Origin: Cyanophora paradoxa CCMP329 | Lineage: Eukaryota; Plantae; Glaucophyta | Reading direction: 5' to 3' | NCBI GenBank assembly: GCA_004431415.1 | Contig: QPMI01000103.1 | Coordinates: 124,001-188,000 of the forward strand | Length of the DNA stretch: 64,000 nucleotides | In this document: one piece after another, positions 1-64,000 of the stretch | How positions within the stretch are numbered: position 1 is the first letter of the stretch | Layout: every line of letters begins with the position of its first letter | Translations under genes and position numbers: made by a program | The notes under the pieces: model-generated | Seen by the model: the letters and a program-made list of their open reading frames with translations, nothing else | Database searches by the model: none | Told to the model about the DNA's origin: nothing

Positions 1-1031
1 CGCGGCGCGCAACGAGCTGGCGGCGCTCCCGCCCGAGCTCGGCCGCCTCGCCCGCCTCGCCGAGCTCGACCTCGGCGAGAACTGCCTCACCCGCCTGCCC
101 CCGGAGATCGCACTGTCCGCCCCATTCCCCTCTTCGAGCTCCGTTCGCTCGCCCAAAGCTGATGCCCCCGCCCCGCAGTCTGACGCGGCTGGAGACGCTG
201 GACCTGCGGGCGAACGCGCTGGAGAGCGTACCCCCCGAGCTCGGGCGCCTGGCCTCCCTCCGCCGCCTCTTCCTCAACGAGAACCGCCTCGCCGCCCTCC
301 CCGACGAGCTCTTTGACCTCACCCGGTACCCCCCTCCCCTCCCCCTCCGGTCCGCGGGGGTACACGCCGATCCGAGGGGGTGCACGTGCAGGCTGGAGGT
401 GCTGTACGTGCAGATCAACCGGCTGGAGCGGCTGCCGCCGGCCGTGGGGCGCCTCGCGCGCCTCCGCGAGCTGATGGTCTACGACAACAGGCGAGCCCAA
501 GGGCGGCGCCGGGCCCCCGCCCCCGCCCCAGCCCCTCCTTGTGCCCCGGCCCCTCGTCGAGCAAGCGCGCGCAGGCTCCAGTCGATCCCTCCTGAGGTCG
601 GCGCCCTGCCCCTCGAGCAGGTGCGCCTGTATCCGGCTACCCCCCCCCCCCCCCCCGGCGCCGGCTGTTCCCCCCCTCTCTGTCTGAGCGGCGGGCAGTT
701 CGAGTGCTATGAGAACCCTCTCACGGAGATGCCGGGCCCCATATCCTCCCTCAAGGTCCCCCCGCCCCTCGGGGCCGGGCCCGACGGTCGCCGAGCCGCT
801 GAGAGAGCGAGCCCGTTGGGGCGCAGGAGGGCGCCGTGGACGACGCTGTCCTCGCCCACCTCCGCGCCATCGCCGGTGCGCCTTTGGGGCCTGCGCCCGC
901 TCCGGGCCCTATCTCACCGGTCCGACCCGCCGAGTCGGCGACGCTGATCCGCTTTCGCAGAGGGGCCTCCGCGGACTGAGGAAGGGGGCCACAGGCAGTG
1001 CTGCAGATGCGGGGCACACCCCGACGCTTAG
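1..1031 (+). CDS. Leucine-rich repeat protein, 3' part (multi-exon; 5' end outside window)
   Basis: Spliced exons give repeated LxxLPxELGRLxxLxxLxLxxNxL units (e.g. LETLDLRANALESVPPELGRLASLRRLFLNENRLAALPDELF). Short GT/GC-AG introns; probable stop TAG at 1029-1031. Confidence 0.85.
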
Positions 1032-1262
1032 AAAACGTGTAACGAGCCACTCCACAGCGTGGCCCCCCCCCCCCTCCCCCCTCCCCCTTCCCCCCGCCCC
1101 CCCCCCCCCCCCCCCCCTTCGAAGATCTCCCCTCGGAAGAGGTGTCATCTCTAACTCCCTCGATATATATCCCCTCTAGATCTAATTGAATACCTCTCAG
1201 AATCGTATATCGCCTAGTGGCGCCAGTCAAGATCTGGAGATCTTGAAGCGGCTCCAAGCGAA

Positions 1263-1844
1263 ATGCAGTCCCACGAGCCAGATAGAGCGCGTTCAGCAGC
1301 GCGCACAGATTTGCGCACGCCAAGCCCGGATTCTCGCGCGGAGCAGCAGGCGGAGCAATCGATATCGATATCGGACGCGAAAATCGATATCGCACCGGCC
1401 GCCGGCGAGGACGCGTATATCGCAATTGACTCGACGCCTCCGGAGTCTGCGCATGCCGCGGCCAAGCTCGCCGCCGACGGGCGCCCGCGCCCGAGCTCGA
1501 ACTCTCCCCGCCGAACACGGCGAACGAGGAAGCGAGAGTACCACGGGCAAGACCTGATCGGCCATGAGTGCGCACGATTGCGAGCCGCCGCGCGCCGCGG
1601 CGCGGGCATGCGCAAGGATTCGCGCCATGCATATTGCTCCGCCGGCGCCGCGGCGCCGCTCAAGCTTGCAATTGACAACACCTCTGTGCATGCGGCCAGG
1701 TGTGACGTCTGCGGGGCCTCTGGCGATACGGAGCTCTTCGTGAGCCAGTATTTCGCTGGCGAGCTTCGCTGCGAAAAATGCAGGTCCATCGCGGACCCAG
1801 GCGATCCGGTGCGCATGCGCAATGCCTTTTGGCATGGGTTGTAA
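1263..1844 (+). other. ORF with CxxC...CxxC zinc-ribbon-like motif in palindrome-rich DNA; probably a degenerate gene or TE remnant
   Basis: CDVC...CEKC near the C-terminus; the 5' half is full of short palindromes (atcgatatcgatatcg). No family recognised. Confidence 0.25.
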
Positions 1845-2070
1845 AAATTCAATTAATATTGATGAATTAGCCTAGTAGAGCACTGTCCAAAAATTTCTAA
1901 CCGTCGGATCGGACGCGCGCGCGCAGGACCGGACGCCCTGGGACGGGACGTGGGAGTCGCAGGATCCCGGCTCCTGGTCCAACCTGCACCTCCCCGGGCC
2001 CTGAATTCGAATTCGACTGCTGCCCACATGCATGGCCAGCCTGGCAGCCCCTGAATCCCGTTTGAGATCT

Positions 2071-2204
2071 CTAATTATATAAGGCCAAGAAGGATGTATA
2101 CTTACAATTGCAAGAAATGGATGTATACTTACAATTGCAAGAAATTCAATGCACTCAGAACACTTATTTACTGACGCGAACGCTGAAGGCCTAATTATAT
2201 AAGG
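2071..2204. repeat. 14-bp direct repeat (ctaattatataagg) flanking a 106-bp AT-rich segment with an internal 27-bp tandem duplication
   Basis: ctaattatataagg at 2071-2084 and 2191-2204; ggatgtatacttacaattgcaagaaat at 2092-2118 and 2119-2145. Confidence 0.7.
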
Positions 2205-2428
2205 GAGTAATCATACTACGAAATTCTTCTGAGCTACGAAAAACGGTTCATGGAAGAGCAGCCCACTGGCCCCCATATTGGGAGTGGGGACCGGGGCATG
2301 GGGGAATTCTGTGCGCGGAGAAACGAGGAGGCACCGAAGAAGCAGTCGCGCGGTTCGAAAATCGGAGGCGGCGGGGCGGGCGCACGCGGGCGCGGGCCCC
2401 GGGCGGGCGCGGCTACAGGCGGCCCCGG

Positions 2429-5400
2429 CTACAGGCGGAAGGAGCCGCTGCGGAGGCGGGACATGCTGGGCGGGCGCTGGGGGTTCTCGGGGAACTGGAG
2501 GCTCGGCCGCGAGGGAGAACCGTGGCGGGAGCCCTCGCCGGCGTCGGGGGGCGCGAGGGCGCCGAAGCTCTGCGGCGGGGGCGCGAGGCTGCTGCTGCCC
2601 GTGAAGGAGCGGGGCGGGAGGAGCGGGGCCTGGAGGCCGCCCATGGCGCCCGGCGCCGTCTGGAACGAGGCCGGGCGCTGCGGCGAGGCGCCCGGCTGCC
2701 CGAACGAGGGCGACGGCGTCGGACCCAGCTCGGGCGTCCGCGGGGGGGACGAGGCCGCGGGGGGTACGGGCGACGTCCACCCCGAGGGCGGCGCGGGGTA
2801 CCCCGCGTTCAGCGGCGCCGAGTACTGCTTCGCCGGCGCCTCGTTGGGCTTGCAGCAGCTGCAGGCGGGGCGGGGCGCGCAGCGTGAGAAGGGCGGTCCG
2901 GATGCGCGGCGGGGGCGGGGGCGGGGCGGGGGGGCACCTGGGGAGGAAGGCGAAGAAGGGGCTCCAGCAGCTGGCCTCCTCGCGCTCGGCGGCGTACGAG
3001 TCGCGGAAGCCCTCGGAGGAGGAGAAGCCCGAGGAGCCGTACGAGGCGCCGTAGTCGTCCGCCGGCTTGCCCGAGTTGAGCGCCCCGCCGCCGTCCCCGC
3101 CGAGGGACGAGGTCGTCGTCGAGAAGCTGTCCCCGCCCAGGGCCATCGCCGCGGCGCGGGCGCCGAAGCCGCCGCCGCCGCCGCCGGCGCCGGCCTGGGC
3201 CTTGAGGATGGCGGCCGACTTGCGGAGGACGACGCGGACGACGGCCGAGACGGGCCGGTGGTCCGACCCGATGAACTGCGGCAGCGAGCCGTACCTGCCG
3301 CCACGCCCCCAGGGCTCGCTCTCGCCCCCTAGAAGGCAAAGGACTTCCAAGCAAAGGCGGGGGGCGGACCAGAGGGGGTCGACGAGGGGCCCGAGGAAGA
3401 GCACGCGGTCCGTCCAGCTCGGCGTCCGCTTCTTCGACTCCGGGCAGAAGTTGTTCGTCCCTGCACGCCGCCGTCCATCGGAGGGGGCCGTCCCGACGCG
3501 TTGAGCGGGGGGGCGCCGCGCACCCGGCTCGTACTTGAAGGTGGGGGGGAAGAGGATTGGCGCCTCCTTGAAGTGCTGCGAGGGCCCCGCCTCAGGGCCC
3601 CAGGGGGGAGGGGGAGGGGGGTACACGCTTGCTCGCCTGGAAGGCGGCGCCGGAGGCGCGGGCCTGGGAGAGCTGGTCGGCCTCGAGGAGGGGCCCGATG
3701 TCGCCGGCGAGGGCCTGCCGGGCGACGGCGCCCGTGTCGCCCATGACGCGGTAGTTGAGGTCCCCGAAGAAGAAGACGAAGTTGTGCGCCAGCACGTCCG
3801 GCGCGTCCGGGAACTGCCCGTGCGCTCCGCCCTCAGCCTGGGCTGGGCCCGGCTGGCTTGGAGGGAGGGGCGGGGGCGGGCCTGGATGCGCGAGAGGATG
3901 TCGCCGTACTCCTTGTTCCGGATGTGGTTGTTCTTCTGCGGGGCGGGCGGGGCGGGCGGGGGCTCAGGGCCCTGCCCCCGCCCCCTCTCGCGCGTGCGGG
4001 GGCCGGGGCCGGGGGGGGCGGACGTCGTGGGGGGTGAGGTGGGCGGTGAGGAAGCAGAAGGTGGAGTAGTTCCACCGGAACCGCAGGCACACCGCCCCTG
4101 CGAGGTAGCCCGTCGGCCCCCGCGCCGCGCCCCCCGGGGTCGGGGCGCGGGAGGGCGGCGCACCCTTGTTCTTCATCTTGCCGCCGAAGCCCGTCGGCAC
4201 GGCCGCCGTCTGCACCTGCGCGCGCGCGCCGGCGGCGTCGGCGCGGGGGGGCGCATGGGGGGCGCCCCGGGGCGGCGGACCTCGCTGAACTCGGTCGCGC
4301 ACTTCTCCTTCGTGTACACCGCCAGCAGCAGGCCCACCTGCGCGGCCCCGCCGGCTCGGCACACGCGGGCGCGGGGCGGGGCGGGGCGGGGCGGGGCGGG
4401 GCGGGCACCATCTGCCGGGAGCCAACCTTGACGTAGCGGTCCCCGTTCACCACCATCTGGGGCCCAGGGTTCGACGGGGGCGGGCGGGAGGGAGGGGCGG
4501 GAGGGCCGGTGGGCGGGGCGGGAGGGGGCGGGGCCGGCCCCGCACCTCGCTCATCGCGAGGTCGACGCTGCGCGGACGAGGCGGGTCAGCGGGCCGGCGC
4601 GGGGGGCGCGGGGCGGGCGCGGGGCCGGCGGGCGCACTAGTACTCCCACATGTTCCCCTGGTTGCTCTGGTCCGAGGAGCCGACCACCGTGCTCTGCGCG
4701 CGCGCGGCCCGGCGCCTCGCCTCGGGCCGGGGAGGCGGGGGCGGGGCGGGGCGGGGCGGGGGCGGACCACTTTGAGGGGGATGATCTCCTGGCAGCCGAT
4801 GCAGACCACGTCGGGCCCGTCCTGCGCCACCTGCCGGAACGCGCCCCTGCACGCCGCCCGCCCGCCCGGCCCTTCAGCCGGCGTGAGGCGAGGGGCGGGG
4901 CGGGGCGGGGCGCGCCGGTCGGGCCCGGCGGCGTAGCGGGGGTCCAGGTCCGAGAAGAGGATGTCCTTGAGGGGGTACTCGCTGGGCTTCTTGCCGGCCA
5001 CGTTGTAGGTCAGGATGCGGATAGTGTAGTACTGCGTCACCGTCGGCCCGTCGTCCGGCCCGCCCCGCGCCGTGTCGCCCCCGTTCTCCGGGATCGACAT
5101 CGGCAGGTTGACTGCGGGCGCGGGGCGCGGCTCGGCGGGCGCGGCGCGGGCGGGCGGGCGGACGGGCGGGGCGCACTGGATATGGAGCCGCTGCGGCGGG
5201 AGCGGGGCTTGGCCTCTGTGGTGGCGACGGGGAGCACGGCGATGGGCGCCGCCGCCTGCCGCGAGAAGGAGTTGGAGCGGCTCGAGATGGAGGGCCGCCG
5301 GTGGATGCTGCCCCCAGCCGCGTTCAGGGCCTGCGCCAGCAGCGCCGGGTGTACGCCGTCCACCAGCTCCACGCTCGGCGGCGTGTCCGATCCCCGGCTA

Positions 5401-5594
5401 CTCTGCCCGAAGCTGCTGAAGCTCTTCGGGGCGGCTATCGTGCTGCCGCGGCGGCTAGCGTACGGGCTCCCCTCCGCCGAGCCCTCCCCTTGCGGCGGGC
5501 TCGTTACGTGAAGCGAAGGTCCAGCTCCCATCGAAAAGGTCGCGTTGCCCTGGCGGCCGAGGGCCGCCAGGCTCGGCCTCCTCCCGTCCGCCAT
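2429..5594 (-). CDS. Inositol polyphosphate 5-phosphatase (multi-exon)
   Basis: Exons carry the family motifs IRILTYNVAG, PDVVCIGCQEI, GFGGKMKNKG, FCFLTAHL, FFFGDLNYR, ILFPPTFKY, RTPSWTDRVLF and GSDHRPVSA. ATG at 5594; stop at 2429. Confidence 0.93.
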
Positions 5595-6063
5595 TTTCGA
5601 CCACGCCGATCCGGGCTCCGATCAGAGCGCAGTCTACTTTCGCCGCTTCCGTCGACGACTACGATTCCTTCCGGTAGCCCGATGCTGCGCGGGTGGCCGC
5701 TAAACCTAACGCCCCTAACACCCGCGCCTAGTATCCTGCGAACACTTCGACGAGTCGCGATACCAGTACCCCTGCGTTAGAGCTTCTTGCTGCCTCTCTC
5801 ACATGCAATCTGGCTTCCCCTGGCTTCCTCAGCTTCCGCAACAGATTCGTAGGCCCTTTCTAGCTCCAGCATTGGTCACCGCTCCAATAGTAGCACATCA
5901 CCAGTTGTAGATCTTCGGATGCAGGCGTGGGCCAGGTCGAGCTGTAGACAGTAGCTACAGGTCTCAGAGCGGCGTTCCGCCAGGCTCCAGCCTCGCCGGC
6001 AGCGAGTCCCAACTTGGCTTCTGCCACCGCGGCGCGTCGCCCTCGCTAGCTGCAGTCCCCAGG

Positions 6064-8032
6064 ATGGCGGCGCGGGGGGTTGCAAGGCAGGCGAGCTTCA
6101 TAGGCATCACGGAGTCGGAGCGCCCCACCTTCAGCGTCAACAACTTTAGACGGACACCGCACGGGTATCTCTCGGGCGGCGCAGCCGGCTGGATCTCGCA
6201 GCAGCAGGTGCAGAAAGTGCGGGCGGCGTGGTCGAAGCCCGTCCACCTGCGGAGCGGCGCCGATGTCGACGCTCTCATCGAGTTCTGCGTGCGCCCGGCC
6301 CCGCGCGCCGGGGCGCCGCGCCGCGCCGCCCGGGCCGACCCTGAGGCGGGCGCAGAGCCACATCCCCTTCCTGCGCGGGCTCGTGAAGATGCGGGCGGAG
6401 CTTGCGCAGATCTTCCAGTACCGGCGCGTCCCCCGGGGCACCGTCGGTGCGGGCGCTCGCCGGCGCCTCCGCCCACGCTCCGATCCGCCTGACGACGGGC
6501 CCCCGGACGCAAGTGCTGGAGCCCGGGGACGAGCAGGCGAAGGTCTTCGTGCTGCTGGCGGGGGCGGCGGAGATGGTGGTGGAGGACGCGCTGACGTCGG
6601 CCTCGTACCCGGCGATCACGCTGGGCCCGGGGGACCTCTTCGGGGAGGAGGCGGATGACGAGAAGCGGCGCGTGACCGTCACCGCCGCCTCCGACCTCGA
6701 GCTCCTCGCCGTCGAGGACGAGGAGCTCGCCGAGCTCCAGGACAAGCAGGTCCGCCCCGGCCCCGCGCCTCCTCTCGACCGCCCCGCTTCTCCGCTCGGG
6801 CGCGCCGCTGAGGGCGACGTGGCGGAACAGCACTCGAAGCAGGTGGAGGAGGCGGTGGCGTTCCTCCAGCGCATCCCCCTCTTCGCCGACATGAGCCGCA
6901 AGCAGCTCCTCAACCTCTGCAGCGGCCTCCAGACCCGCACCGCCCTCCGCTCCACCCGTGCCCCCGCCCCCGCCTCCCCCGCCCGCCCCCGCCGCGCCCC
7001 GCGCGGCCTGATCGACGCGCCTTGTTCGCAGTGATCGTGCGGCAGGACGAGGAGCCCGACGCGGTGTACGTCATCAAGAGCGGCTCCTGCCGCGTCCTCC
7101 GCGAGATCCCCGTGCGTCCGGCGGCCCGCTGGTCCGCCCGGGTCGGCCGCGTGCCTTCCTGACGCCGCCTGCTGCGCGCAGGTCCCGGAGGCGGCGCGGG
7201 CGCTCCTCGCGCCCCCCGGGCCCGCCCGCAGCCCCTCCCCCGCCCGCGTACGGGTGCGGCCGCGTCAGCCGGCCGTCGCGAACCCCGCCCGGCTGACGCG
7301 CCGGCGCCGCAGAGCCGGTCGCCGGTGCGGGGGCGCAGGCTGGGCCCAAGCCCCTCCGGGCGACGCGCTCGACCTCCTCGCTGCACGGGGCGCCCCGGGC
7401 GGCCTCGCGGACGGGCGGGGCCGGCCCGGCGTTGCCGCCCATCGCGCGGGGGAAGCCGGCCGCGCACACGGCGGCGCTGCTGGGCGACGACGAGGCGGCG
7501 GCGAGGGGCCGCCCCGCGCCGGCGCCGGCGTCGGGACGGTCGGCGGCCGCGGCGGGGGCGGAGAGCCCGTCCCCAGCAGCGCCCCCGGGGCTGGGCCTGG
7601 GGACGGCCCCTAAGCAGCGGGCGACCTTTGAGGTCGGCCTCCTCTCTGCCGAGGACGGTGCGCGGCTCCATCCGACCCGATCCGCTTGCGTCTGGGCTCG
7701 CCTCTCACGCGGCGGCGGCGACCGCAGTGTTCGGGGAGGTGGGCGTGCTGCTGGGCGTGCGGCGGCGCGCGACGGTGGTGGCCGAGTCGACATGCGAGCT
7801 GCTCGTCATCTCCAAGCAGGACTTCCTCTACAAGCTCCCGCCCCACGTCACCGAGCGCTTCCGGCAGTTCGCCCTCGCGTACCCCGGCGACGAGGCGATG
7901 CTGCGGAGCTTCACGAGCAGCGCGGCGTGGGCGCAGTACAAGGAGGCCGTCGTGGGCGAGGTCGTGGGCCACCACGCCGCCCGCCGCATGCTCCGCGCCT
8001 CCGGCTTCCACCAGGGGGCTGCCCCCCTCTAG
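6064..8032 (+). CDS. Cyclic nucleotide-binding domain protein (two cNMP domains, multi-exon)
   Basis: LGPGDLFGEE...RRVTVTAASDLELLAV; FLQRIPLFADM; VIVRQDEEPDAVYVIKSGSCRV; VFGEVGVLLGVRRRATVVAESTCELLVISKQDF. Confidence 0.85.
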
Positions 8033-8371
8033 ATCTAGCCCCGCCAGGCCGCCCCGCCCCGGCCCGGCCCCTGTACACTACAGTAGTGCTCGATCCCAGG
8101 GCTAGCTCTGGCTGTAGTCTGTGGCGCCAGGCTCTCCGAATGTACCAAATCGAATGCCGCCGCCGTGCCTGTACTCGTTGGTTGTGCCGGTGTCACGTGC
8201 AGCGTCTGGCGGGCGCGACCGGCGAGTGGGGACTCGCCTCTCGCTGCGGCTCTCGCCCCCTTGCCAGGCCGGGCTGAAAAACACGCTGTGGTTTGAATTC
8301 CCTGGGGGAAGGCGTGGTGCGAGCGCGGCAAGACCTAGGCGCCGGCTCGCTCGCTCGGGGCGGGCGTGCGC

Positions 8372-10653
8372 CTAGTACATGGGCATGTTGGCCATGGGGT
8401 TCGGCTGCTTGCCGAAGGAGTAGCTGCGCGCCCGCGGCTCAGCGGGCGGCGCTTCGGGCTCGGCCGGCGCCGGCCCCCGGGCGCACCTCTCGAGGGGCTT
8501 GGGGAGGAGCAGGCCCGTGCGGGGGTCTGCGGGGCGGCCACCGTGAGGGGCGGCGGCCGGCCAAGGGCCGCCGGCGGGGCGCACCGCGGTTGATGGTCGT
8601 GCCGGGCTGCGCAGGCGGAGGGGCGGCCGGGCGGCGGGCGGTCAGCGGGGCGGGCGGCGGGGCGGGCGGGCAGGCGAGGTCGGCGCACCGCGATGGAGAC
8701 GGCAGCGCCGCCGCCGCCGCCGCGGCGCTGTGAGTTCTGCCGGCTCAGGAAGGCCTGCAGCGGGCCCCGCGCCTCAGGGCGGGACAGGGCAAGGGACACG
8801 GAACGGGGCGGTGCTGCGCGGCGCGGGTGAAGGGCGGCGGCACCTCGGTCTGTCCGGTGCCGTAGTCGCTCGCGTAGGCCGCGTCCTGCGGGGCCCCGCC
8901 TGAGGCGCGCGGCGAGGCGCGCGGGCGGTCGCGGCGAGGTACCTGGGAGCGGCCTTCGGCGAAGAAAGCCTCGGCCCCGTAGCCGGCGGCGCCCCCTGAG
9001 AAGCCGCCGCCGTAGCCCACCGGCATCTGGCGCGGCGCTGGGGCGGGGATGGCGCCTGCGCGGGCGGGTGAGACCAGGCGGGGCCAGGCGAGGCGGGGCG
9101 GGGGATGGCGGGGCGGGCCGAGGGAGTGGCGGCGCTTGTCGGCCTTCTTGCCCTCGTCGTCCGAGTCGAAGACGGAGAGCAGCTTCTCGAAGACCGTCTG
9201 CCGCGCGCCGCTCAGATCCGATTCCGAAGCGAACCGGTGAAGCAAGGCGGGGCGGGGCGGGGGCGGGGCGGGCCTTCTCGGGCTGGGCGACGCCGCCGGC
9301 CATCATGGAGGACGGGAAGAAGTCGCGGCTCTGGTGCTGCGGCGGCGGCGGCCCCTGCTGCTGGTGCTGCGGCGAGTAGAACGTCTGCATCTGCGAGGGG
9401 CGCCGGGGGCCTGAGGGCGCGGGGCGAGCGGCGGGGCGGGCGGCGAGGGCCCGAGGGGGACCGGACCTGGCCGTCTTCGAAGACCGTCGGCATGTTGCGC
9501 GGCGACGCGAAGTTGTTGAAGTCCGCCGCCGGCGCCGGCATGCCGCGCTGCACCCTGCAGCCCCCGCCGCGTCGGCGCGGGGGCGGGGGCGAGGGGCGCG
9601 GGGCCTGGCCGGGGCGGCACCCGAACGGGACGCCGCCGACGCCGGGCGGGGGCGCGTCGTAGCCCATCGGGGCGACGGCGCCGCCGCGGCGCAGCGCATC
9701 GAGCTCGGCCTCCAGCGCCCGAGTCTGCGTCCCGCCCCGCCCCGCCCTCAGCGCCCGACGCGCAGGGACCGCGGTGGGCCAAGCCGCACCCGGTTTTCGT
9801 ACTGGCTCATCGCATGCTCCTGACGCATCGCCAGCTCTGCGCGCGAGCGCGGTTACGAACGACAGGCGGGGGCTGGAGCGCGGCGGCCGGGGACGGACCG
9901 CGAGCGCGGGCGGCCTCGTCGCGAAGGCGCGCGTTCTCAACCTCCAGCTGCGGCGGTGTGAGCGGCGGCGGCGGCGGCGGGGCAGGGGGAGGGGACCTCG
10001 GTGCAGCGTGCGCGGATCTGCTCGGTCGAGCCGCGCTCGCGCCCGTACGTGTCCAGCTCGCTCCGGAGGCGGTTGATCTCGGCGTCCTGCGCGAGCGAGC
10101 GCGTCTCGTCGGCCGGCCGGCCCGCCCGCCCACGCGGGCGCCGGACCGAGAGCGGACCTTGTCGCGGATCTCCTCTTGCATGTTCGCGATCCTCACGCGG
10201 TCACCGCCATTCGCGCCCGCGAAGTCGAAGCGGCTCGACGGGTCGAATGCGGACTGCAGATCCGATTCAGGGCGGGAAGCAAGCGGCGAAGGGAAGAAGC
10301 ACGCCTGAGCGCGCGCGCGGGCCGCCGCGAACGGGTCCTGGGGCGCAGGGGCGGCGTCCCAGCCCATGCTGCGGGAAGAGATGGCACCGACGGAGTTGTG
10401 CAGGCTGCCAGGGCCCTGCAGGGGCGCGCCGTATCGGGCCGCGGCCGGGTATTGGTCTGCGGTTGCAGTCAATGGTTCCGCAGAGGGAGCCGCCCCCATC
10501 CAAAGAGGGGCGAGCACAAGAGGGTTGCGCACTGGCTGCGCCGTGAGTAGCGTTCCACGCCTGTGCGGCGGAGAACACGGAGGACGGCGCCTGGAGAGGG
10601 GCCTGGCCGTGGGCCTGGCCATAGGCCGGTGTCGAATAGCCGCCGTAGTTCAT
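8372..10653 (-). CDS. Hypothetical Pro/Gln-rich protein with coiled-coil segment (multi-exon)
   Basis: ATG at 10653 (MNYGGYST). Spliceable exons include RIANMQEEIRDK / DAEINRLRSELDTY / LEVENARLRDE / LEAELDALRR; ends MANMPMY*. No family recognised. Confidence 0.6.
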
Positions 10654-12944
10654 CGAAGAGACTCGACGCGACAGCCGCTCTGCAACGCGACAGACACGGG
10701 CTTGGAACGGTCGAAGGGATAACGGCAACCTAAGGGCGCAGAGGCCGCGCGACGTGACGAACCCTGTGGATGCGGTAACGCTTCCGGAATCCGCCCGGAG
10801 CAGCGGGCGGGAACGATGCAAAGAGTTGGCGCGAGGGCCTTCCGTGCAGTGTACCCCTATCGCGGACGATGTCACCGATCAAAAGTCTGGCGCTCCCGGA
10901 GTGCGACGAGCATGTCGGCTCCAGTGCCGGGGCGAGGTCGGATCCAGTGCCGGGGCGAGGTCATAGACCCCGAGGACGGGAGCCTCCTGATCTCCCGAGC
11001 TCGAGTGCCATCGTTCTTGTTGCAGCTCTGATCATGATCGCTTCGTTCACTACTAGGCGCGGCTAGCTATACTATGATATATAGATCTAGATCGAGCTCT
11101 AGTAGAGCACATGCTGCCGCAGTGCGGGTGTGTCGGGCGCCGCCGACCCCTGCCCGCGGCCGGCCCGCGGCCTGCAGCTGTCGACGTCGCGGGCGGCCCG
11201 GCGGCTGTCCGGTCTAGATCTGCAGCTGACTGCAAGTCTGCAACTGCGCTACTAAGTCAGCGACGTCGACGTCGAGCGTCGACGACATTCGTGAATATAG
11301 ATATCGTAGTACAAAACTACTTAAGGTTAATTAAGCTTAGCGAAAGCTTGAAATGAAATCGAGAGTGAAAGCTTCGTAAACTATAGCTTACTATGATATG
11401 GGTCAGGGAACCCACAGAGAGCGCCAGCTACGTATATGTGGATGCAATCATCTAGGTCTGCATACATGTAAAGAAGTGTAAAGCTTCTTATGAGCAAGCT
11501 AACGTTGGAGCTCAAGAGTCTAGCTATAGCCTGCTATGCGAGAGGGTCCTGCACTGCGGCAGAGAGCGCCGGCGCCGGCGCGTGTTCCGATGACGAAGGC
11601 GGCGCCTGCTGCGGCGGAGCGGAGGGGACGAGAAACACGGGGCCGGGCGCGGGGAGGTGCTGATAGACGGCAGCCTCCGGCGCCGGCGCTGTGGCCGGAG
11701 ACGGTGCCGTCATCGCCACCGCCATGTGCATGGGGGACGAACACGTACGTCAGGCCGGGGGGCGACGCGGACAGCTCTGGCCTGGGCGCGATAGGCGGCG
11801 GGGCCTGGCGCGGGGGAGGCGGCGGCTTCGGGCGCGGGACGCTCTTCCGCTTTCGGACCCTCCTCGGAAAATCAGGGACCGGGGCGGGCGGCTCCGGGCC
11901 GCACAGCGGGGCGATCGGCCGCAGCGCCGGAAGGGGCGCCTGCGCTGCCGCCGCCGCCGCGTTCGCGACCGCGGGGCCCGCCCCAGGCGCGCTCTGCGCG
12001 AAAAGCATAAGCGGGGCCGCGGGGGAGCGGGGGTACGCGCTCGCCTCTCCGGGGGGTACCGCGGCCAAGGGCGATGTTTCGTAGGCGGAGTCGCCGGCCC
12101 CGCCCTGGCGCCACGATCGCGACCTGCGCCCCGGTCGTTCGTAGTTGAGGGGGCGGCTTTTCCCGCGGCGTTGAGGGAGCGGACGCACCCCTCCGGGCGC
12201 AGAGATCGCGCTCCCGCGTCCCCCGCCCCGGCGTCCGACCGGCGCCGAGCGCGCGCCTGCTCTGGAGAGTCGAATGCGATGTAGCCGTGGGGTGCCGGCT
12301 GCCGGGGAGAGGCGCCGGAGACAAACGGGGGGAAGGCCGCCTGAGGCCTGGCGAGGGCGATGGCGGGCGGCGCCTCGCCCCGCTTCGCCGCCGCGGGGGC
12401 CGCGCCCCCCGCTTCGCCGCCGCGGGGGCCCGCGGAGGGCCCTCCGGCGTCCTGAGCCGCGCCGGCGTCGCGCCCCTCGGGCGGCCCCGCCAGGCCGGCG
12501 CCGGAGCGCCGCCGGGCGCGCGCCGCCTTCTCGCCGGACTCGGCCTAGAGCAACCGATGCGAACGTACTCATCCGCACCGTGGCCCGGGAACGGGAGCAA
12601 ATGCCGTGCGCCGCGAAGCTTGCAGAGAAGGGCAAGTACTGAGGGGTGATGCGGAACATCGTGAAGTGGTCGTTTGACGGCCACTCGCTACTTGCCCATG
12701 ATTCAGCGACTGCAGCTGTACGTGCACGGGCCGGCCGCGAGCCGCAAAACAATACTTGCGCACCGCGTTTGGATTTCGATTTCGTTGCTTGCGGCCTCGA
12801 ACGAGACCGTCCAGGGCGGCCCAATTCGGGCAATCTCTTGCGCGGCGGTAGAGAACAGCTGCGCGCCACGTCGATCGGCGCGGCGGGATTTGCATTCAAC
12901 GAAAAACGCATGTTTTTTAAGCACCTGGTCAACATGAGCTTTGT

Positions 12945-14182
12945 GATTCGCTCCCCTGCACCCTCACCGTCGCCACCTGCTCAGCGGCTCCGTACTTCCC
13001 TGCCCCCCCCTAGTCCTTCTCTGATACCTTCCGTTTCACGAATCCGCCGCCCCCGGTCTCCGTCGAATTTAACCTTGCCTCCCGATGCCGATCCGTCCCC
13101 TGTCCATGTGTCTCGGCGCCTGCGGCTTTCCTCTCCTGTACCTTCGGCTTCCCCTCTGGCTGTCCCGCCAGATCCACCTCGCCCGCCGGTTCCTGCATGG
13201 CCCCCTTTGATTCATGATAGTCTTGTATCAATCTTCGCTTCACCTCAACTTAGTTTACCCTCAGTTGTTTTGCCGTCACCTCCATCAGATGCTTCATCGA
13301 TGTTAGTTAGGAGCACTGGCCCCCTCCACCTTCCAGTTCCTCGTGTATTCCATGCCTTCCCTGTACCTTTGATTCCGTTCCCTTTGTCGTTAGCTCTGCC
13401 TCTTCCTCCTCCATCTCTCACTGTTAGCCCTCAGGCAGTTCCGCCTCTTTATCTTCAGCGACCGTCAGACCGTATAGTTTTTGGCAGCGAGTATTTTGTG
13501 TATGGTGACGTTCCTCGTGTGTACCCTTCTCTCTCTTCTACTTCGCTATATTTGCCTCTCCCGCCTGGTTCAGCCCCATCGTCTGCCTTCCCTGTCACTA
13601 CTGGCTTGCGTTTCGCCCCTCCTCTTATACTGCCGATTCCGAGTCTGCACCCGAGCTCTGCCCCTTTCCTCGTGTCGTCCCCAGTTCCTCAGATTAGTCT
13701 TCAGCCGTCCATTGTTTTACCAACTCTACAATCTCGATTCCGTTTAGACACTCCGCCAGCTTCGACTTTCCCTCTAGTGGTGTCCTACGTTTCGCCTCTC
13801 CTACTGTTCTACCGCCTTTGCCTCCTGCGACTACGTCTTCTAGTTCTGCTGTTAGCTCTGTCTTGTCGTCTTCGTCTAGATCTTCGTCTTCGACTGTAGT
13901 TCCTCGTGCTCGTTCTCCTTATTTGCTGCGTCCCCGTGCTCCTCGTCGTTCTAGTGTGACTAGTACTTCTGCATCGACGCCCTTGAGCTCTTCTACTCCT
14001 TCTCCTCGTGCTCGTTCTCCTTATCTTTTGCGTTCTTCTGATCGTGTCCCTTCTCGTGATCCCTCTTGATTCTGTATATATTTTGTGCTAGTTTACTGTA
14101 TCTTTGATTTGTGATTGCTTTGTTGTCTTTAATATCACTACCTACGGGGGGTTCGCCCCACCGTAGTCTCTCAAAAAAAAAA
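12945..14182 (+). mobile_element. Non-LTR retroposed insert (5'-truncated LINE 3' region or SINE-like) with polyA tail and 14-bp TSD
   Basis: TSD aacatgagctttgt at 12931-12944 and 14183-14196; A-tract 14173-14184; 3' stem-loop ctacgg-gggg-ttcg-cccc-a-ccgtag; CT-rich composition unlike the flanks. Confidence 0.88.
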
Positions 14183-14320
14183 AACATGAGCTTTGTCGAA
14201 CGTGGTCTTTCCGGATCCAGCATGTTCTCCATCGCATGCACCCATCGGCGCCTTGACTCCTGAGCTTGCGCGCGGGCCTGCAAGCCAACGCCAGATCGAG
14301 GGCTCTACCCACCAGAGGCG

Positions 14321-15805
14321 ATGGAAAGTCGGATGGCGCTCCTGGAGCGCGACAAGCACGTGGATTACATGCTGCGGCTGCTGCAAGACCTGCCGGACCC
14401 CTATGCCGGTGCGCTGGGCGCCACGCGGAGCGCTAGCTAACCCCATCCGACCGCTCGCCGCAGAGCTCGACCACAACCGCCTCTCGCTGTGCTACTTCGC
14501 CGTCTCTGGGCTGGACGTACTTGGCGCGCTGGACCGCGTGGACGGCGCGCGCGTCGTCGAGTGGGTCTACAGCCTGCAGGTCGCGGTGCCGGCAGAGCCC
14601 ATCGACGCCGAAGACATCGAGGGTGTTTGTCCCTTTTGCTCCGTTGTTGCGTTGTAACGTTGCGGTCGCAGGCTTGCGGGCGGGCTTCCGCGGCGGCGCC
14701 TTCGCGACGCCCCCCGCCGGCGCGGGCCCCGCCGTGCGCCTCGCCGCAAAGGAGCCGCGCCGCGCTTTCTGAGCGGGCGGCAGGCGAGAAGACACGACCT
14801 GGGGAACCTGGCGATGACGTACTGCGCGCTGAGCGTGCTGCGGATCCTCGGGGACGACCTCTCCCGCGTGGACCGGCCCCGCACGCTGCGCGCCGCGCGC
14901 GCCCTCCAGGGGCCCGACGGCGGCTTCTCGCCCCACACTGGCGGCTCCGAGCGCGACATGCGGTGCGGCCCGGCGCGCGGCGGCCGCGGCGCGCCCCGCG
15001 GAGGCCGAGGGCGCCGGCAGGTACCTCTACTGCGCGGCGGCGGTGTGCCACCACCTGGGCGACTGGGGCGGCATGGACGTCGACGCAGCCGCCGCCTACG
15101 TCGCCGCCTCGCAGGCGCGCCCGCGCTCCCCGCGCTGCCCGCCCCGCCCCGCCGCGGCGCCGAGGCCCGCAGCAGACGTACGAGGGCGGGCTGGGGATGG
15201 GCCCCGGGCAGGAGGCGCACGGTGCGAGCCCTTCTCTACGAGCCGCGCCGCGAGCCGCGCCGCGCCGGCCGCGCCAGAGGCGCTGGGGCAGCGGGGTCGA
15301 CGTACTGCGGGCTGGCGGCGCTGCGGCTGATGGGGCGCCTTGGGGCGCTGCGGGACGCGCCCGGCCTCCTCCGCTGGCTCGCCTTCCGCCAGGTCTTTGG
15401 CGCCGGCTTCGCCGGCCGCGCCAACAAGGTGCCCGCCTGCACCCTGCCCCGGCCCCCGCGCGCCTCTCCGCCCCCGCCGAGGCGGGCCGGCGGCGGCGGG
15501 TGCGGCGGCAGGCGGTGGACACGTGCTACTCCTTCTGGGCGGGGGCCTCGCTCGCCCTGCTGCGCCCGGAGCTCGAGGCGCCCCTCTCCAACGGCGAGCA
15601 CCTGCGGGGCCACACGCTCGCCTGCCAGCACGCCGCCGGCGGCTTCAGCAAGTGGCCCCGCACGCGCCCCGACCCCCTCCACACCTACTACGCGCTCTGC
15701 GGGCTCGCCCTGGCCGGGCAGCCCGGGCTGGCGCCTCTCGAGCCCGCCCTCGCCATCACGTGCCGCGCGGCGGGGGACCTCGCCCCCCCGGCCCCTCCCC
15801 CGTAG
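14321..15805 (+). CDS. PGGT1B: Geranylgeranyl transferase type I beta subunit (multi-exon)
   Basis: HVDYMLRLLQDLPDPY...RLSLCYFAVSGLDVL; NLAMTYCALSVLRILGDDLSRV; ERDMRYLYCA; GSTYCGLAAL; GRANK.VDTCYSFWAGASL; GGFSKWP...DPLHTYYALCGLAL. Confidence 0.93.
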
Positions 15806-15993
15806 CCCTACCCGCGCGACCGCTCTGGAAAGAGGCGCGCGGCGCCTGCTTCGCTTACGCCGGCGCGCGTGCGGAAAAAAAGTTGATTGGAAGGGGATGC
15901 AGAGCTGCAGCTGGGGGTCAGATCTAGAACGGGGAGACGGGTACGAGAGCGGGGGAGGGGAAAGGGGAGGGGACTTCGAAGCATCCAAGGGGG

Positions 15994-17775
15994 CTACAGG
16001 AAGAATCTCCGCCGGCTGGTGTCCATCTCCGTCTGCAGGGCGCGCCTCAGAGCGGGCGGGGGGGCGGGAAGGGTGCAGGTTCGAGTCCGAGGCGGGGAGG
16101 GGGCGGGCTGACCTTGTGGACCCACTCGTACTCGCCGTACTTCGTGTCGAAGGTGCCGGCCTGCCCGCCGGCTCAGTTCCCGTGAAAGAGGGGGAGGGGG
16201 AGGGGGCGAGGGGGTGATGGGCGCCTGGAGGGAGCGGAGCTTGAGGGTGAAGCGGGGCCCGAGCTCCTGCAGCCGCGCCTTCTTCTCGCTGTCGAAGATG
16301 TACCTGCCGCCCGCCCGCCCGCCCGCCCGCGTCGGGGCCCGCGGGGCGGGGCGCGGGGAAGCGGCGCCGGCGGGGGCGCGCGCACCGGTGGTGCCGGAAG
16401 AAGATGAAGTCGCGCTGGTTGTGGTACGTCACCACGCGCCTGCCCCGCCCGCCCCGCTCGCCCCGCGCGCGCGCCGGGGGCGGGCGGGGCGGGGCGGGGG
16501 CGGCACCGGCCGCGGAAGTTGGGGTCGTGGGGGAAGAGGGCGGCGAACATGCGGCCGACGCGGCGGCCGAGGCGCGTGGTGAAGTTGTTGAGGATCAGCT
16601 CCGGCCGGTGCGACGTCGTCCGCCCGTGGCCCTGCCCCCGCCCCCCGCCCGCTCGCACGCTGCCGGGCGGGGCGGGGCGGGGCGGCGGCGCCGGGGCCGG
16701 CGCACCTTGATCTCCTCGGGGAGGCGCACGTTGGAGAGCTTGAAGTGCGCGGTCGGGCCCCCGGGCAGGTGGATCAGCCAGAGCCCGTCTGCGCGCCGCA
16801 CGGGCCGTCGGCCCGGAGGGGCGCGCGTGGACGCGGGCGGCGGGCGGCGCGGGCGGGCGCGCGCACTGAAGTTCTTGCGGTCCTCGTTGATGATTACGAG
16901 GTCGGTGAACTCCTTGTTCGTCGCGTACTTGACGATCTCCTTCACCTGCGCGCCCCCGCCCCGGCCGTCGGCCCCCGCCCGCGGCCGCTGGCGGAGGGGC
17001 GCGGCGGCGGCGGGAGGCGCGCCTCGTAGTCCTTCCTGTTGTAGAAGAACGAGTTCGGGAAGATCTTGAGCAGCTCGGCGATCAGCGTGTACATCCGCTG
17101 CGCGCGGGGCGGCCGCGTCGGCACCGGGGCGGCGCGGGGCAGGGCAGGGCGCGCACCGCGGAGGGCTTCTTGCTGCTCGTGATAAGCGTCTTCGGCACCT
17201 TCCCCGCGAAGTAGTCCGCGTACTCGTCCGTCTTCTCGTCCTCGAGGACCTGCGCCGGCCACGCCCCGTCAGCGAGGCGCGTGCTCCGCCGGGCCGCGCC
17301 GGGCGCGCCTCCTCGTCCTCTGCGGTCACTACGGTCTCCTCAGCCTCGCGCGTGTTGTCCAGCGTCCGCGGCTTCTGCTTGGGCGGCGCCTGCGGGCGAC
17401 GTCGGCTAAGCAGTCGCGAAGATCTTGCAAGCGGGTAACGCAGCCAGCTGCAAGTGTGCGATACACGTTCCAGGAGTGCAAGGCGGCCACATAGCTAACG
17501 CTGCGGTGCGGCGGCGCGCTGGGGCACGGGCACCGCACCGCCTCTCCGAGCGCTTCGGCCTCCCGCTTCCGCTTCTTGCGCTCCTTGCTCTTCTCGTGCT
17601 TCTTGTCTCTCTTGAGCTTCTCGTACATCTCTTGGCCTGCGTGGCGCTCGCAAGCCGCTACAGCGCGTCGCGACTAAGCAGGCGCACGTTTCATCTTGTT
17701 CTTGATCTGCGTCGGGTCCTTGCGCGCCGGTAGCTCATCCGGCTGCGCGTCTGCATTGCTCGGCCGGCCCTTCAT
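15994..17775 (-). CDS. RPF1: Ribosome production factor 1 (Brix domain), 12 exons
   Basis: Manual splicing gives IKNKMKRQEMY...[13 protein letters not shown]...[12 protein letters not shown]...[13 protein letters not shown]...[13 protein letters not shown]...[16 protein letters not shown]...[44 protein letters not shown]. Confidence 0.96.
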
Positions 17776-18053
17776 CTTTTTGCTCCTGGGTACGCAGGCG
17801 TGGGCCTTGGGGTACGCGTTCGGCCCAAGCGCGCCTCGTCTTCGCACGGGACCCCGAGCGGTGCAGCCGGCCGAATCAGCCAGCACAGCAGGTGCGCGCT
17901 GTTTGGCGCGTGAGCCCTCATGGAGCGAGCAACCTCCGCCTTCCGCACTGCCCGCCGCCACTCTGCCTGAACGCCGCAGCGGATCCTGATTCTCCTCAAC
18001 CGTCAGGTCTCCTTTACCTCGCCTGTACCAGGCCTCGACCGGCGTTGAACAAG

Positions 18054-21000
18054 ATGGTTGCCTTCGCTGAAGGTACGCACATACGCGGGACGAGGTTCGG
18101 TAGCGCGGCATAGCTCAGCCGTTAGCCTCGCGTAGCAAGCGCGCGCGGGCTGGCGGGCTCCGGTGGCATCCAGTTTCAAACCTGCGTCGCGTCGGTTAGG
18201 AGGGCGTCCCGCCCTGCGGCCCCTCTAGGCGATCGCACTGCACTTCGATGGCGTGTACGTCGGGCTTACTGCGCGCTGCAGGCGAGCCGGCGGTTCCCGG
18301 GTGGGAGGAGAAGCTCACGGAGGCGCTGAAGGACGTCCAGGAGGGGAGCGCAGAGCAGCTCAAGGGCTTCCTCGCGAGCCTCACCTCCGGTCCGCCCTTC
18401 CGCCCCCGGCCGCTCGTTTGGCGCCGACTCGCGCGCGCAGGCGAGGTCCCGGAGGCGGGCGACGCGACGACCGTCGAGCCCGCGCCCGCCGCCCCCGCCC
18501 CCGCCGACGCCGCGCCGGCGGACGAGGCCGCGGCGCAGCCGTCGCCGTCGGATGCTTCGACGGCTGAAACCGGCGCCTCCGCGGAGGCGGCGGCGAAGCC
18601 GGCGGCGGCGGAGGCCGAGCCGGCGGCGCCCTGGCTCGACCTGCTCTCGGCCCTGACGGAGACCGAGGAGCCGCCCAAGGCAGACGAGGCGCCCAAGGCG
18701 GAGGATGTGGCCGCGCCGGCGCAGGAGGCCGCCCCCGCCCCGGAGGCCGTGCCGGCCGCCCCCGTGGAGGGACAGGGCTCTGCGCAAACGTTCGTCGAGG
18801 CGGAGGCGGCGGCCGGGGCGCCGGCGCCTGCGGAGGCGGAGGCGGTGGTTGTCTCGAAGGCGGGCGGCGGTTTCGAGGAGATCGCCCCGGCGGCGGAGGC
18901 GGCGCCTGCGGCGCAGCAGGCGGCGCCCGTCGTCGTCATCGCGAACTCGGTCTCGACCTTCACGCCGTCGCCGGCGGCCGCGCCCGAGGCCGCCGCCGCG
19001 CCGGAGGTGGAGCCGGAGCTCGCCGAGCCCGCACTCACGGTCCTGGTTCCGCAGCAGCAGCAGCAGCCGCCGCCGCAGCCGGCGGCAGTGGCGCCGGAGC
19101 AGGCGGCGGCGTTCTGGGCGACGGCGTGGAGGCGCCGCACGGCGTGGGCCACGACGGGCGGCCGGCGGCCGGGGCGGTCGTGATGCACCCGATCGGGACC
19201 GGCGAGGCGAGCGACGTGCACTGGCGGGACGCGGCGGCGCCCCCGCGCCCCTCGAGTTCGTCGACGAGCCCGCCCGCGCCCCCGCGCCCGCACCCGCCGA
19301 GCCGGCCCCGGAGGCCGCCGAGCCGGCTGCCCCGGCCCCGCTGCGGTCCCCGCGGCGGCGCCGGCGGAGTTCGTGGAAGAGGCCCCGCGGGGCGACCTGC
19401 AGGGGCCTCCGCCCGCGCCGGCCGCCGCGCCGCCGGGGCGCACCTCACGACGGCGCTGAACTGGGATGCGGCGCACGCGGCGGCGGAGGCGGCGGCGGCG
19501 CAGCGCGTGGAGGAGTTCCAGGCGCAGCTCGCGCGGGACGCGGCGGCGGCGCAGGCCGAGCGGCGCGCGGACGAGGCGCGGGAGGCGGTGCAGCGGGCCG
19601 GGGAGGCGGCGGCGGGGGCGGCGGAGCTGGGCGAGCGGCTGCAGGCGGCGGCGATGGCCGAGTACCGCGAGGTCGCCCGCGTCCCCGACTACGAGGAGGC
19701 CGCCCGCAAGCCCGTGCGCCCCCCTCCGAGACGCTTCCGGTCGCGCCGGCGCCTGAGGCTGCGCAGGAGGCGGTGCGGGCGGCGGAGGCGGCGGAGCAGG
19801 CGCACGCCGCGTCGGCCGTCGCCGTCGACCGCGCCGCCGACGCCGTCGCAGCCTTCGCAGGCGCCGCCGCCGGCGAGGGCGCCGAGGAGGGCGAGGAAGG
19901 CGAGGAGGAGGGGTCGCGGGCGAGCGCGAGGTGCAGCGGCCGCTGTACGCCGGCCACGCCGCCGCCGCCTCGACGCAGGCGGCCGTGGAGGGCATCCGGT
20001 CCGCCGGCGCCGGCGGCGCGCCCTCCGTCCAGGAGCTCCTGCTCGCCGCCCGCGGGGGCAGCAGCCGCAGCAGCCGGCGGCGGCGGCCGCGCAGCAGCAG
20101 CAGCCGGCCGCCGCGTCGGCGGAGGAGCTGGCGCACGCCGCCATGGCCGAGGCCGTCGCCGCCCAGGCCAAGCCCGTGCGCCCGCCCGCCCGCCCGCGCC
20201 GCCCTCCCGGCCCCGCCTGAGGGGGGCGCAGGGGGCGTTCCAGTGGGACAAGTCGGCGCACGCCTTCTCGGCGCGGGCGGCGGCGGTGGCGGCGGCGGCG
20301 CCGGCGGCGGGGGCGAGCGGGGCGGCCGAGGTGGTGGACGCCGTCCTGGGCCAGATCGTCCTCGCCGGCGGCCTCGCCCCCGCAGGCGCCCCCGCCCCAA
20401 GCCCCAGCAGGCCGCCCCCGCCGCCCCGCCGCCAGCGGCGGCCCCGGCGGCCCCGGCGACGGCCCCGGCGGCGGCCCGGCAGCGGCCCCGGCCGCGGCGC
20501 CCGAGGCGGCGGCGGACTGGCTGGAGGCACTGCACGCGAAGGAGTCCGGCGAGGAGGAGGAGGGGAGGGGGAGGAGGTGCCGGCGGCGGCCGCCGCGAGC
20601 GTGGCCCCGGCGGGCGCCCCCGCCGCCGCCCCGGGCGACGGCGCCGCCGTCTGCGAGCCGCCCCTCGAGGAGGAGAAGGCCCGTCGGCGCCCCTGCCGCC
20701 CCCGCCCCCGCCCCCCACCCCGGCCCCGGCTGACGGTTGCGGGCTGGGCGGCAGGTGTGCGAGAGCCGGGAGACGCTGGCGGCGGAGGCGGCGAGCGTCG
20801 CCGGCGACGAGTTCGAGGAGGTCGAGCCGACCGGCGGCCACCAGGCCCAGGCTGCCCAGGCCCAGGCTGCCCAGGCGCAGGCCCAGCAGGCCGCCGTCGT
20901 CCGCGGCGGCTTCGTCGCCGCAGCCGCCGCGCCCGCCGCCGTGGCAGCCGCGCCCGTCGCCTTCTCGACGGGCCCCTTCGGCACGGTGCGGGGCCCGGCC

Positions 21001-22385
21001 AGCTAAAGCATCTGGCGCGCCCCTGACCCGCGGCAGATCCAGTACGTGGCGACGCCGCAGGGGACGGTGGCCTACGTCCCCGTGGGGGCCACCGCCCAGG
21101 CGGGAGCCCCCACCGGCGTCCAGGCGTACGCGCAGGCGCCGGCGCCGGCCGCGCCCCTCGCCACCCCGCCGGCCTCGCGTACGTCAGCGCCCCCGGCGTC
21201 GTCAGCTACGGGCAGGCGGCCCCGCCCACGAGGTCGCCCCGGCCCGCCCGGCGGCCGCCCCGCAGCAGCAGCAGCAGCAGCAGAAGCCGCAGGCGCCGGC
21301 GCAGCAGAGCTACGCGGCGGCGGTGCAGCAGTACGAGCAGGCGCAGGCGGCGGCGGTGCAGCAGGCGCAGGCCCAGCACGAGGCGCGCCTCCACGCCCAG
21401 CAGGCCCAGCAGGCCCCGCAGCAGCAGCAGGCCGCCCCCGCGGTCAAGCCCGTCCCATGGGCCGCCCCCGCCGCCCCCGCCCCGCCCCTGCCGCCGCGCC
21501 GGCCGAGGTGGAGGTGGAGGACGGCCCGGCGATTCCGACGATCCCCTCGGCCCGCGGCGTGGCCCCCGCGACGCCGCGGCGCGGCCGGCCGCCAGCGAGG
21601 CGCCCAGCCGCACCGCCAATATCCACAAGGCCTCCGTGCGCCCGCCGCCCCCGCCTTCCCGCTCGCGCGCGTCGCGACGGGGCGGGGCCGGCTGGGCGGG
21701 CGCAGGGGACGCTGGTGAAGCGCCCCGGCGAGGCGGCGGCCGCGAGCGACGACGACGACGACTATGGCGCGGCGGCGGAGGGCGCCGGCGCCTTCGAGCA
21801 CGACCCCGTGCGCCCCGCGAGCCCGAGCTGCCCCGCCCCCCTCCGCGCCGACGCGCGTCCAGATCGCGGCCCGCGCGAGCGCCGAGGCGGGCCTGGCGCG
21901 CCCGACCTTCCCCCACCCCGGCTCCACCCTCATCCAGTCCAGGCGGGCCCCAGACCCGGCCCTCCCCCGGCCCGCCCCGCCGCGCCCCTGACTCTCCCGC
22001 AGCGTCGTCCACACGCCGAGCGCGGGGCCGGCGCCGCCAGCGGGGCGTCGCGTACCACACCTACTCCGTCGGCTCCGGCGGCTCGTCCCACGCGATCCCC
22101 GCCCCTCTGGCGGCGGCGGCGGCGCCCCCGCCGGCGCCGCTGCCCGCGGCGCTGGCGCTGCCAGCGTCGGCCTCGTGGGTGCCCCCCGGCATGCGCCTGG
22201 ACGAGGCGGCCCAGGAGGCGGCGGCGGAGGAGGAGGAGGCGGGCGAGGGGGAGGGTGCGCTGGCGGGGGCGCGCGAGCCGATGGCGTGCCTCGCGGGGGC
22301 GGCCCTTGGCCTCGGGGAGGGCCTCCCGGGGGCGGAGGCGGAGCTGGAGGAGGCCGACGCGGAGCCCGAGCTCGCCCTCCTCTAG
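18054..22385 (+). CDS. Large Ala/Glu/Pro-rich low-complexity hypothetical protein (multi-exon)
   Basis: Candidate ATG at 18054 followed by a GT donor. Long codon-biased exons (WEEKLTEALKDV...; AAAQRVEEFQAQLARD...; polyQ tracts), ending EPELALL*. No family recognised; exact structure uncertain. Confidence 0.55.
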
Positions 22386-22539
22386 CCCCGCTCTGCGTGG
22401 CGCCCTGCCCCATCCAGCCGATCTCGAATTCGAATTCAGATGTAGAGTCAAATCAGAGACGCCTCTGGGGGAGGGGAGGGGAGGGGTGCCGGGACTAGCG
22501 TGCGGCTGCGGCTGGGACGCGAGCGCCCGCTCCCGGGCC

Positions 22540-25500
22540 TCAGAGCAGGTGGAGGGCGTGGCCGTGGGTCTCGGCGGCGAGAGCGAGGGCCCCGGCGACG
22601 TCGACGTCGACGTCCGAGTCTGCCCCGTCGGCGACGGCCGCCGCGTCCGCCGCAAGCTCGCCGGCCTGCGCCCCTCTCTCAGGCGTAGCCTGCGCCTCTG
22701 GCGAGCTCAGAGCGGGCGGGCGCACCTCTGCGGCAGCTTCTCCGTCGGCGGCGTCCGCCGCGCCGGCGCCATCCGCCGTGTACACAACGTAGGCGCCCCC
22801 CACGGCCGCGCCCGAGGCGCCGGCGTCCTCCGCCTGCGCATGCCGCGCGGAGTTGGCGAGAGGCCGGGCGTGGCCCGCCTGGGGCTGGGGCCAGTCGCGC
22901 GATCGGAGGCCGCGGCGCGCGCGCCTCGGCGACGTGCGGGGCCTCGTCGAGCTGGCCCCGCATCTGGAGCAGCTGGGCTGTCAACCTCGCCTCCTCAGAC
23001 TGCGGGGGTAAGGGGCGAGGGGGAAGGGGGGAAGGAGCTTCAGAGGTTGCAATTGAGGCGCGGCTTGGGCTCGCTCTTATATATTAGCTATATTGGCTTT
23101 AAAAAAGGCCGAGGCTCAGGCTATGATCGGCCGTTGCCGAGGGAGTTTCGGGGCCGGAGCGGAGAGGGAGGGGCCGCGGGCGGGGGTTGCAAAATTGCGG
23201 GGCGGGGCGGGCCCCGCGCACCGCGTCGGAGTGCCTGTAGGAGAGGAGCTGGACGCTCTGGCACCTGGAGAGGTCGCCGCCGGGCGCGAACGAGGTCCCG
23301 GTCAACGTTCTCCCACGCATGCTCAGCACAGACCGCGGTGCCGTCTGCTCCAAAGTCCTCGTGTCGGAGCACCTGCCCCGCCCCGCGCGCGTCCCCGCCC
23401 CCGGGTGAGAATTCGAATATTCAAGGGCGAAATTAATTCAAAGGGATCGAATTATATTTAAAAGAGCGGCACTCTTTGGCGGTCATCGCCTCGCCGAGGC
23501 GGCTCTTGCAGGCGTCGTCGGCGAAGCAGAGCCCAGTCGTGTTGAAGAAGAGCGCTTTGGCTGCGTCCAGCTTCGCCTGAGCCTGCTGCACCAGCTGCTG
23601 CGCCTCTTCGGCCTTCTGCGGCAGTCGCTCCGGGTCTGCGCGCGTTACGGCGTTTTATGCTTGGCCTCACGTGCTTTTTCTTCGCCGAAAAGCTCGCATG
23701 AATTATATATAGATCACGAGAGTATTGTTTCTCTACCTACTTCTATGACGTGATCTATTCTGCCACGCGTACGACGGCTACTGCCACTCGGCGGGCTAGT
23801 TTCTATTCTATTATTAATTCGCGACTATATTGCTGCGTGCATATATCGTGTTCGGCAGTCGCGGGGAGCACGGTTTTGCGGCGCAGAACCGGAGAGAACC
23901 TTCCACCGTGTTGGGATCACGGTTTATCAGTTCTCTCAAGCCGAGGATACCGGCGGATGCTTCCCCAGGGGTCCACATCAAGTGCTTTTTTCTGACGAGC
24001 TACTGCGAGTCTACAATTGCTGTACCCCTCTGGGTTAGTGCCCGATTTGAGGGGCAATCTGGCCCAGGCCTCTCACGTGGTCGGCCGCAGCCTTCACGTG
24101 ATTCGGAGGCGGGGTACAGCGACCGCTGGTAAGTACAGCGGTTTGAGACGGAGGCAGGAAATAGTTGGTGGGCCGGCGGGCTTCGCCCGCCGTGCACAAA
24201 CCACACCACTCACGGACTGTCCTCGCCTCTTCAATGGAGTACAGCACAGGAAAGCAGTGCGGATCGAGCTTTGTCGGTCATTCGACGAGCTTAACGCTTT
24301 CGAATTCTCGATCTCTTAATTACGTAAGAGCCTGCTATTCTCCATGTGCAATATTAATTACAAGGCCTGAGGTCGGCGTTATATGAAATTCGGATCTGGG
24401 CGTCTCCGCCGCCAGCTGCAGGCTTCTAGCCGCAGATCTAGATCCGGTAATTGCCACTATTCCTTATTATCCCTCTCGGGCTTGCGGTGCGATCGCTTTG
24501 GGCATCAATCGATGCCATACTAGCGATTTCAATCGCGTCGATCGCAATCGCGGGGTTGATGCCCGCGGCCCGCAAGCCATGTCGAATGTATCAGCCCGAT
24601 TTCGATTTTTGTCTCGAGCTCTTCTCCGGTCGCGAGTCGTCCGTGGCCATATATATGCATTCTGCAGCCTGTGGCTTGCTTCGAATTCGCAGCTCACGGC
24701 TTACAATTGCGAAGGACTCGTGCGATTAATCCACCCGATCCAGCTCATGAATTATATGAGCTTATAATTAAAGATCCGGATCCGGATGCAGAGAATTACT
24801 CCGACGGCCATGTTCAATGGCGGGGAGCTCAATCGCGAGGGCTGGACGTCGACATCGCGTGTGCGTGTATCCGGTTTGCGCCCTAGGCCTAGAGCTAGTC
24901 GGTGGCCATGGCACTACAGATTGGAGACTCCGGGTTCCGGTCTCCATGCCGATTTTTAATTATAGGCCCGTATATATACGTAGGCGTTCTGCGCATGCAG
25001 CGAAAGGCTGCAGGCTCCAGCTCGACTGCGAACCTCTTATGGCCCGGCTTAGGCCCCTGGGGGCTCCGAGCTCGACTGGGCATATGCATGAGCCTGGTTA
25101 TATATATAGCCATGAATGGGCCCCGGTTCTCGAAACGTTAACTATTGCAAGTTAATTGCAATTGCAAGTCCAGCGCCGACAGCGCGCGCGACTTGTAATT
25201 TGACCCTGACATGGCAGATCTGTCTCACGATCAGCTGCAGAGCTCGAGTCTGCCAGCTGCAGTACACGTGAACGTATACTTCACTGTATACGACGAGGTG
25301 TGGGAGGGTGGGTGCGCGAGGCGATTCCTCGCACAGATCGTAGTAAAAGATTGAAGAACAAGGCGCGCCGCCCGCGAGCGGGGCGGGCGGCGCGCCTCAG
25401 ACGGACTGGCGCTCTCAGAAGCGCCTTGCGTCAGTGATGCAATCAATGGCAGGCGGTACCCGTGGCGGCGTGTCGGACGGGTACGTCTCGCGTTCATAAT

Positions 25501-28500
25501 TAATATTTTGTTTTCTCGTGCGCGATCACGATCGCAGCCGAGCGCCGGCCGCGGCCGCGGTTACGATTTCCGGGCGCGCGCCGATAGCTGAGCTTGTCGG
25601 CTGTTTTGCACTGACGGCTTGCACAAATCTTCGTCTACGCTTACGCGCATACGACGTTTTATGCTTGGCCTCACGTGCTTTTTCTTCGCCGAAAAGCTCG
25701 CATGAATTATATATAGATCACGAGAGTATTGTTTCTCTACCTACTTCTATGACGTGATCTATTCTGCCACGCGTACGACGGCTACTGCCACTCGGCGGGC
25801 TAGTTTCTATTCTATTATTAATTCGCGACTATATTGCTGCGTGCATATATCGTGTTCGGCAGTCGCGGGGAGCACGGTTTTGCGGCGCAGAACCGGAGAG
25901 AACCTTCCACCGTGTTGGGATCACGGTTTATCAGTTCTCTCAAGCCGAGGATACCGGCGGATGCTTCCCCAGGGGTCCACATCAAGTGCTTTTTTCTGAC
26001 GAGCTACTGCGAGTCTACAATTGCTGTACCCCTCTGGGTTAGTGCCCGATTTGAGGGGCAATCTGGCCCAGGCCTCTCACGTGGTCGGCCGCAGCCTTCA
26101 CGTGATTCGGAGGCGGGGTACAGCGACCGCTGGTAAGTACAGCGGTTTGAGACGGAGGCAGGAAATAGTTGGTGGGCCGGCGGGCTTCGCCCGCCGTGCA
26201 CAAACCAGACCAAGGCCAGGCCTCAAGCAGCAGCAGCAGCTCAGCAAGTAAAAGAAGCTTTTAAGCTGAAGCACTCGATAGTACTTGTGGAACTATCGGG
26301 GGGCAGCATCATGGCAAGCGTATGGCGAGCCTGTGCGTGCTCACGATCAGTCGCTATAGCCATCTTAATAAAAACTTAAATTTAATAGTCACTGATCATC
26401 GGATCGATATATCGATGTCGCTCATCATGTGACAACGGATATGTATATTCCGAGATCGGAATCCGGGACTGCCGCGTTGACCGCGGCTGAAGCTTACGCT
26501 CGATGTATCGTAGAAAGTCCAACCTCGCGATCGAGCTCGCGATCGCACGTCAACGTCGCGAGCTCGAGACTGCGCATGCCGCCGTGCAGCTTGTCGCGAC
26601 TCGCGAGAGAGTTCACCGGCTGCATCTTTCGAGTTCGTGCGCCAGCTTCATTAGGAGCTTAAACAGAATCCGGCAACGCCCGTTCAATTCCGAAATTTTT
26701 AGTTCGAACGTTAACCCCCGCACGCGAACGCGGGCGATCTGATGCACGTGGCCGCAGTGGCCACTGGGGCACGGGGGCTCGTTGAGATCACGGTATTCCC
26801 CCCGTCGTAATTCATGATTGTGAGCGATACCATCGTTTTTGTTGCAACGTTCTAATTATAAGTTGACGTCGCCACGGGCGCTCGACACCATGTGGGCTCA
26901 TCATAGCATCGATGTTGCGAGAACTAGATCTAGAGCCCTCGGAGGGCAGGCACTCTAGATCTGCCGCTCCGCGGCCGATCTCGCTCATCGGGGTCGGAGT
27001 ATCGATATCGACATCATAGTATCGATAACGTAGAATCGATATCGATGCAGATCTAGATGGATTGCAATAGCGCAATTGCGCCGGCGCAGTGTACGTGTTC
27101 ATTTTCGTCGGACGGGGGTGCAATTAATGTTGCCGTGCGTGTTTGCATCGTTGGCAATTGGCTCAGTACCAGGCCCCGCGGTCGGGCCCTGATCATGATC
27201 ATGAGGGATTGGGTGCACACGTGCCGCCGGGCCGGCGTGGCCGCGCGAAAGACTCCGGGCAATTGCAATTGCAAGCATACTCAATATGACCGTCGGACCG
27301 AAATCATATACTATGATATGCGCGCGTTACTATAATTAATGCAGTGTATGATCATGTGCATAGGCATGAATTACCGCCGGGCCGGGGTCAATCGGCCAAG
27401 GCTTCCAAGATCACGCCGCAACGCCGTGACGCGCGCTGCGGCACGTCCGTGATCCTAGAGTCCGACGGTCCTGATGCAAGCTCACGCCGGCGCCGTCTGA
27501 GCTTGATTTCGACGCGTACGGCCGCCGGCCGCGGGCGCTTGATCATGAATTGTTGCCCGGAGGCTATATACAAATATATAGCTATATATATGACGTACGT
27601 ATACGTTGACGTCCGATCGCGATCCGAAAACAGCCTGGCAGCTCAATTTGCCGCGGCCGGCGTCCACGTCGCGTCGACGTACGCGTCGGATTACGACGGC
27701 CCCGGCCCTCCCAAGCTGAAGGGAGGACGTGCGCCGCCGGGCCGTGCAATTTTTGCAAGGGACGATCGCGAGATCGCCGGTTCGCGTTCGAATTCAGAAA
27801 TTGCATGTAATTATATAAATTGCCATAAGAGAGAGACTGAGGTCTCAAGGGCCGGGCCGGGGCCCGGCCCCGCCCGGGGCCGGGGGGCGCGAAGCTGTTA
27901 ATCGATTGCAAGATCTAGAGTCTAGATCCGGGTACTGCTGACGTGCCGACGCTGGTACGGGTATGCGCGCGCGCATGTGTCGGCGCATGTGTCTTATTCG
28001 ATGATATCGATCTGGACGATCAATGATCATGATTGCGATCGTATTGCGAGCAAGTTCGAGTGCTGCGCATGCGGCGCGCGATTCTGAATAAATTTTTGAT
28101 CATATTGCGCATGCGGCGCGCGATCGCACAATTGATCCTATTTGATCATGAATGGTTGATCATGATCATCGGATCGCACGCGAAGCTGATCATGAGTCAA
28201 GTCGACTCGGATCCGAACATCGGAATCCCGCGCCGCGCGCTCCTGTGTGCAGCGCACGTGTACCGCGGCAGTGCCATGGCCAGGTGTGCGGATCGTGGGG
28301 TCACTTCAAGATAGAGTGCATGTGTATGTATACGTATGCGCCACCGAAATTAAACCGCGGACCCGGGATCTGCTGACATAATCTAGATCTGCTGACCGCG
28401 CGCGGCGGGGTGCACGTGGACGCACTGTCACGCACACACTCGGCGGCAGAGCCGGTGTACATGTGCGCACCAAGCCCGCCGCGGCGCGGCGCGGCCGCCG

Positions 28501-31500
28501 GGCGTGCCGCACTGCAGCCGCACTGCGGCAGTGCAGACGTCGACTGCAGCTGTACGCGTGGAAAGCCTAGGGTGTCACGTGTGGTAAAAAATAGTTGCAC
28601 GTGGCCCAGAGCACGCGGCTGCCAGGCCGCCGGCGCCGGGCTGGCCACATGCACTGACCGCCATCGGTTACTAGTACCGGCTAGTGCTCAGCGGCTAAAG
28701 CTAGCGCTAGCGCTCGCGATCGCCCGGCGCCGCGCCGGCCGAAAGGAGCTCGAAGAAAAAAATATATTTTTTTTGGTGACGCTGCATGCGCATATGCACA
28801 TGCGTCCGGAGTCCGGATGGACGGAAAGTTGACTCGAGCTCGCAATCATATGCATGATCATGAATTCGAATATATACGAGAGCCGCGGCGGCCGGCCGCG
28901 CGCGGTGGGCGCGCGGCCTCGCCTAAGTTAACGTTCACGTCCGCGAGTTCGGCGTGCTCAGCGACCGTCGGACGGCTTGTCGGCCGGTACATGCATATAA
29001 TAATAATGGGGGCTCGGCAGCCTCGGCGGCTCCGAGGCTCACTAGATCTAGATCTGTTGCAAGTGCCAGATCTAGAACTTGTGGGCGTACTGCGGCGCTT
29101 ATATATAGTGGACAGCGATGTCGGGGGAGGGCAAGCCCGCAGGGTGCGCCCGCAGACCAGGCTATAGGTTCGCTGCGCGCGCACCCCTGCCGCATGCGCA
29201 GCCGTGCGAGAGCTAGGGTCAACAAGCCTTTGTATTGTAGAGCTCAGAAGCACGTACGCCTGCCACCAAGGCAGGCAAGGCGGAGGTGGCGCGGCGGGCC
29301 ACCTGGCCCAGGGGCTGCAAGGGAGAGGCGGCCACTAGTGCCGCCTCTTGGCCGCCCCGCGAGGCTGCGCCTGCGCCGCGGCGCTGGGCGCGCCGCCAAG
29401 AAGAGCCGCCGCAGCCGCCCCGCACTCTAAGACTGCGGGGTATATGTCAGGCGAGGCTGTGCCTGCGTCACGGGACGGGGGGGCGCGCACCCAGAAGCCC
29501 TTCGGCCGCTGCGCAGTCTGCAACTGCGGGGGGGGGGGGGGGGGGGGGGCCGCGTCAGGCGCGGCTTGCGCCGAAGAGGAGAGAGGGGCGCACCAAGCGG
29601 GTCGCCCCGGGCCGCCCCGCAGTTCGAAAACTGCAGGGGGCCGCGTCAGGCGCAGCTGCGCCTGCGCCGAAGAGGAGAGCGGGGTGCGCGCTGAGCGGGT
29701 CGCTCCGGGCTGCCCCGCAGTTCGAAACTGCGGGGGGGCCGCGTCAGGCGCGGCTTGCGCCGAAGAGGAGAGAGGGGCGCACCAAGCGGGTCGCCCCGGG
29801 CCGCCCCGCAGTTCGAAAACTGCAGGGGGCCGCGTCAGGCGCAGCTGCGCCTGCGCCGAAGAGGAGAGAGGGGCGCGCGCTGAGCGGGTCGCTCCGGGCT
29901 GCCCCGCAGTTCGAAACTGCGGGGGGGCCGCGTCAGGCGCGGCTTGCGCCGAAGAGGAGAGAGGGGCGCACCAAGCTGGTCGCCCCGGGCCGCCCCGCAG
30001 TTCGAAACTGCGGGGGCCGCGTCAGGCGCAGCTGCGCCTGCGCCGAAGGAGAGAGAGGGGCGTGCGCCGAAAGGGTCGCCCCGGGCCGCCCGGGCCCCGC
30101 CCCCCCCGTTCGTAAAACTGCGGGGGGGCCGCGTCGGGCGCGGCTTGCGCCGAAGAGGAGAGAGGGGCGCACCAAGCGGGTCGCCCCGGGCCGCGCCGCA
30201 GTCTGAAACTGCGGGGGCCGCGTCAGGCGAGGCAGCGCCTGCGCCGAGAGAGGAGAGGGGGGGAGCACCAAGAAGGTTCCCCCCGGGCCGCTCCGCAGCC
30301 GGAAACTGCGGGGGCCACCTCAGAGAGAGAGCGGGGCGCACCAAGAGGGGCCACCCCGGGCCGCTCCGCAGTCTGACATTGCGAGGGCCGCGTCAGGCGC
30401 GGCTGCGCCTGCGCCGAGAGAGGAGAGGGGAGGCGCACCAAGAAGGTTCGCCCCGGGCCGCTCCGCAGTCTGAAACTGCGGGGGCCACGTCAGGCGAGGC
30501 AGCGCCTGCGCCGAGAGAGGAGAGGGGGGGGAGCACCAAGAAGGTTCCCCCCGGGCCGCTCCGCAGCCGGAAACTGCGGGGGCCACCTCAGAGAGAGAGC
30601 GGGGCGCACCAAGAGGGGCCACCCCGGGCCGCTCCGCAGTCTGACATTGCGAGGGCCGCGTCAGGCGAGGCAGCGCCTGCGCCGAGAGAGGAGAGGGGAG
30701 GCGCGCTAAGAAGGTTCGCCCCGGGCCGCTCCGCAGTCCGAAACTGCGGGGGCCACCTCAGAGAGAGAGAGAGACCGGGGCGCACCAAGAGGGGCCACCT
30801 CAGGCCACTCCGCAGTCTGAGACTGCTGGGGCCGCGTCAGGCGCGGCAGCGCCTGCGCCAAAGCGAGAGGGGGGGCGCGCACGAGAAGGGACGCCCCAGG
30901 CCGCTCCGCAGTCCGAAACTGCGGGGGCCACCTCAGAGAGAGAGAGCGGGGCGCACCAAGAGGGGCCGCCTCAGGCCACTCCGCAGTCTGAGACTGCGGG
31001 GGCCGCGTCAGGCGCGGCTGCGCCTGCGCCGAAGCGAGAGGGGGGGCGCGTACCCGAGGGCTCGCTGAAGGCCGTCCGGCCGCCAGGATGCGGGCTGAGC
31101 CCGGAATTCATCTGAGCGGGGCACAGGTGAGCGCACCCTCAAGCCTGGCTTTCTAGACAGCTGATCGCCCGAACGCGCCCAGTTTGCTGCGTTCAGAATG
31201 TGAGCTGAGCTCAGTGAAGGCAGGGGCGTCGCGGGCGCACCGCGGGCAGGCCAGACTGGCTCGACGGCTGCCGCCGGAGCGGGCTCGACGGCTGGCGCCG
31301 GAGCAGGCTCAACGGCTAGCGCCGGAGCATGGGAATTACTGTGGGATGCAGCCATCAATCGGCGCCCCAGAAATGGAGGGAAAGCGTCCGCAGCCGTATA
31401 GGCGCGCGCGTGCCGGCAGGGAGGCCAGGCAAAACGGGAGGGGCTCTGGGCTGCAGCCGCTATTCGGCGCCCCGGGCCGCTAATCGGCGCCCAACTCCGC

Positions 31501-32690
31501 GGGGAGAGGAGGTCGCAGCCGCGAGGGCGCGCTTGCGGAGGCGATCGGGCGAGCCGGGTGGCCGCCCGCGCCATGGCCTGCGGATCGAATTCCGTGAATC
31601 GAACGATCCAAATGCAGGTGGACTGCCTCACGAGGGCGCGCGCGCAGGGGGGGGAAATCGCGCCCTGTCACGAACGTCGGAGCCAGCGGCGGGTCCGTGA
31701 CGCCGTGATGAGTCGGCGCGATCTCTGCGCGATCGGCTAATCGTTAGAATCTCGTCATGACTAGAAGCCGCTGGGCCGACGATGGCGGCCGTCCGCGGCT
31801 CTCAAGCATCGCACGAGCGGGAAAACGCGAGGGCGTGGCTCCGGGAGGGGGAGCGCGGGCTGGCGCTTACGACCGATGCCGACGAAATGCCGTCGTTGCG
31901 CGGATCGGGTCGTGGGTGCGAGGTCGGGCGCCGTGATTGCAGACAAGTCTGCGGGCCGCCCAGGCCGCGCGAAGGCCCACTGACCTTTTCCGGACGCGGT
32001 GGCTTCGCCGACACCGTGGTCGAACGCCGAATTTGGCGCTGGGACGATCGTCCGATCGTCCCACGCCGCGTCCGCTCTGTGCTGCTGCTGCTGCGCGAGG
32101 CGATTCCTCGCACAGATCGTAGTAAAAGATTGAAGAACAAGGCGCGCCGCCCGCGAGCGGGGCGGGCGGCGCGCCTCAGACGGACTGGCGCTCTCAGAAG
32201 CGCCTTGCGTCAGTGATGCAATCAATGGCAGGCGGTACCCGTGGCGGCGTGTCGGACGGGTACGTCTCGCGTTCATAATTAATATTTTGTTTTCTCGTGC
32301 GCGATCACGATCGCAGCCGAGCGCCGGCCGCGGCCGCGGTTACGATTTCCGGGCGCGCGCCGATAGCTGAGCTTGTCGGCTGTTTTGCACTGACGGCTTG
32401 CACAAATCTTCGTCTACGCTTACGCGCATACGACGTAGCGCGGCGGGTTAGGTCCAACTCGGGCCGGGCCAGGCCCCGCCGGCCGGGCGCTGGCGACGCA
32501 TGCGCACTCAAGCTCATCGTGAATCGTGGCTGCGGGCCCGGGGCGGAAGTCCCGAGATGCCGAGGGGCCCACGGATTCTGCCTCACAGGGACGTATGTGA
32601 AATGGCCGAGGGGGCTCGCCTCGTACACGTTAGCTACCAAGCTCATCCTGCTGAAATACAGATCGCGGGCGTTGAAGATGTACTGCTGAA
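22540..32690 (-). CDS. Hypothetical multi-exon gene with an intron interrupted by the 8.8-kb split-repeat element (5' end not determined)
   Basis: Exons ~32690-32508, 23635-23473, 23372-23222 and further exons to the stop at 22540 splice in frame (...PRFTMSL|NPERLPQKAEEAQQLVQQAQAKLDAAKALFF...AKE|CSDTR...) once the element is removed. Confidence 0.6.
23651..24203. repeat. Split repeat B, terminal copy (553 bp)
   Basis: Identical by eye to 25655-26207 (offset 2004); the ORF track gives identical peptides. Confidence 0.95.
25313..26207. repeat. Internal fused A+B repeat (circle-junction copy)
   Basis: 25313-25657 matches 32092-32436 and 25655-26207 matches 23651-24203; the two overlap at cgt 25655-25657. 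Confidence 0.95.
29520..31060. repeat. Tandem array of ~17 GC-rich ~70-110 bp units, each bounded by inverted repeats
   Basis: Unit: aactgcgggg-gccgcgtcaggcgc...gccgaagaggagagaggggcgcaccaag...ccgggccg-ccccgcagtt. Alternating subtypes give a 189-bp higher-order repeat on the left. Confidence 0.92.
31259..31330. repeat. 24-bp tandem repeat x3
   Basis: gctcgacggctg(c/g)cgccggagc(g/a)g repeated three times with small variations. Confidence 0.8.
32092..32436. repeat. Split repeat A, terminal copy (345 bp)
   Basis: Identical by eye to 25313-25657 (offset 6779). Confidence 0.95.
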
Positions 32691-33783
32691 CTCCGAATTC
32701 GGAATACGTTGCCGTCTAGATCTGGGAGGCTCTAGATCTGGCAGGTTGATCCGATAATCAGCAGCTGGTGCAGAGCCTTAGCTGCTTAGCAACGCGGGAC
32801 GCCGCAGGTCAGCCAAGGCAGCCGGTGATGTACAGTGCCAGTACCCCTGCCACGATCCGGAACTCACGGAGCTCACGGATCCGGAGCTCACGGAGTTTTC
32901 AGTGCGCATGCGGAAAATTGCAGGAAATTGGCGGGAAGTTTTGTTTTCCGGCGGGACATTCATATGATGATCGGGAATCTCAATTTTTCGGTTCATGTGC
33001 ATGCGCACGCTGCGGTCACGACTCACGGGTCACGGCCCACTCACGGGTCGCCGGGTCTTCTCATGAGTCATGATCATGATCAGATTCTTCTAGATCTCTG
33101 TACGCATGGTTTGCATTTTGTATTGTCTGCACTGCGGCATGCACAGTTTCATCTGGTTTATCTTGAAATCAAACATTTGGCTGCCTCTGCGGTCTTTAAA
33201 GACCAAAATATCTGTCCCTGGCCATCATGGCAGGGCAACAACTTGTGCGCCCCTCCCAGGCTGGGCATGCGCAGCCTCAACTAGACGCCGTGAAGACATA
33301 GGTAGACGCAAATCCATACATTCACAAGAACGATAAGAATCCGAAGGGCACGCTGGCGGATATATACTGTGCTGGAGTACATGTACATGTACAGAGACGT
33401 CGACTGTGCATGTGCACGTGGTCGGTGATCAGACAGAAATTTCTAGATCGAGCCGCGCGCAGGTCACAAGAGGGCGTCCGTTATGTAGTGCCGAACGTGC
33501 CCGCCCCTGGAGAAACGATTGGTCCCGGCCGCGACGAGGAGCCGCGGCGCGCGGAGCAACGGGGCGACAAGTGTACCTGCTTTGAGTTCCGGGGCGAAAG
33601 CTGCGCGCCCCGGCCTCGCGGTCGAGCGGGGCCGGCCCCAGCTCCGGCGCCGAGTACCTTCGATTCGAACTGATGCGAGCCCGCGGTCAGCAATTGCAAG
33701 TTAAGCATCAAGCGGATCGGAACTCGAATTTCTCTGTCCTTGGGGTTGCAATTGGGCCCGGAGGAGGCCTAGGCCTAGGGCGC

Positions 33784-36010
33784 TCACCGCGAGTGCTTCC
33801 GCCTCCGATCGCTGCGGTGTCGATCGCCGGGCACCGCCACGGGGGCGCTCGCCGGCGTGCCGGGCCGCCCCCCCTCCAGCAGCCTCTCCCGCGCGGCGCG
33901 ATCAAATCCAGCCCCGACCTCCGCGTCCCCCGCCACCTGATAGTCCGCCTCGCCCTCCCCCGCTTCCTCGTCAGGCTCCCGCGGCTTCCGGAGCCGCATC
34001 TGCCGCAGATCGAATTCGAAGGAATTTCAGAGAAAAGGATCGAAATTCGGGACGGGGGGCGGACGAGGAGCCAGGCGAGGGCGAGGAGGGCCCCGACGGC
34101 GAGCACGCCCGCCACCGCCAGCGGCAGCGCCTGCCCCGCCCGAAATAAGCGGCGGGGACGCGTGCGGGGAGGAATCCGCCCGACTAAGTCACTGAGCGGC
34201 ACGGGCGCGCCTGGGGGCTCTCGGGGCGGCGGTCCGTGACGAGGCCGAGCGCGTAGTACATCGCTGCGGCGCGCGCCGGCGCTCCGATCAGAATCCAGTC
34301 GCGAGCCCCGCCGGGACGGGCTCGGATCGGAGGCGGGGCGGGGCGGGGCGGGGCGGGCCGGTGAGGCCGACGTTGGTGAAGGAGGCGGTGAGGCCGTAGG
34401 CGGTGCCGTAGAGGCGCGGCGGGGCCACGACGGCCAGCGAGGGCCACAGCGCCGCCGGCGCCACGCAGAAGCCCGCCCCGATCGCCTGCAGCGTGGATCA
34501 CGCGCAGGTTCGTACGTTGGAGCGGGGCCGCCTCCGAATCCGGCCGCACCGCGAGGAGGGGTCCCGGGGGCAGGGAGGTGAGGGCCAGGCCCAGGAAGCA
34601 GGGGACCAGCAGCGCCGCCGCCCCGAAGACTGGCGCGTACAAAGCACTGAACGCAACCCCGAAGCAGAGCGCAGAAATGAGGCGGACCGATGTGGGGGAT
34701 GTGGGTGGCGAAGCGGTCGACGGCGAGGCCCACGAGCGGCAGCGCCACCTGCGGGGCTCCGGATCCGGCCTCAGAAAGGGGCGAAGGAAAGGCGGGGCAG
34801 GGCCGGGGGCGGGCCATGGAGACGGTGGACATGAGGGAAGTCGTGCGCGCCGCCCCCTCCTGCCTCCCCGCGTCAGCCCCGGCGTGAGCTCGGGGCCGGG
34901 CGTAGACCTGGGAGTAGCCCCACTTGTTCTGGAGGAAATCGCTGGCCGAAGGAATTCGCAATTGAGCGGCCGTGGGGCGATGGGGCACGCGCAGGCGCGA
35001 GGAGGGACAAGAGAGGGGGGAGGGGGGAGGAGGCGCACGGGGTGAAGGCCTGGAAGGGGAAGAGGCACGAGTAGATGACGGCTGCGCAAGCGTCGAGCCA
35101 AGATCTAGCATCTAGAGGGGCGAGGGAGGAACGGCCCGGGCGGGACGCGGGGGGCGGGGGCGCACTGGTGGCGGCGGCGACGAGGTAGAACTCGGCGGAG
35201 AGCGAGCCCAGCGCCTGCGCCGGGAGGGCCCCCCTGAGGGCGGCCTACGGGGCCTATGGGGGGCCGAGGGGGACCTTGAGGATGTCGTGCGGCGTCTCGT
35301 GGGCCTCCGCCTCCGCCTCCCCCGCCTCCCCCGCCTCCGCCCCCTCGGGCCCCTCCGTCCCTTCGGCACCCGCCTCCCTCTGCGCGCGCCGGGGCTCGGG
35401 GGCGAGCGGGGGTACGCGTGCGGGAGGCGCAGGACGCCGGCGGGGGCGGGCGGACGCGGTCGGCGAGGGCGTCGAGGGCGCAGAAGGCCGCCATCGCCAG
35501 CACCGACGCCCAGCACAGGCCCGCCCCTGCCCGAACGTTAACGTTGGTGCCGCCCCCTCAGAACCAGGTGGGCGGGGCCGCCGCGCCGAGGGCGAGGACG
35601 CGGGGGTAGGAGCCGAGGGCGCCGGCGAGGGCCGGCGCCGTGTTGAACGAGAGCACGTCCCTGCCGATCGCCAGGGGTCAGGCCGAGCCGTGGCCGCGGG
35701 GCGAGCCCAGGCCGGGGCGCGCTGCGGAGATATCCGGACCCGAGGCGGCCGGCCTGGGTGGCGAGGGCGACGGCGGTGGCGAGGCCGCGCCCCAGGAACC
35801 ACTTCGCGTACGCCAGGTCCAGCGCCACTGCCCAGCCCCCTAAGTAAGATGGTGGAGGGGGGGGCCGGAGGAGGGGGAGGAACAAAATAATCCGCGGGGA
35901 GGGGGGGGAAAGAGGGGGGTAGGGGTGGAGGGGTACCGTAGAAGCTCTCCGAGCCGAGCCTGGGGACGGGACCCGAGGCTAAGGGCGCATAGACGGAAGA
36001 GGGGGGGTTG

Positions 36011-36041
<31 letters not shown>

Positions 36042-37148
36042 GCCACCCGTAGAGCATGCGGCCGGCGAGGAGGAGGCGGAAGTCCCTCGCGGCCGCCCCC
36101 GCAGCGACGACGGTGACGCCGGCCGCGACCAGCGTCGAGGTCGCCATGGCCCCCACCCGCACCCCCGCCCGGTCTGCCGCCCCGCCCGGTCTGCCGGCGA
36201 GAAGACAGGGGCGGGCGGGGCGGGGCGGGGCGGGGCGGGCGCACCGAGGAAGAGGCCCCCAAGCACTGGTTCAGAGAGATCACTAAGAGAGAGGGTCGAC
36301 CGGTCCGGCGAGATATCGATGCACCTGGCATAATCACGTTCGGGACCTGCGAGGGCGGCGCTCAGGGTGAGATGAGCGGGCGCGGGCGCGGGCAGCGCAC
36401 CTGGTAGCATGTGTAGAGGAGGCCAAAGTCGGCATTGGAGAGGCCTCCGAAGTCCTGCTTGATCGAGGAGGAGAGCGCCGCCACCACGTCTGCCCCCCGC
36501 CCCGGCCCGGGCCCGCTCATGATAACGCGCGCCCCCCGGCCCTCGCGGCATCAAATATCGATATCGAGCTCGAGCGAGGGCGCATCGCGCGCTCGATCGT
36601 GGGTTCCGCGCGTGCTGACGCTAAGTATAGCGTGCCGCGAACGCTAGCTGCAGCGCTGGCGGACGCGGTGGCGCTAGCGCTGGAGGGCGCGCGGCATGCG
36701 GGATATCGATCGGGCGCGCGCGAGCGTCGGGTTCGGGTTCGCGGCAGGCGCGATCTAGATCTCAGGTACCGTAAGAGTAGTAGAAGCTTGTCAGCGGGAT
36801 GCAGGTCAGAAAGAGGATGAGGTACCTTCGCGCGCCGCGCGCGCTTCATCAGTCGACGTCCGCCCTGGCCTGCAGCTGCAGCTGGCCAGGGCGCGTACCT
36901 GTACCACGCCCTGCTTTCGCGCGCGTGCAAATGCTGCAGATCATGAGTGCTCGCAACCTGCTTGCGCTTCTGCAGCTCCGGACTTGGGCTCCCGCCCTGT
37001 TGTCTGCGCGCGCGGAGAAAACGGTTGATCAGAGCCGGCCGAAGACGCGGCGCTGAGCGGCGCACGAAGCGCACCTTCTTTCGTCCTTCGACGCGAGGAG
37101 CGGCGTGCGCTCGCTCGCTCTTTCGCGCTCGCTCGCCGGCTGCGACAT
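33784..37148 (-). CDS. Major facilitator superfamily transporter, MFSD1-like (lysosomal/vacuolar), multi-exon
   Basis: MSQPASERERASERTPLL (ExxxLL sorting motif); RYLILFLTCIPLTSFYYSYD; FGLLYTCYQVPNVIMP; LLLAGRMLYG.LGSESFY; AKWFLGRGLATAVAL; ASDFLQNKWGYS; LPLVGLAVDRF. Confidence 0.82.
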
Positions 37149-37251
37149 CGTTGGTCGCGCGTACCCCGCCTGCGTCTCGCCCCCAGTCAGTCAAATTTTT
37201 GCAGCCGAATCCGCCGGGCCGGGCAGAATTGCGCAAGCGGGGGCGCGCGCG

Positions 37252-40200
37252 ATGCCGCCGGCCGCTCAAGGAGTCGTCTGGGAGTCGTGGGGCCAGGTTT
37301 CGCGCGTGACCGGTGAGCCGCCTGATTTCGCGTTTTTCGTCGATCATCGCGGCCCGGTCCCCCGCCCGCCTTCGGTCCAACGTTACTTAACGCGCATCCT
37401 CAGACCATATTGCGGACATCCTGAGGAACTACAGCGACGGGACCTCGATTCTTTACGAGCTCATACAGAATGCGGATGGCGCGCTCAAAAGGCTTAAAGG
37501 GCTCTTAAGCTTCTAAACGAGGATCTTAGCTCATCCAGCGACCCCCTGAAATCGTGGTTTCCGGATCCTGCTGATTTCGCGCGCTTTTGTGCCATGCCGA
37601 TTGCGCAGACGCGGGAGCGAAGGTCGTTCGGTTTGTGCTGGACACGAACACGTACTCGAGCGATGGACCTATTCTCCACCAGAACATGGCCGCCTGGACG
37701 GGGTTCGCTTCGGCGTCGGCTCTGGATCAAATCTGCCTTCCGCGCGGCTCACCGCCTCTCGCGCCCCGCCCAGGCCGGCTCTTTATGCGTACAACGACGC
37801 GACGTTCACGGCTAGGGACTACGAGAGCCTCCAGATGATCGCGTGCATGGGAAAGGTGCTCGACTCCAGATCAAATCAGCGGTCGCACGACTGGGAATCT
37901 GACCCGCACGCAGGTTCAGGACCCAACGAAGACAGGTGTGCACGTTGTCCTTCTGCCCCGCCCGGCCCGCTGCGCGCCGCCTCTGATCATGACTCGGTAC
38001 CTGTGATCTCGGCGCGTCCGCAGGAAAATTCGGGGTTGGATTCAATAGCGTCTACCATCTCACGGACGTCCCTTCTTTCGCGTCGGGCGATTGCGTCGCT
38101 TTCTCAGGTGCTGGACCTTTCTCTGCCTCCCCCCCCCCGACCGCCCCCCCCTCCTCTTGAGCTTGCGCCCGCTGAAGGCTTTGCAGACCCCCACTGCTCC
38201 TTCGTGCACCCAGGCCAGCCTGGCCTCCGCATCCCGCTCTCCGAGGCTCGGCGCTTCCCGCAGCAGGTCCCGAGTTTCTTTACTCGACCTCTCTTTTTTC
38301 GTATACGTAGCCGATGCCGCCGCAGTTTGCTGCGTACGACATTCTGTCCAAGCTCCCCGGGGATGCGAGCTGCCCGTTCTTCCAGGGCCCCTCCTTCCAG
38401 GGGACCCTCTTCCGCTTCCCGCTCCGCTCGGCCGCCCTCGCCCAACGCTCCAACATCAAGCAGGAGCCCTGCACTCCCGAGGCCGTCACGGTGCCCCCCC
38501 CCCCCCCTCCCCCCCAACCCCCCCCAACCCCTCCCCCCCCCCCACCCCCACATACACACACCCACCCACCCACTCCCACCACCCCGCTCCCGCCCCAACC
38601 CCCCCCTCCCCCCCCCTCCCCCCCCTCCCCCCCCTCCCTCCCCCCCCCCTCCCCCCCCCCCCCCCCCCCCCCCCCCCCCGCGCCTCCCTTTCCTCCTGCT
38701 ACGTCCCCGCGCCTTTCCCGTTTGCCTTGGCCACCTCACTCGACCCCAATCGATCTCTTCGCCGTAGGAGCTTTTAAGCTCGCTGCGGGACCACGCGGCG
38801 AACGCGCTCCTCTTCCTCCGCTCCGTCGAGCGCATCGAGTGGTACGACCATCGCCCCGGTGCGCGCTCGCACTGCCCCTGCTCCCGCTCCGCTTATAATT
38901 AGTTGCAACCGCAAATGAAATAGTAAACATGGCGCAGGCTGGGACGCTCCGCGGCTCCGCTTCACGTCGGGCTTCTCGGCCGCCAGCCTCGCCGGCGTCC
39001 GCGACGCGCGGGGCGCTTTCCTGCGCCGCCTCCGCGCCCTCGGGACCAATCCCGTGCGCCTGTCGCGGTTATAATTAATCCTGCTTTACATTTTCGCAGC
39101 TGACGCACGCCACAGGTTGGGGAAGCGGAGCAGTACTACTGCGTTGCAGTGGTTCGAAACCTCGAGCGCTCCCGTACTTTTGCAAAGCTTAAGTGTCATT
39201 TTCGCGCAGATCGAGACGCTCGCCCAGGACGAGACGGGCAAACAGATCAACGGGGGCCAGGCGCCTCACCTCTGGACTGGGTCCTCCGAGTGGCACATCC
39301 TTCAGCAGGCTAGCCTGATTCACCTTGTCCATTCGTCTCTCTCTATCAATAAATTCGCGCGCTTGCTTGTTTGTATACGTAGCTCGGTGGTGGCAAGGCT
39401 TCGGAGATTGCCCGGGCTGCGCCGACGCAGCTGCGCCCCATCGGAGGCGTAGCACTCTGCCCCGGCCAGCGAGTTCAGGTTCGTATCGCTTACTTGTTTC
39501 AAGTTTTCGCGCCGCGCGCGCGCTAGAGCTTGTCGTTATTTTGCAATTTGGGCGCGCAGGGCCGGGCCTTCTGCAGCCTCCAGCTCCCCATCTCCACTGG
39601 ACTCGCCTTTCATGTGAACGGCTTCTTGTGCGTCTCATTTTGCGCCTTCGAATAAATATTCTCCGCCCTCTCACTGCGGGCGTCTCAGCGACATGCCCTC
39701 CAACCGCCGCCAGATCAACACTGAGACGCACGAGGCAGCAGTCCCCTGCCCCGGCCTTCGGCCTCGCTGAACCTCGCACCTTATGATTAAATTTGATTAG
39801 GGCCGCGAGGATCACGGCGCCACCTGGAACAAGGCCCTCGCGGCGGACGTCATGTGCGCCTTCAAGACAATAAAAAGCTAGAACGTTCGCGATCTGATCG
39901 CGGGCTACAGCGCCCCCGCCATGGTGGAGCTCTTTCGCCGCCTGCGCGGGACGGCCGCCCCGACGCAGGAGGCCGCCGAGGCCCTCTACGCGCTGTACCC
40001 GACCCCGCGCACCGTCGAGGGCGTCTACCTGCGCCTCCTCGTCCGCGAGGTCCGTTCGACTCTTCTGCTATCGAATTGCGCCAGTTCATTGCTTCGCGTT
40101 CTCGTCTGACGGGGATTTCGCACCGATGCCAGTTCTACAAGCGGGCCTGGTCGCAGCCGCTCTTCTACGCAAAGCCGTTGGTGGACGGCCCCCGCACGCT

Positions 40201-43200
40201 GCCCGCGCAGTGGGTGACGGGTGCGAGCGCCTGTTTCCGCTCGTCGAAGGTGCAAAAATGGCCGCTCGAATTCATGTTTCGCGCTGTGGCCTAATCTCAT
40301 GATCACTCCCTTTCAGACCGCAGTCTCTGCGCCCAAGGCAGAGGACCAAGTTCCGATGATGCAGGCCCGCGAAATTCATACACATCATTACCACGTGCAC
40401 AGAGGTATGCATTAAAATATTCCAGGTGGTCGAGCGAGTGGTAGCCCTCTGGGGCCTGCGCCTGGTGGAGGCGGACGAGATCCTCGTCGACTCGCTCAAT
40501 TCCGTGCGACTTACGGGCTTCCGACGTGACGTCGACTTTAAAATGCAGCCGACGCCGCGGCAGGTCTGTACCTGGAGCAGCCCGCAGGGCATCGTCCGCG
40601 AGGACTCCAATGTCTGCTCTAAATTTGTTTTCGCGGATGGATTTCGCGCTCTGACGCATATGTGCGCGCATGAGCAGGTTCTGAGCTCGACTCTGCTCAG
40701 GCGCGCTCTGAAAGAGCTGTGGCAAGGTGGCAACGGGCCGAAGGCGGACAACTTGACTCTGATTCTCTGCAACGCCGCCGTGCGCAATAAAACATTAACA
40801 CAGCCGATGGCGCAATATTACATTGATGTATTGCATCTTCGCCTCCGCCCGCGAGGGCAGAACAGACGTCGGTCGCATCGCAAAACTCTGACCGGAAACG
40901 CAGGACGTGAACCGCGCTCTCATCTACGTTGCGGCGGATCTTTCGAAGGCCCGCGATGACACTCTCATGGACCAGTTTCGCGGGGTGCATTACACCTGCG
41001 ATTGGTCGAATACATAATTAATGCACAACAATTAAGGTTCTGACGGTACCGGTTTACCTGACCTTCCGCACAGGTACCGCTGATAATCTGCGCAAACGGC
41101 CAGCTACGATCCTTCGGTGGTGCGCTGATTCCTGAAGCGCGAAAAAGATTCGTCCCGTGTCTAAAAAACTTGTGCGTCGTTTAGACTGCCGCTTCATCGT
41201 CCCCGATCAAGGCCCGGTCCTCGAGGTGCGCACTTCAGTAATAATAAATCAATTGCCGACGCCATCAAACCGCGTGCCGGCCGCGGTATCCCGCCTTCGA
41301 ATTCTCCATAGCTAACATTAACGTTCAACCAATCGCGCAACTCGCCTCAGCTATGCGGAAATTCCATCGCCGAGTTCATCAGCATCGAGCAGGTACCAAG
41401 ACGCCCTTGATTCTATATTTGCGTAGTCCTAAGCTGAGCTGCGAAAACTTCGCCAGGCCCAGGACGACCGCTCCGGCATCCTGTCCAACCCGCGGTAGAT
41501 AGCTTACGCGCTGCCCTTCGCGATCGCTGCGATCGCTGTTGCGAGCCTCTTGCAGATTCGGAGCGCCGCTCAAATTGGAGAAATTCACGCCAAAGCTCCT
41601 TCTCGAGCTGCTGCCGCGTCAACTACCAGCCAACTTCCAGAACGATTCGCAGGTCGGCCTCCGGATCCATGCAGCTGAACGCGACCCCGCTATTGCTCAC
41701 GACAGCATTTAATAATTTGAATTTGGTTTGCGCGTAGGTTCCACGTGGCTTGCCCATACTGCCAAGCGGCTCTCCGCTCGGAAACAGCTGGCTGGCCGCC
41801 TTCTGGAGCTACCTCGGACGCGCCTGCACCAAGGCGCGCGCTGCACGCTTTCGCCCGCGTATACGTGAGAAAGGCTTAGTCGTGCGCAGGAGGAATACAT
41901 CCCATTGTTCGGCCGCTGGGCGCTCGTTCCCACGAGCAACGGAGTTTTCATCCGCATTGAAAACGCCAGCTCCATCCTCGCTTCGGACAAATTTGGTCGG
42001 CAAGAAGCGCCCGCGAAATTAAACGAACCCTTCACAATTCGCGTGTCATTATACAAGATTCAAATCGCAGCACGCGGGATGCAGGAGATCCTTGTTAACG
42101 CGGGCTGTCTCGTCTTTGACCGTTCCGTGTGAGCCGCATATCCATAGCATGTGAATGCATGAAGAGTCAGTATTTTAATTAATATTTAAATTCGCCATGT
42201 TTAAATTTGCAGCGGGGGAGCCGTCGAGTCCATCATCACTCCGTTGCTCGCCACGGGCAACGCCGAGGGCCTCGTGCGCACTTTCAACGGTCCAGCCATT
42301 ATATTCTTGTTATTGTTTGACTTGTTCAATGTAGGTGAATGCACTTGCCGGCGTGGCGACGGCTGCCGCGAAACTGCCCGAGTCGAAGAGAATGGTTCGA
42401 ATTCGTAGCGCACGCACGATCGGATTTAAATTTCGCGGAATCTTACATAATTGCGGTTTCGCACCCGCAGGAAGTCCTAAGCTTCGTTGCTGGGGCTGGG
42501 ATCCAGTCTCTATCCACTACCTCCCGGGCCAAGCTGCGCGCCTTCCCCTTCTGGCGGCGTGCAGACGGCCAGGTTTTCGCATTTCGATTAGCATTTGAGA
42601 GTCCGAGATGCCGCTGACGCGCTCCTCAGCTGGGCGTCTGGAAGAAGGCAGGACATTTGTGCTGGAAGGGGCGTACCCTCCAAACGCCGCAGCGGGCCTT
42701 CAGGCGCGGCTTCTTAGTACTCGATGTTTCTCTTGGCAGCGTTTCGGACCGATTCGCAGATTGTGGCCCTTGCTCCATGTGAGGATGGTCGCATCTCCCA
42801 GCTTCTGATCGATCTGGGCGTCAAACGCTACACGTACCCGCTGGCGCGCCCAACAATGATCATGATATCAATAGCACCCCTGCAGGCCTCATCGATATCA
42901 TTTCATCCTTTCTGAACTATTTTCGCAGCTCGTTGCCGACCTCATTCTCCCGTCGATTGAACATTCCGTACTTGGGACTGCGGTGAGTTGACGTCCGCAC
43001 GAGGTTTATAGAAACGCTTCTTTTGCAGCTCAAAAGCATCTTGCAGCCTCCGCGGGGCGGCATGGCGAACGTGCAGCGCCTCGCGCCGCAGGATGTGCAC
43101 ACAATTTCGATGGCTCTTCTCTCCAACTTTACGGTACCGCGCTGCAGAGTTCCCGGGATTTCACGTTTTCGCACCATAAATTAAAAGTTTTCGCAGGCTT

Positions 43201-46200
43201 TGCGCGACGCCGGTGGCAGCGTGCTTGACCGTCTAAAAAAGACACCATTCATTTTAAGCGGAGCCGGCCACTTCAAACTCGCGTCCGAGCTTCTTCACCC
43301 TGAGGATCCCCTGCTCGCCGAGCTCTTCCAGTACGTTCGCTCGCACTCGACGCCAAACATAGATCTGCACATTTCGCGCCCTGCCGATCGCGATCGACCC
43401 CGTTCGCATCCACCCGCAGCGGGACTCAGGCCGCCTTTCCTGCGGCCACCTACGCTCCTTTCCTGGCCGAGGTCGCCGAGTGCGGTCTGCTGTCCACCAG
43501 GTTCGGCCGCTCTAGATCTAATGTTCTTTTCGAAACATTAATATTCTAGCATTCTCATGTACATGTCCCCTTTTCGCAGCGCGGAGCAAATCGAGCCCGC
43601 TCTAATCGTGCACTGCGCCGAGCGGTTGGCTGCCCTTGGCGGCCACGCAAATGCTCTACACCCCGAATCACTATCGAACCTGCGCCGGATTGCACGGGAA
43701 GTCGTTTCGTTGCTTCTCCACGTGCGCTCCAGCGTTTCGTTCTTTTTAAATTTAGAGCATCGATATCTCATGACCAATGAGGTCCCCACGCGTATGCCAG
43801 AAATGCAACCTTCAGCAGCGCGCAAAGCCGGAGCAAGTACAGAAGCTCAAGGATCTCGCATTTGTCCCGCCTCATGTGTACGGAGCGGTCGCCGTTGAAA
43901 ACGCGCGCAATTGCAACCATGCTCGTGCATCCCTCGGACGAATGGCTGCAACACATGCTGATGCTGTCGTCGCTCCATTCGGCGAGTTCACATTCAAACA
44001 CGATACTCGCGCCCTGTACAAGTTCTCCGAGCTCGAAGTTGTAGACTGTGCGTCCACTATTTTAATGTCGATCGACGTTTGGCTGGCAGGAGAAAATTTC
44101 CGGTTGTATTAAATATATATAACTTGTGCGCCGTGTCGTGCAGATGCGTCGCTGGTTGGCGGAACCATGCCGCTGTTGGATGCAGCATGCAGCGTATCTG
44201 CTCGTGACGTCCCATCCGCCCTTGGCCTTGCCCACCCTCCGCCACTACACTTGGTGCTTGAAAATCTGAAGGTGCGGACTGAGCTAGGAGTATTCTTAAG
44301 CTTTGCGCATGCGCTTTTGTTAACTTGAAACCGCTGCGCTCACATGCACAGAAAGGCCGAGACGCCTTTGCTGTCGCATTTCAGGAGCTCGAGGTGGATC
44401 GCCAAAAAACTCCAGAGCCTGTCACCCGCCGGCGGCGACGGTCCGATGTCTCGCAGCCACTGCGAGCCTTTGCATTTGCATTTGCATTGCAGGCCTGGCG
44501 ATGCCAGAATGCTGATTTCATCCCATCGCCAGGGTGCTCAAGGCGTTGCGCGAAATGCTTAGGCATCTCGAAGGGCGAATTGGCGACGAAGCTTCCGAAC
44601 CCTTCAAAATGGTGGCGGTTAGTGGGCGCTGCTTCTATATAATTAGGACGCTTCCTGTATTCTGAATTGCATCTGTTTGTTTAACTTGGCAGGAATGCCT
44701 GCGCCATGGCGGCCCTGGTGGATCCCCGTTGCAATGCTTCCCCACTAAAGGTGAAGGGTCCCCGGCATGTCGCTCGGACCGCGCGCGGCACTGCGTTTGT
44801 TCTGAAGACGTCGGCATCGCAGGGGCCGGACTCACGATCATTGTCGATAGCACTGAACTCGTGCGTCTAGATCTATACCTATCTTGGCGCAACCCCGGCC
44901 GCACATCCACATTAATGTCTGCTTGCATTTCTGCAGGCCGTCTCTAATGGCGCTCCCCCGCTTGTCTACGAGCTCGATAGCGATCTCAACAGTGTAAGTT
45001 CAGCAAATTAGCTAGCGCTGTTTCCGTATGTTGACTCTGATGGCGTCCAAATTTCCGCCCTCGCGCGCGCAGCTACAGAATATCATCAAAGCCGCGCAAA
45101 TTAAACAGAAGCCCGACCCCATGCAGCTGAAAGACCGACTCAAAAGAATGCATGTACGCGATCGCTATGATTTCTTGCTGAATTGCATTTCGAAAGGCAG
45201 ATCTAGACGTCGACCTCTAACTATCGGAGCTGTACATGTACCAGGCGCATTATGCTCAACTCGGGCAACCGATTCCAGAAGAGTTCTACGGACCTGTCTG
45301 CAGCGTGCGACCTTGGTCTCTGCCTTTACACCAGGTGCTTGCAATTGATGACCGAGCAAGAGCAGGTGCTGGATCGGATCGTCGAATTCGCTCGAAAGGA
45401 AGGGAAGCAAAGAGAACTCGTCGCTGCCAATCTACCGGTACCAGACAAGGTGAGAAGCCCAAGCTTCGTGTTAATTTTATAAGACAGAGCTGCGATTCTG
45501 ACTCTCTCTTCAAAATCGTTTTCTCGCATGTGCACAGTCAAGATATCTCCGACTGGCGTCCGAATGCGGTGCGCAACGTTCACGCGCACGTGCTTGCGAA
45601 AGTCGACGTCGCGCTGCAGTGGTCGTAGACGCGCGCTGGCTGGCCGAAAGAGTAAGCGCTGATTGAGCGCAAGAAAAAATCCGAATCTTTTTTTGAGCGC
45701 TTATAATATTGTGCTGAATATTAATTGTCTTTAGGTCAAGATGGACCTTGTCCCGGAGGCCGGGGTGCCGGAGGTAACCGCTCTCGCCCTCGGCTGCCGC
45801 CCGCTGACGAAGGTCTGGAATTTTATGTACATATCTCTGGAGCAAAACAATATTTTTTAATTGACGGCTTCCTAAAGGCGATTGTGGAGCGGCTTCCGCC
45901 CGACTTTCGCCCGGTGGAGATGGTTGCGGAAAAGGCGAAGTGGGAATCATGGGCCTCGACGATCCGTTCTGCGGTGCTCTTGTCCCGTTTTCGTCAACAA
46001 TTAATATTTATGGGCTGTCTGACGTTAGTACTGCGCACGCGCACGTGCTCGGCCATGGCAGCAATTTGGAGAGGGCCTGGCTCGGCTTTTCCGCCACCGC
46101 AATCCGGAAAGCGCTGACCCTTCAGAAGATCAGCTTGCAGTGTTAAGAAAGCTTCATGTTGTGGTCGTGCGCTTCATGATCACACTTTCTCCACCGCAAG

Positions 46201-49200
46201 TACTATTCGAGAAACGAGTGCCGCGCGCGCGCTGCAGGTTCAGCGCCTGCCGACGGAACTCTTTCTAACAATTGGAAAGAACTGTACCAACGTCACTCGT
46301 CACGGTCCTCACGCCTTCGATGCTTGCCAATGCCAGAGCATGCGCATGCGCAGCTTACGCTTAATTTTCGCAGATGCTGGAAAGGATTCAACGGACTATC
46401 TGATTTATGACGACCAGCTCAAAGCCGCCGCGATCTACCTTTGCCGCGGCAGCCGCGGCAACGCCAGCCACTTGCGCTTCGAACCCATCCTCGCGTCTGC
46501 GCTCTCATTCAATCTCTTTTATCAGCGTCTTTCATTTAAAGCGGGTCAATGCAGGAACCGTGTGAAAGTGCTGCTTGAGCGCTTCGGTCGCTGCGAAATC
46601 GATGTCATGGTTCTCGCGGAGATGCTCAGCGCTCCGCCCTCGGAAATCCACGAGCTCCTGTGAGCTTTAAATTTCTTATTCGCGATTCTTTTATAGCCCG
46701 TGTTTTGTGTTGGCGGCCGACAGCGCCGCGCAGGGACTTCCACAAAATCACGGACCTGCCTGGACGCCGAGCGGAGATCGACCCCGCAGCAGAACTGAAT
46801 CCTCAAGTGCGTCGATCTTCTGAAACCAATATAATATATTACATACTATTATCAGTACTACCCCAGGGTGCTGCACTTAGCAGCCCGATCCTCATGCTGG
46901 GTTCGTGGCATGCGCAGCCGCCGGCACGGGTCATCGATTTCAGCGCGGCGGGACCGATCGCGAGTGGAGCGGGTGCGGGATCGAACTCCGCCGGGGCCAG
47001 ACACAGCGCCGCCGCAAGTGAAGGGAGGCCGAGCTCAAGTTCAAGCGTGGCTGGGTCGACTGTCAGTTCGAGCCCCGGGCAGGGCCCAGCGAAGCGGGAC
47101 CCGTGGCCGGCAATCAGGCTGCCGTCAAAGTAGAACCGGCTGCCGCCGGGCCGAGCGCGAGTGCGGCCGACCCAAGTACTAGTGCTGCCGGACCGAGCAA
47201 CGCAGGGCCGCAGCCGCAGCCGCCGCCACAAGAGCCGCAGCAGCACGACCAACTGCAGCCGGCTGCAGCTGCAGCTGCAGGCGCCGGCGGGGACGTCGAC
47301 TGCGGGGACGATCGCGAGGACGAGGCGTTCGAGGACGCGCACGAGTACCACGAGCACGACCACAGCGACCGCGACCGCGATCCCGTCGAGGTGCACGTGC
47401 ACCGCCACGTCGACGTGCGGGTCGAAGGGGGCGCCGGCCGCGACGTCGACGCGGCGGACCGCATCGTCGGAGAGAACGAGCGCCTCGCGCGGCTGATGCG
47501 CGAGGGGGTGCGCCCACATGCGCATGCTGTTGCATTCCTGCTCGACCCAACTGAGAGATGCGCGCAGATGGCGATGGGCGGCGGGCTGGGGCAGAGCATC
47601 CACGAGGCTGCGAAGAGCTTCATGATCCACAAGTGCACCGTCGTGAAGAACGAGGAGATGAACCTGTCGGCCGTCGGGGGGATCGGGCCGCCCCATTTTC
47701 AGGCGATCACCATTTCAAAATAATTCGAAGCTCGTCTTCAACAGCCTCATGACGGCTGAATTCTCGCGCAGATTTACGTCGAGAACGGGCGCTACAACCT
47801 CGACGACGTCGAGGTCGCCCTCAAGAACTGCGGCCTCTTCCACCGGTCGGCGCGATCTTCTTCGCGAATCGCGCGCTCGAGCTCGCAGCCGACATCCTCC
47901 CTCTCACGCCTCTGCGGCCGCAGCCTCCTGGTCGACCTGTCCGAGGCGCTCGAGGTGGACTCGGCCGCGAAGCCCGGCTCCATCAACGTCTTCCTGGAGA
48001 ACACCGTGCGCCCTACAGATCTTTCGTCGCGCCGCAAACTTTAAAGGACTCACGCGAAAGCGATATCAATTAACAGAGCAGAATCGCGTTCAACAAAGGG
48101 AACACGCTCTTCTTCAACATCCATTACTCCAACAGGATGGGCCATGCCGCTCCATCCATCGAGGCGCAGCGCAAAGCGGCCTACTTCTGGTCTCTCTTTT
48201 TCACACCCATGGCCCAGAAATTCAAGAAATAGTCGTGCACTTGTTTTTATTCCAAGACATGCATATGCGCAGGTACATCACCTTCTGCCACGAGCTCGCC
48301 CACAACGTCGCTTCCGGGCACGACAAAGACCACGAGTGCTCCCTCCTGAATTTCGCGCCGCCGCCATTGCCCACGGGTTTTTCGCGCAGATTCGCAATGG
48401 AAACCATCATGTGGTCGTGCGCTCTCTGTCGTATACATGGCTTTTGCAACAACATATTAATGCTGCTCGTGCGCGTTGCAGGAGCATGGATCGCTTTTTC
48501 AGCCTGGTTCGCCGTCTTTCGTTGATTGTAATCTGTGACTACTAACAGCAATCAGGTGCAGAAGATTGGAACAGCCAGCAACGCTCCTCTGAATTCGAAG
48601 CGGCACAACATCGACCCTCTGGCCGTCGGCAAGGCCGCCCAAGCTGTCAAGCTGCACGCGCACGCGGAGGTCGCCGAAGCGCGTCAGGGCGCCGAATTCG
48701 AAACTCTTCAGGCCGCCGCCGCCGACAAGGAGAACGCCGCCGCGCGTGCGAATATCAACCCTCGAGCTCCGGCTGCCATGGGCGCCGGGGCCGCTGGAAT
48801 CCCCGCGGCTGCTGGAAACGCAATTGCAAGCGCCGCTGCAGCTGCAGCTGCGGCCATCGACGACATCGACGACGACGCCGACGCCGACGACGACTGCATG
48901 ATCATCGACACCCCGCCGCGCCCGCCGCCGCCGCCGCCGCAGAGCGCCGCGCGACCGGCTCGCAACGGGAAAGCTCCCGCGGCGGCCCCGCTCGCTGGTG
49001 CGGCGCCGACGCGCACGCGCCGCCAGCGCCCTCGACCCGTTCCTCTTCTGAAACGGGCCGGCCGCGGGCCGGGGGGCCTCAGCTCGCCCGCAAAATGTTG
49101 AGGCTATCCTCCGCCAGCTGCAGGAGATGGGGTCTGATTTCGATTTGCACTCGAGCTCAAATCTAATGCTTTTCTCTCGACGGCTCTGTAGATCTCACGC

Positions 49201-49313
49201 GCTCTGCCCGCACGCGCAGCTTCACGGACAGAGAGCGCAACCGGGCCGGGCTGCAGCGGGCGAACTACGACCTCGACGCGGCGATCGACATCCTCATGAA
49301 CCCCGCCTGTTAG
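37252..49313 (+). CDS. Sacsin-like GHKL/HSP90-type ATPase with C-terminal HExxH metallopeptidase and UBA domain (many exons; possibly decaying)
   Basis: ILRNYSDGTSILYELIQNAD, GPALYAYNDATFT, GKFGVGFNSVYHLTDVPSF, GTLFRFPLR, LFLRSVERIE, WNKALAAD (sacsin repeat); IAFNKGNTLFFN...FWYITFCHELAHN...HDKDHE; LQEMGFTDRERNRAGLQRANYDLDAAIDILMN (UBA). Continuity across the middle exons was not fully verified. Confidence 0.8.
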
Positions 49314-49599
49314 CTGCAGAGCAGCGTCCAGGCCGATGGGATGTCGGATCAATTTGAACTCGCACCAGATGCTTCGAATTCGCACTGTAATTCGCGCTCT
49401 CGAGCGACTCTTTGTCTCTTTATTATCGCTTTATCGCTTTATTATAAGCTTCCCTATAGCTATAATCAAGGTCGCACAGCTTTGATACCTTTTCCCTGCA
49501 CTCTTTTCCTGGATCCCCCGGATCTTTCGCATGCATTTCACCCCTCGGCACGCATTCGCATTATTTTCGCAGCCGCCATGGCCAGGCCTAGGGACGACG

Positions 49600-52011
49600 T
49601 CGACGAAGAGAGCTAGACTCGCGGGTTCCGAGGCTGCTCCAAGCGATCGCGAGGGCAAGTGACAAAGAGCCTATGCATTCGAACCAGCTTCTTCGCACTA
49701 GCAGACGTACTTCAATCAAACTGCACTCCAGATCGGCAGGCCTCTGACGACGACGTCGACCCAACCGACCGGCCGCGGGCTAGGGAAGGAGCCCCGACTG
49801 GGCGCGTGCGAGAGCCTCCCGCACGCGGCGGACACGGCGGGCGTCGGGGGGGAAGAGCCGGGGGAACTTCCCGTACAGCTGCAGCGAGTCAGCGGGCCGG
49901 GGAGGGCCCCAGGGCCCGAGGGCCCGGGGGCGCGGGAGGGACCTGGAGGCTCTGCTCGAGGACGGCGGCCGCCTCCGCGTGGCGCCCCGCCCGCCACAGC
50001 GAGTCCCCTGCGCCCCGCCGCCCCGCTCGTACTATCGAAAGGCGCGTGTAGCGGGGGCGCCGGTACCGTAGGCCCACAGGAGGTGCGCCTGGAGCGGCGT
50101 CTCGTTCCTTCGCGGCGCGGTGCACGTGCTCGAGCTCGGAGAACAGGGGGTGTGGGGGGGGGGGGGGGGGTGCACCCGCTGTCGACGAGGCGGAAGACGA
50201 TGGTGAGGGTCTTGATGAGCCGCAGCGTCGTGTCCATCGAGAACTGCCCCCTGCCCGCCCCGGCCCCCGCCCCGGCCCCGGCCCGGGTCAACAGCGAAGG
50301 CGCGGGGGAGAGGTTGGCGGGGCGGCTCGGCCCGGGCGCACCCCATCCACCACCAGGTGCGCGTGTACCCCTGAAGGAGGCTAGGGGCGTCGGCGGGCGG
50401 AAGGGATGGAGGGGGGGGGGGGGAAGCGGGAGGGTGGAGGGGACCGCACGATGACGTCGAAGTCGCTGTACCCCAGGAGGTCGTTCTCCTTCGCGTACTC
50501 CACCGCCGCTTTTTTTTTGCAAAAGTGGACGTCGCATTGATACACCACGGCACATGTATCAATGTTCTACGTGACGTGCCCTTCCGACCGGTCATCTATC
50601 TAGCCGAGGGTGCTAGCTAGGTGCCGGCCATGGGTCGCTCAATATGGGAGGTTCGCCTGAGTGGGGGAGCCATGGTTTTCGGTGATAGCCGTAACCAGAC
50701 CCACGCGCCCACCCCTTGATCAACTCCTCCATCCCTCATGAGCCCTGGAAGTGAAATGTCTCGCAGTCCGCCGCCCTCCCTTGCCGCCGCTCCGCCACGC
50801 CTCCTCCTCCCCACTCCGCCTCCTCCCTCCTCCTCACCTGCGCCCAAGGACCCCGATTAATCGGTGTCCCGTTTTGTCGAGGTGAAGAAGGTGGTAGGAG
50901 GAAGATATGAGGAAGGAGAGGGAGTGGGCGGAGGCAGCAGCTTGGGGCGGGCAGCGGATGCGGGGCAGGGCAGGGAGGGGCGCCGGGACAGCAGTGTGGA
51001 GTGAGCGTGGGCATTGGCAGGCGGCGCAGAGAGCTGGGAGTGCGGAGACGAGGCGGGCCGCGAGGGGTCGGGAGGGGTCGACCGGGTTAGGGGGGGGGGC
51101 CGAGGCCAGGGGGTGGCCGAAGCCATGGGGTTGGCCGAAGCCAGGGGAGTGGCCGAAGCCGATGGGTGGCCGAAGCCAAAGGGGGGCCGAGGCCATTGGG
51201 GGGGCCGAAGCCATAGGGGTGGCCGGAGCCAGCGGGGGGTCTGACACTTGAGGGCCGGTTGGGGTCGGGGGGGAGACCGTAGGGGGCCGAGGGGCAGCGT
51301 CTTGCGAGGTCCCGAGCGGGGGGGTCAGCTGAAGCGAGGAGGGGGAGGGGAGGTTGGCTGCTTGCAGTGTCGTAAGTGGTTTGTACACTCCGGGTGCAAA
51401 GAGGGACGTGATTGTGGGTTGCCCCGTGGGTATCTGCGCGTACTCCACCGCCGCCCGAAAGGCCCGGTACGACGCGATGAAGCGCCCTGAAGCGTTTACG
51501 TACCGGGTTGGAGGGCCGGTGGGAGAGAAGCGAGGGGCGGAAGAGTGCGGGGGCCGCGACCGGGGCGCACGGGCACGGCTCATGGCGAAGAACTTGGACT
51601 GGGCCGGGGGGAGGGGCGCCGCGGCCGGTCAGGGAGGTGAGGTATCCGAAAGAGGGTTACGACGCACGATCATGAAACGGTAGATACGGGGCCTTTGAAT
51701 GTGGAGATGGAGGCAGCCGAATCAAAAGGAGAGCTGGCATGGAGGCTTGAGGCGCGGGGGGCGCACTTGGGGGGCTCGGCGAGGCGCTGGCAGAGCTCGA
51801 TGGCGCGCTCCGCGAGGCCCACCTGCCGCCCGAAGTCCCCCTTCTGGCCCTCCCGCACGACTGCGCGAGGGGGAAATCGAAGACGATCTAGAGGGAAGGG
51901 AAGAGGGGGGCGGCGGGCCGGGGGACGGGCGCGGGGACGGGGCGGACACTCGGCGGCAAGGGCGTCTAGGGCGAGGGAGGCGTCCTCGTCCCCCTCCGTG
52001 TACCAGTACAT
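49600..52011 (-). pseudogene. Helical/TPR-like hypothetical gene disrupted by a retroposed insert (3' end approximate)
   Basis: ATG at 52011 (MYWYTEGDED). Exons GLAERAIELCQRL, YVNASGRFIASYRAFRAAVEYA^KENDLLGYSDFDVI and GDSLWRAGRHAEAAAVLEQSLQ; the insert splits one exon. Confidence 0.6.
50510..51436 (-). mobile_element. Non-LTR retroposed insert with polyA tail and 18-bp TSD
   Basis: TSD cgcgtactccaccgccgc at 50492-50509 and 51437-51454; T9 at 50510-50518; internal 18-bp tandem repeat (gg...tggccgaagcca) at ~51096-51230. Confidence 0.9.
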
Positions 52012-55000
52012 CCGCCTGCGCGAGTGAGAGCCCAGCCGCTGATCATGAGCCTCGGAGCTCGCGGCGCGGTCGCAAGCTCGAAGGGGCCGGCCGCGCGGGG
52101 GGCGCGCGCTTGCTTGTTTGTATACGTAGCTCGGTGGTGGCAAGGCTTCGGAGATTGCCCGGGCTGCGCCGACGCAGCTGCGCCCCATCGGAGGCGTAGC
52201 ACTCTGCCCCGGCCAGCGAGTTCAGGTTCGTATCGCTTACTTGTTTCAAGTTTTCGCGCCGCGCGCGCGCTAGAGCTTGTCGTTATTTTGCAATTTGGGC
52301 GCGCAGGGCCGGGCCTTCTGCAGCCTCCAGCTCCCCATCTCCACTGGACTCGCCTTTCATGTGAACGGCTTCTTGTGCGTCTCATTTTGCGCCTTCGAAT
52401 AAATATTCTCCGCCCTCTCACTGCGGGCGTCTCAGCGACATGCCCTCCAACCGCCGCCAGATCAACACTGAGACGCACGAGGCAGCAGTCCCCTGCCCCG
52501 GCCTTCGGCCTCGCTGAACCTCGCACCTTATGATTAAATTTGATTAGGGCCGCGAGGATCACGGCGCCACCTGGAACAAGGCCCTCGCGGCGGACGTCAT
52601 GTGCGCCTTCAAGACAATAAAAAGCTAGAACGTTCGCGATCTGATCGCGGGCTACAGCGCCCCCGCCATGGTGGAGCTCTTTCGCCGCCTGCGCGGGACG
52701 GCCGCCCCGACGCAGGAGGCCGCCGAGGCCCTCTACGCGCTGTACCCGACCCGCGCACCGTCGAGGCGTCTACCTGCGCCTCCTCGTCCGCGAGGTCCGT
52801 TCGACTCTTCTGCTATCGAATTGCGCCAGTTCATTGCTTCGCGTTCTCGTCTGACGGGGATTTCGCACCGATGCCAGTTCTACAAGCGGGCCTGGTCGCA
52901 GCCGCTCTTCTACGCAAAGCCGTTGGTGGACGGCCCCCGCACGCTGCCCGCGCAGTGGGTGACGGGTGCGAGCGCCTGTTTCCGCTCGTCGAAGGTGCAA
53001 AAATGGCCGCTCGAATTCATGTTTCGCGCTGTGGCCTAATCTCATGATCACTCCCTTTCAGACCGCAGTCTCTGCGCCCAAGGCAGAGGACCAAGTTCCG
53101 ATGATGCAGGCCCGCGAAATTCATACACATCATTACCACGTGCACAGAGGTATGCATTAAAATATTCCAGGTGGTCGAGCGAGTGGTAGCCCTCTGGGGC
53201 CTGCGCCTGGTGGAGGCGGACGAGATCCTCGTCGACTCGCTCAATTCCGTGCGACTTACGGGCTTCCGACGTGACGTCGACTTTAAAATGCAGCCGACGC
53301 CGCGGCAGGTCTGTACCTGGAGCAGCCCGCAGGGCATCGTCCGCGAGGACTCCAATGTCTGCTCTAAATTTGTTTTCGCGGATGGATTTCGCGCTCTGAC
53401 GCATATGTGCGCGCATGAGCAGGTTCTGAGCTCGACTCTGCTCAGGCGCGCTCTGAAAGAGCTGTGGCAAGGTGGCAACGGGCCGAAGGCGGACAACTTG
53501 ACTCTGATTCTCTGCAACGCCGCCGTGCGCAATAAAACATTAACACAGCCGATGGCGCAATATTACATTGATGTATTGCATCTTCGCCTCCGCCCGCGAG
53601 GGCAGAACAGACGTCGGTCGCATCGCAAAACTCTGACCGGAAACGCAGGACGTGAACCGCGCTCTCATCTACGTTGCGGCGGATCTTTCGAAGGCCCGCG
53701 ATGACACTCTCATGGACCAGTTTCGCGGGGTGCATTACACCTGCGATTGGTCGAATACATAATTAATGCACAACAATTAAGGTTCTGACGGTACCGGTTT
53801 ACCTGACCTTCCGCACAGGTACCGCTGATAATATGCGCAAACGGCCAGCTACGATCCTTCGGTGGTGCGCTGATTCCTGAAGCGCGAAAAAGATTCGTCC
53901 CGTGTCTAAAAAACTTGTGCGTCGTTTAGACTGCCGCTTCATCGTCCCCGATCAAGGCCCGGTCCTCGAGGTGCGCACTTCAGTAATAATAAATCAATTG
54001 CCGACGCCATCAAACCGCGTGCCGGCCGCGGTATCCCGCCTTCGAATTCTCCATAGCTAACATTAACGTTCAACCAATCGCGCAACTCGCCTCAGCTATG
54101 CGGAAATTCCATCGCCGAGTTCATCAGCATCGAGCAGGTACCAAGACGCCCTTGATTCTATATTTGCGTAGTCCTAAGCTGAGCTGCGAAAACTTCGCCA
54201 GGCCCAGGACGACCGCTCCGGCATCCTGTCCAACCCGCGGTAGATAGCTTACGCGCTGCCCTTCGCGATCGCTGCGATCGCTGTTGCGAGCCTCTTGCAG
54301 ATTCGGAGCGCCGCTCAAATTGGAGAAATTCACGCCAAAGCTCCTTCTCGAGCTGCTGCCGCGTCAACTACCAGCCAACTTCCAGAACGATTCGCAGGTC
54401 GGCCTCCGGATCCATGCAGCTGAACGCGACCCCGCTATTGCTCACGACAGCATTTAATAATTTGAATTTGGTTTGCGCGTAGGTTCCACGTGGCTTGCCC
54501 ATACTGCCAAGCGGCTCTCCGCTCGGAAACAGCTGGCTGGCCGCCTTCTGGAGCTACCTCGGACGCGCCTGCACCAAGGCGCGCGCTGCACGCTTTCGCC
54601 CGCGTATACGTGAGAAAGGCTTAGTCGTGCGCAGGAGGAATACATCCCATTGTTCGGCCGCTGGGCGCTCGTTCCCACGAGCAACGGAGTTTTCATCCGC
54701 ATTGAAAACGCCAGCTCCATCCTCGCTTCGGACAAATTTGGTCGGCAAGAAGCGCCCGCGAAATTAAACGAACCCTTCACAATTCGCGTGTCATTATACA
54801 AGATTCAAATCGCAGCACGCGGGATGCAGGAGATCCTTGTCAACGCGGGCTGTCTCGTCTTTGACCGTTCCGTGTGAGCCGCATATCCATAGCATGTGAA
54901 TGCATGAAGAGTCAGTATTTTAATTAATATTTAAATTCGCCATGTTTAAATTTGCAGCGGGGGAGCCGTCGAGTCCATCATCACTCCGTTGCTCGCCACG

Positions 55001-57780
55001 GGCAACGCCGAGGGCCTCGTGCGCACTTTCAACGGTCCAGCCATTATATTCTTGTTATTGTTTGACTTGTTCAATGTAGGTGAATGCACTTGCCGGCGTG
55101 GCGACGGCTGCCGCGAAACTGCCCGAGTCGAAGAGAATGGTTCGAATTCGTAGCGCACGCACGATCGGATTTAAATTTCGCGGAATCTTACATAATTGCG
55201 GTTTCGCACCCGCAGGAAGTCCTAAGCTTCGTTGCTGGGGCTGGGATCCAGTCTCTATCCACTACCTCCCGGGCCAAGCTGCGCGCCTTCCCCTTCTGGC
55301 GGCGTGCAGACGGCCAGGTTTTCGCATTTCGATTAGCATTTGAGAGTCCGAGATGCCGCTGACGCGCTCCTCAGCTGGGGCGTCTGGAAGAAGGCAGGAC
55401 ATTTGTGCTGGAAGGGGCGTACCCTCCAAACGCCGCAGCGGGCCTTCAGGCGCGGCTTCTTAGTACTCGATGTTTCTCTTGGCAGCGTTTCGGACCGATT
55501 CGCAGATTGTGGCCCTTGCTCCATGTGAGGATGGTCGCATCTCCCAGCTTCTGATCGATCTGGGCGTCAAACGCTACACGTACCCGCTGGCGCGCCCAAC
55601 AATGATCATGATATCAATAGCACCCCTGCAGGCCTCATCGATATCATTTCATCCTTTCTGAACTATTTTCGCAGCTCGTTGCCGACCTCATTCTCCCGTC
55701 GATTGAACATTCCGTACTTGGGACTGCGGTGAGTTGACGTCCGCACGAGGTTTATAGAAACGCTTCTTTTGCAGCTCAAAAGCATCTTGCAGCCTCCGCG
55801 GGGCGGCATGGCGAACGTGCAGCGCCTCGCGCCGCAGGATGTGCACACAATTTCGATGGCTCTTCTCTCCAACTTTACGGTACCGCGCTGCAGAGTTCCC
55901 GGGATTTCACGTTTTCGCACCATAAATTAAAAGTTTTCGCAGGCTTTGCGCGACGCCGGTGGCAGCGTGCTTGACCGTCTAAAAAGACACCATTCATTTT
56001 AAGCGGAGCCGGCCACTTCAAACTCGCGTCCGAGCTTCTTCACCCTGAGGATCCCCTGCTCGCCGAGCTCTTCCAGTACGTTCGCTCGCACTCGACGCCA
56101 AACATAGATCTGCACATTTCGCGCCCTGCCGATCGCGATCGACCCCGTTCGCATCCACCCGCAGCGGGACTCAGGCCGCCTTTCCTGCGGCCACCTACGC
56201 TCCTTTCCTGGCCGAGGTCGCCGAGTGCGGTCTGCTGTCCACCAGGTTCGGCCGCTCTAGATCTAATGTTCTTTTCGAAACATTAATATTCTAGCATTCT
56301 CATGTACATGTCCCCTTTTCGCAGCGCGGAGCAAATCGAGCCCGCTCTAATCGTGCACTGCGCCGAGCGGTTGGCTGCCCTTGGCGGCCACGCAAATGCT
56401 CTACACCCGAATCACTATCGAACCTGCGCCGGATTGCACGGGAAGTCGTTTCGTTGCTTCTCCACGTGCGCTCCAGCGTTTCGTTCTTTTTAAATTTAGA
56501 GCATCGATATCTCATGACCAATGAGGTCCCCACGCGTATGCCAGAAATGCAACCTTCAGCAGCGCGCAAAGCCGGAGCAAGTACAGAAGCTCAAGGATCT
56601 CGCATTTGTCCCGCCTCATGTGTACGGAGCGGTCGCCGTTGAAAACGCGCGCAATTGCAACCATGCTCGTGCATCCCTCGGACGAATGGCTGCAACACAT
56701 GCTGATGCTGTCGTCGCTCCATTCGGCGAGTTCACATTCAAACACGATACTCGCGCCCTGTACAAGTTCTCCGAGCTCGAAGTTGTAGACTGTGCGTCCA
56801 CTATTTTAATGTCGATCGACGTTTGGCTGGCAGGAGAAAATTTCCGGTTGTATTAAATATATATAACTTGTGCGCCGTGTCGTGCAGATGCGTCGCTGGT
56901 TGGCGGAACCATGCCGCTGTTGGATGCAGCATGCAGCGTATCTGCTCGTGACGTCCCATCCGCCCTTGGCCTTGCCCACCCTCCGCCACTACACTTGGTG
57001 CTTGAAAATCTGAAGGTGCGGACTGAGCTAGGAGTATTCTTAAGCTTTGCGCATGCGCTTTTGTTAACTTGAAACCGCTGCGCTCACATGCACAGAAAGG
57101 CCGAGACGCCTTTGCTGTCGCATTTCAGGAGCTCGAGGTGGATCGCCAAAAAACTCCAGAGCCTGTCACCCGCCGGCGGCGACGGTCCGATGTCTCGCAG
57201 CCACTGCGAGCCTTTGCATTTGCATTTGCATTGCAGGCCTGGCGATGCCAGAATGCTGATTTCATCCCATCGCCAGGGTGCTCAAGGCGTTGCGCGAAAT
57301 GCTTAGGCATCTCGAAGGGCGAATTGGCGACGAAGCTTCCGAACCCTTCAAAATGGTGGCGGTTAGTGGGCGCTGCTTCTATATAATTAGGACGCTTCCT
57401 GTATTCTGAATTGCATCTGTTTGTTTAACTAGGGGCCCGGCCGCGTTTTGGCGCGCCGGGGGTGCAAGGGGGGAACCGGGATCTAATGAAAGAGTCGTAG
57501 TGGCACGAACATGCACGGGGCAGATGTAGATCGACCCCGGCCCAGTGCGCGCGGCAGGTTGAAGTGTAAAAATAAACACAGATTATGATTAAAAAAATAG
57601 AAAAGGCTCGATAAGCAGATGTAGAAAAGACCCAATCAGACGCTGAGATCAAACCGAATAAAGAAAAGGCTCAATGAAAGGCCAAATTCAGCGCACTGTA
57701 TAAGAAAGATTGTTCTGGAGCGGAAAAACGCTGCGCATGAACTGTGTTCGCACGGACTACCGCTAACCCTGAACAGCTGG

Positions 57781-60700
57781 CTAAAAGATGATGGTGCTGT
57801 CTGCAGAGGGCTCGCCGTAAACGTAGGCGATCCAGGCCTTCTGGAGGGGGTCGGGGCGGAAGTCGGCCGTGCGGGTGAGCGGCAGCCAGCGGCGCCGGTC
57901 CTGAAGAGGGCCCTGCTGCGAGAGCATGGTGAGGCGGCCCGCCGCCTCGAGCGCCTGCAGAGCCACGCGGCTGGCGCGCTGCTCGCTTCCGCCGCGCATC
58001 TAGATCTGGTAGACAAGGTCTTGAAGTTCGATATCCGCGAGGCCGGCGTCTCGGAGGCGCGTGAGGACTCCCATGTGGAGGTCCTCGATTGCAGGCCTGC
58101 CGTGGCAATGTCGCCCGATTTGAGGGTGGGGATGCAGCGCTGGCAAAGACGAAAGTGCGGAATGTTCGATTTGCAGGCGACCTTGCAGCTGCACATCCTG
58201 CCAGGGCACGACTCGACGAAGGTGCCCGAGTCGCCTTCGACTTTGAGTACGGCTAGCATTTGCTGCAGGCCCGGCCGGCTTTCCGCTCCGGTGACGCGCT
58301 CAAAGGCCGGCGGCAGCAGCAGAGAGCCCTCGCGTTTTTCGACGCCAAGCTGTTTCTGCCACGGTGGGGGCGCCTCGATATCCTCCCTGCACCCAGATAA
58401 GTGCTGCGCAATGGAAATGTAGAATAGCTATAGGTTCGGAGTGCTCACTTGTACACCCAGAGGGGAGTCACCCAGAGGGGAGTAAAGATCTCAAGCGAGG
58501 CGGGGAAGAAGGGGCATTTGGGGAAGTCCGCGGCAGGCCGATACTCCGCGCAGCAGGCGCACGTCCAAAACGTGCTGTTTCGCGGCCACGTCTTCATCCA
58601 CGTCGTAGTAAGAGCTGGCAGTGCGTCCCAAGGAGCGATATCTGACCGGCGATATCGACAATTTAGCGAGGGAATCCCGAATCCACATGTCCACGAAAAT
58701 AGAATCCACCTGGAGGGTGCTTCTTCTCTTTGTGCTTCCGCAGAGAGGATGCAGAAGCGCCGCTCCAGCCGCAGCCCTCATGATCGCAGCTATGCGTGGC
58801 CCGTCTGGCCGTTCGCTTCCGGCGGCCTAACGCCGGGTCGGCTTCTTCCTCGGACGAACTGCTGCTGCATTCTGACTCGACTACGTCCTCCGCAGCCTCT
58901 GCATTGCGGGCAACGTCACTACATCGATCTGGTTCAGGAAAACATCACAAAAATTACCTCGGGCGTGTGCAGCCTCGTGCTGGCGAAGAGAAGGAGCCGA
59001 CGGACAGATAATAGAGCACTGCCTGCACGGGTACTGGCCGACCGCTGCCGTTGCCGCAATAGACATGTCGGAAGGTACAGCCTGCGGCGAGCACTTCGCA
59101 CGCTCGATGTGCCGGTCGAACGAGAACTTGTCTGTGAAAAGCCGTTTGCAGGTGCTGCACGACATCTGATGCGAACGCACTGAGGGATAGCATTAAGGAC
59201 CAGGTGCCAAACGGCGCACCGCTCTCCAATGCGGCCCGGGATGTTGGAAACCGAGCCGTTGCACTTCCCGGCTCACGGATGGCTCAGTTTCGCGGGATGC
59301 GCATTCGCTTTCGCGGAAATCGGGACCATGAGTTCGGGATTGAGAATTCGGAATGCGGAATTCGGGGCTTGAGTCAGCGTGATTCAGATCGTTTTCGTCC
59401 GCGTGATTCAGATCGTTTTCGTCCGAAAACGATACACGATCAGCTGATCTCCCATTGCAGTGCACGAGTTTCGAGGAGGTTGAGAATTCCTGCACAGCAT
59501 TTCAGCAATTTGAATAAGCTTTTTTAAGTCTCTTGAGTTTCATCACGCACTGCGATCGACGAGTCTCTTGAGTTTCATCTCGTGCTGGCGAAGAGAAGGA
59601 GCCGACGGACAGATAATAGAGCACTGCCTGCACGGGTACTGGCCGACCGCTGCCGTTGCCGCAATAGACATGTCGGAAGGTACAGCCTGCGGCGAGCACT
59701 TCGCACGCTCGATGTGCCGGTCGAACGAGAACTTGTCTGTGAAAAGCCGTTTGCAGGTGCTGCACGACATCTGATGCGAACGCACTGAGGGATAGCATTA
59801 AGGACCAGGTGCCAAACGGCGCACCGCTCTCCAATGCGGCCCGGGATGTTGGAAACCGAGCCGTTGCACTTCCCGGCTCACGGATGGCTCAGTTTCGCGG
59901 GATGCGCATTCGCTTTCGCGGAAATCGGGACCATGAGTTCGGGATTGAGAATTCGGAATGCGGAATTCGGGGCTTGAGTCAGCGTGATTCAGATCGTTTT
60001 CGTCCGCGTGATTCAGATCGTTTTCGTCCGAAAACGATACACGATCAGCTGATCTCCCATTGCAGTGCACGAGTTTCGAGGAGGTTGAGAATTCCTGCAC
60101 AGCATTTCAGCAATTTGAATAAGCTTTTTTAAGTCTCTTGAGTTTCATCACGCACTGCGATCGACGAGTCTCTTGAGTTTCATCTCGTGCTGGCGAAGAG
60201 AAGGAGCCGACGGACAGATAATAGAGCACTGCCTGCACGGGTACTGGCCGACCGCTGCCGTTGCCGCAATAGACATGTCGGAAGGTACAGCCTGCGGCGA
60301 GCACTTCGCACGCTCGATGTGCCGGTCGAACGAGAACTTGTCTGTGAAAAGCCGTTTGCAGGTGCTGCACGACATCTGATGCGAACGCACTGAGGGATAG
60401 CATTAAGGACCAGGTGCCAAACGGCGCACCGCTCTCCAATGCGGCCCGGGATGTTGGAAACCGAGCCGTTGCACTTCCCGGCTCACGGATGGCTCAGTTT
60501 CGCGGGATGCGCATTCGCTTTCGCGGAAATCGGGACCATGAGTTCGGGATTGAGAATTCGGAATGCGGAATTCGGGGCTTGAGTCAGCGTGATTCAGATC
60601 GTTTTCGTCCGCGTGATTCAGATCGTTTTCGTCCGAAAACGATACACGATCAGCTGATCTCCCATTGCAGCGCACGAGTTTCGAGGAGGTTGAGAATTCC

Positions 60701-61321
60701 TGCACAGCATTTCAGCAATTTGAATAAGCTTTTTTAAGTCTCTTGAGTTTCATCACGCACTGCGATCGACGATGGTGGCAAAGCCTGGAGGAACAAGTCA
60801 TTAACATTATTCGAAATGAATATATCAGTCTATCGCAAACCTGATTGATTTGACGGGCCGGCTCTGCTCCAATGTTCCTCTCAGGAAGTTGAAACGCTCC
60901 AGGCTGAGCGTACACGTCAATGCGGGCGGGATATGCATGTCAATTAACGAGAGGGTACCGCCAGAGGAAAATGTGACGATAAGCCTGTGGGAGGACTTTT
61001 GTGGTCTTCAGCTGCGGCGACCTGTGTATGCAATATATATATAATTTCAGACAGCTGCACGCCAACTGAAGACTGCGCACGCATGCTCACTGCTGAATTG
61101 TAAGTGCCCTGCGTGGCGATGCTGCGACTGTGCTGCCGAACATGACGAAGCAAGCTTCTGCGATAGCAGAAGTGTTCACGGACTTCGGGCGGACAACGTA
61201 AGCAAATTCCGCCAGTGCACGACGATGAGAACGTGCATTGGGCGTCCGACAGCAGGAAATCTCGCCCAGGGACGACATCTCCGGGCACAGAAGCGGCTGC
61301 AGATCTAGATCGCCGCCCCAT
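57781..61321 (-). pseudogene. Intron-containing multi-zinc-finger ORF remnant, probably the N-terminus of the element's Rep/helicase transposase
   Basis: CSTCKRLFTDKFSFDRHIERAKC; CRQCSIICPSAPSLRQHEAAH; CDHEGCGWSGASASSLRKHKEKKH; TCACCAEY...FRLCQRCIPTLKSGDI, then an abrupt frame change. No HUH or helicase motifs remain. Confidence 0.6.
58974..60772. repeat. 605-bp tandem triplication
   Basis: Units start at 58974, 59579 and 60184; ORF-track peptides repeat at +605 and +1210; one substitution seen. Confidence 0.95.
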
Positions 61322-61652
61322 TTAGTGCGCAATCTCGCGAAGCTGCTAGCCTAGTAGCCGGAAGCAAGCACCGCCGCCAGTCGGAGAAGCCGTGCAGCGG
61401 AGTACTAGTGGCAACCGCGCGCGAGCGCAACAAAAGCGCCGGGCCGGGCCGCGGCCAACGTGCTCGGCTGCGGGCAGCGGCGCCCCGGCGCACGCAAAAC
61501 TGCGGTATAAACTCGATTTCGCAGACGTATTCGGCGCAGCAAGAGATGACAGTCTGGACGGCCTGGCGTCCTCGGCTGCGATCAGCGGCGCACTGCAGCT
61601 GCGGCAGCTAGCTATAGGCAGCGGTGCAAGCGGTTTTGCCGCAGTGCGGTGC

Positions 61653-62990
61653 CACTAGTAAAAAGGGGGTCGCCGGAGCCTGTTTCAGCCTGATTTAAAG
61701 CAGGCTTAAATAAGGCTGAGACAGGCTGGGCGAAACAGGCTCAGCCTTATTTCGGAGGATTCAGCCTGATTTGAAACAGGCTGAAACAGGCTTGAATCAG
61801 GCTTGGATCAGGCTGAATGAGGCTTGAATCAGGCTTCAAACAGGCTTGAACATCAGGCTTGAATCAGGCTTATTTCAGGCTTGCTACCCCCCGCCCCGCC
61901 CCCAGCACCGCGCCAGCACACGTAGAAGCATCCGAACTCGAATTGCACATACGAAAAGCGCTTTTCTACATCTAAACGCACTAAACATTCAATAACTGAA
62001 ACTAAACCAGACTGAAACTAAACGCCGAGCTCGCCCAGGTCCGCGGAGACCTTAGTGGGGGGAGAATCAACTTTCGGCCGACCACGGGGGCTTATAAAGG
62101 GCTTCAATACGAGTTAATGGAGCATAGTATCCGGTCCGGCAGATCACTTTTAGAGACGACTTCCTGGCACCGTTGCCGGGCCGCTGGGCCACGGGAATCG
62201 CTGCCGCGGGCGCGTTCTCTTTCCTCGCGCACTAGTCTGCATCTAACCTCGAGTTCTGCTTGTCCAGATTTCCCTGGCGAGCTCTCCACGCGAAGCTGCA
62301 GCGGAGTGCCGCGCTTTTTTGGTGCGCGCTTGCCAGGCCACGGCGCCGCTCTTAAGCTTTATACATGATCTTAAATAACTCTTCAATACGCGCTGCTGCG
62401 CGCCTTCAGATCGCCCCCATCAGAACACCCATCGTCTGACCTTATTCTGACATTATCTCCTAGGACGGGCGTCTCGGCCCGGCGGCGGCCGCGGGCAGCT
62501 CCGCGCGGCTCCCCGTGCGCGACACCGCACGGCACATCCACATGCCGAGCGCGGCGTCCGGCGCCGCGGCCTGCGAGGAGCGCGGGCCCGGATCCGCAAT
62601 ATCTCCTGGAGAACCACTGCCCTTTTGCCGCTTTTCAATTCCGTCTGCATGTTTAGATGTAGAACAGTACCGTATACGTAGTACTAGTACTAGTGCTTAT
62701 CATATTAAGAGTGCGAGTTCCGATGCTTCTATGTGTGCTGGCGCGCTCAGCCTGATTCAGCCTGACCAGCCGACTCCAGCCTGATAACTATTCGAATTAG
62801 GCTTGGGTGCAGGCTGGAGTCCAGCCTGTAAAGAAATCAGGCTAGCCTGATAGCTAATCAGGCTAGCCTGTTTGGCAATCAGGCTGGATTCAGGCTGGCG
62901 GCTCAGCCTGATTCCAGCCTGTTTTCGAATCAGGCTAGCCTGATATTAATCAGGCTGAAACAGGCTCCGGCGACCCCCCTTTTACTAGTG
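61653..62990. mobile_element. Non-autonomous CACTA (En/Spm) DNA transposon nested in the Helentron-like element
   Basis: ~43-bp TIR cactagtaaaa(a/g)gggggtcgccggagcctgtttcagcctgatt; 3-bp TSD tgc at 61650-61652 and 62991-62993; dense (c)aggct/agcctg subterminal repeats at both ends. Confidence 0.93.
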
Positions 62991-63149
62991 TGCAAGCTCT
63001 ATCAAGCACGAGTGCCGGGCAGCGTGCTCGGCTGCGCGCAGCGGCGCGTGCTCGGTACGCAGTGCTGCGGTGCAAACTTGATGCAGTCAAAAGTAGTTCA
63101 GGCGTCACGGATACCGTGCGGCGTACGCGGCGCACTGCAAGGAATTCGA

Positions 63150-63365
63150 AGCGGAAATCTAGAGGAGACAGCTAGGAAGTACACACGCACGTGCACTGTG
63201 ATTGTATGCAGAACCGCGCAACGAAGAGCAAGGCGTACGCGACGCTCTGCGACGAAGCCGAAATCTAGAGGAGACAGCTAGGGAGAACTGGTTCCCAAGG
63301 CGTACGCGACGCACTGCGAGGAAGCCGAAATTTAGAGGAGACAGCTAGCTATATATATAGGGAGA
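63150..63365. repeat. Three spaced copies of gaaat(c/t)tagaggagacagctag in the element's subterminal region
   Basis: Copies near 63154, 63260 and 63327, each preceded by ggcgtacgcg.cgc.ctgc-like sequence. Confidence 0.75.
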
Positions 63366-64000
63366 ACTGGTTCCATGCAGAACCGCGGAAGGAAGAGCCC
63401 GAAGGTAGTGAAAAATTGGTTTTCCCCTCTCAGAACACTTCTCGCGAGTTCGAGAGAGCTCTCGCGAGCTCGAAAGCTGACCGGTCCACCGAGCCAATCA
63501 GATCGCGAATAACGGCACATTTTCGTTGCAAACTGGACCTCGAAAACGGCCTCATAGAAAACTTTTGGCTGAAGCGAGGGAACGGGAAGCAAGGGGGGGA
63601 AGACCTTCGGTCTTCTTTTCCCCCCTTGCAACTTGGCAGGAATGCCTGCGCCATGGCGGCCCTGGTGGATCCCCGTTGCAATGCTTCCCCACTAAAGGTG
63701 AAGGGTCCCCGGCATGTCGCTCGGACCGCGCGCGGCACTGCGTTTGTTCTGAAGACGTCGGCATCGCAGGGGCCGGACTCACGATCATTGTCGATAGCAC
63801 TGAACTCGTGCGTCTAGATCTATACCTATCTTGGCGCAACCCCGGCCGCACATCCACATTAATGTCTGCTTGCATTTCTGCAGGCCGTCTCTAATGGCGC
63901 TCCCCCGCTTGTCTACGAGCTCGATAGCGATCTCAACAGTGTAAGTTCAGCAAATTAGCTAGCGCTGTTTCCGTATGTTGACTCTGATGGCGTCCAAATT

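What the first reader, a model, noticed from the sequence alone, without database searches (positions are those of the whole stretch)
23651..32436. 8.8-kb split-direct-repeat element with a preserved circle junction, inserted at CGT inside an 89-nt intron
SEEN: two repeat pairs (345 bp and 553 bp) arranged A1-body-B1-A2-1.1 kb spacer-B2 on the minus strand. The left end (ttacgg CGT tttatgc), internal junction (catacga CGT tttatgc) and right end (catacga CGT agcgcgg) share the same 3-bp core. Removing the element restores a normal 89-nt GT...ctaac...CAG intron (32507 to 23636) whose flanking exons join in frame. KNOWN: split direct repeats with a short core shared by termini and target typify PAT/Ngaro/TOC1 tyrosine-recombinase retrotransposons; Chlamydomonas TOC1 is non-autonomous and also has a spacer and an internal tandem array. 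INFERENCE: identical repeat copies point to a young, large non-autonomous family mobilised in trans through a circular intermediate, probably undescribed in this lineage.
Basis: partly seen in the sequence, partly recalled or inferred. Interest (0 to 1): 0.8.

Follow-up and report, generated by a model that had tools for sequence, protein, structure and literature searches.

The report
Gene-less split-repeat jumping element
This is a young 8.8-kb copy of a small family of protein-less mobile elements built like Chlamydomonas TOC1 (tyrosine-recombinase retrotransposon type); it is a clean example of a known kind, and the claim that it sits in an intron is unproven.

Summary
On the + strand the layout is X1 (23651-24203), a 1.1-kb spacer, Y1 (25313-25657) overlapping X2 (25655-26207) by CGT, a 5.9-kb body with a 1.5-kb tandem array, and Y2 (32092-32436). 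X1=X2 at 553/553 and Y1=Y2 at 345/345. CGT stands at both ends and once at the internal junction, with no other target duplication.

Short-read contigs from two independent DNA runs bridge the left flank into X. Contigs break exactly at 23651, 25313 and 25657. Repeat and spacer contigs are roughly 5-20 times deeper than the flank and carry variant forms. So this is a low-copy family with fixed boundaries, not a mis-assembly.

No ORF matches Pfam and nothing matches Rfam. The best reading is a non-autonomous PAT/TOC1-type split-direct-repeat element of the DIRS order. Earlier notes name the genome as Cyanophora paradoxa.

The 89-nt intron is arithmetically right but not distinctive. It has no RNA or homology support.

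Movement in trans and the circular intermediate are inferred, and no autonomous partner was found here. The scan has already noted such elements on other DNA of this genome (s1-558982, s1-515261, s1-509662). Verdict: new member of a known kind, of modest interest.

The parts
23651..24203 (.).
   Evidence: 553/553 identical to 25655-26207. A contig in both DNA runs starts exactly at 23651, at 506 and 364 depth against 45 and 18 in the flank.
24209..25312 (.). 1.1-kb spacer between X1 and Y1, non-coding
   Evidence: No Pfam hits. Contig depth is 5-8 times the flank, and the contigs carry substitutions and indels against this copy. It holds 23 X-rc(X)-X 9-mers against 0.23 expected.
25313..25657 (.).
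   Evidence: 345/345 identical to Y2. One 345-nt contig spans exactly 25313-25657 in both DNA runs.
25648..25664 (.). Internal Y|X junction (the 'circle junction'), CATACGA-CGT-TTTATGC, with one CGT shared by Y1 and X2
   Evidence: unique in the window, 0 expected.
25655..26207 (.).
26213..32091 (.). 5.9-kb non-coding body
   Evidence: No ORF over 200 aa outside the GC-rich array. No Pfam hits and no Rfam hits. The loose ends at 24208 and 25313 read as this body's two edges.
29543..31050 (.). Internal tandem array, units of about 91/170/189 nt, each holding two hairpin-forming palindromes
32092..32436 (.).
23636..23650 (-). The target reads TACGG-CGT against the element's TACGA-CGT.
   Evidence: The intron status is unsupported.
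32437..32507 (-).
   Evidence: This junction was not covered by the one read-laying run.

Best explanation
[quoted passage not shown] It carries no genes. Its cis-acting parts are the terminal pieces X and Y and the internal Y-CGT-X junction, which equals its two ends joined. Inferred mechanism: an RNA that lacks the extreme ends is reverse-transcribed by enzymes supplied by an autonomous relative. The internal junction then serves as template to rebuild and join the ends into a circle. A tyrosine recombinase crosses the circle's CGT with a CGT in the target. That leaves the element flanked by CGT on both sides and no other duplication. Shown here: the anatomy, the lack of coding capacity, the multi-copy status and the family-wide fixed boundaries. 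Inferred: the RNA step, the circle, the helper and the direction of transcription.
For: The repeat pairs are exact: 553/553 and 345/345. One CGT is shared at the internal junction and one stands at each end, with no further target duplication. In two independent DNA runs a flank contig at single-copy depth runs 30 nt into X with no differences. Contigs start exactly at 23651 and span exactly 25313-25657. So every assembled copy branches at the same bases, with CGT before X and after Y. Depth is 5-8 times the flank in the spacer and 7-20 times in X and Y, and variant forms of X and of the spacer exist. This copy's X and Y each differ from the majority contig at a few sites while its own two copies are identical, as expected if the repeats are co-generated at each round. 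There are no Pfam or Rfam matches. Literature: PAT elements are defined by A1-B1-A2-B2 split direct repeats (PMC4157794). A species-specific trinucleotide at the circle junction is proposed to define integration and to flank the element (PMC7192593). TOC1 is a non-autonomous DIRS element (PMC9940879) with an internal tandem array (title of Day and Rochaix 1991, cited in PMC3623635).
Against: No helper element with these ends was found here; only unchecked earlier notes say intact PAT-like elements exist in this genome. There is no RNA evidence: RNA-labelled runs hold 4% or less of the words, and only one diverged 59-nt piece was laid. The right junction and the full 8.8-kb order were not spanned by any read. 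The repeat geometry alone cannot tell a retroelement from a DNA circle element, nor tell the strand.
Confidence: 0.75

Rival explanations
1. It is a tandem pair of two separate mobile units, X-spacer-Y (2.0 kb) and X-body-Y (6.8 kb). Each moves as a DNA circle through a tyrosine recombinase (Crypton-like or excised DIRS-like). The second circle integrated at the CGT at the end of the first, so the 'internal junction' is simply the seam between two elements.
For: Each unit is bounded by CGT-X...Y-CGT. The contig graph fits either reading: X has two successors and Y has two predecessors. X depth is about twice the spacer depth under both models. Short inverted arms (GCATA / TATGC) flank the core at the junction, as at recombinase sites (weak, about 0.001 per offset).
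Against: X1=X2 and Y1=Y2 are perfectly identical while differing from the family majority, which fits co-replication in one element better than two independent arrivals. Earlier follow-ups on the coding relatives found the mid-element junction to be family-wide. TOC1 and the PAT elements provide a precedent.
Confidence: 0.12
2. It is a rearranged or tandem LTR-type element (LARD/TRIM-like) whose LTR is Y+X, truncated at both outer ends.
For: Y+X forms an 895-bp unit between two internal regions, and TOC1 itself was first described as an 'unusual LTR arrangement'.
Against: Both outer truncations fall exactly at the Y|X seam, and that seam is a family-wide branch point. Y+X does not start with TG or end with CA. 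There is no 4-6-bp target duplication. There are no gag or pol remnants.
Confidence: 0.04
3. It is an assembly artefact or a non-mobile local duplication.
For: No long read was examined, and the contigs used cannot span the 345- and 553-bp repeats.
Against: The left junction is present at single-copy depth with no differences in a 2019 run and a 2024 run. All internal edges are seen as contigs or loose ends. The repeats are multi-copy with exact boundaries. Twenty DNA runs hold the same share of the stretch's words.
Confidence: 0.03

Closest known systems
TOC1 of Chlamydomonas reinhardtii (non-autonomous DIRS/PAT-type element; Day and Rochaix 1991; PMC9940879)
   Same: It encodes no proteins. 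Its terminal repeats are split, with a full internal copy of the joined ends. A unique spacer lies between the internal junction and one terminal piece. It carries an internal tandem array. It occurs at low copy number. TOC1 is recorded inside genes, where it is removed by alternative splicing (PMC3623635).
   Different: This element is larger (8.8 against about 5.7 kb), with longer repeats (345 and 553 bp) and a much longer spacer (1.1 kb; about 0.1 kb in TOC1 from my own recollection). The host lineage is different: a glaucophyte per earlier notes, not a green alga. Sequence relatedness was not tested because no TOC1 sequence was at hand.
PAT-like and Ngaro elements (split-direct-repeat tyrosine-recombinase retrotransposons; PMC4157794, PMC7192593)
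   Same: A1...B1A2...B2 geometry. A trinucleotide is shared by the junction, the ends and the target. There is no ordinary target-site duplication.
   Different: Those elements encode gag, RT/RNase H, sometimes a methyltransferase, and YR. This element encodes none of them, so it cannot be placed by protein phylogeny.
12-kb and 8.7-kb non-coding split-repeat elements noted earlier in the same genome (s1-515261, s1-509662, s1-558982)
   Same: Same genome, same architecture, satellite cargo and lack of target duplication, according to those notes.
   Different: Their sequences could not be compared here, so whether they share X and Y, the CGT core or a helper is unknown.

Membership tests
DIRS order, PAT/TOC-type split-direct-repeat retrotransposons | Split direct repeats A1...B1A2...B2 with A1=A2 and B1=B2 | tested here: met
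   345/345 and 553/553 identity in the required order.
DIRS order, PAT/TOC-type split-direct-repeat retrotransposons | The internal junction equals the joined termini; a shared trinucleotide flanks the element; no other target duplication | tested here: met
   CGT at 23651, 25655 and 32434. Contig ends show CGT before X and after Y in all assembled copies.
DIRS order, PAT/TOC-type split-direct-repeat retrotransposons | Encodes RT/RNase H and a tyrosine recombinase (with or without a methyltransferase) | tested here: not met
   20 ORFs scanned against Pfam gave no family, and there are no long ORFs outside the array. So it can only be a non-autonomous associate, filed by architecture and not by protein.
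DIRS order, PAT/TOC-type split-direct-repeat retrotransposons | An autonomous partner with the same terminal sequences | not testable with these tools
   The rest of the genome cannot be searched by sequence. A protein look-up and one protein search were blank, and a metagenome scan for the junction was blank. Only unchecked notes report intact PAT-like elements.
DIRS order, PAT/TOC-type split-direct-repeat retrotransposons | Multi-copy, with the same boundaries in other copies | tested here: met
   Depth is 5-20 times the flank. Contig break points lie at 23651, 25313 and 25657 in two runs, and variant copies are present. The flanks of other copies were not seen.
DIRS order, PAT/TOC-type split-direct-repeat retrotransposons | Replication through RNA and a circular cDNA | not testable with these tools
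   No RNA contig lies on the element apart from one diverged 59-nt piece.
TOC1 family proper | Sequence relatedness to Chlamydomonas TOC1 | not tested
   No TOC1 sequence was available. The resemblance is architectural only.
LTR retrotransposon derivatives (LARD/TRIM) | Complete LTRs at both ends, TG...CA termini, a 4-6-bp target duplication | tested here: not met
   The outer repeats are complementary halves, not whole units. The ends read CGTTTT... and ...CGACGT, and there is no duplication beyond CGT.
Spliceosomal intron as insertion site | Transcript or homology evidence for the flanking exons and their junction | tested here: inconclusive
   No RNA contig on 23440-23635, no Pfam hit, no relatives, and the GT..AG in-frame test is not distinctive.

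The most novel reading that the evidence does not exclude
X and Y may form a general-purpose mobilisation cassette: any DNA between CGT-X and Y-CGT is moved by a resident tyrosine recombinase. On this reading the 8.8-kb element is a heterodimer of two independently mobile modules that can fuse and separate at the CGT seam. It would choose targets that resemble its own junction (TACGNCGT) and would spread satellite arrays around the genome.
Probability: 0.1. Interest if true: 0.6.

Novelty: new member of a known kind. Interest (0 to 1): 0.3.

Why it matters
It adds a well-delimited, apparently recent TOC1-like parasite of tyrosine-recombinase retrotransposons outside the green algae. The genome paper for this organism left 11.5% of the DNA as unknown repeats and does not mention such elements. 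The exact ends, the CGT core and the possible extended target give concrete handles for annotating this family. They also allow a test of the trinucleotide-integration model, which has little experimental support. It does not change what is known about how such elements are built.

Tried and rejected
- Pfam scans of 20 element ORFs and 7 flanking ORFs found nothing.
- An Rfam scan of 23000-33000 at E 0.1 found nothing.
- An exact-protein look-up of the ORF that starts in Y2 was not on record.
- A word search with the unspliced ORF 32308-32715(-) gave no hit, not even to itself. The protein route to other copies is therefore closed.
- A metagenome scan for the 24-nt junction gave 0 hits.
- A findings search by sequence was blank.
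- Day and Rochaix 1991 is not held.
- I considered a link to a noted DNA transposon with CGT...ACG ends and a 3-bp duplication (s1-603032). I rejected it because no register of this element's ends gives both those termini and a matching duplication.
The frame across the putative intron was only computed in a script from the window's own letters.

Full report
**What is there**

Repeat finding and a self-BLAST of the window show two direct-repeat pairs in 23.6-32.4 kb. An exact comparison gives:
- Y: 25313-25657 = 32092-32436, 345/345 identical.
- X: 23651-24203 = 25655-26207, 553/553 identical, with a mismatch at 24204 and divergence from 24209.

On the + strand the order is X1, a 1.1-kb spacer, Y1 overlapping X2 by three bases, a 5.9-kb body, and Y2.

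- Left end: TTACGG|CGT|TTTATGC.
- Internal junction: CATACGA|CGT|TTTATGC.
- Right end: CATACGA|CGT|AGCGCGG.

The empty site would therefore read TTACGG-CGT-AGCGCGG, and nothing else is duplicated. The 17-nt junction string is unique in the window. A tandem array with units of about 91/170/189 nt fills 29543-31050. Each unit visibly holds two palindromes able to form hairpins.

**Not an artefact, and multi-copy**

All are held as short-read contigs.

- In both DNA runs a flank contig (depth 45.1 and 18.3) runs from 23000 to 23680 with no differences. It bridges the insertion point by the 30 nt that a k=31 graph allows.
- A contig then starts exactly at 23651 (depth 506 and 364).
- One 345-nt contig spans exactly 25313-25657 (depth 304 and 218).
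- Spacer contigs have depth 229 and 140.

Contigs end where the assembly graph branches. These break points therefore say that, in every copy deep enough to be assembled, the sequence diverges immediately left of CGT-X and immediately right of Y-CGT. That is what a fixed element end with a CGT contributed by each target predicts.

The flank contig does not stop at 23653, so neither run holds an empty allele at detectable depth. The loose ends at 24208 and 25313 read as this element's own X-to-body and body-to-Y edges.

The depth ratios suggest about 5-8 spacer equivalents and 7-20 X and Y equivalents. The tool warns that summed contig depth is no copy number, so I call this only a small family.

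Variant forms exist:
- An X in which 24028-24106 is replaced by 40 other letters, about as deep as the form seen here.
- An X lacking 23681-23885.
- Spacer contigs with substitutions and indels against this copy.

This copy's X and Y differ from the majority contig at a few sites (for example 23886, 25419 and 25455), while its own two copies of each are identical. Identity is thus higher within the element than between elements. That fits repeats generated together at each round of replication, although subfamily structure or gene conversion could also give it.

**Coding capacity**

Outside the GC-rich array no stop-free stretch exceeds 194 aa. Twenty ORFs on both strands gave no Pfam family. 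Rfam gave nothing. The element is non-coding as far as these tools can see.

**What it is**

The anatomy matches the split-direct-repeat elements of the DIRS order:
- PAT elements are defined by A1-B1-A2-B2 repeats (PMC4157794).
- The closest single precedent is Chlamydomonas TOC1, a non-autonomous DIRS element (PMC9940879) with an 'unusual LTR arrangement' and an internal tandem array (title of Day and Rochaix 1991, as cited in PMC3623635; the paper itself is not held).

I therefore read this as a TOC1-like non-autonomous element, mobilised by the enzymes of a coding relative through a circular intermediate that recombines at CGT. The RNA step, the circle and the helper are inferred, not shown.

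The strand cannot be decided from the repeats, because the same geometry reads on either strand. Analogy with TOC1 (long body first, short spacer last) gives the minus strand. Analogy with the coding PAT-like elements that earlier agents describe in this genome (short gag module, junction, long pol module; s1-512741 and others, unchecked) gives the plus strand.

**Two small extras at the site (weak)**

- The target's left side resembles the Y end beyond the core: TACGG-CGT against TACGA-CGT, with further GCGC similarity one base out of register.
- The junction carries 5-bp inverted arms, GCATA and TATGC, around an 8-nt centre that holds the CGT. The same match appears as 8/10 between the two termini at a one-base offset (about 0.001 per offset by resampling).

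Both fit a recombinase site and a preference for junction-like targets, but a single insertion cannot establish either.

**The intron claim**

The arithmetic is right: 89 nt, GT...CTAAC...CAG, and an open joined frame of 136 aa. It is not distinctive. 51 of 162 GT..AG pairs on that strand, and 52 of 98 on the other, give open frames of 100 aa or more across the site.

The flanking ORFs have no Pfam hit. The unspliced upstream ORF has no relative in the word search. No contig of two RNA-labelled runs lies on the proposed 3' exon, though the tool notes that this is no proof of absence. I score the claim as 'cannot tell'.

**Rivals**

- The main rival is a tandem pair of two separate X...Y units that move as DNA circles. 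The contig graph cannot exclude it. The perfect identity of both repeat pairs and the reported recurrence of near-identical composite elements elsewhere argue against it.
- An LTR-type origin fails on the termini, on the target duplication, and on the family-wide seam at Y|X.
- A mis-assembly is unlikely given the independent runs.

**Organism and earlier findings**

Earlier agents name the genome Cyanophora paradoxa. I did not verify this independently. The roughly 100-Mb contig totals of the DNA runs fit the published genome. Its paper reports 29.4% repeats, 11.5% of them unknown, and does not mention such elements. One literature search for Cyanophora with DIRS found nothing relevant.

The scan has already noted elements of this kind on other DNA of the same genome: an 8.7-kb element with the same layout (s1-558982, not followed up), and two 12-kb satellite-carrying ones judged TOC1-type (s1-515261, s1-509662).

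**Verdict**

The transposon reading is supported. The intron and the 'large family' are not. It is a new member of a known kind and of modest interest.

Noticed in passing
window 24209-25312 and 26213-29300 (also the flanks 22000-23650 and 32437-34000): Nine-letter words of the form X, reverse complement of X, X (X = 3 nt) are hugely enriched. The spacer holds 23 against 0.23 expected and the low-GC body 63 against 0.96, about 20 per kb. X holds 1 and the tandem array 1. At 24990 this copy has TGC-GCA-TGC where other family copies lack exactly 6 nt, so the process acted after the copies diverged. This agrees with earlier notes on a genome-wide 'inverted triplication' process. The near absence in X may mean constraint on X.
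   Followed up: partly
window 39356-45053 and 52103-57430 + 63630-64000: A unit of at least 5.7 kb with lower GC is present twice in the same orientation at 99.9% identity. The second copy runs off the window. It overlaps the stretch that another note reads as a sacsin-type gene (s1-567287), so that reading may include repeat DNA.
   Followed up: no
window 57431-63629: A 6.2-kb insert interrupts the second copy of that unit. The first copy shows the empty site (44683-44686), and the insert is flanked by a 4-bp duplication, AACT. It carries three 605-bp tandem units (58974-60772) and dense AGCCTG/CAGGCT palindrome arrays at 61.6-63.0 kb. It has no split direct repeats. It is a different mobile element with a clean filled-versus-empty comparison.
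   Followed up: partly
window 23933-23991: In both DNA runs and in one RNA-labelled run (depth 13, under 90% alike) a contig joins an unrelated 115-131-nt sequence to this part of X. A diverged relative that shares part of X exists and may be transcribed.
   Followed up: no
window 29543-31050: Each unit of the tandem array holds a 9-bp stem with a 5-nt loop (CCCCGCAGT...ACTGCGGGG) and an 18-nt perfect palindrome (CAGGCGCAGCTGCGCCTG), separated by GA-rich runs.
   Followed up: no
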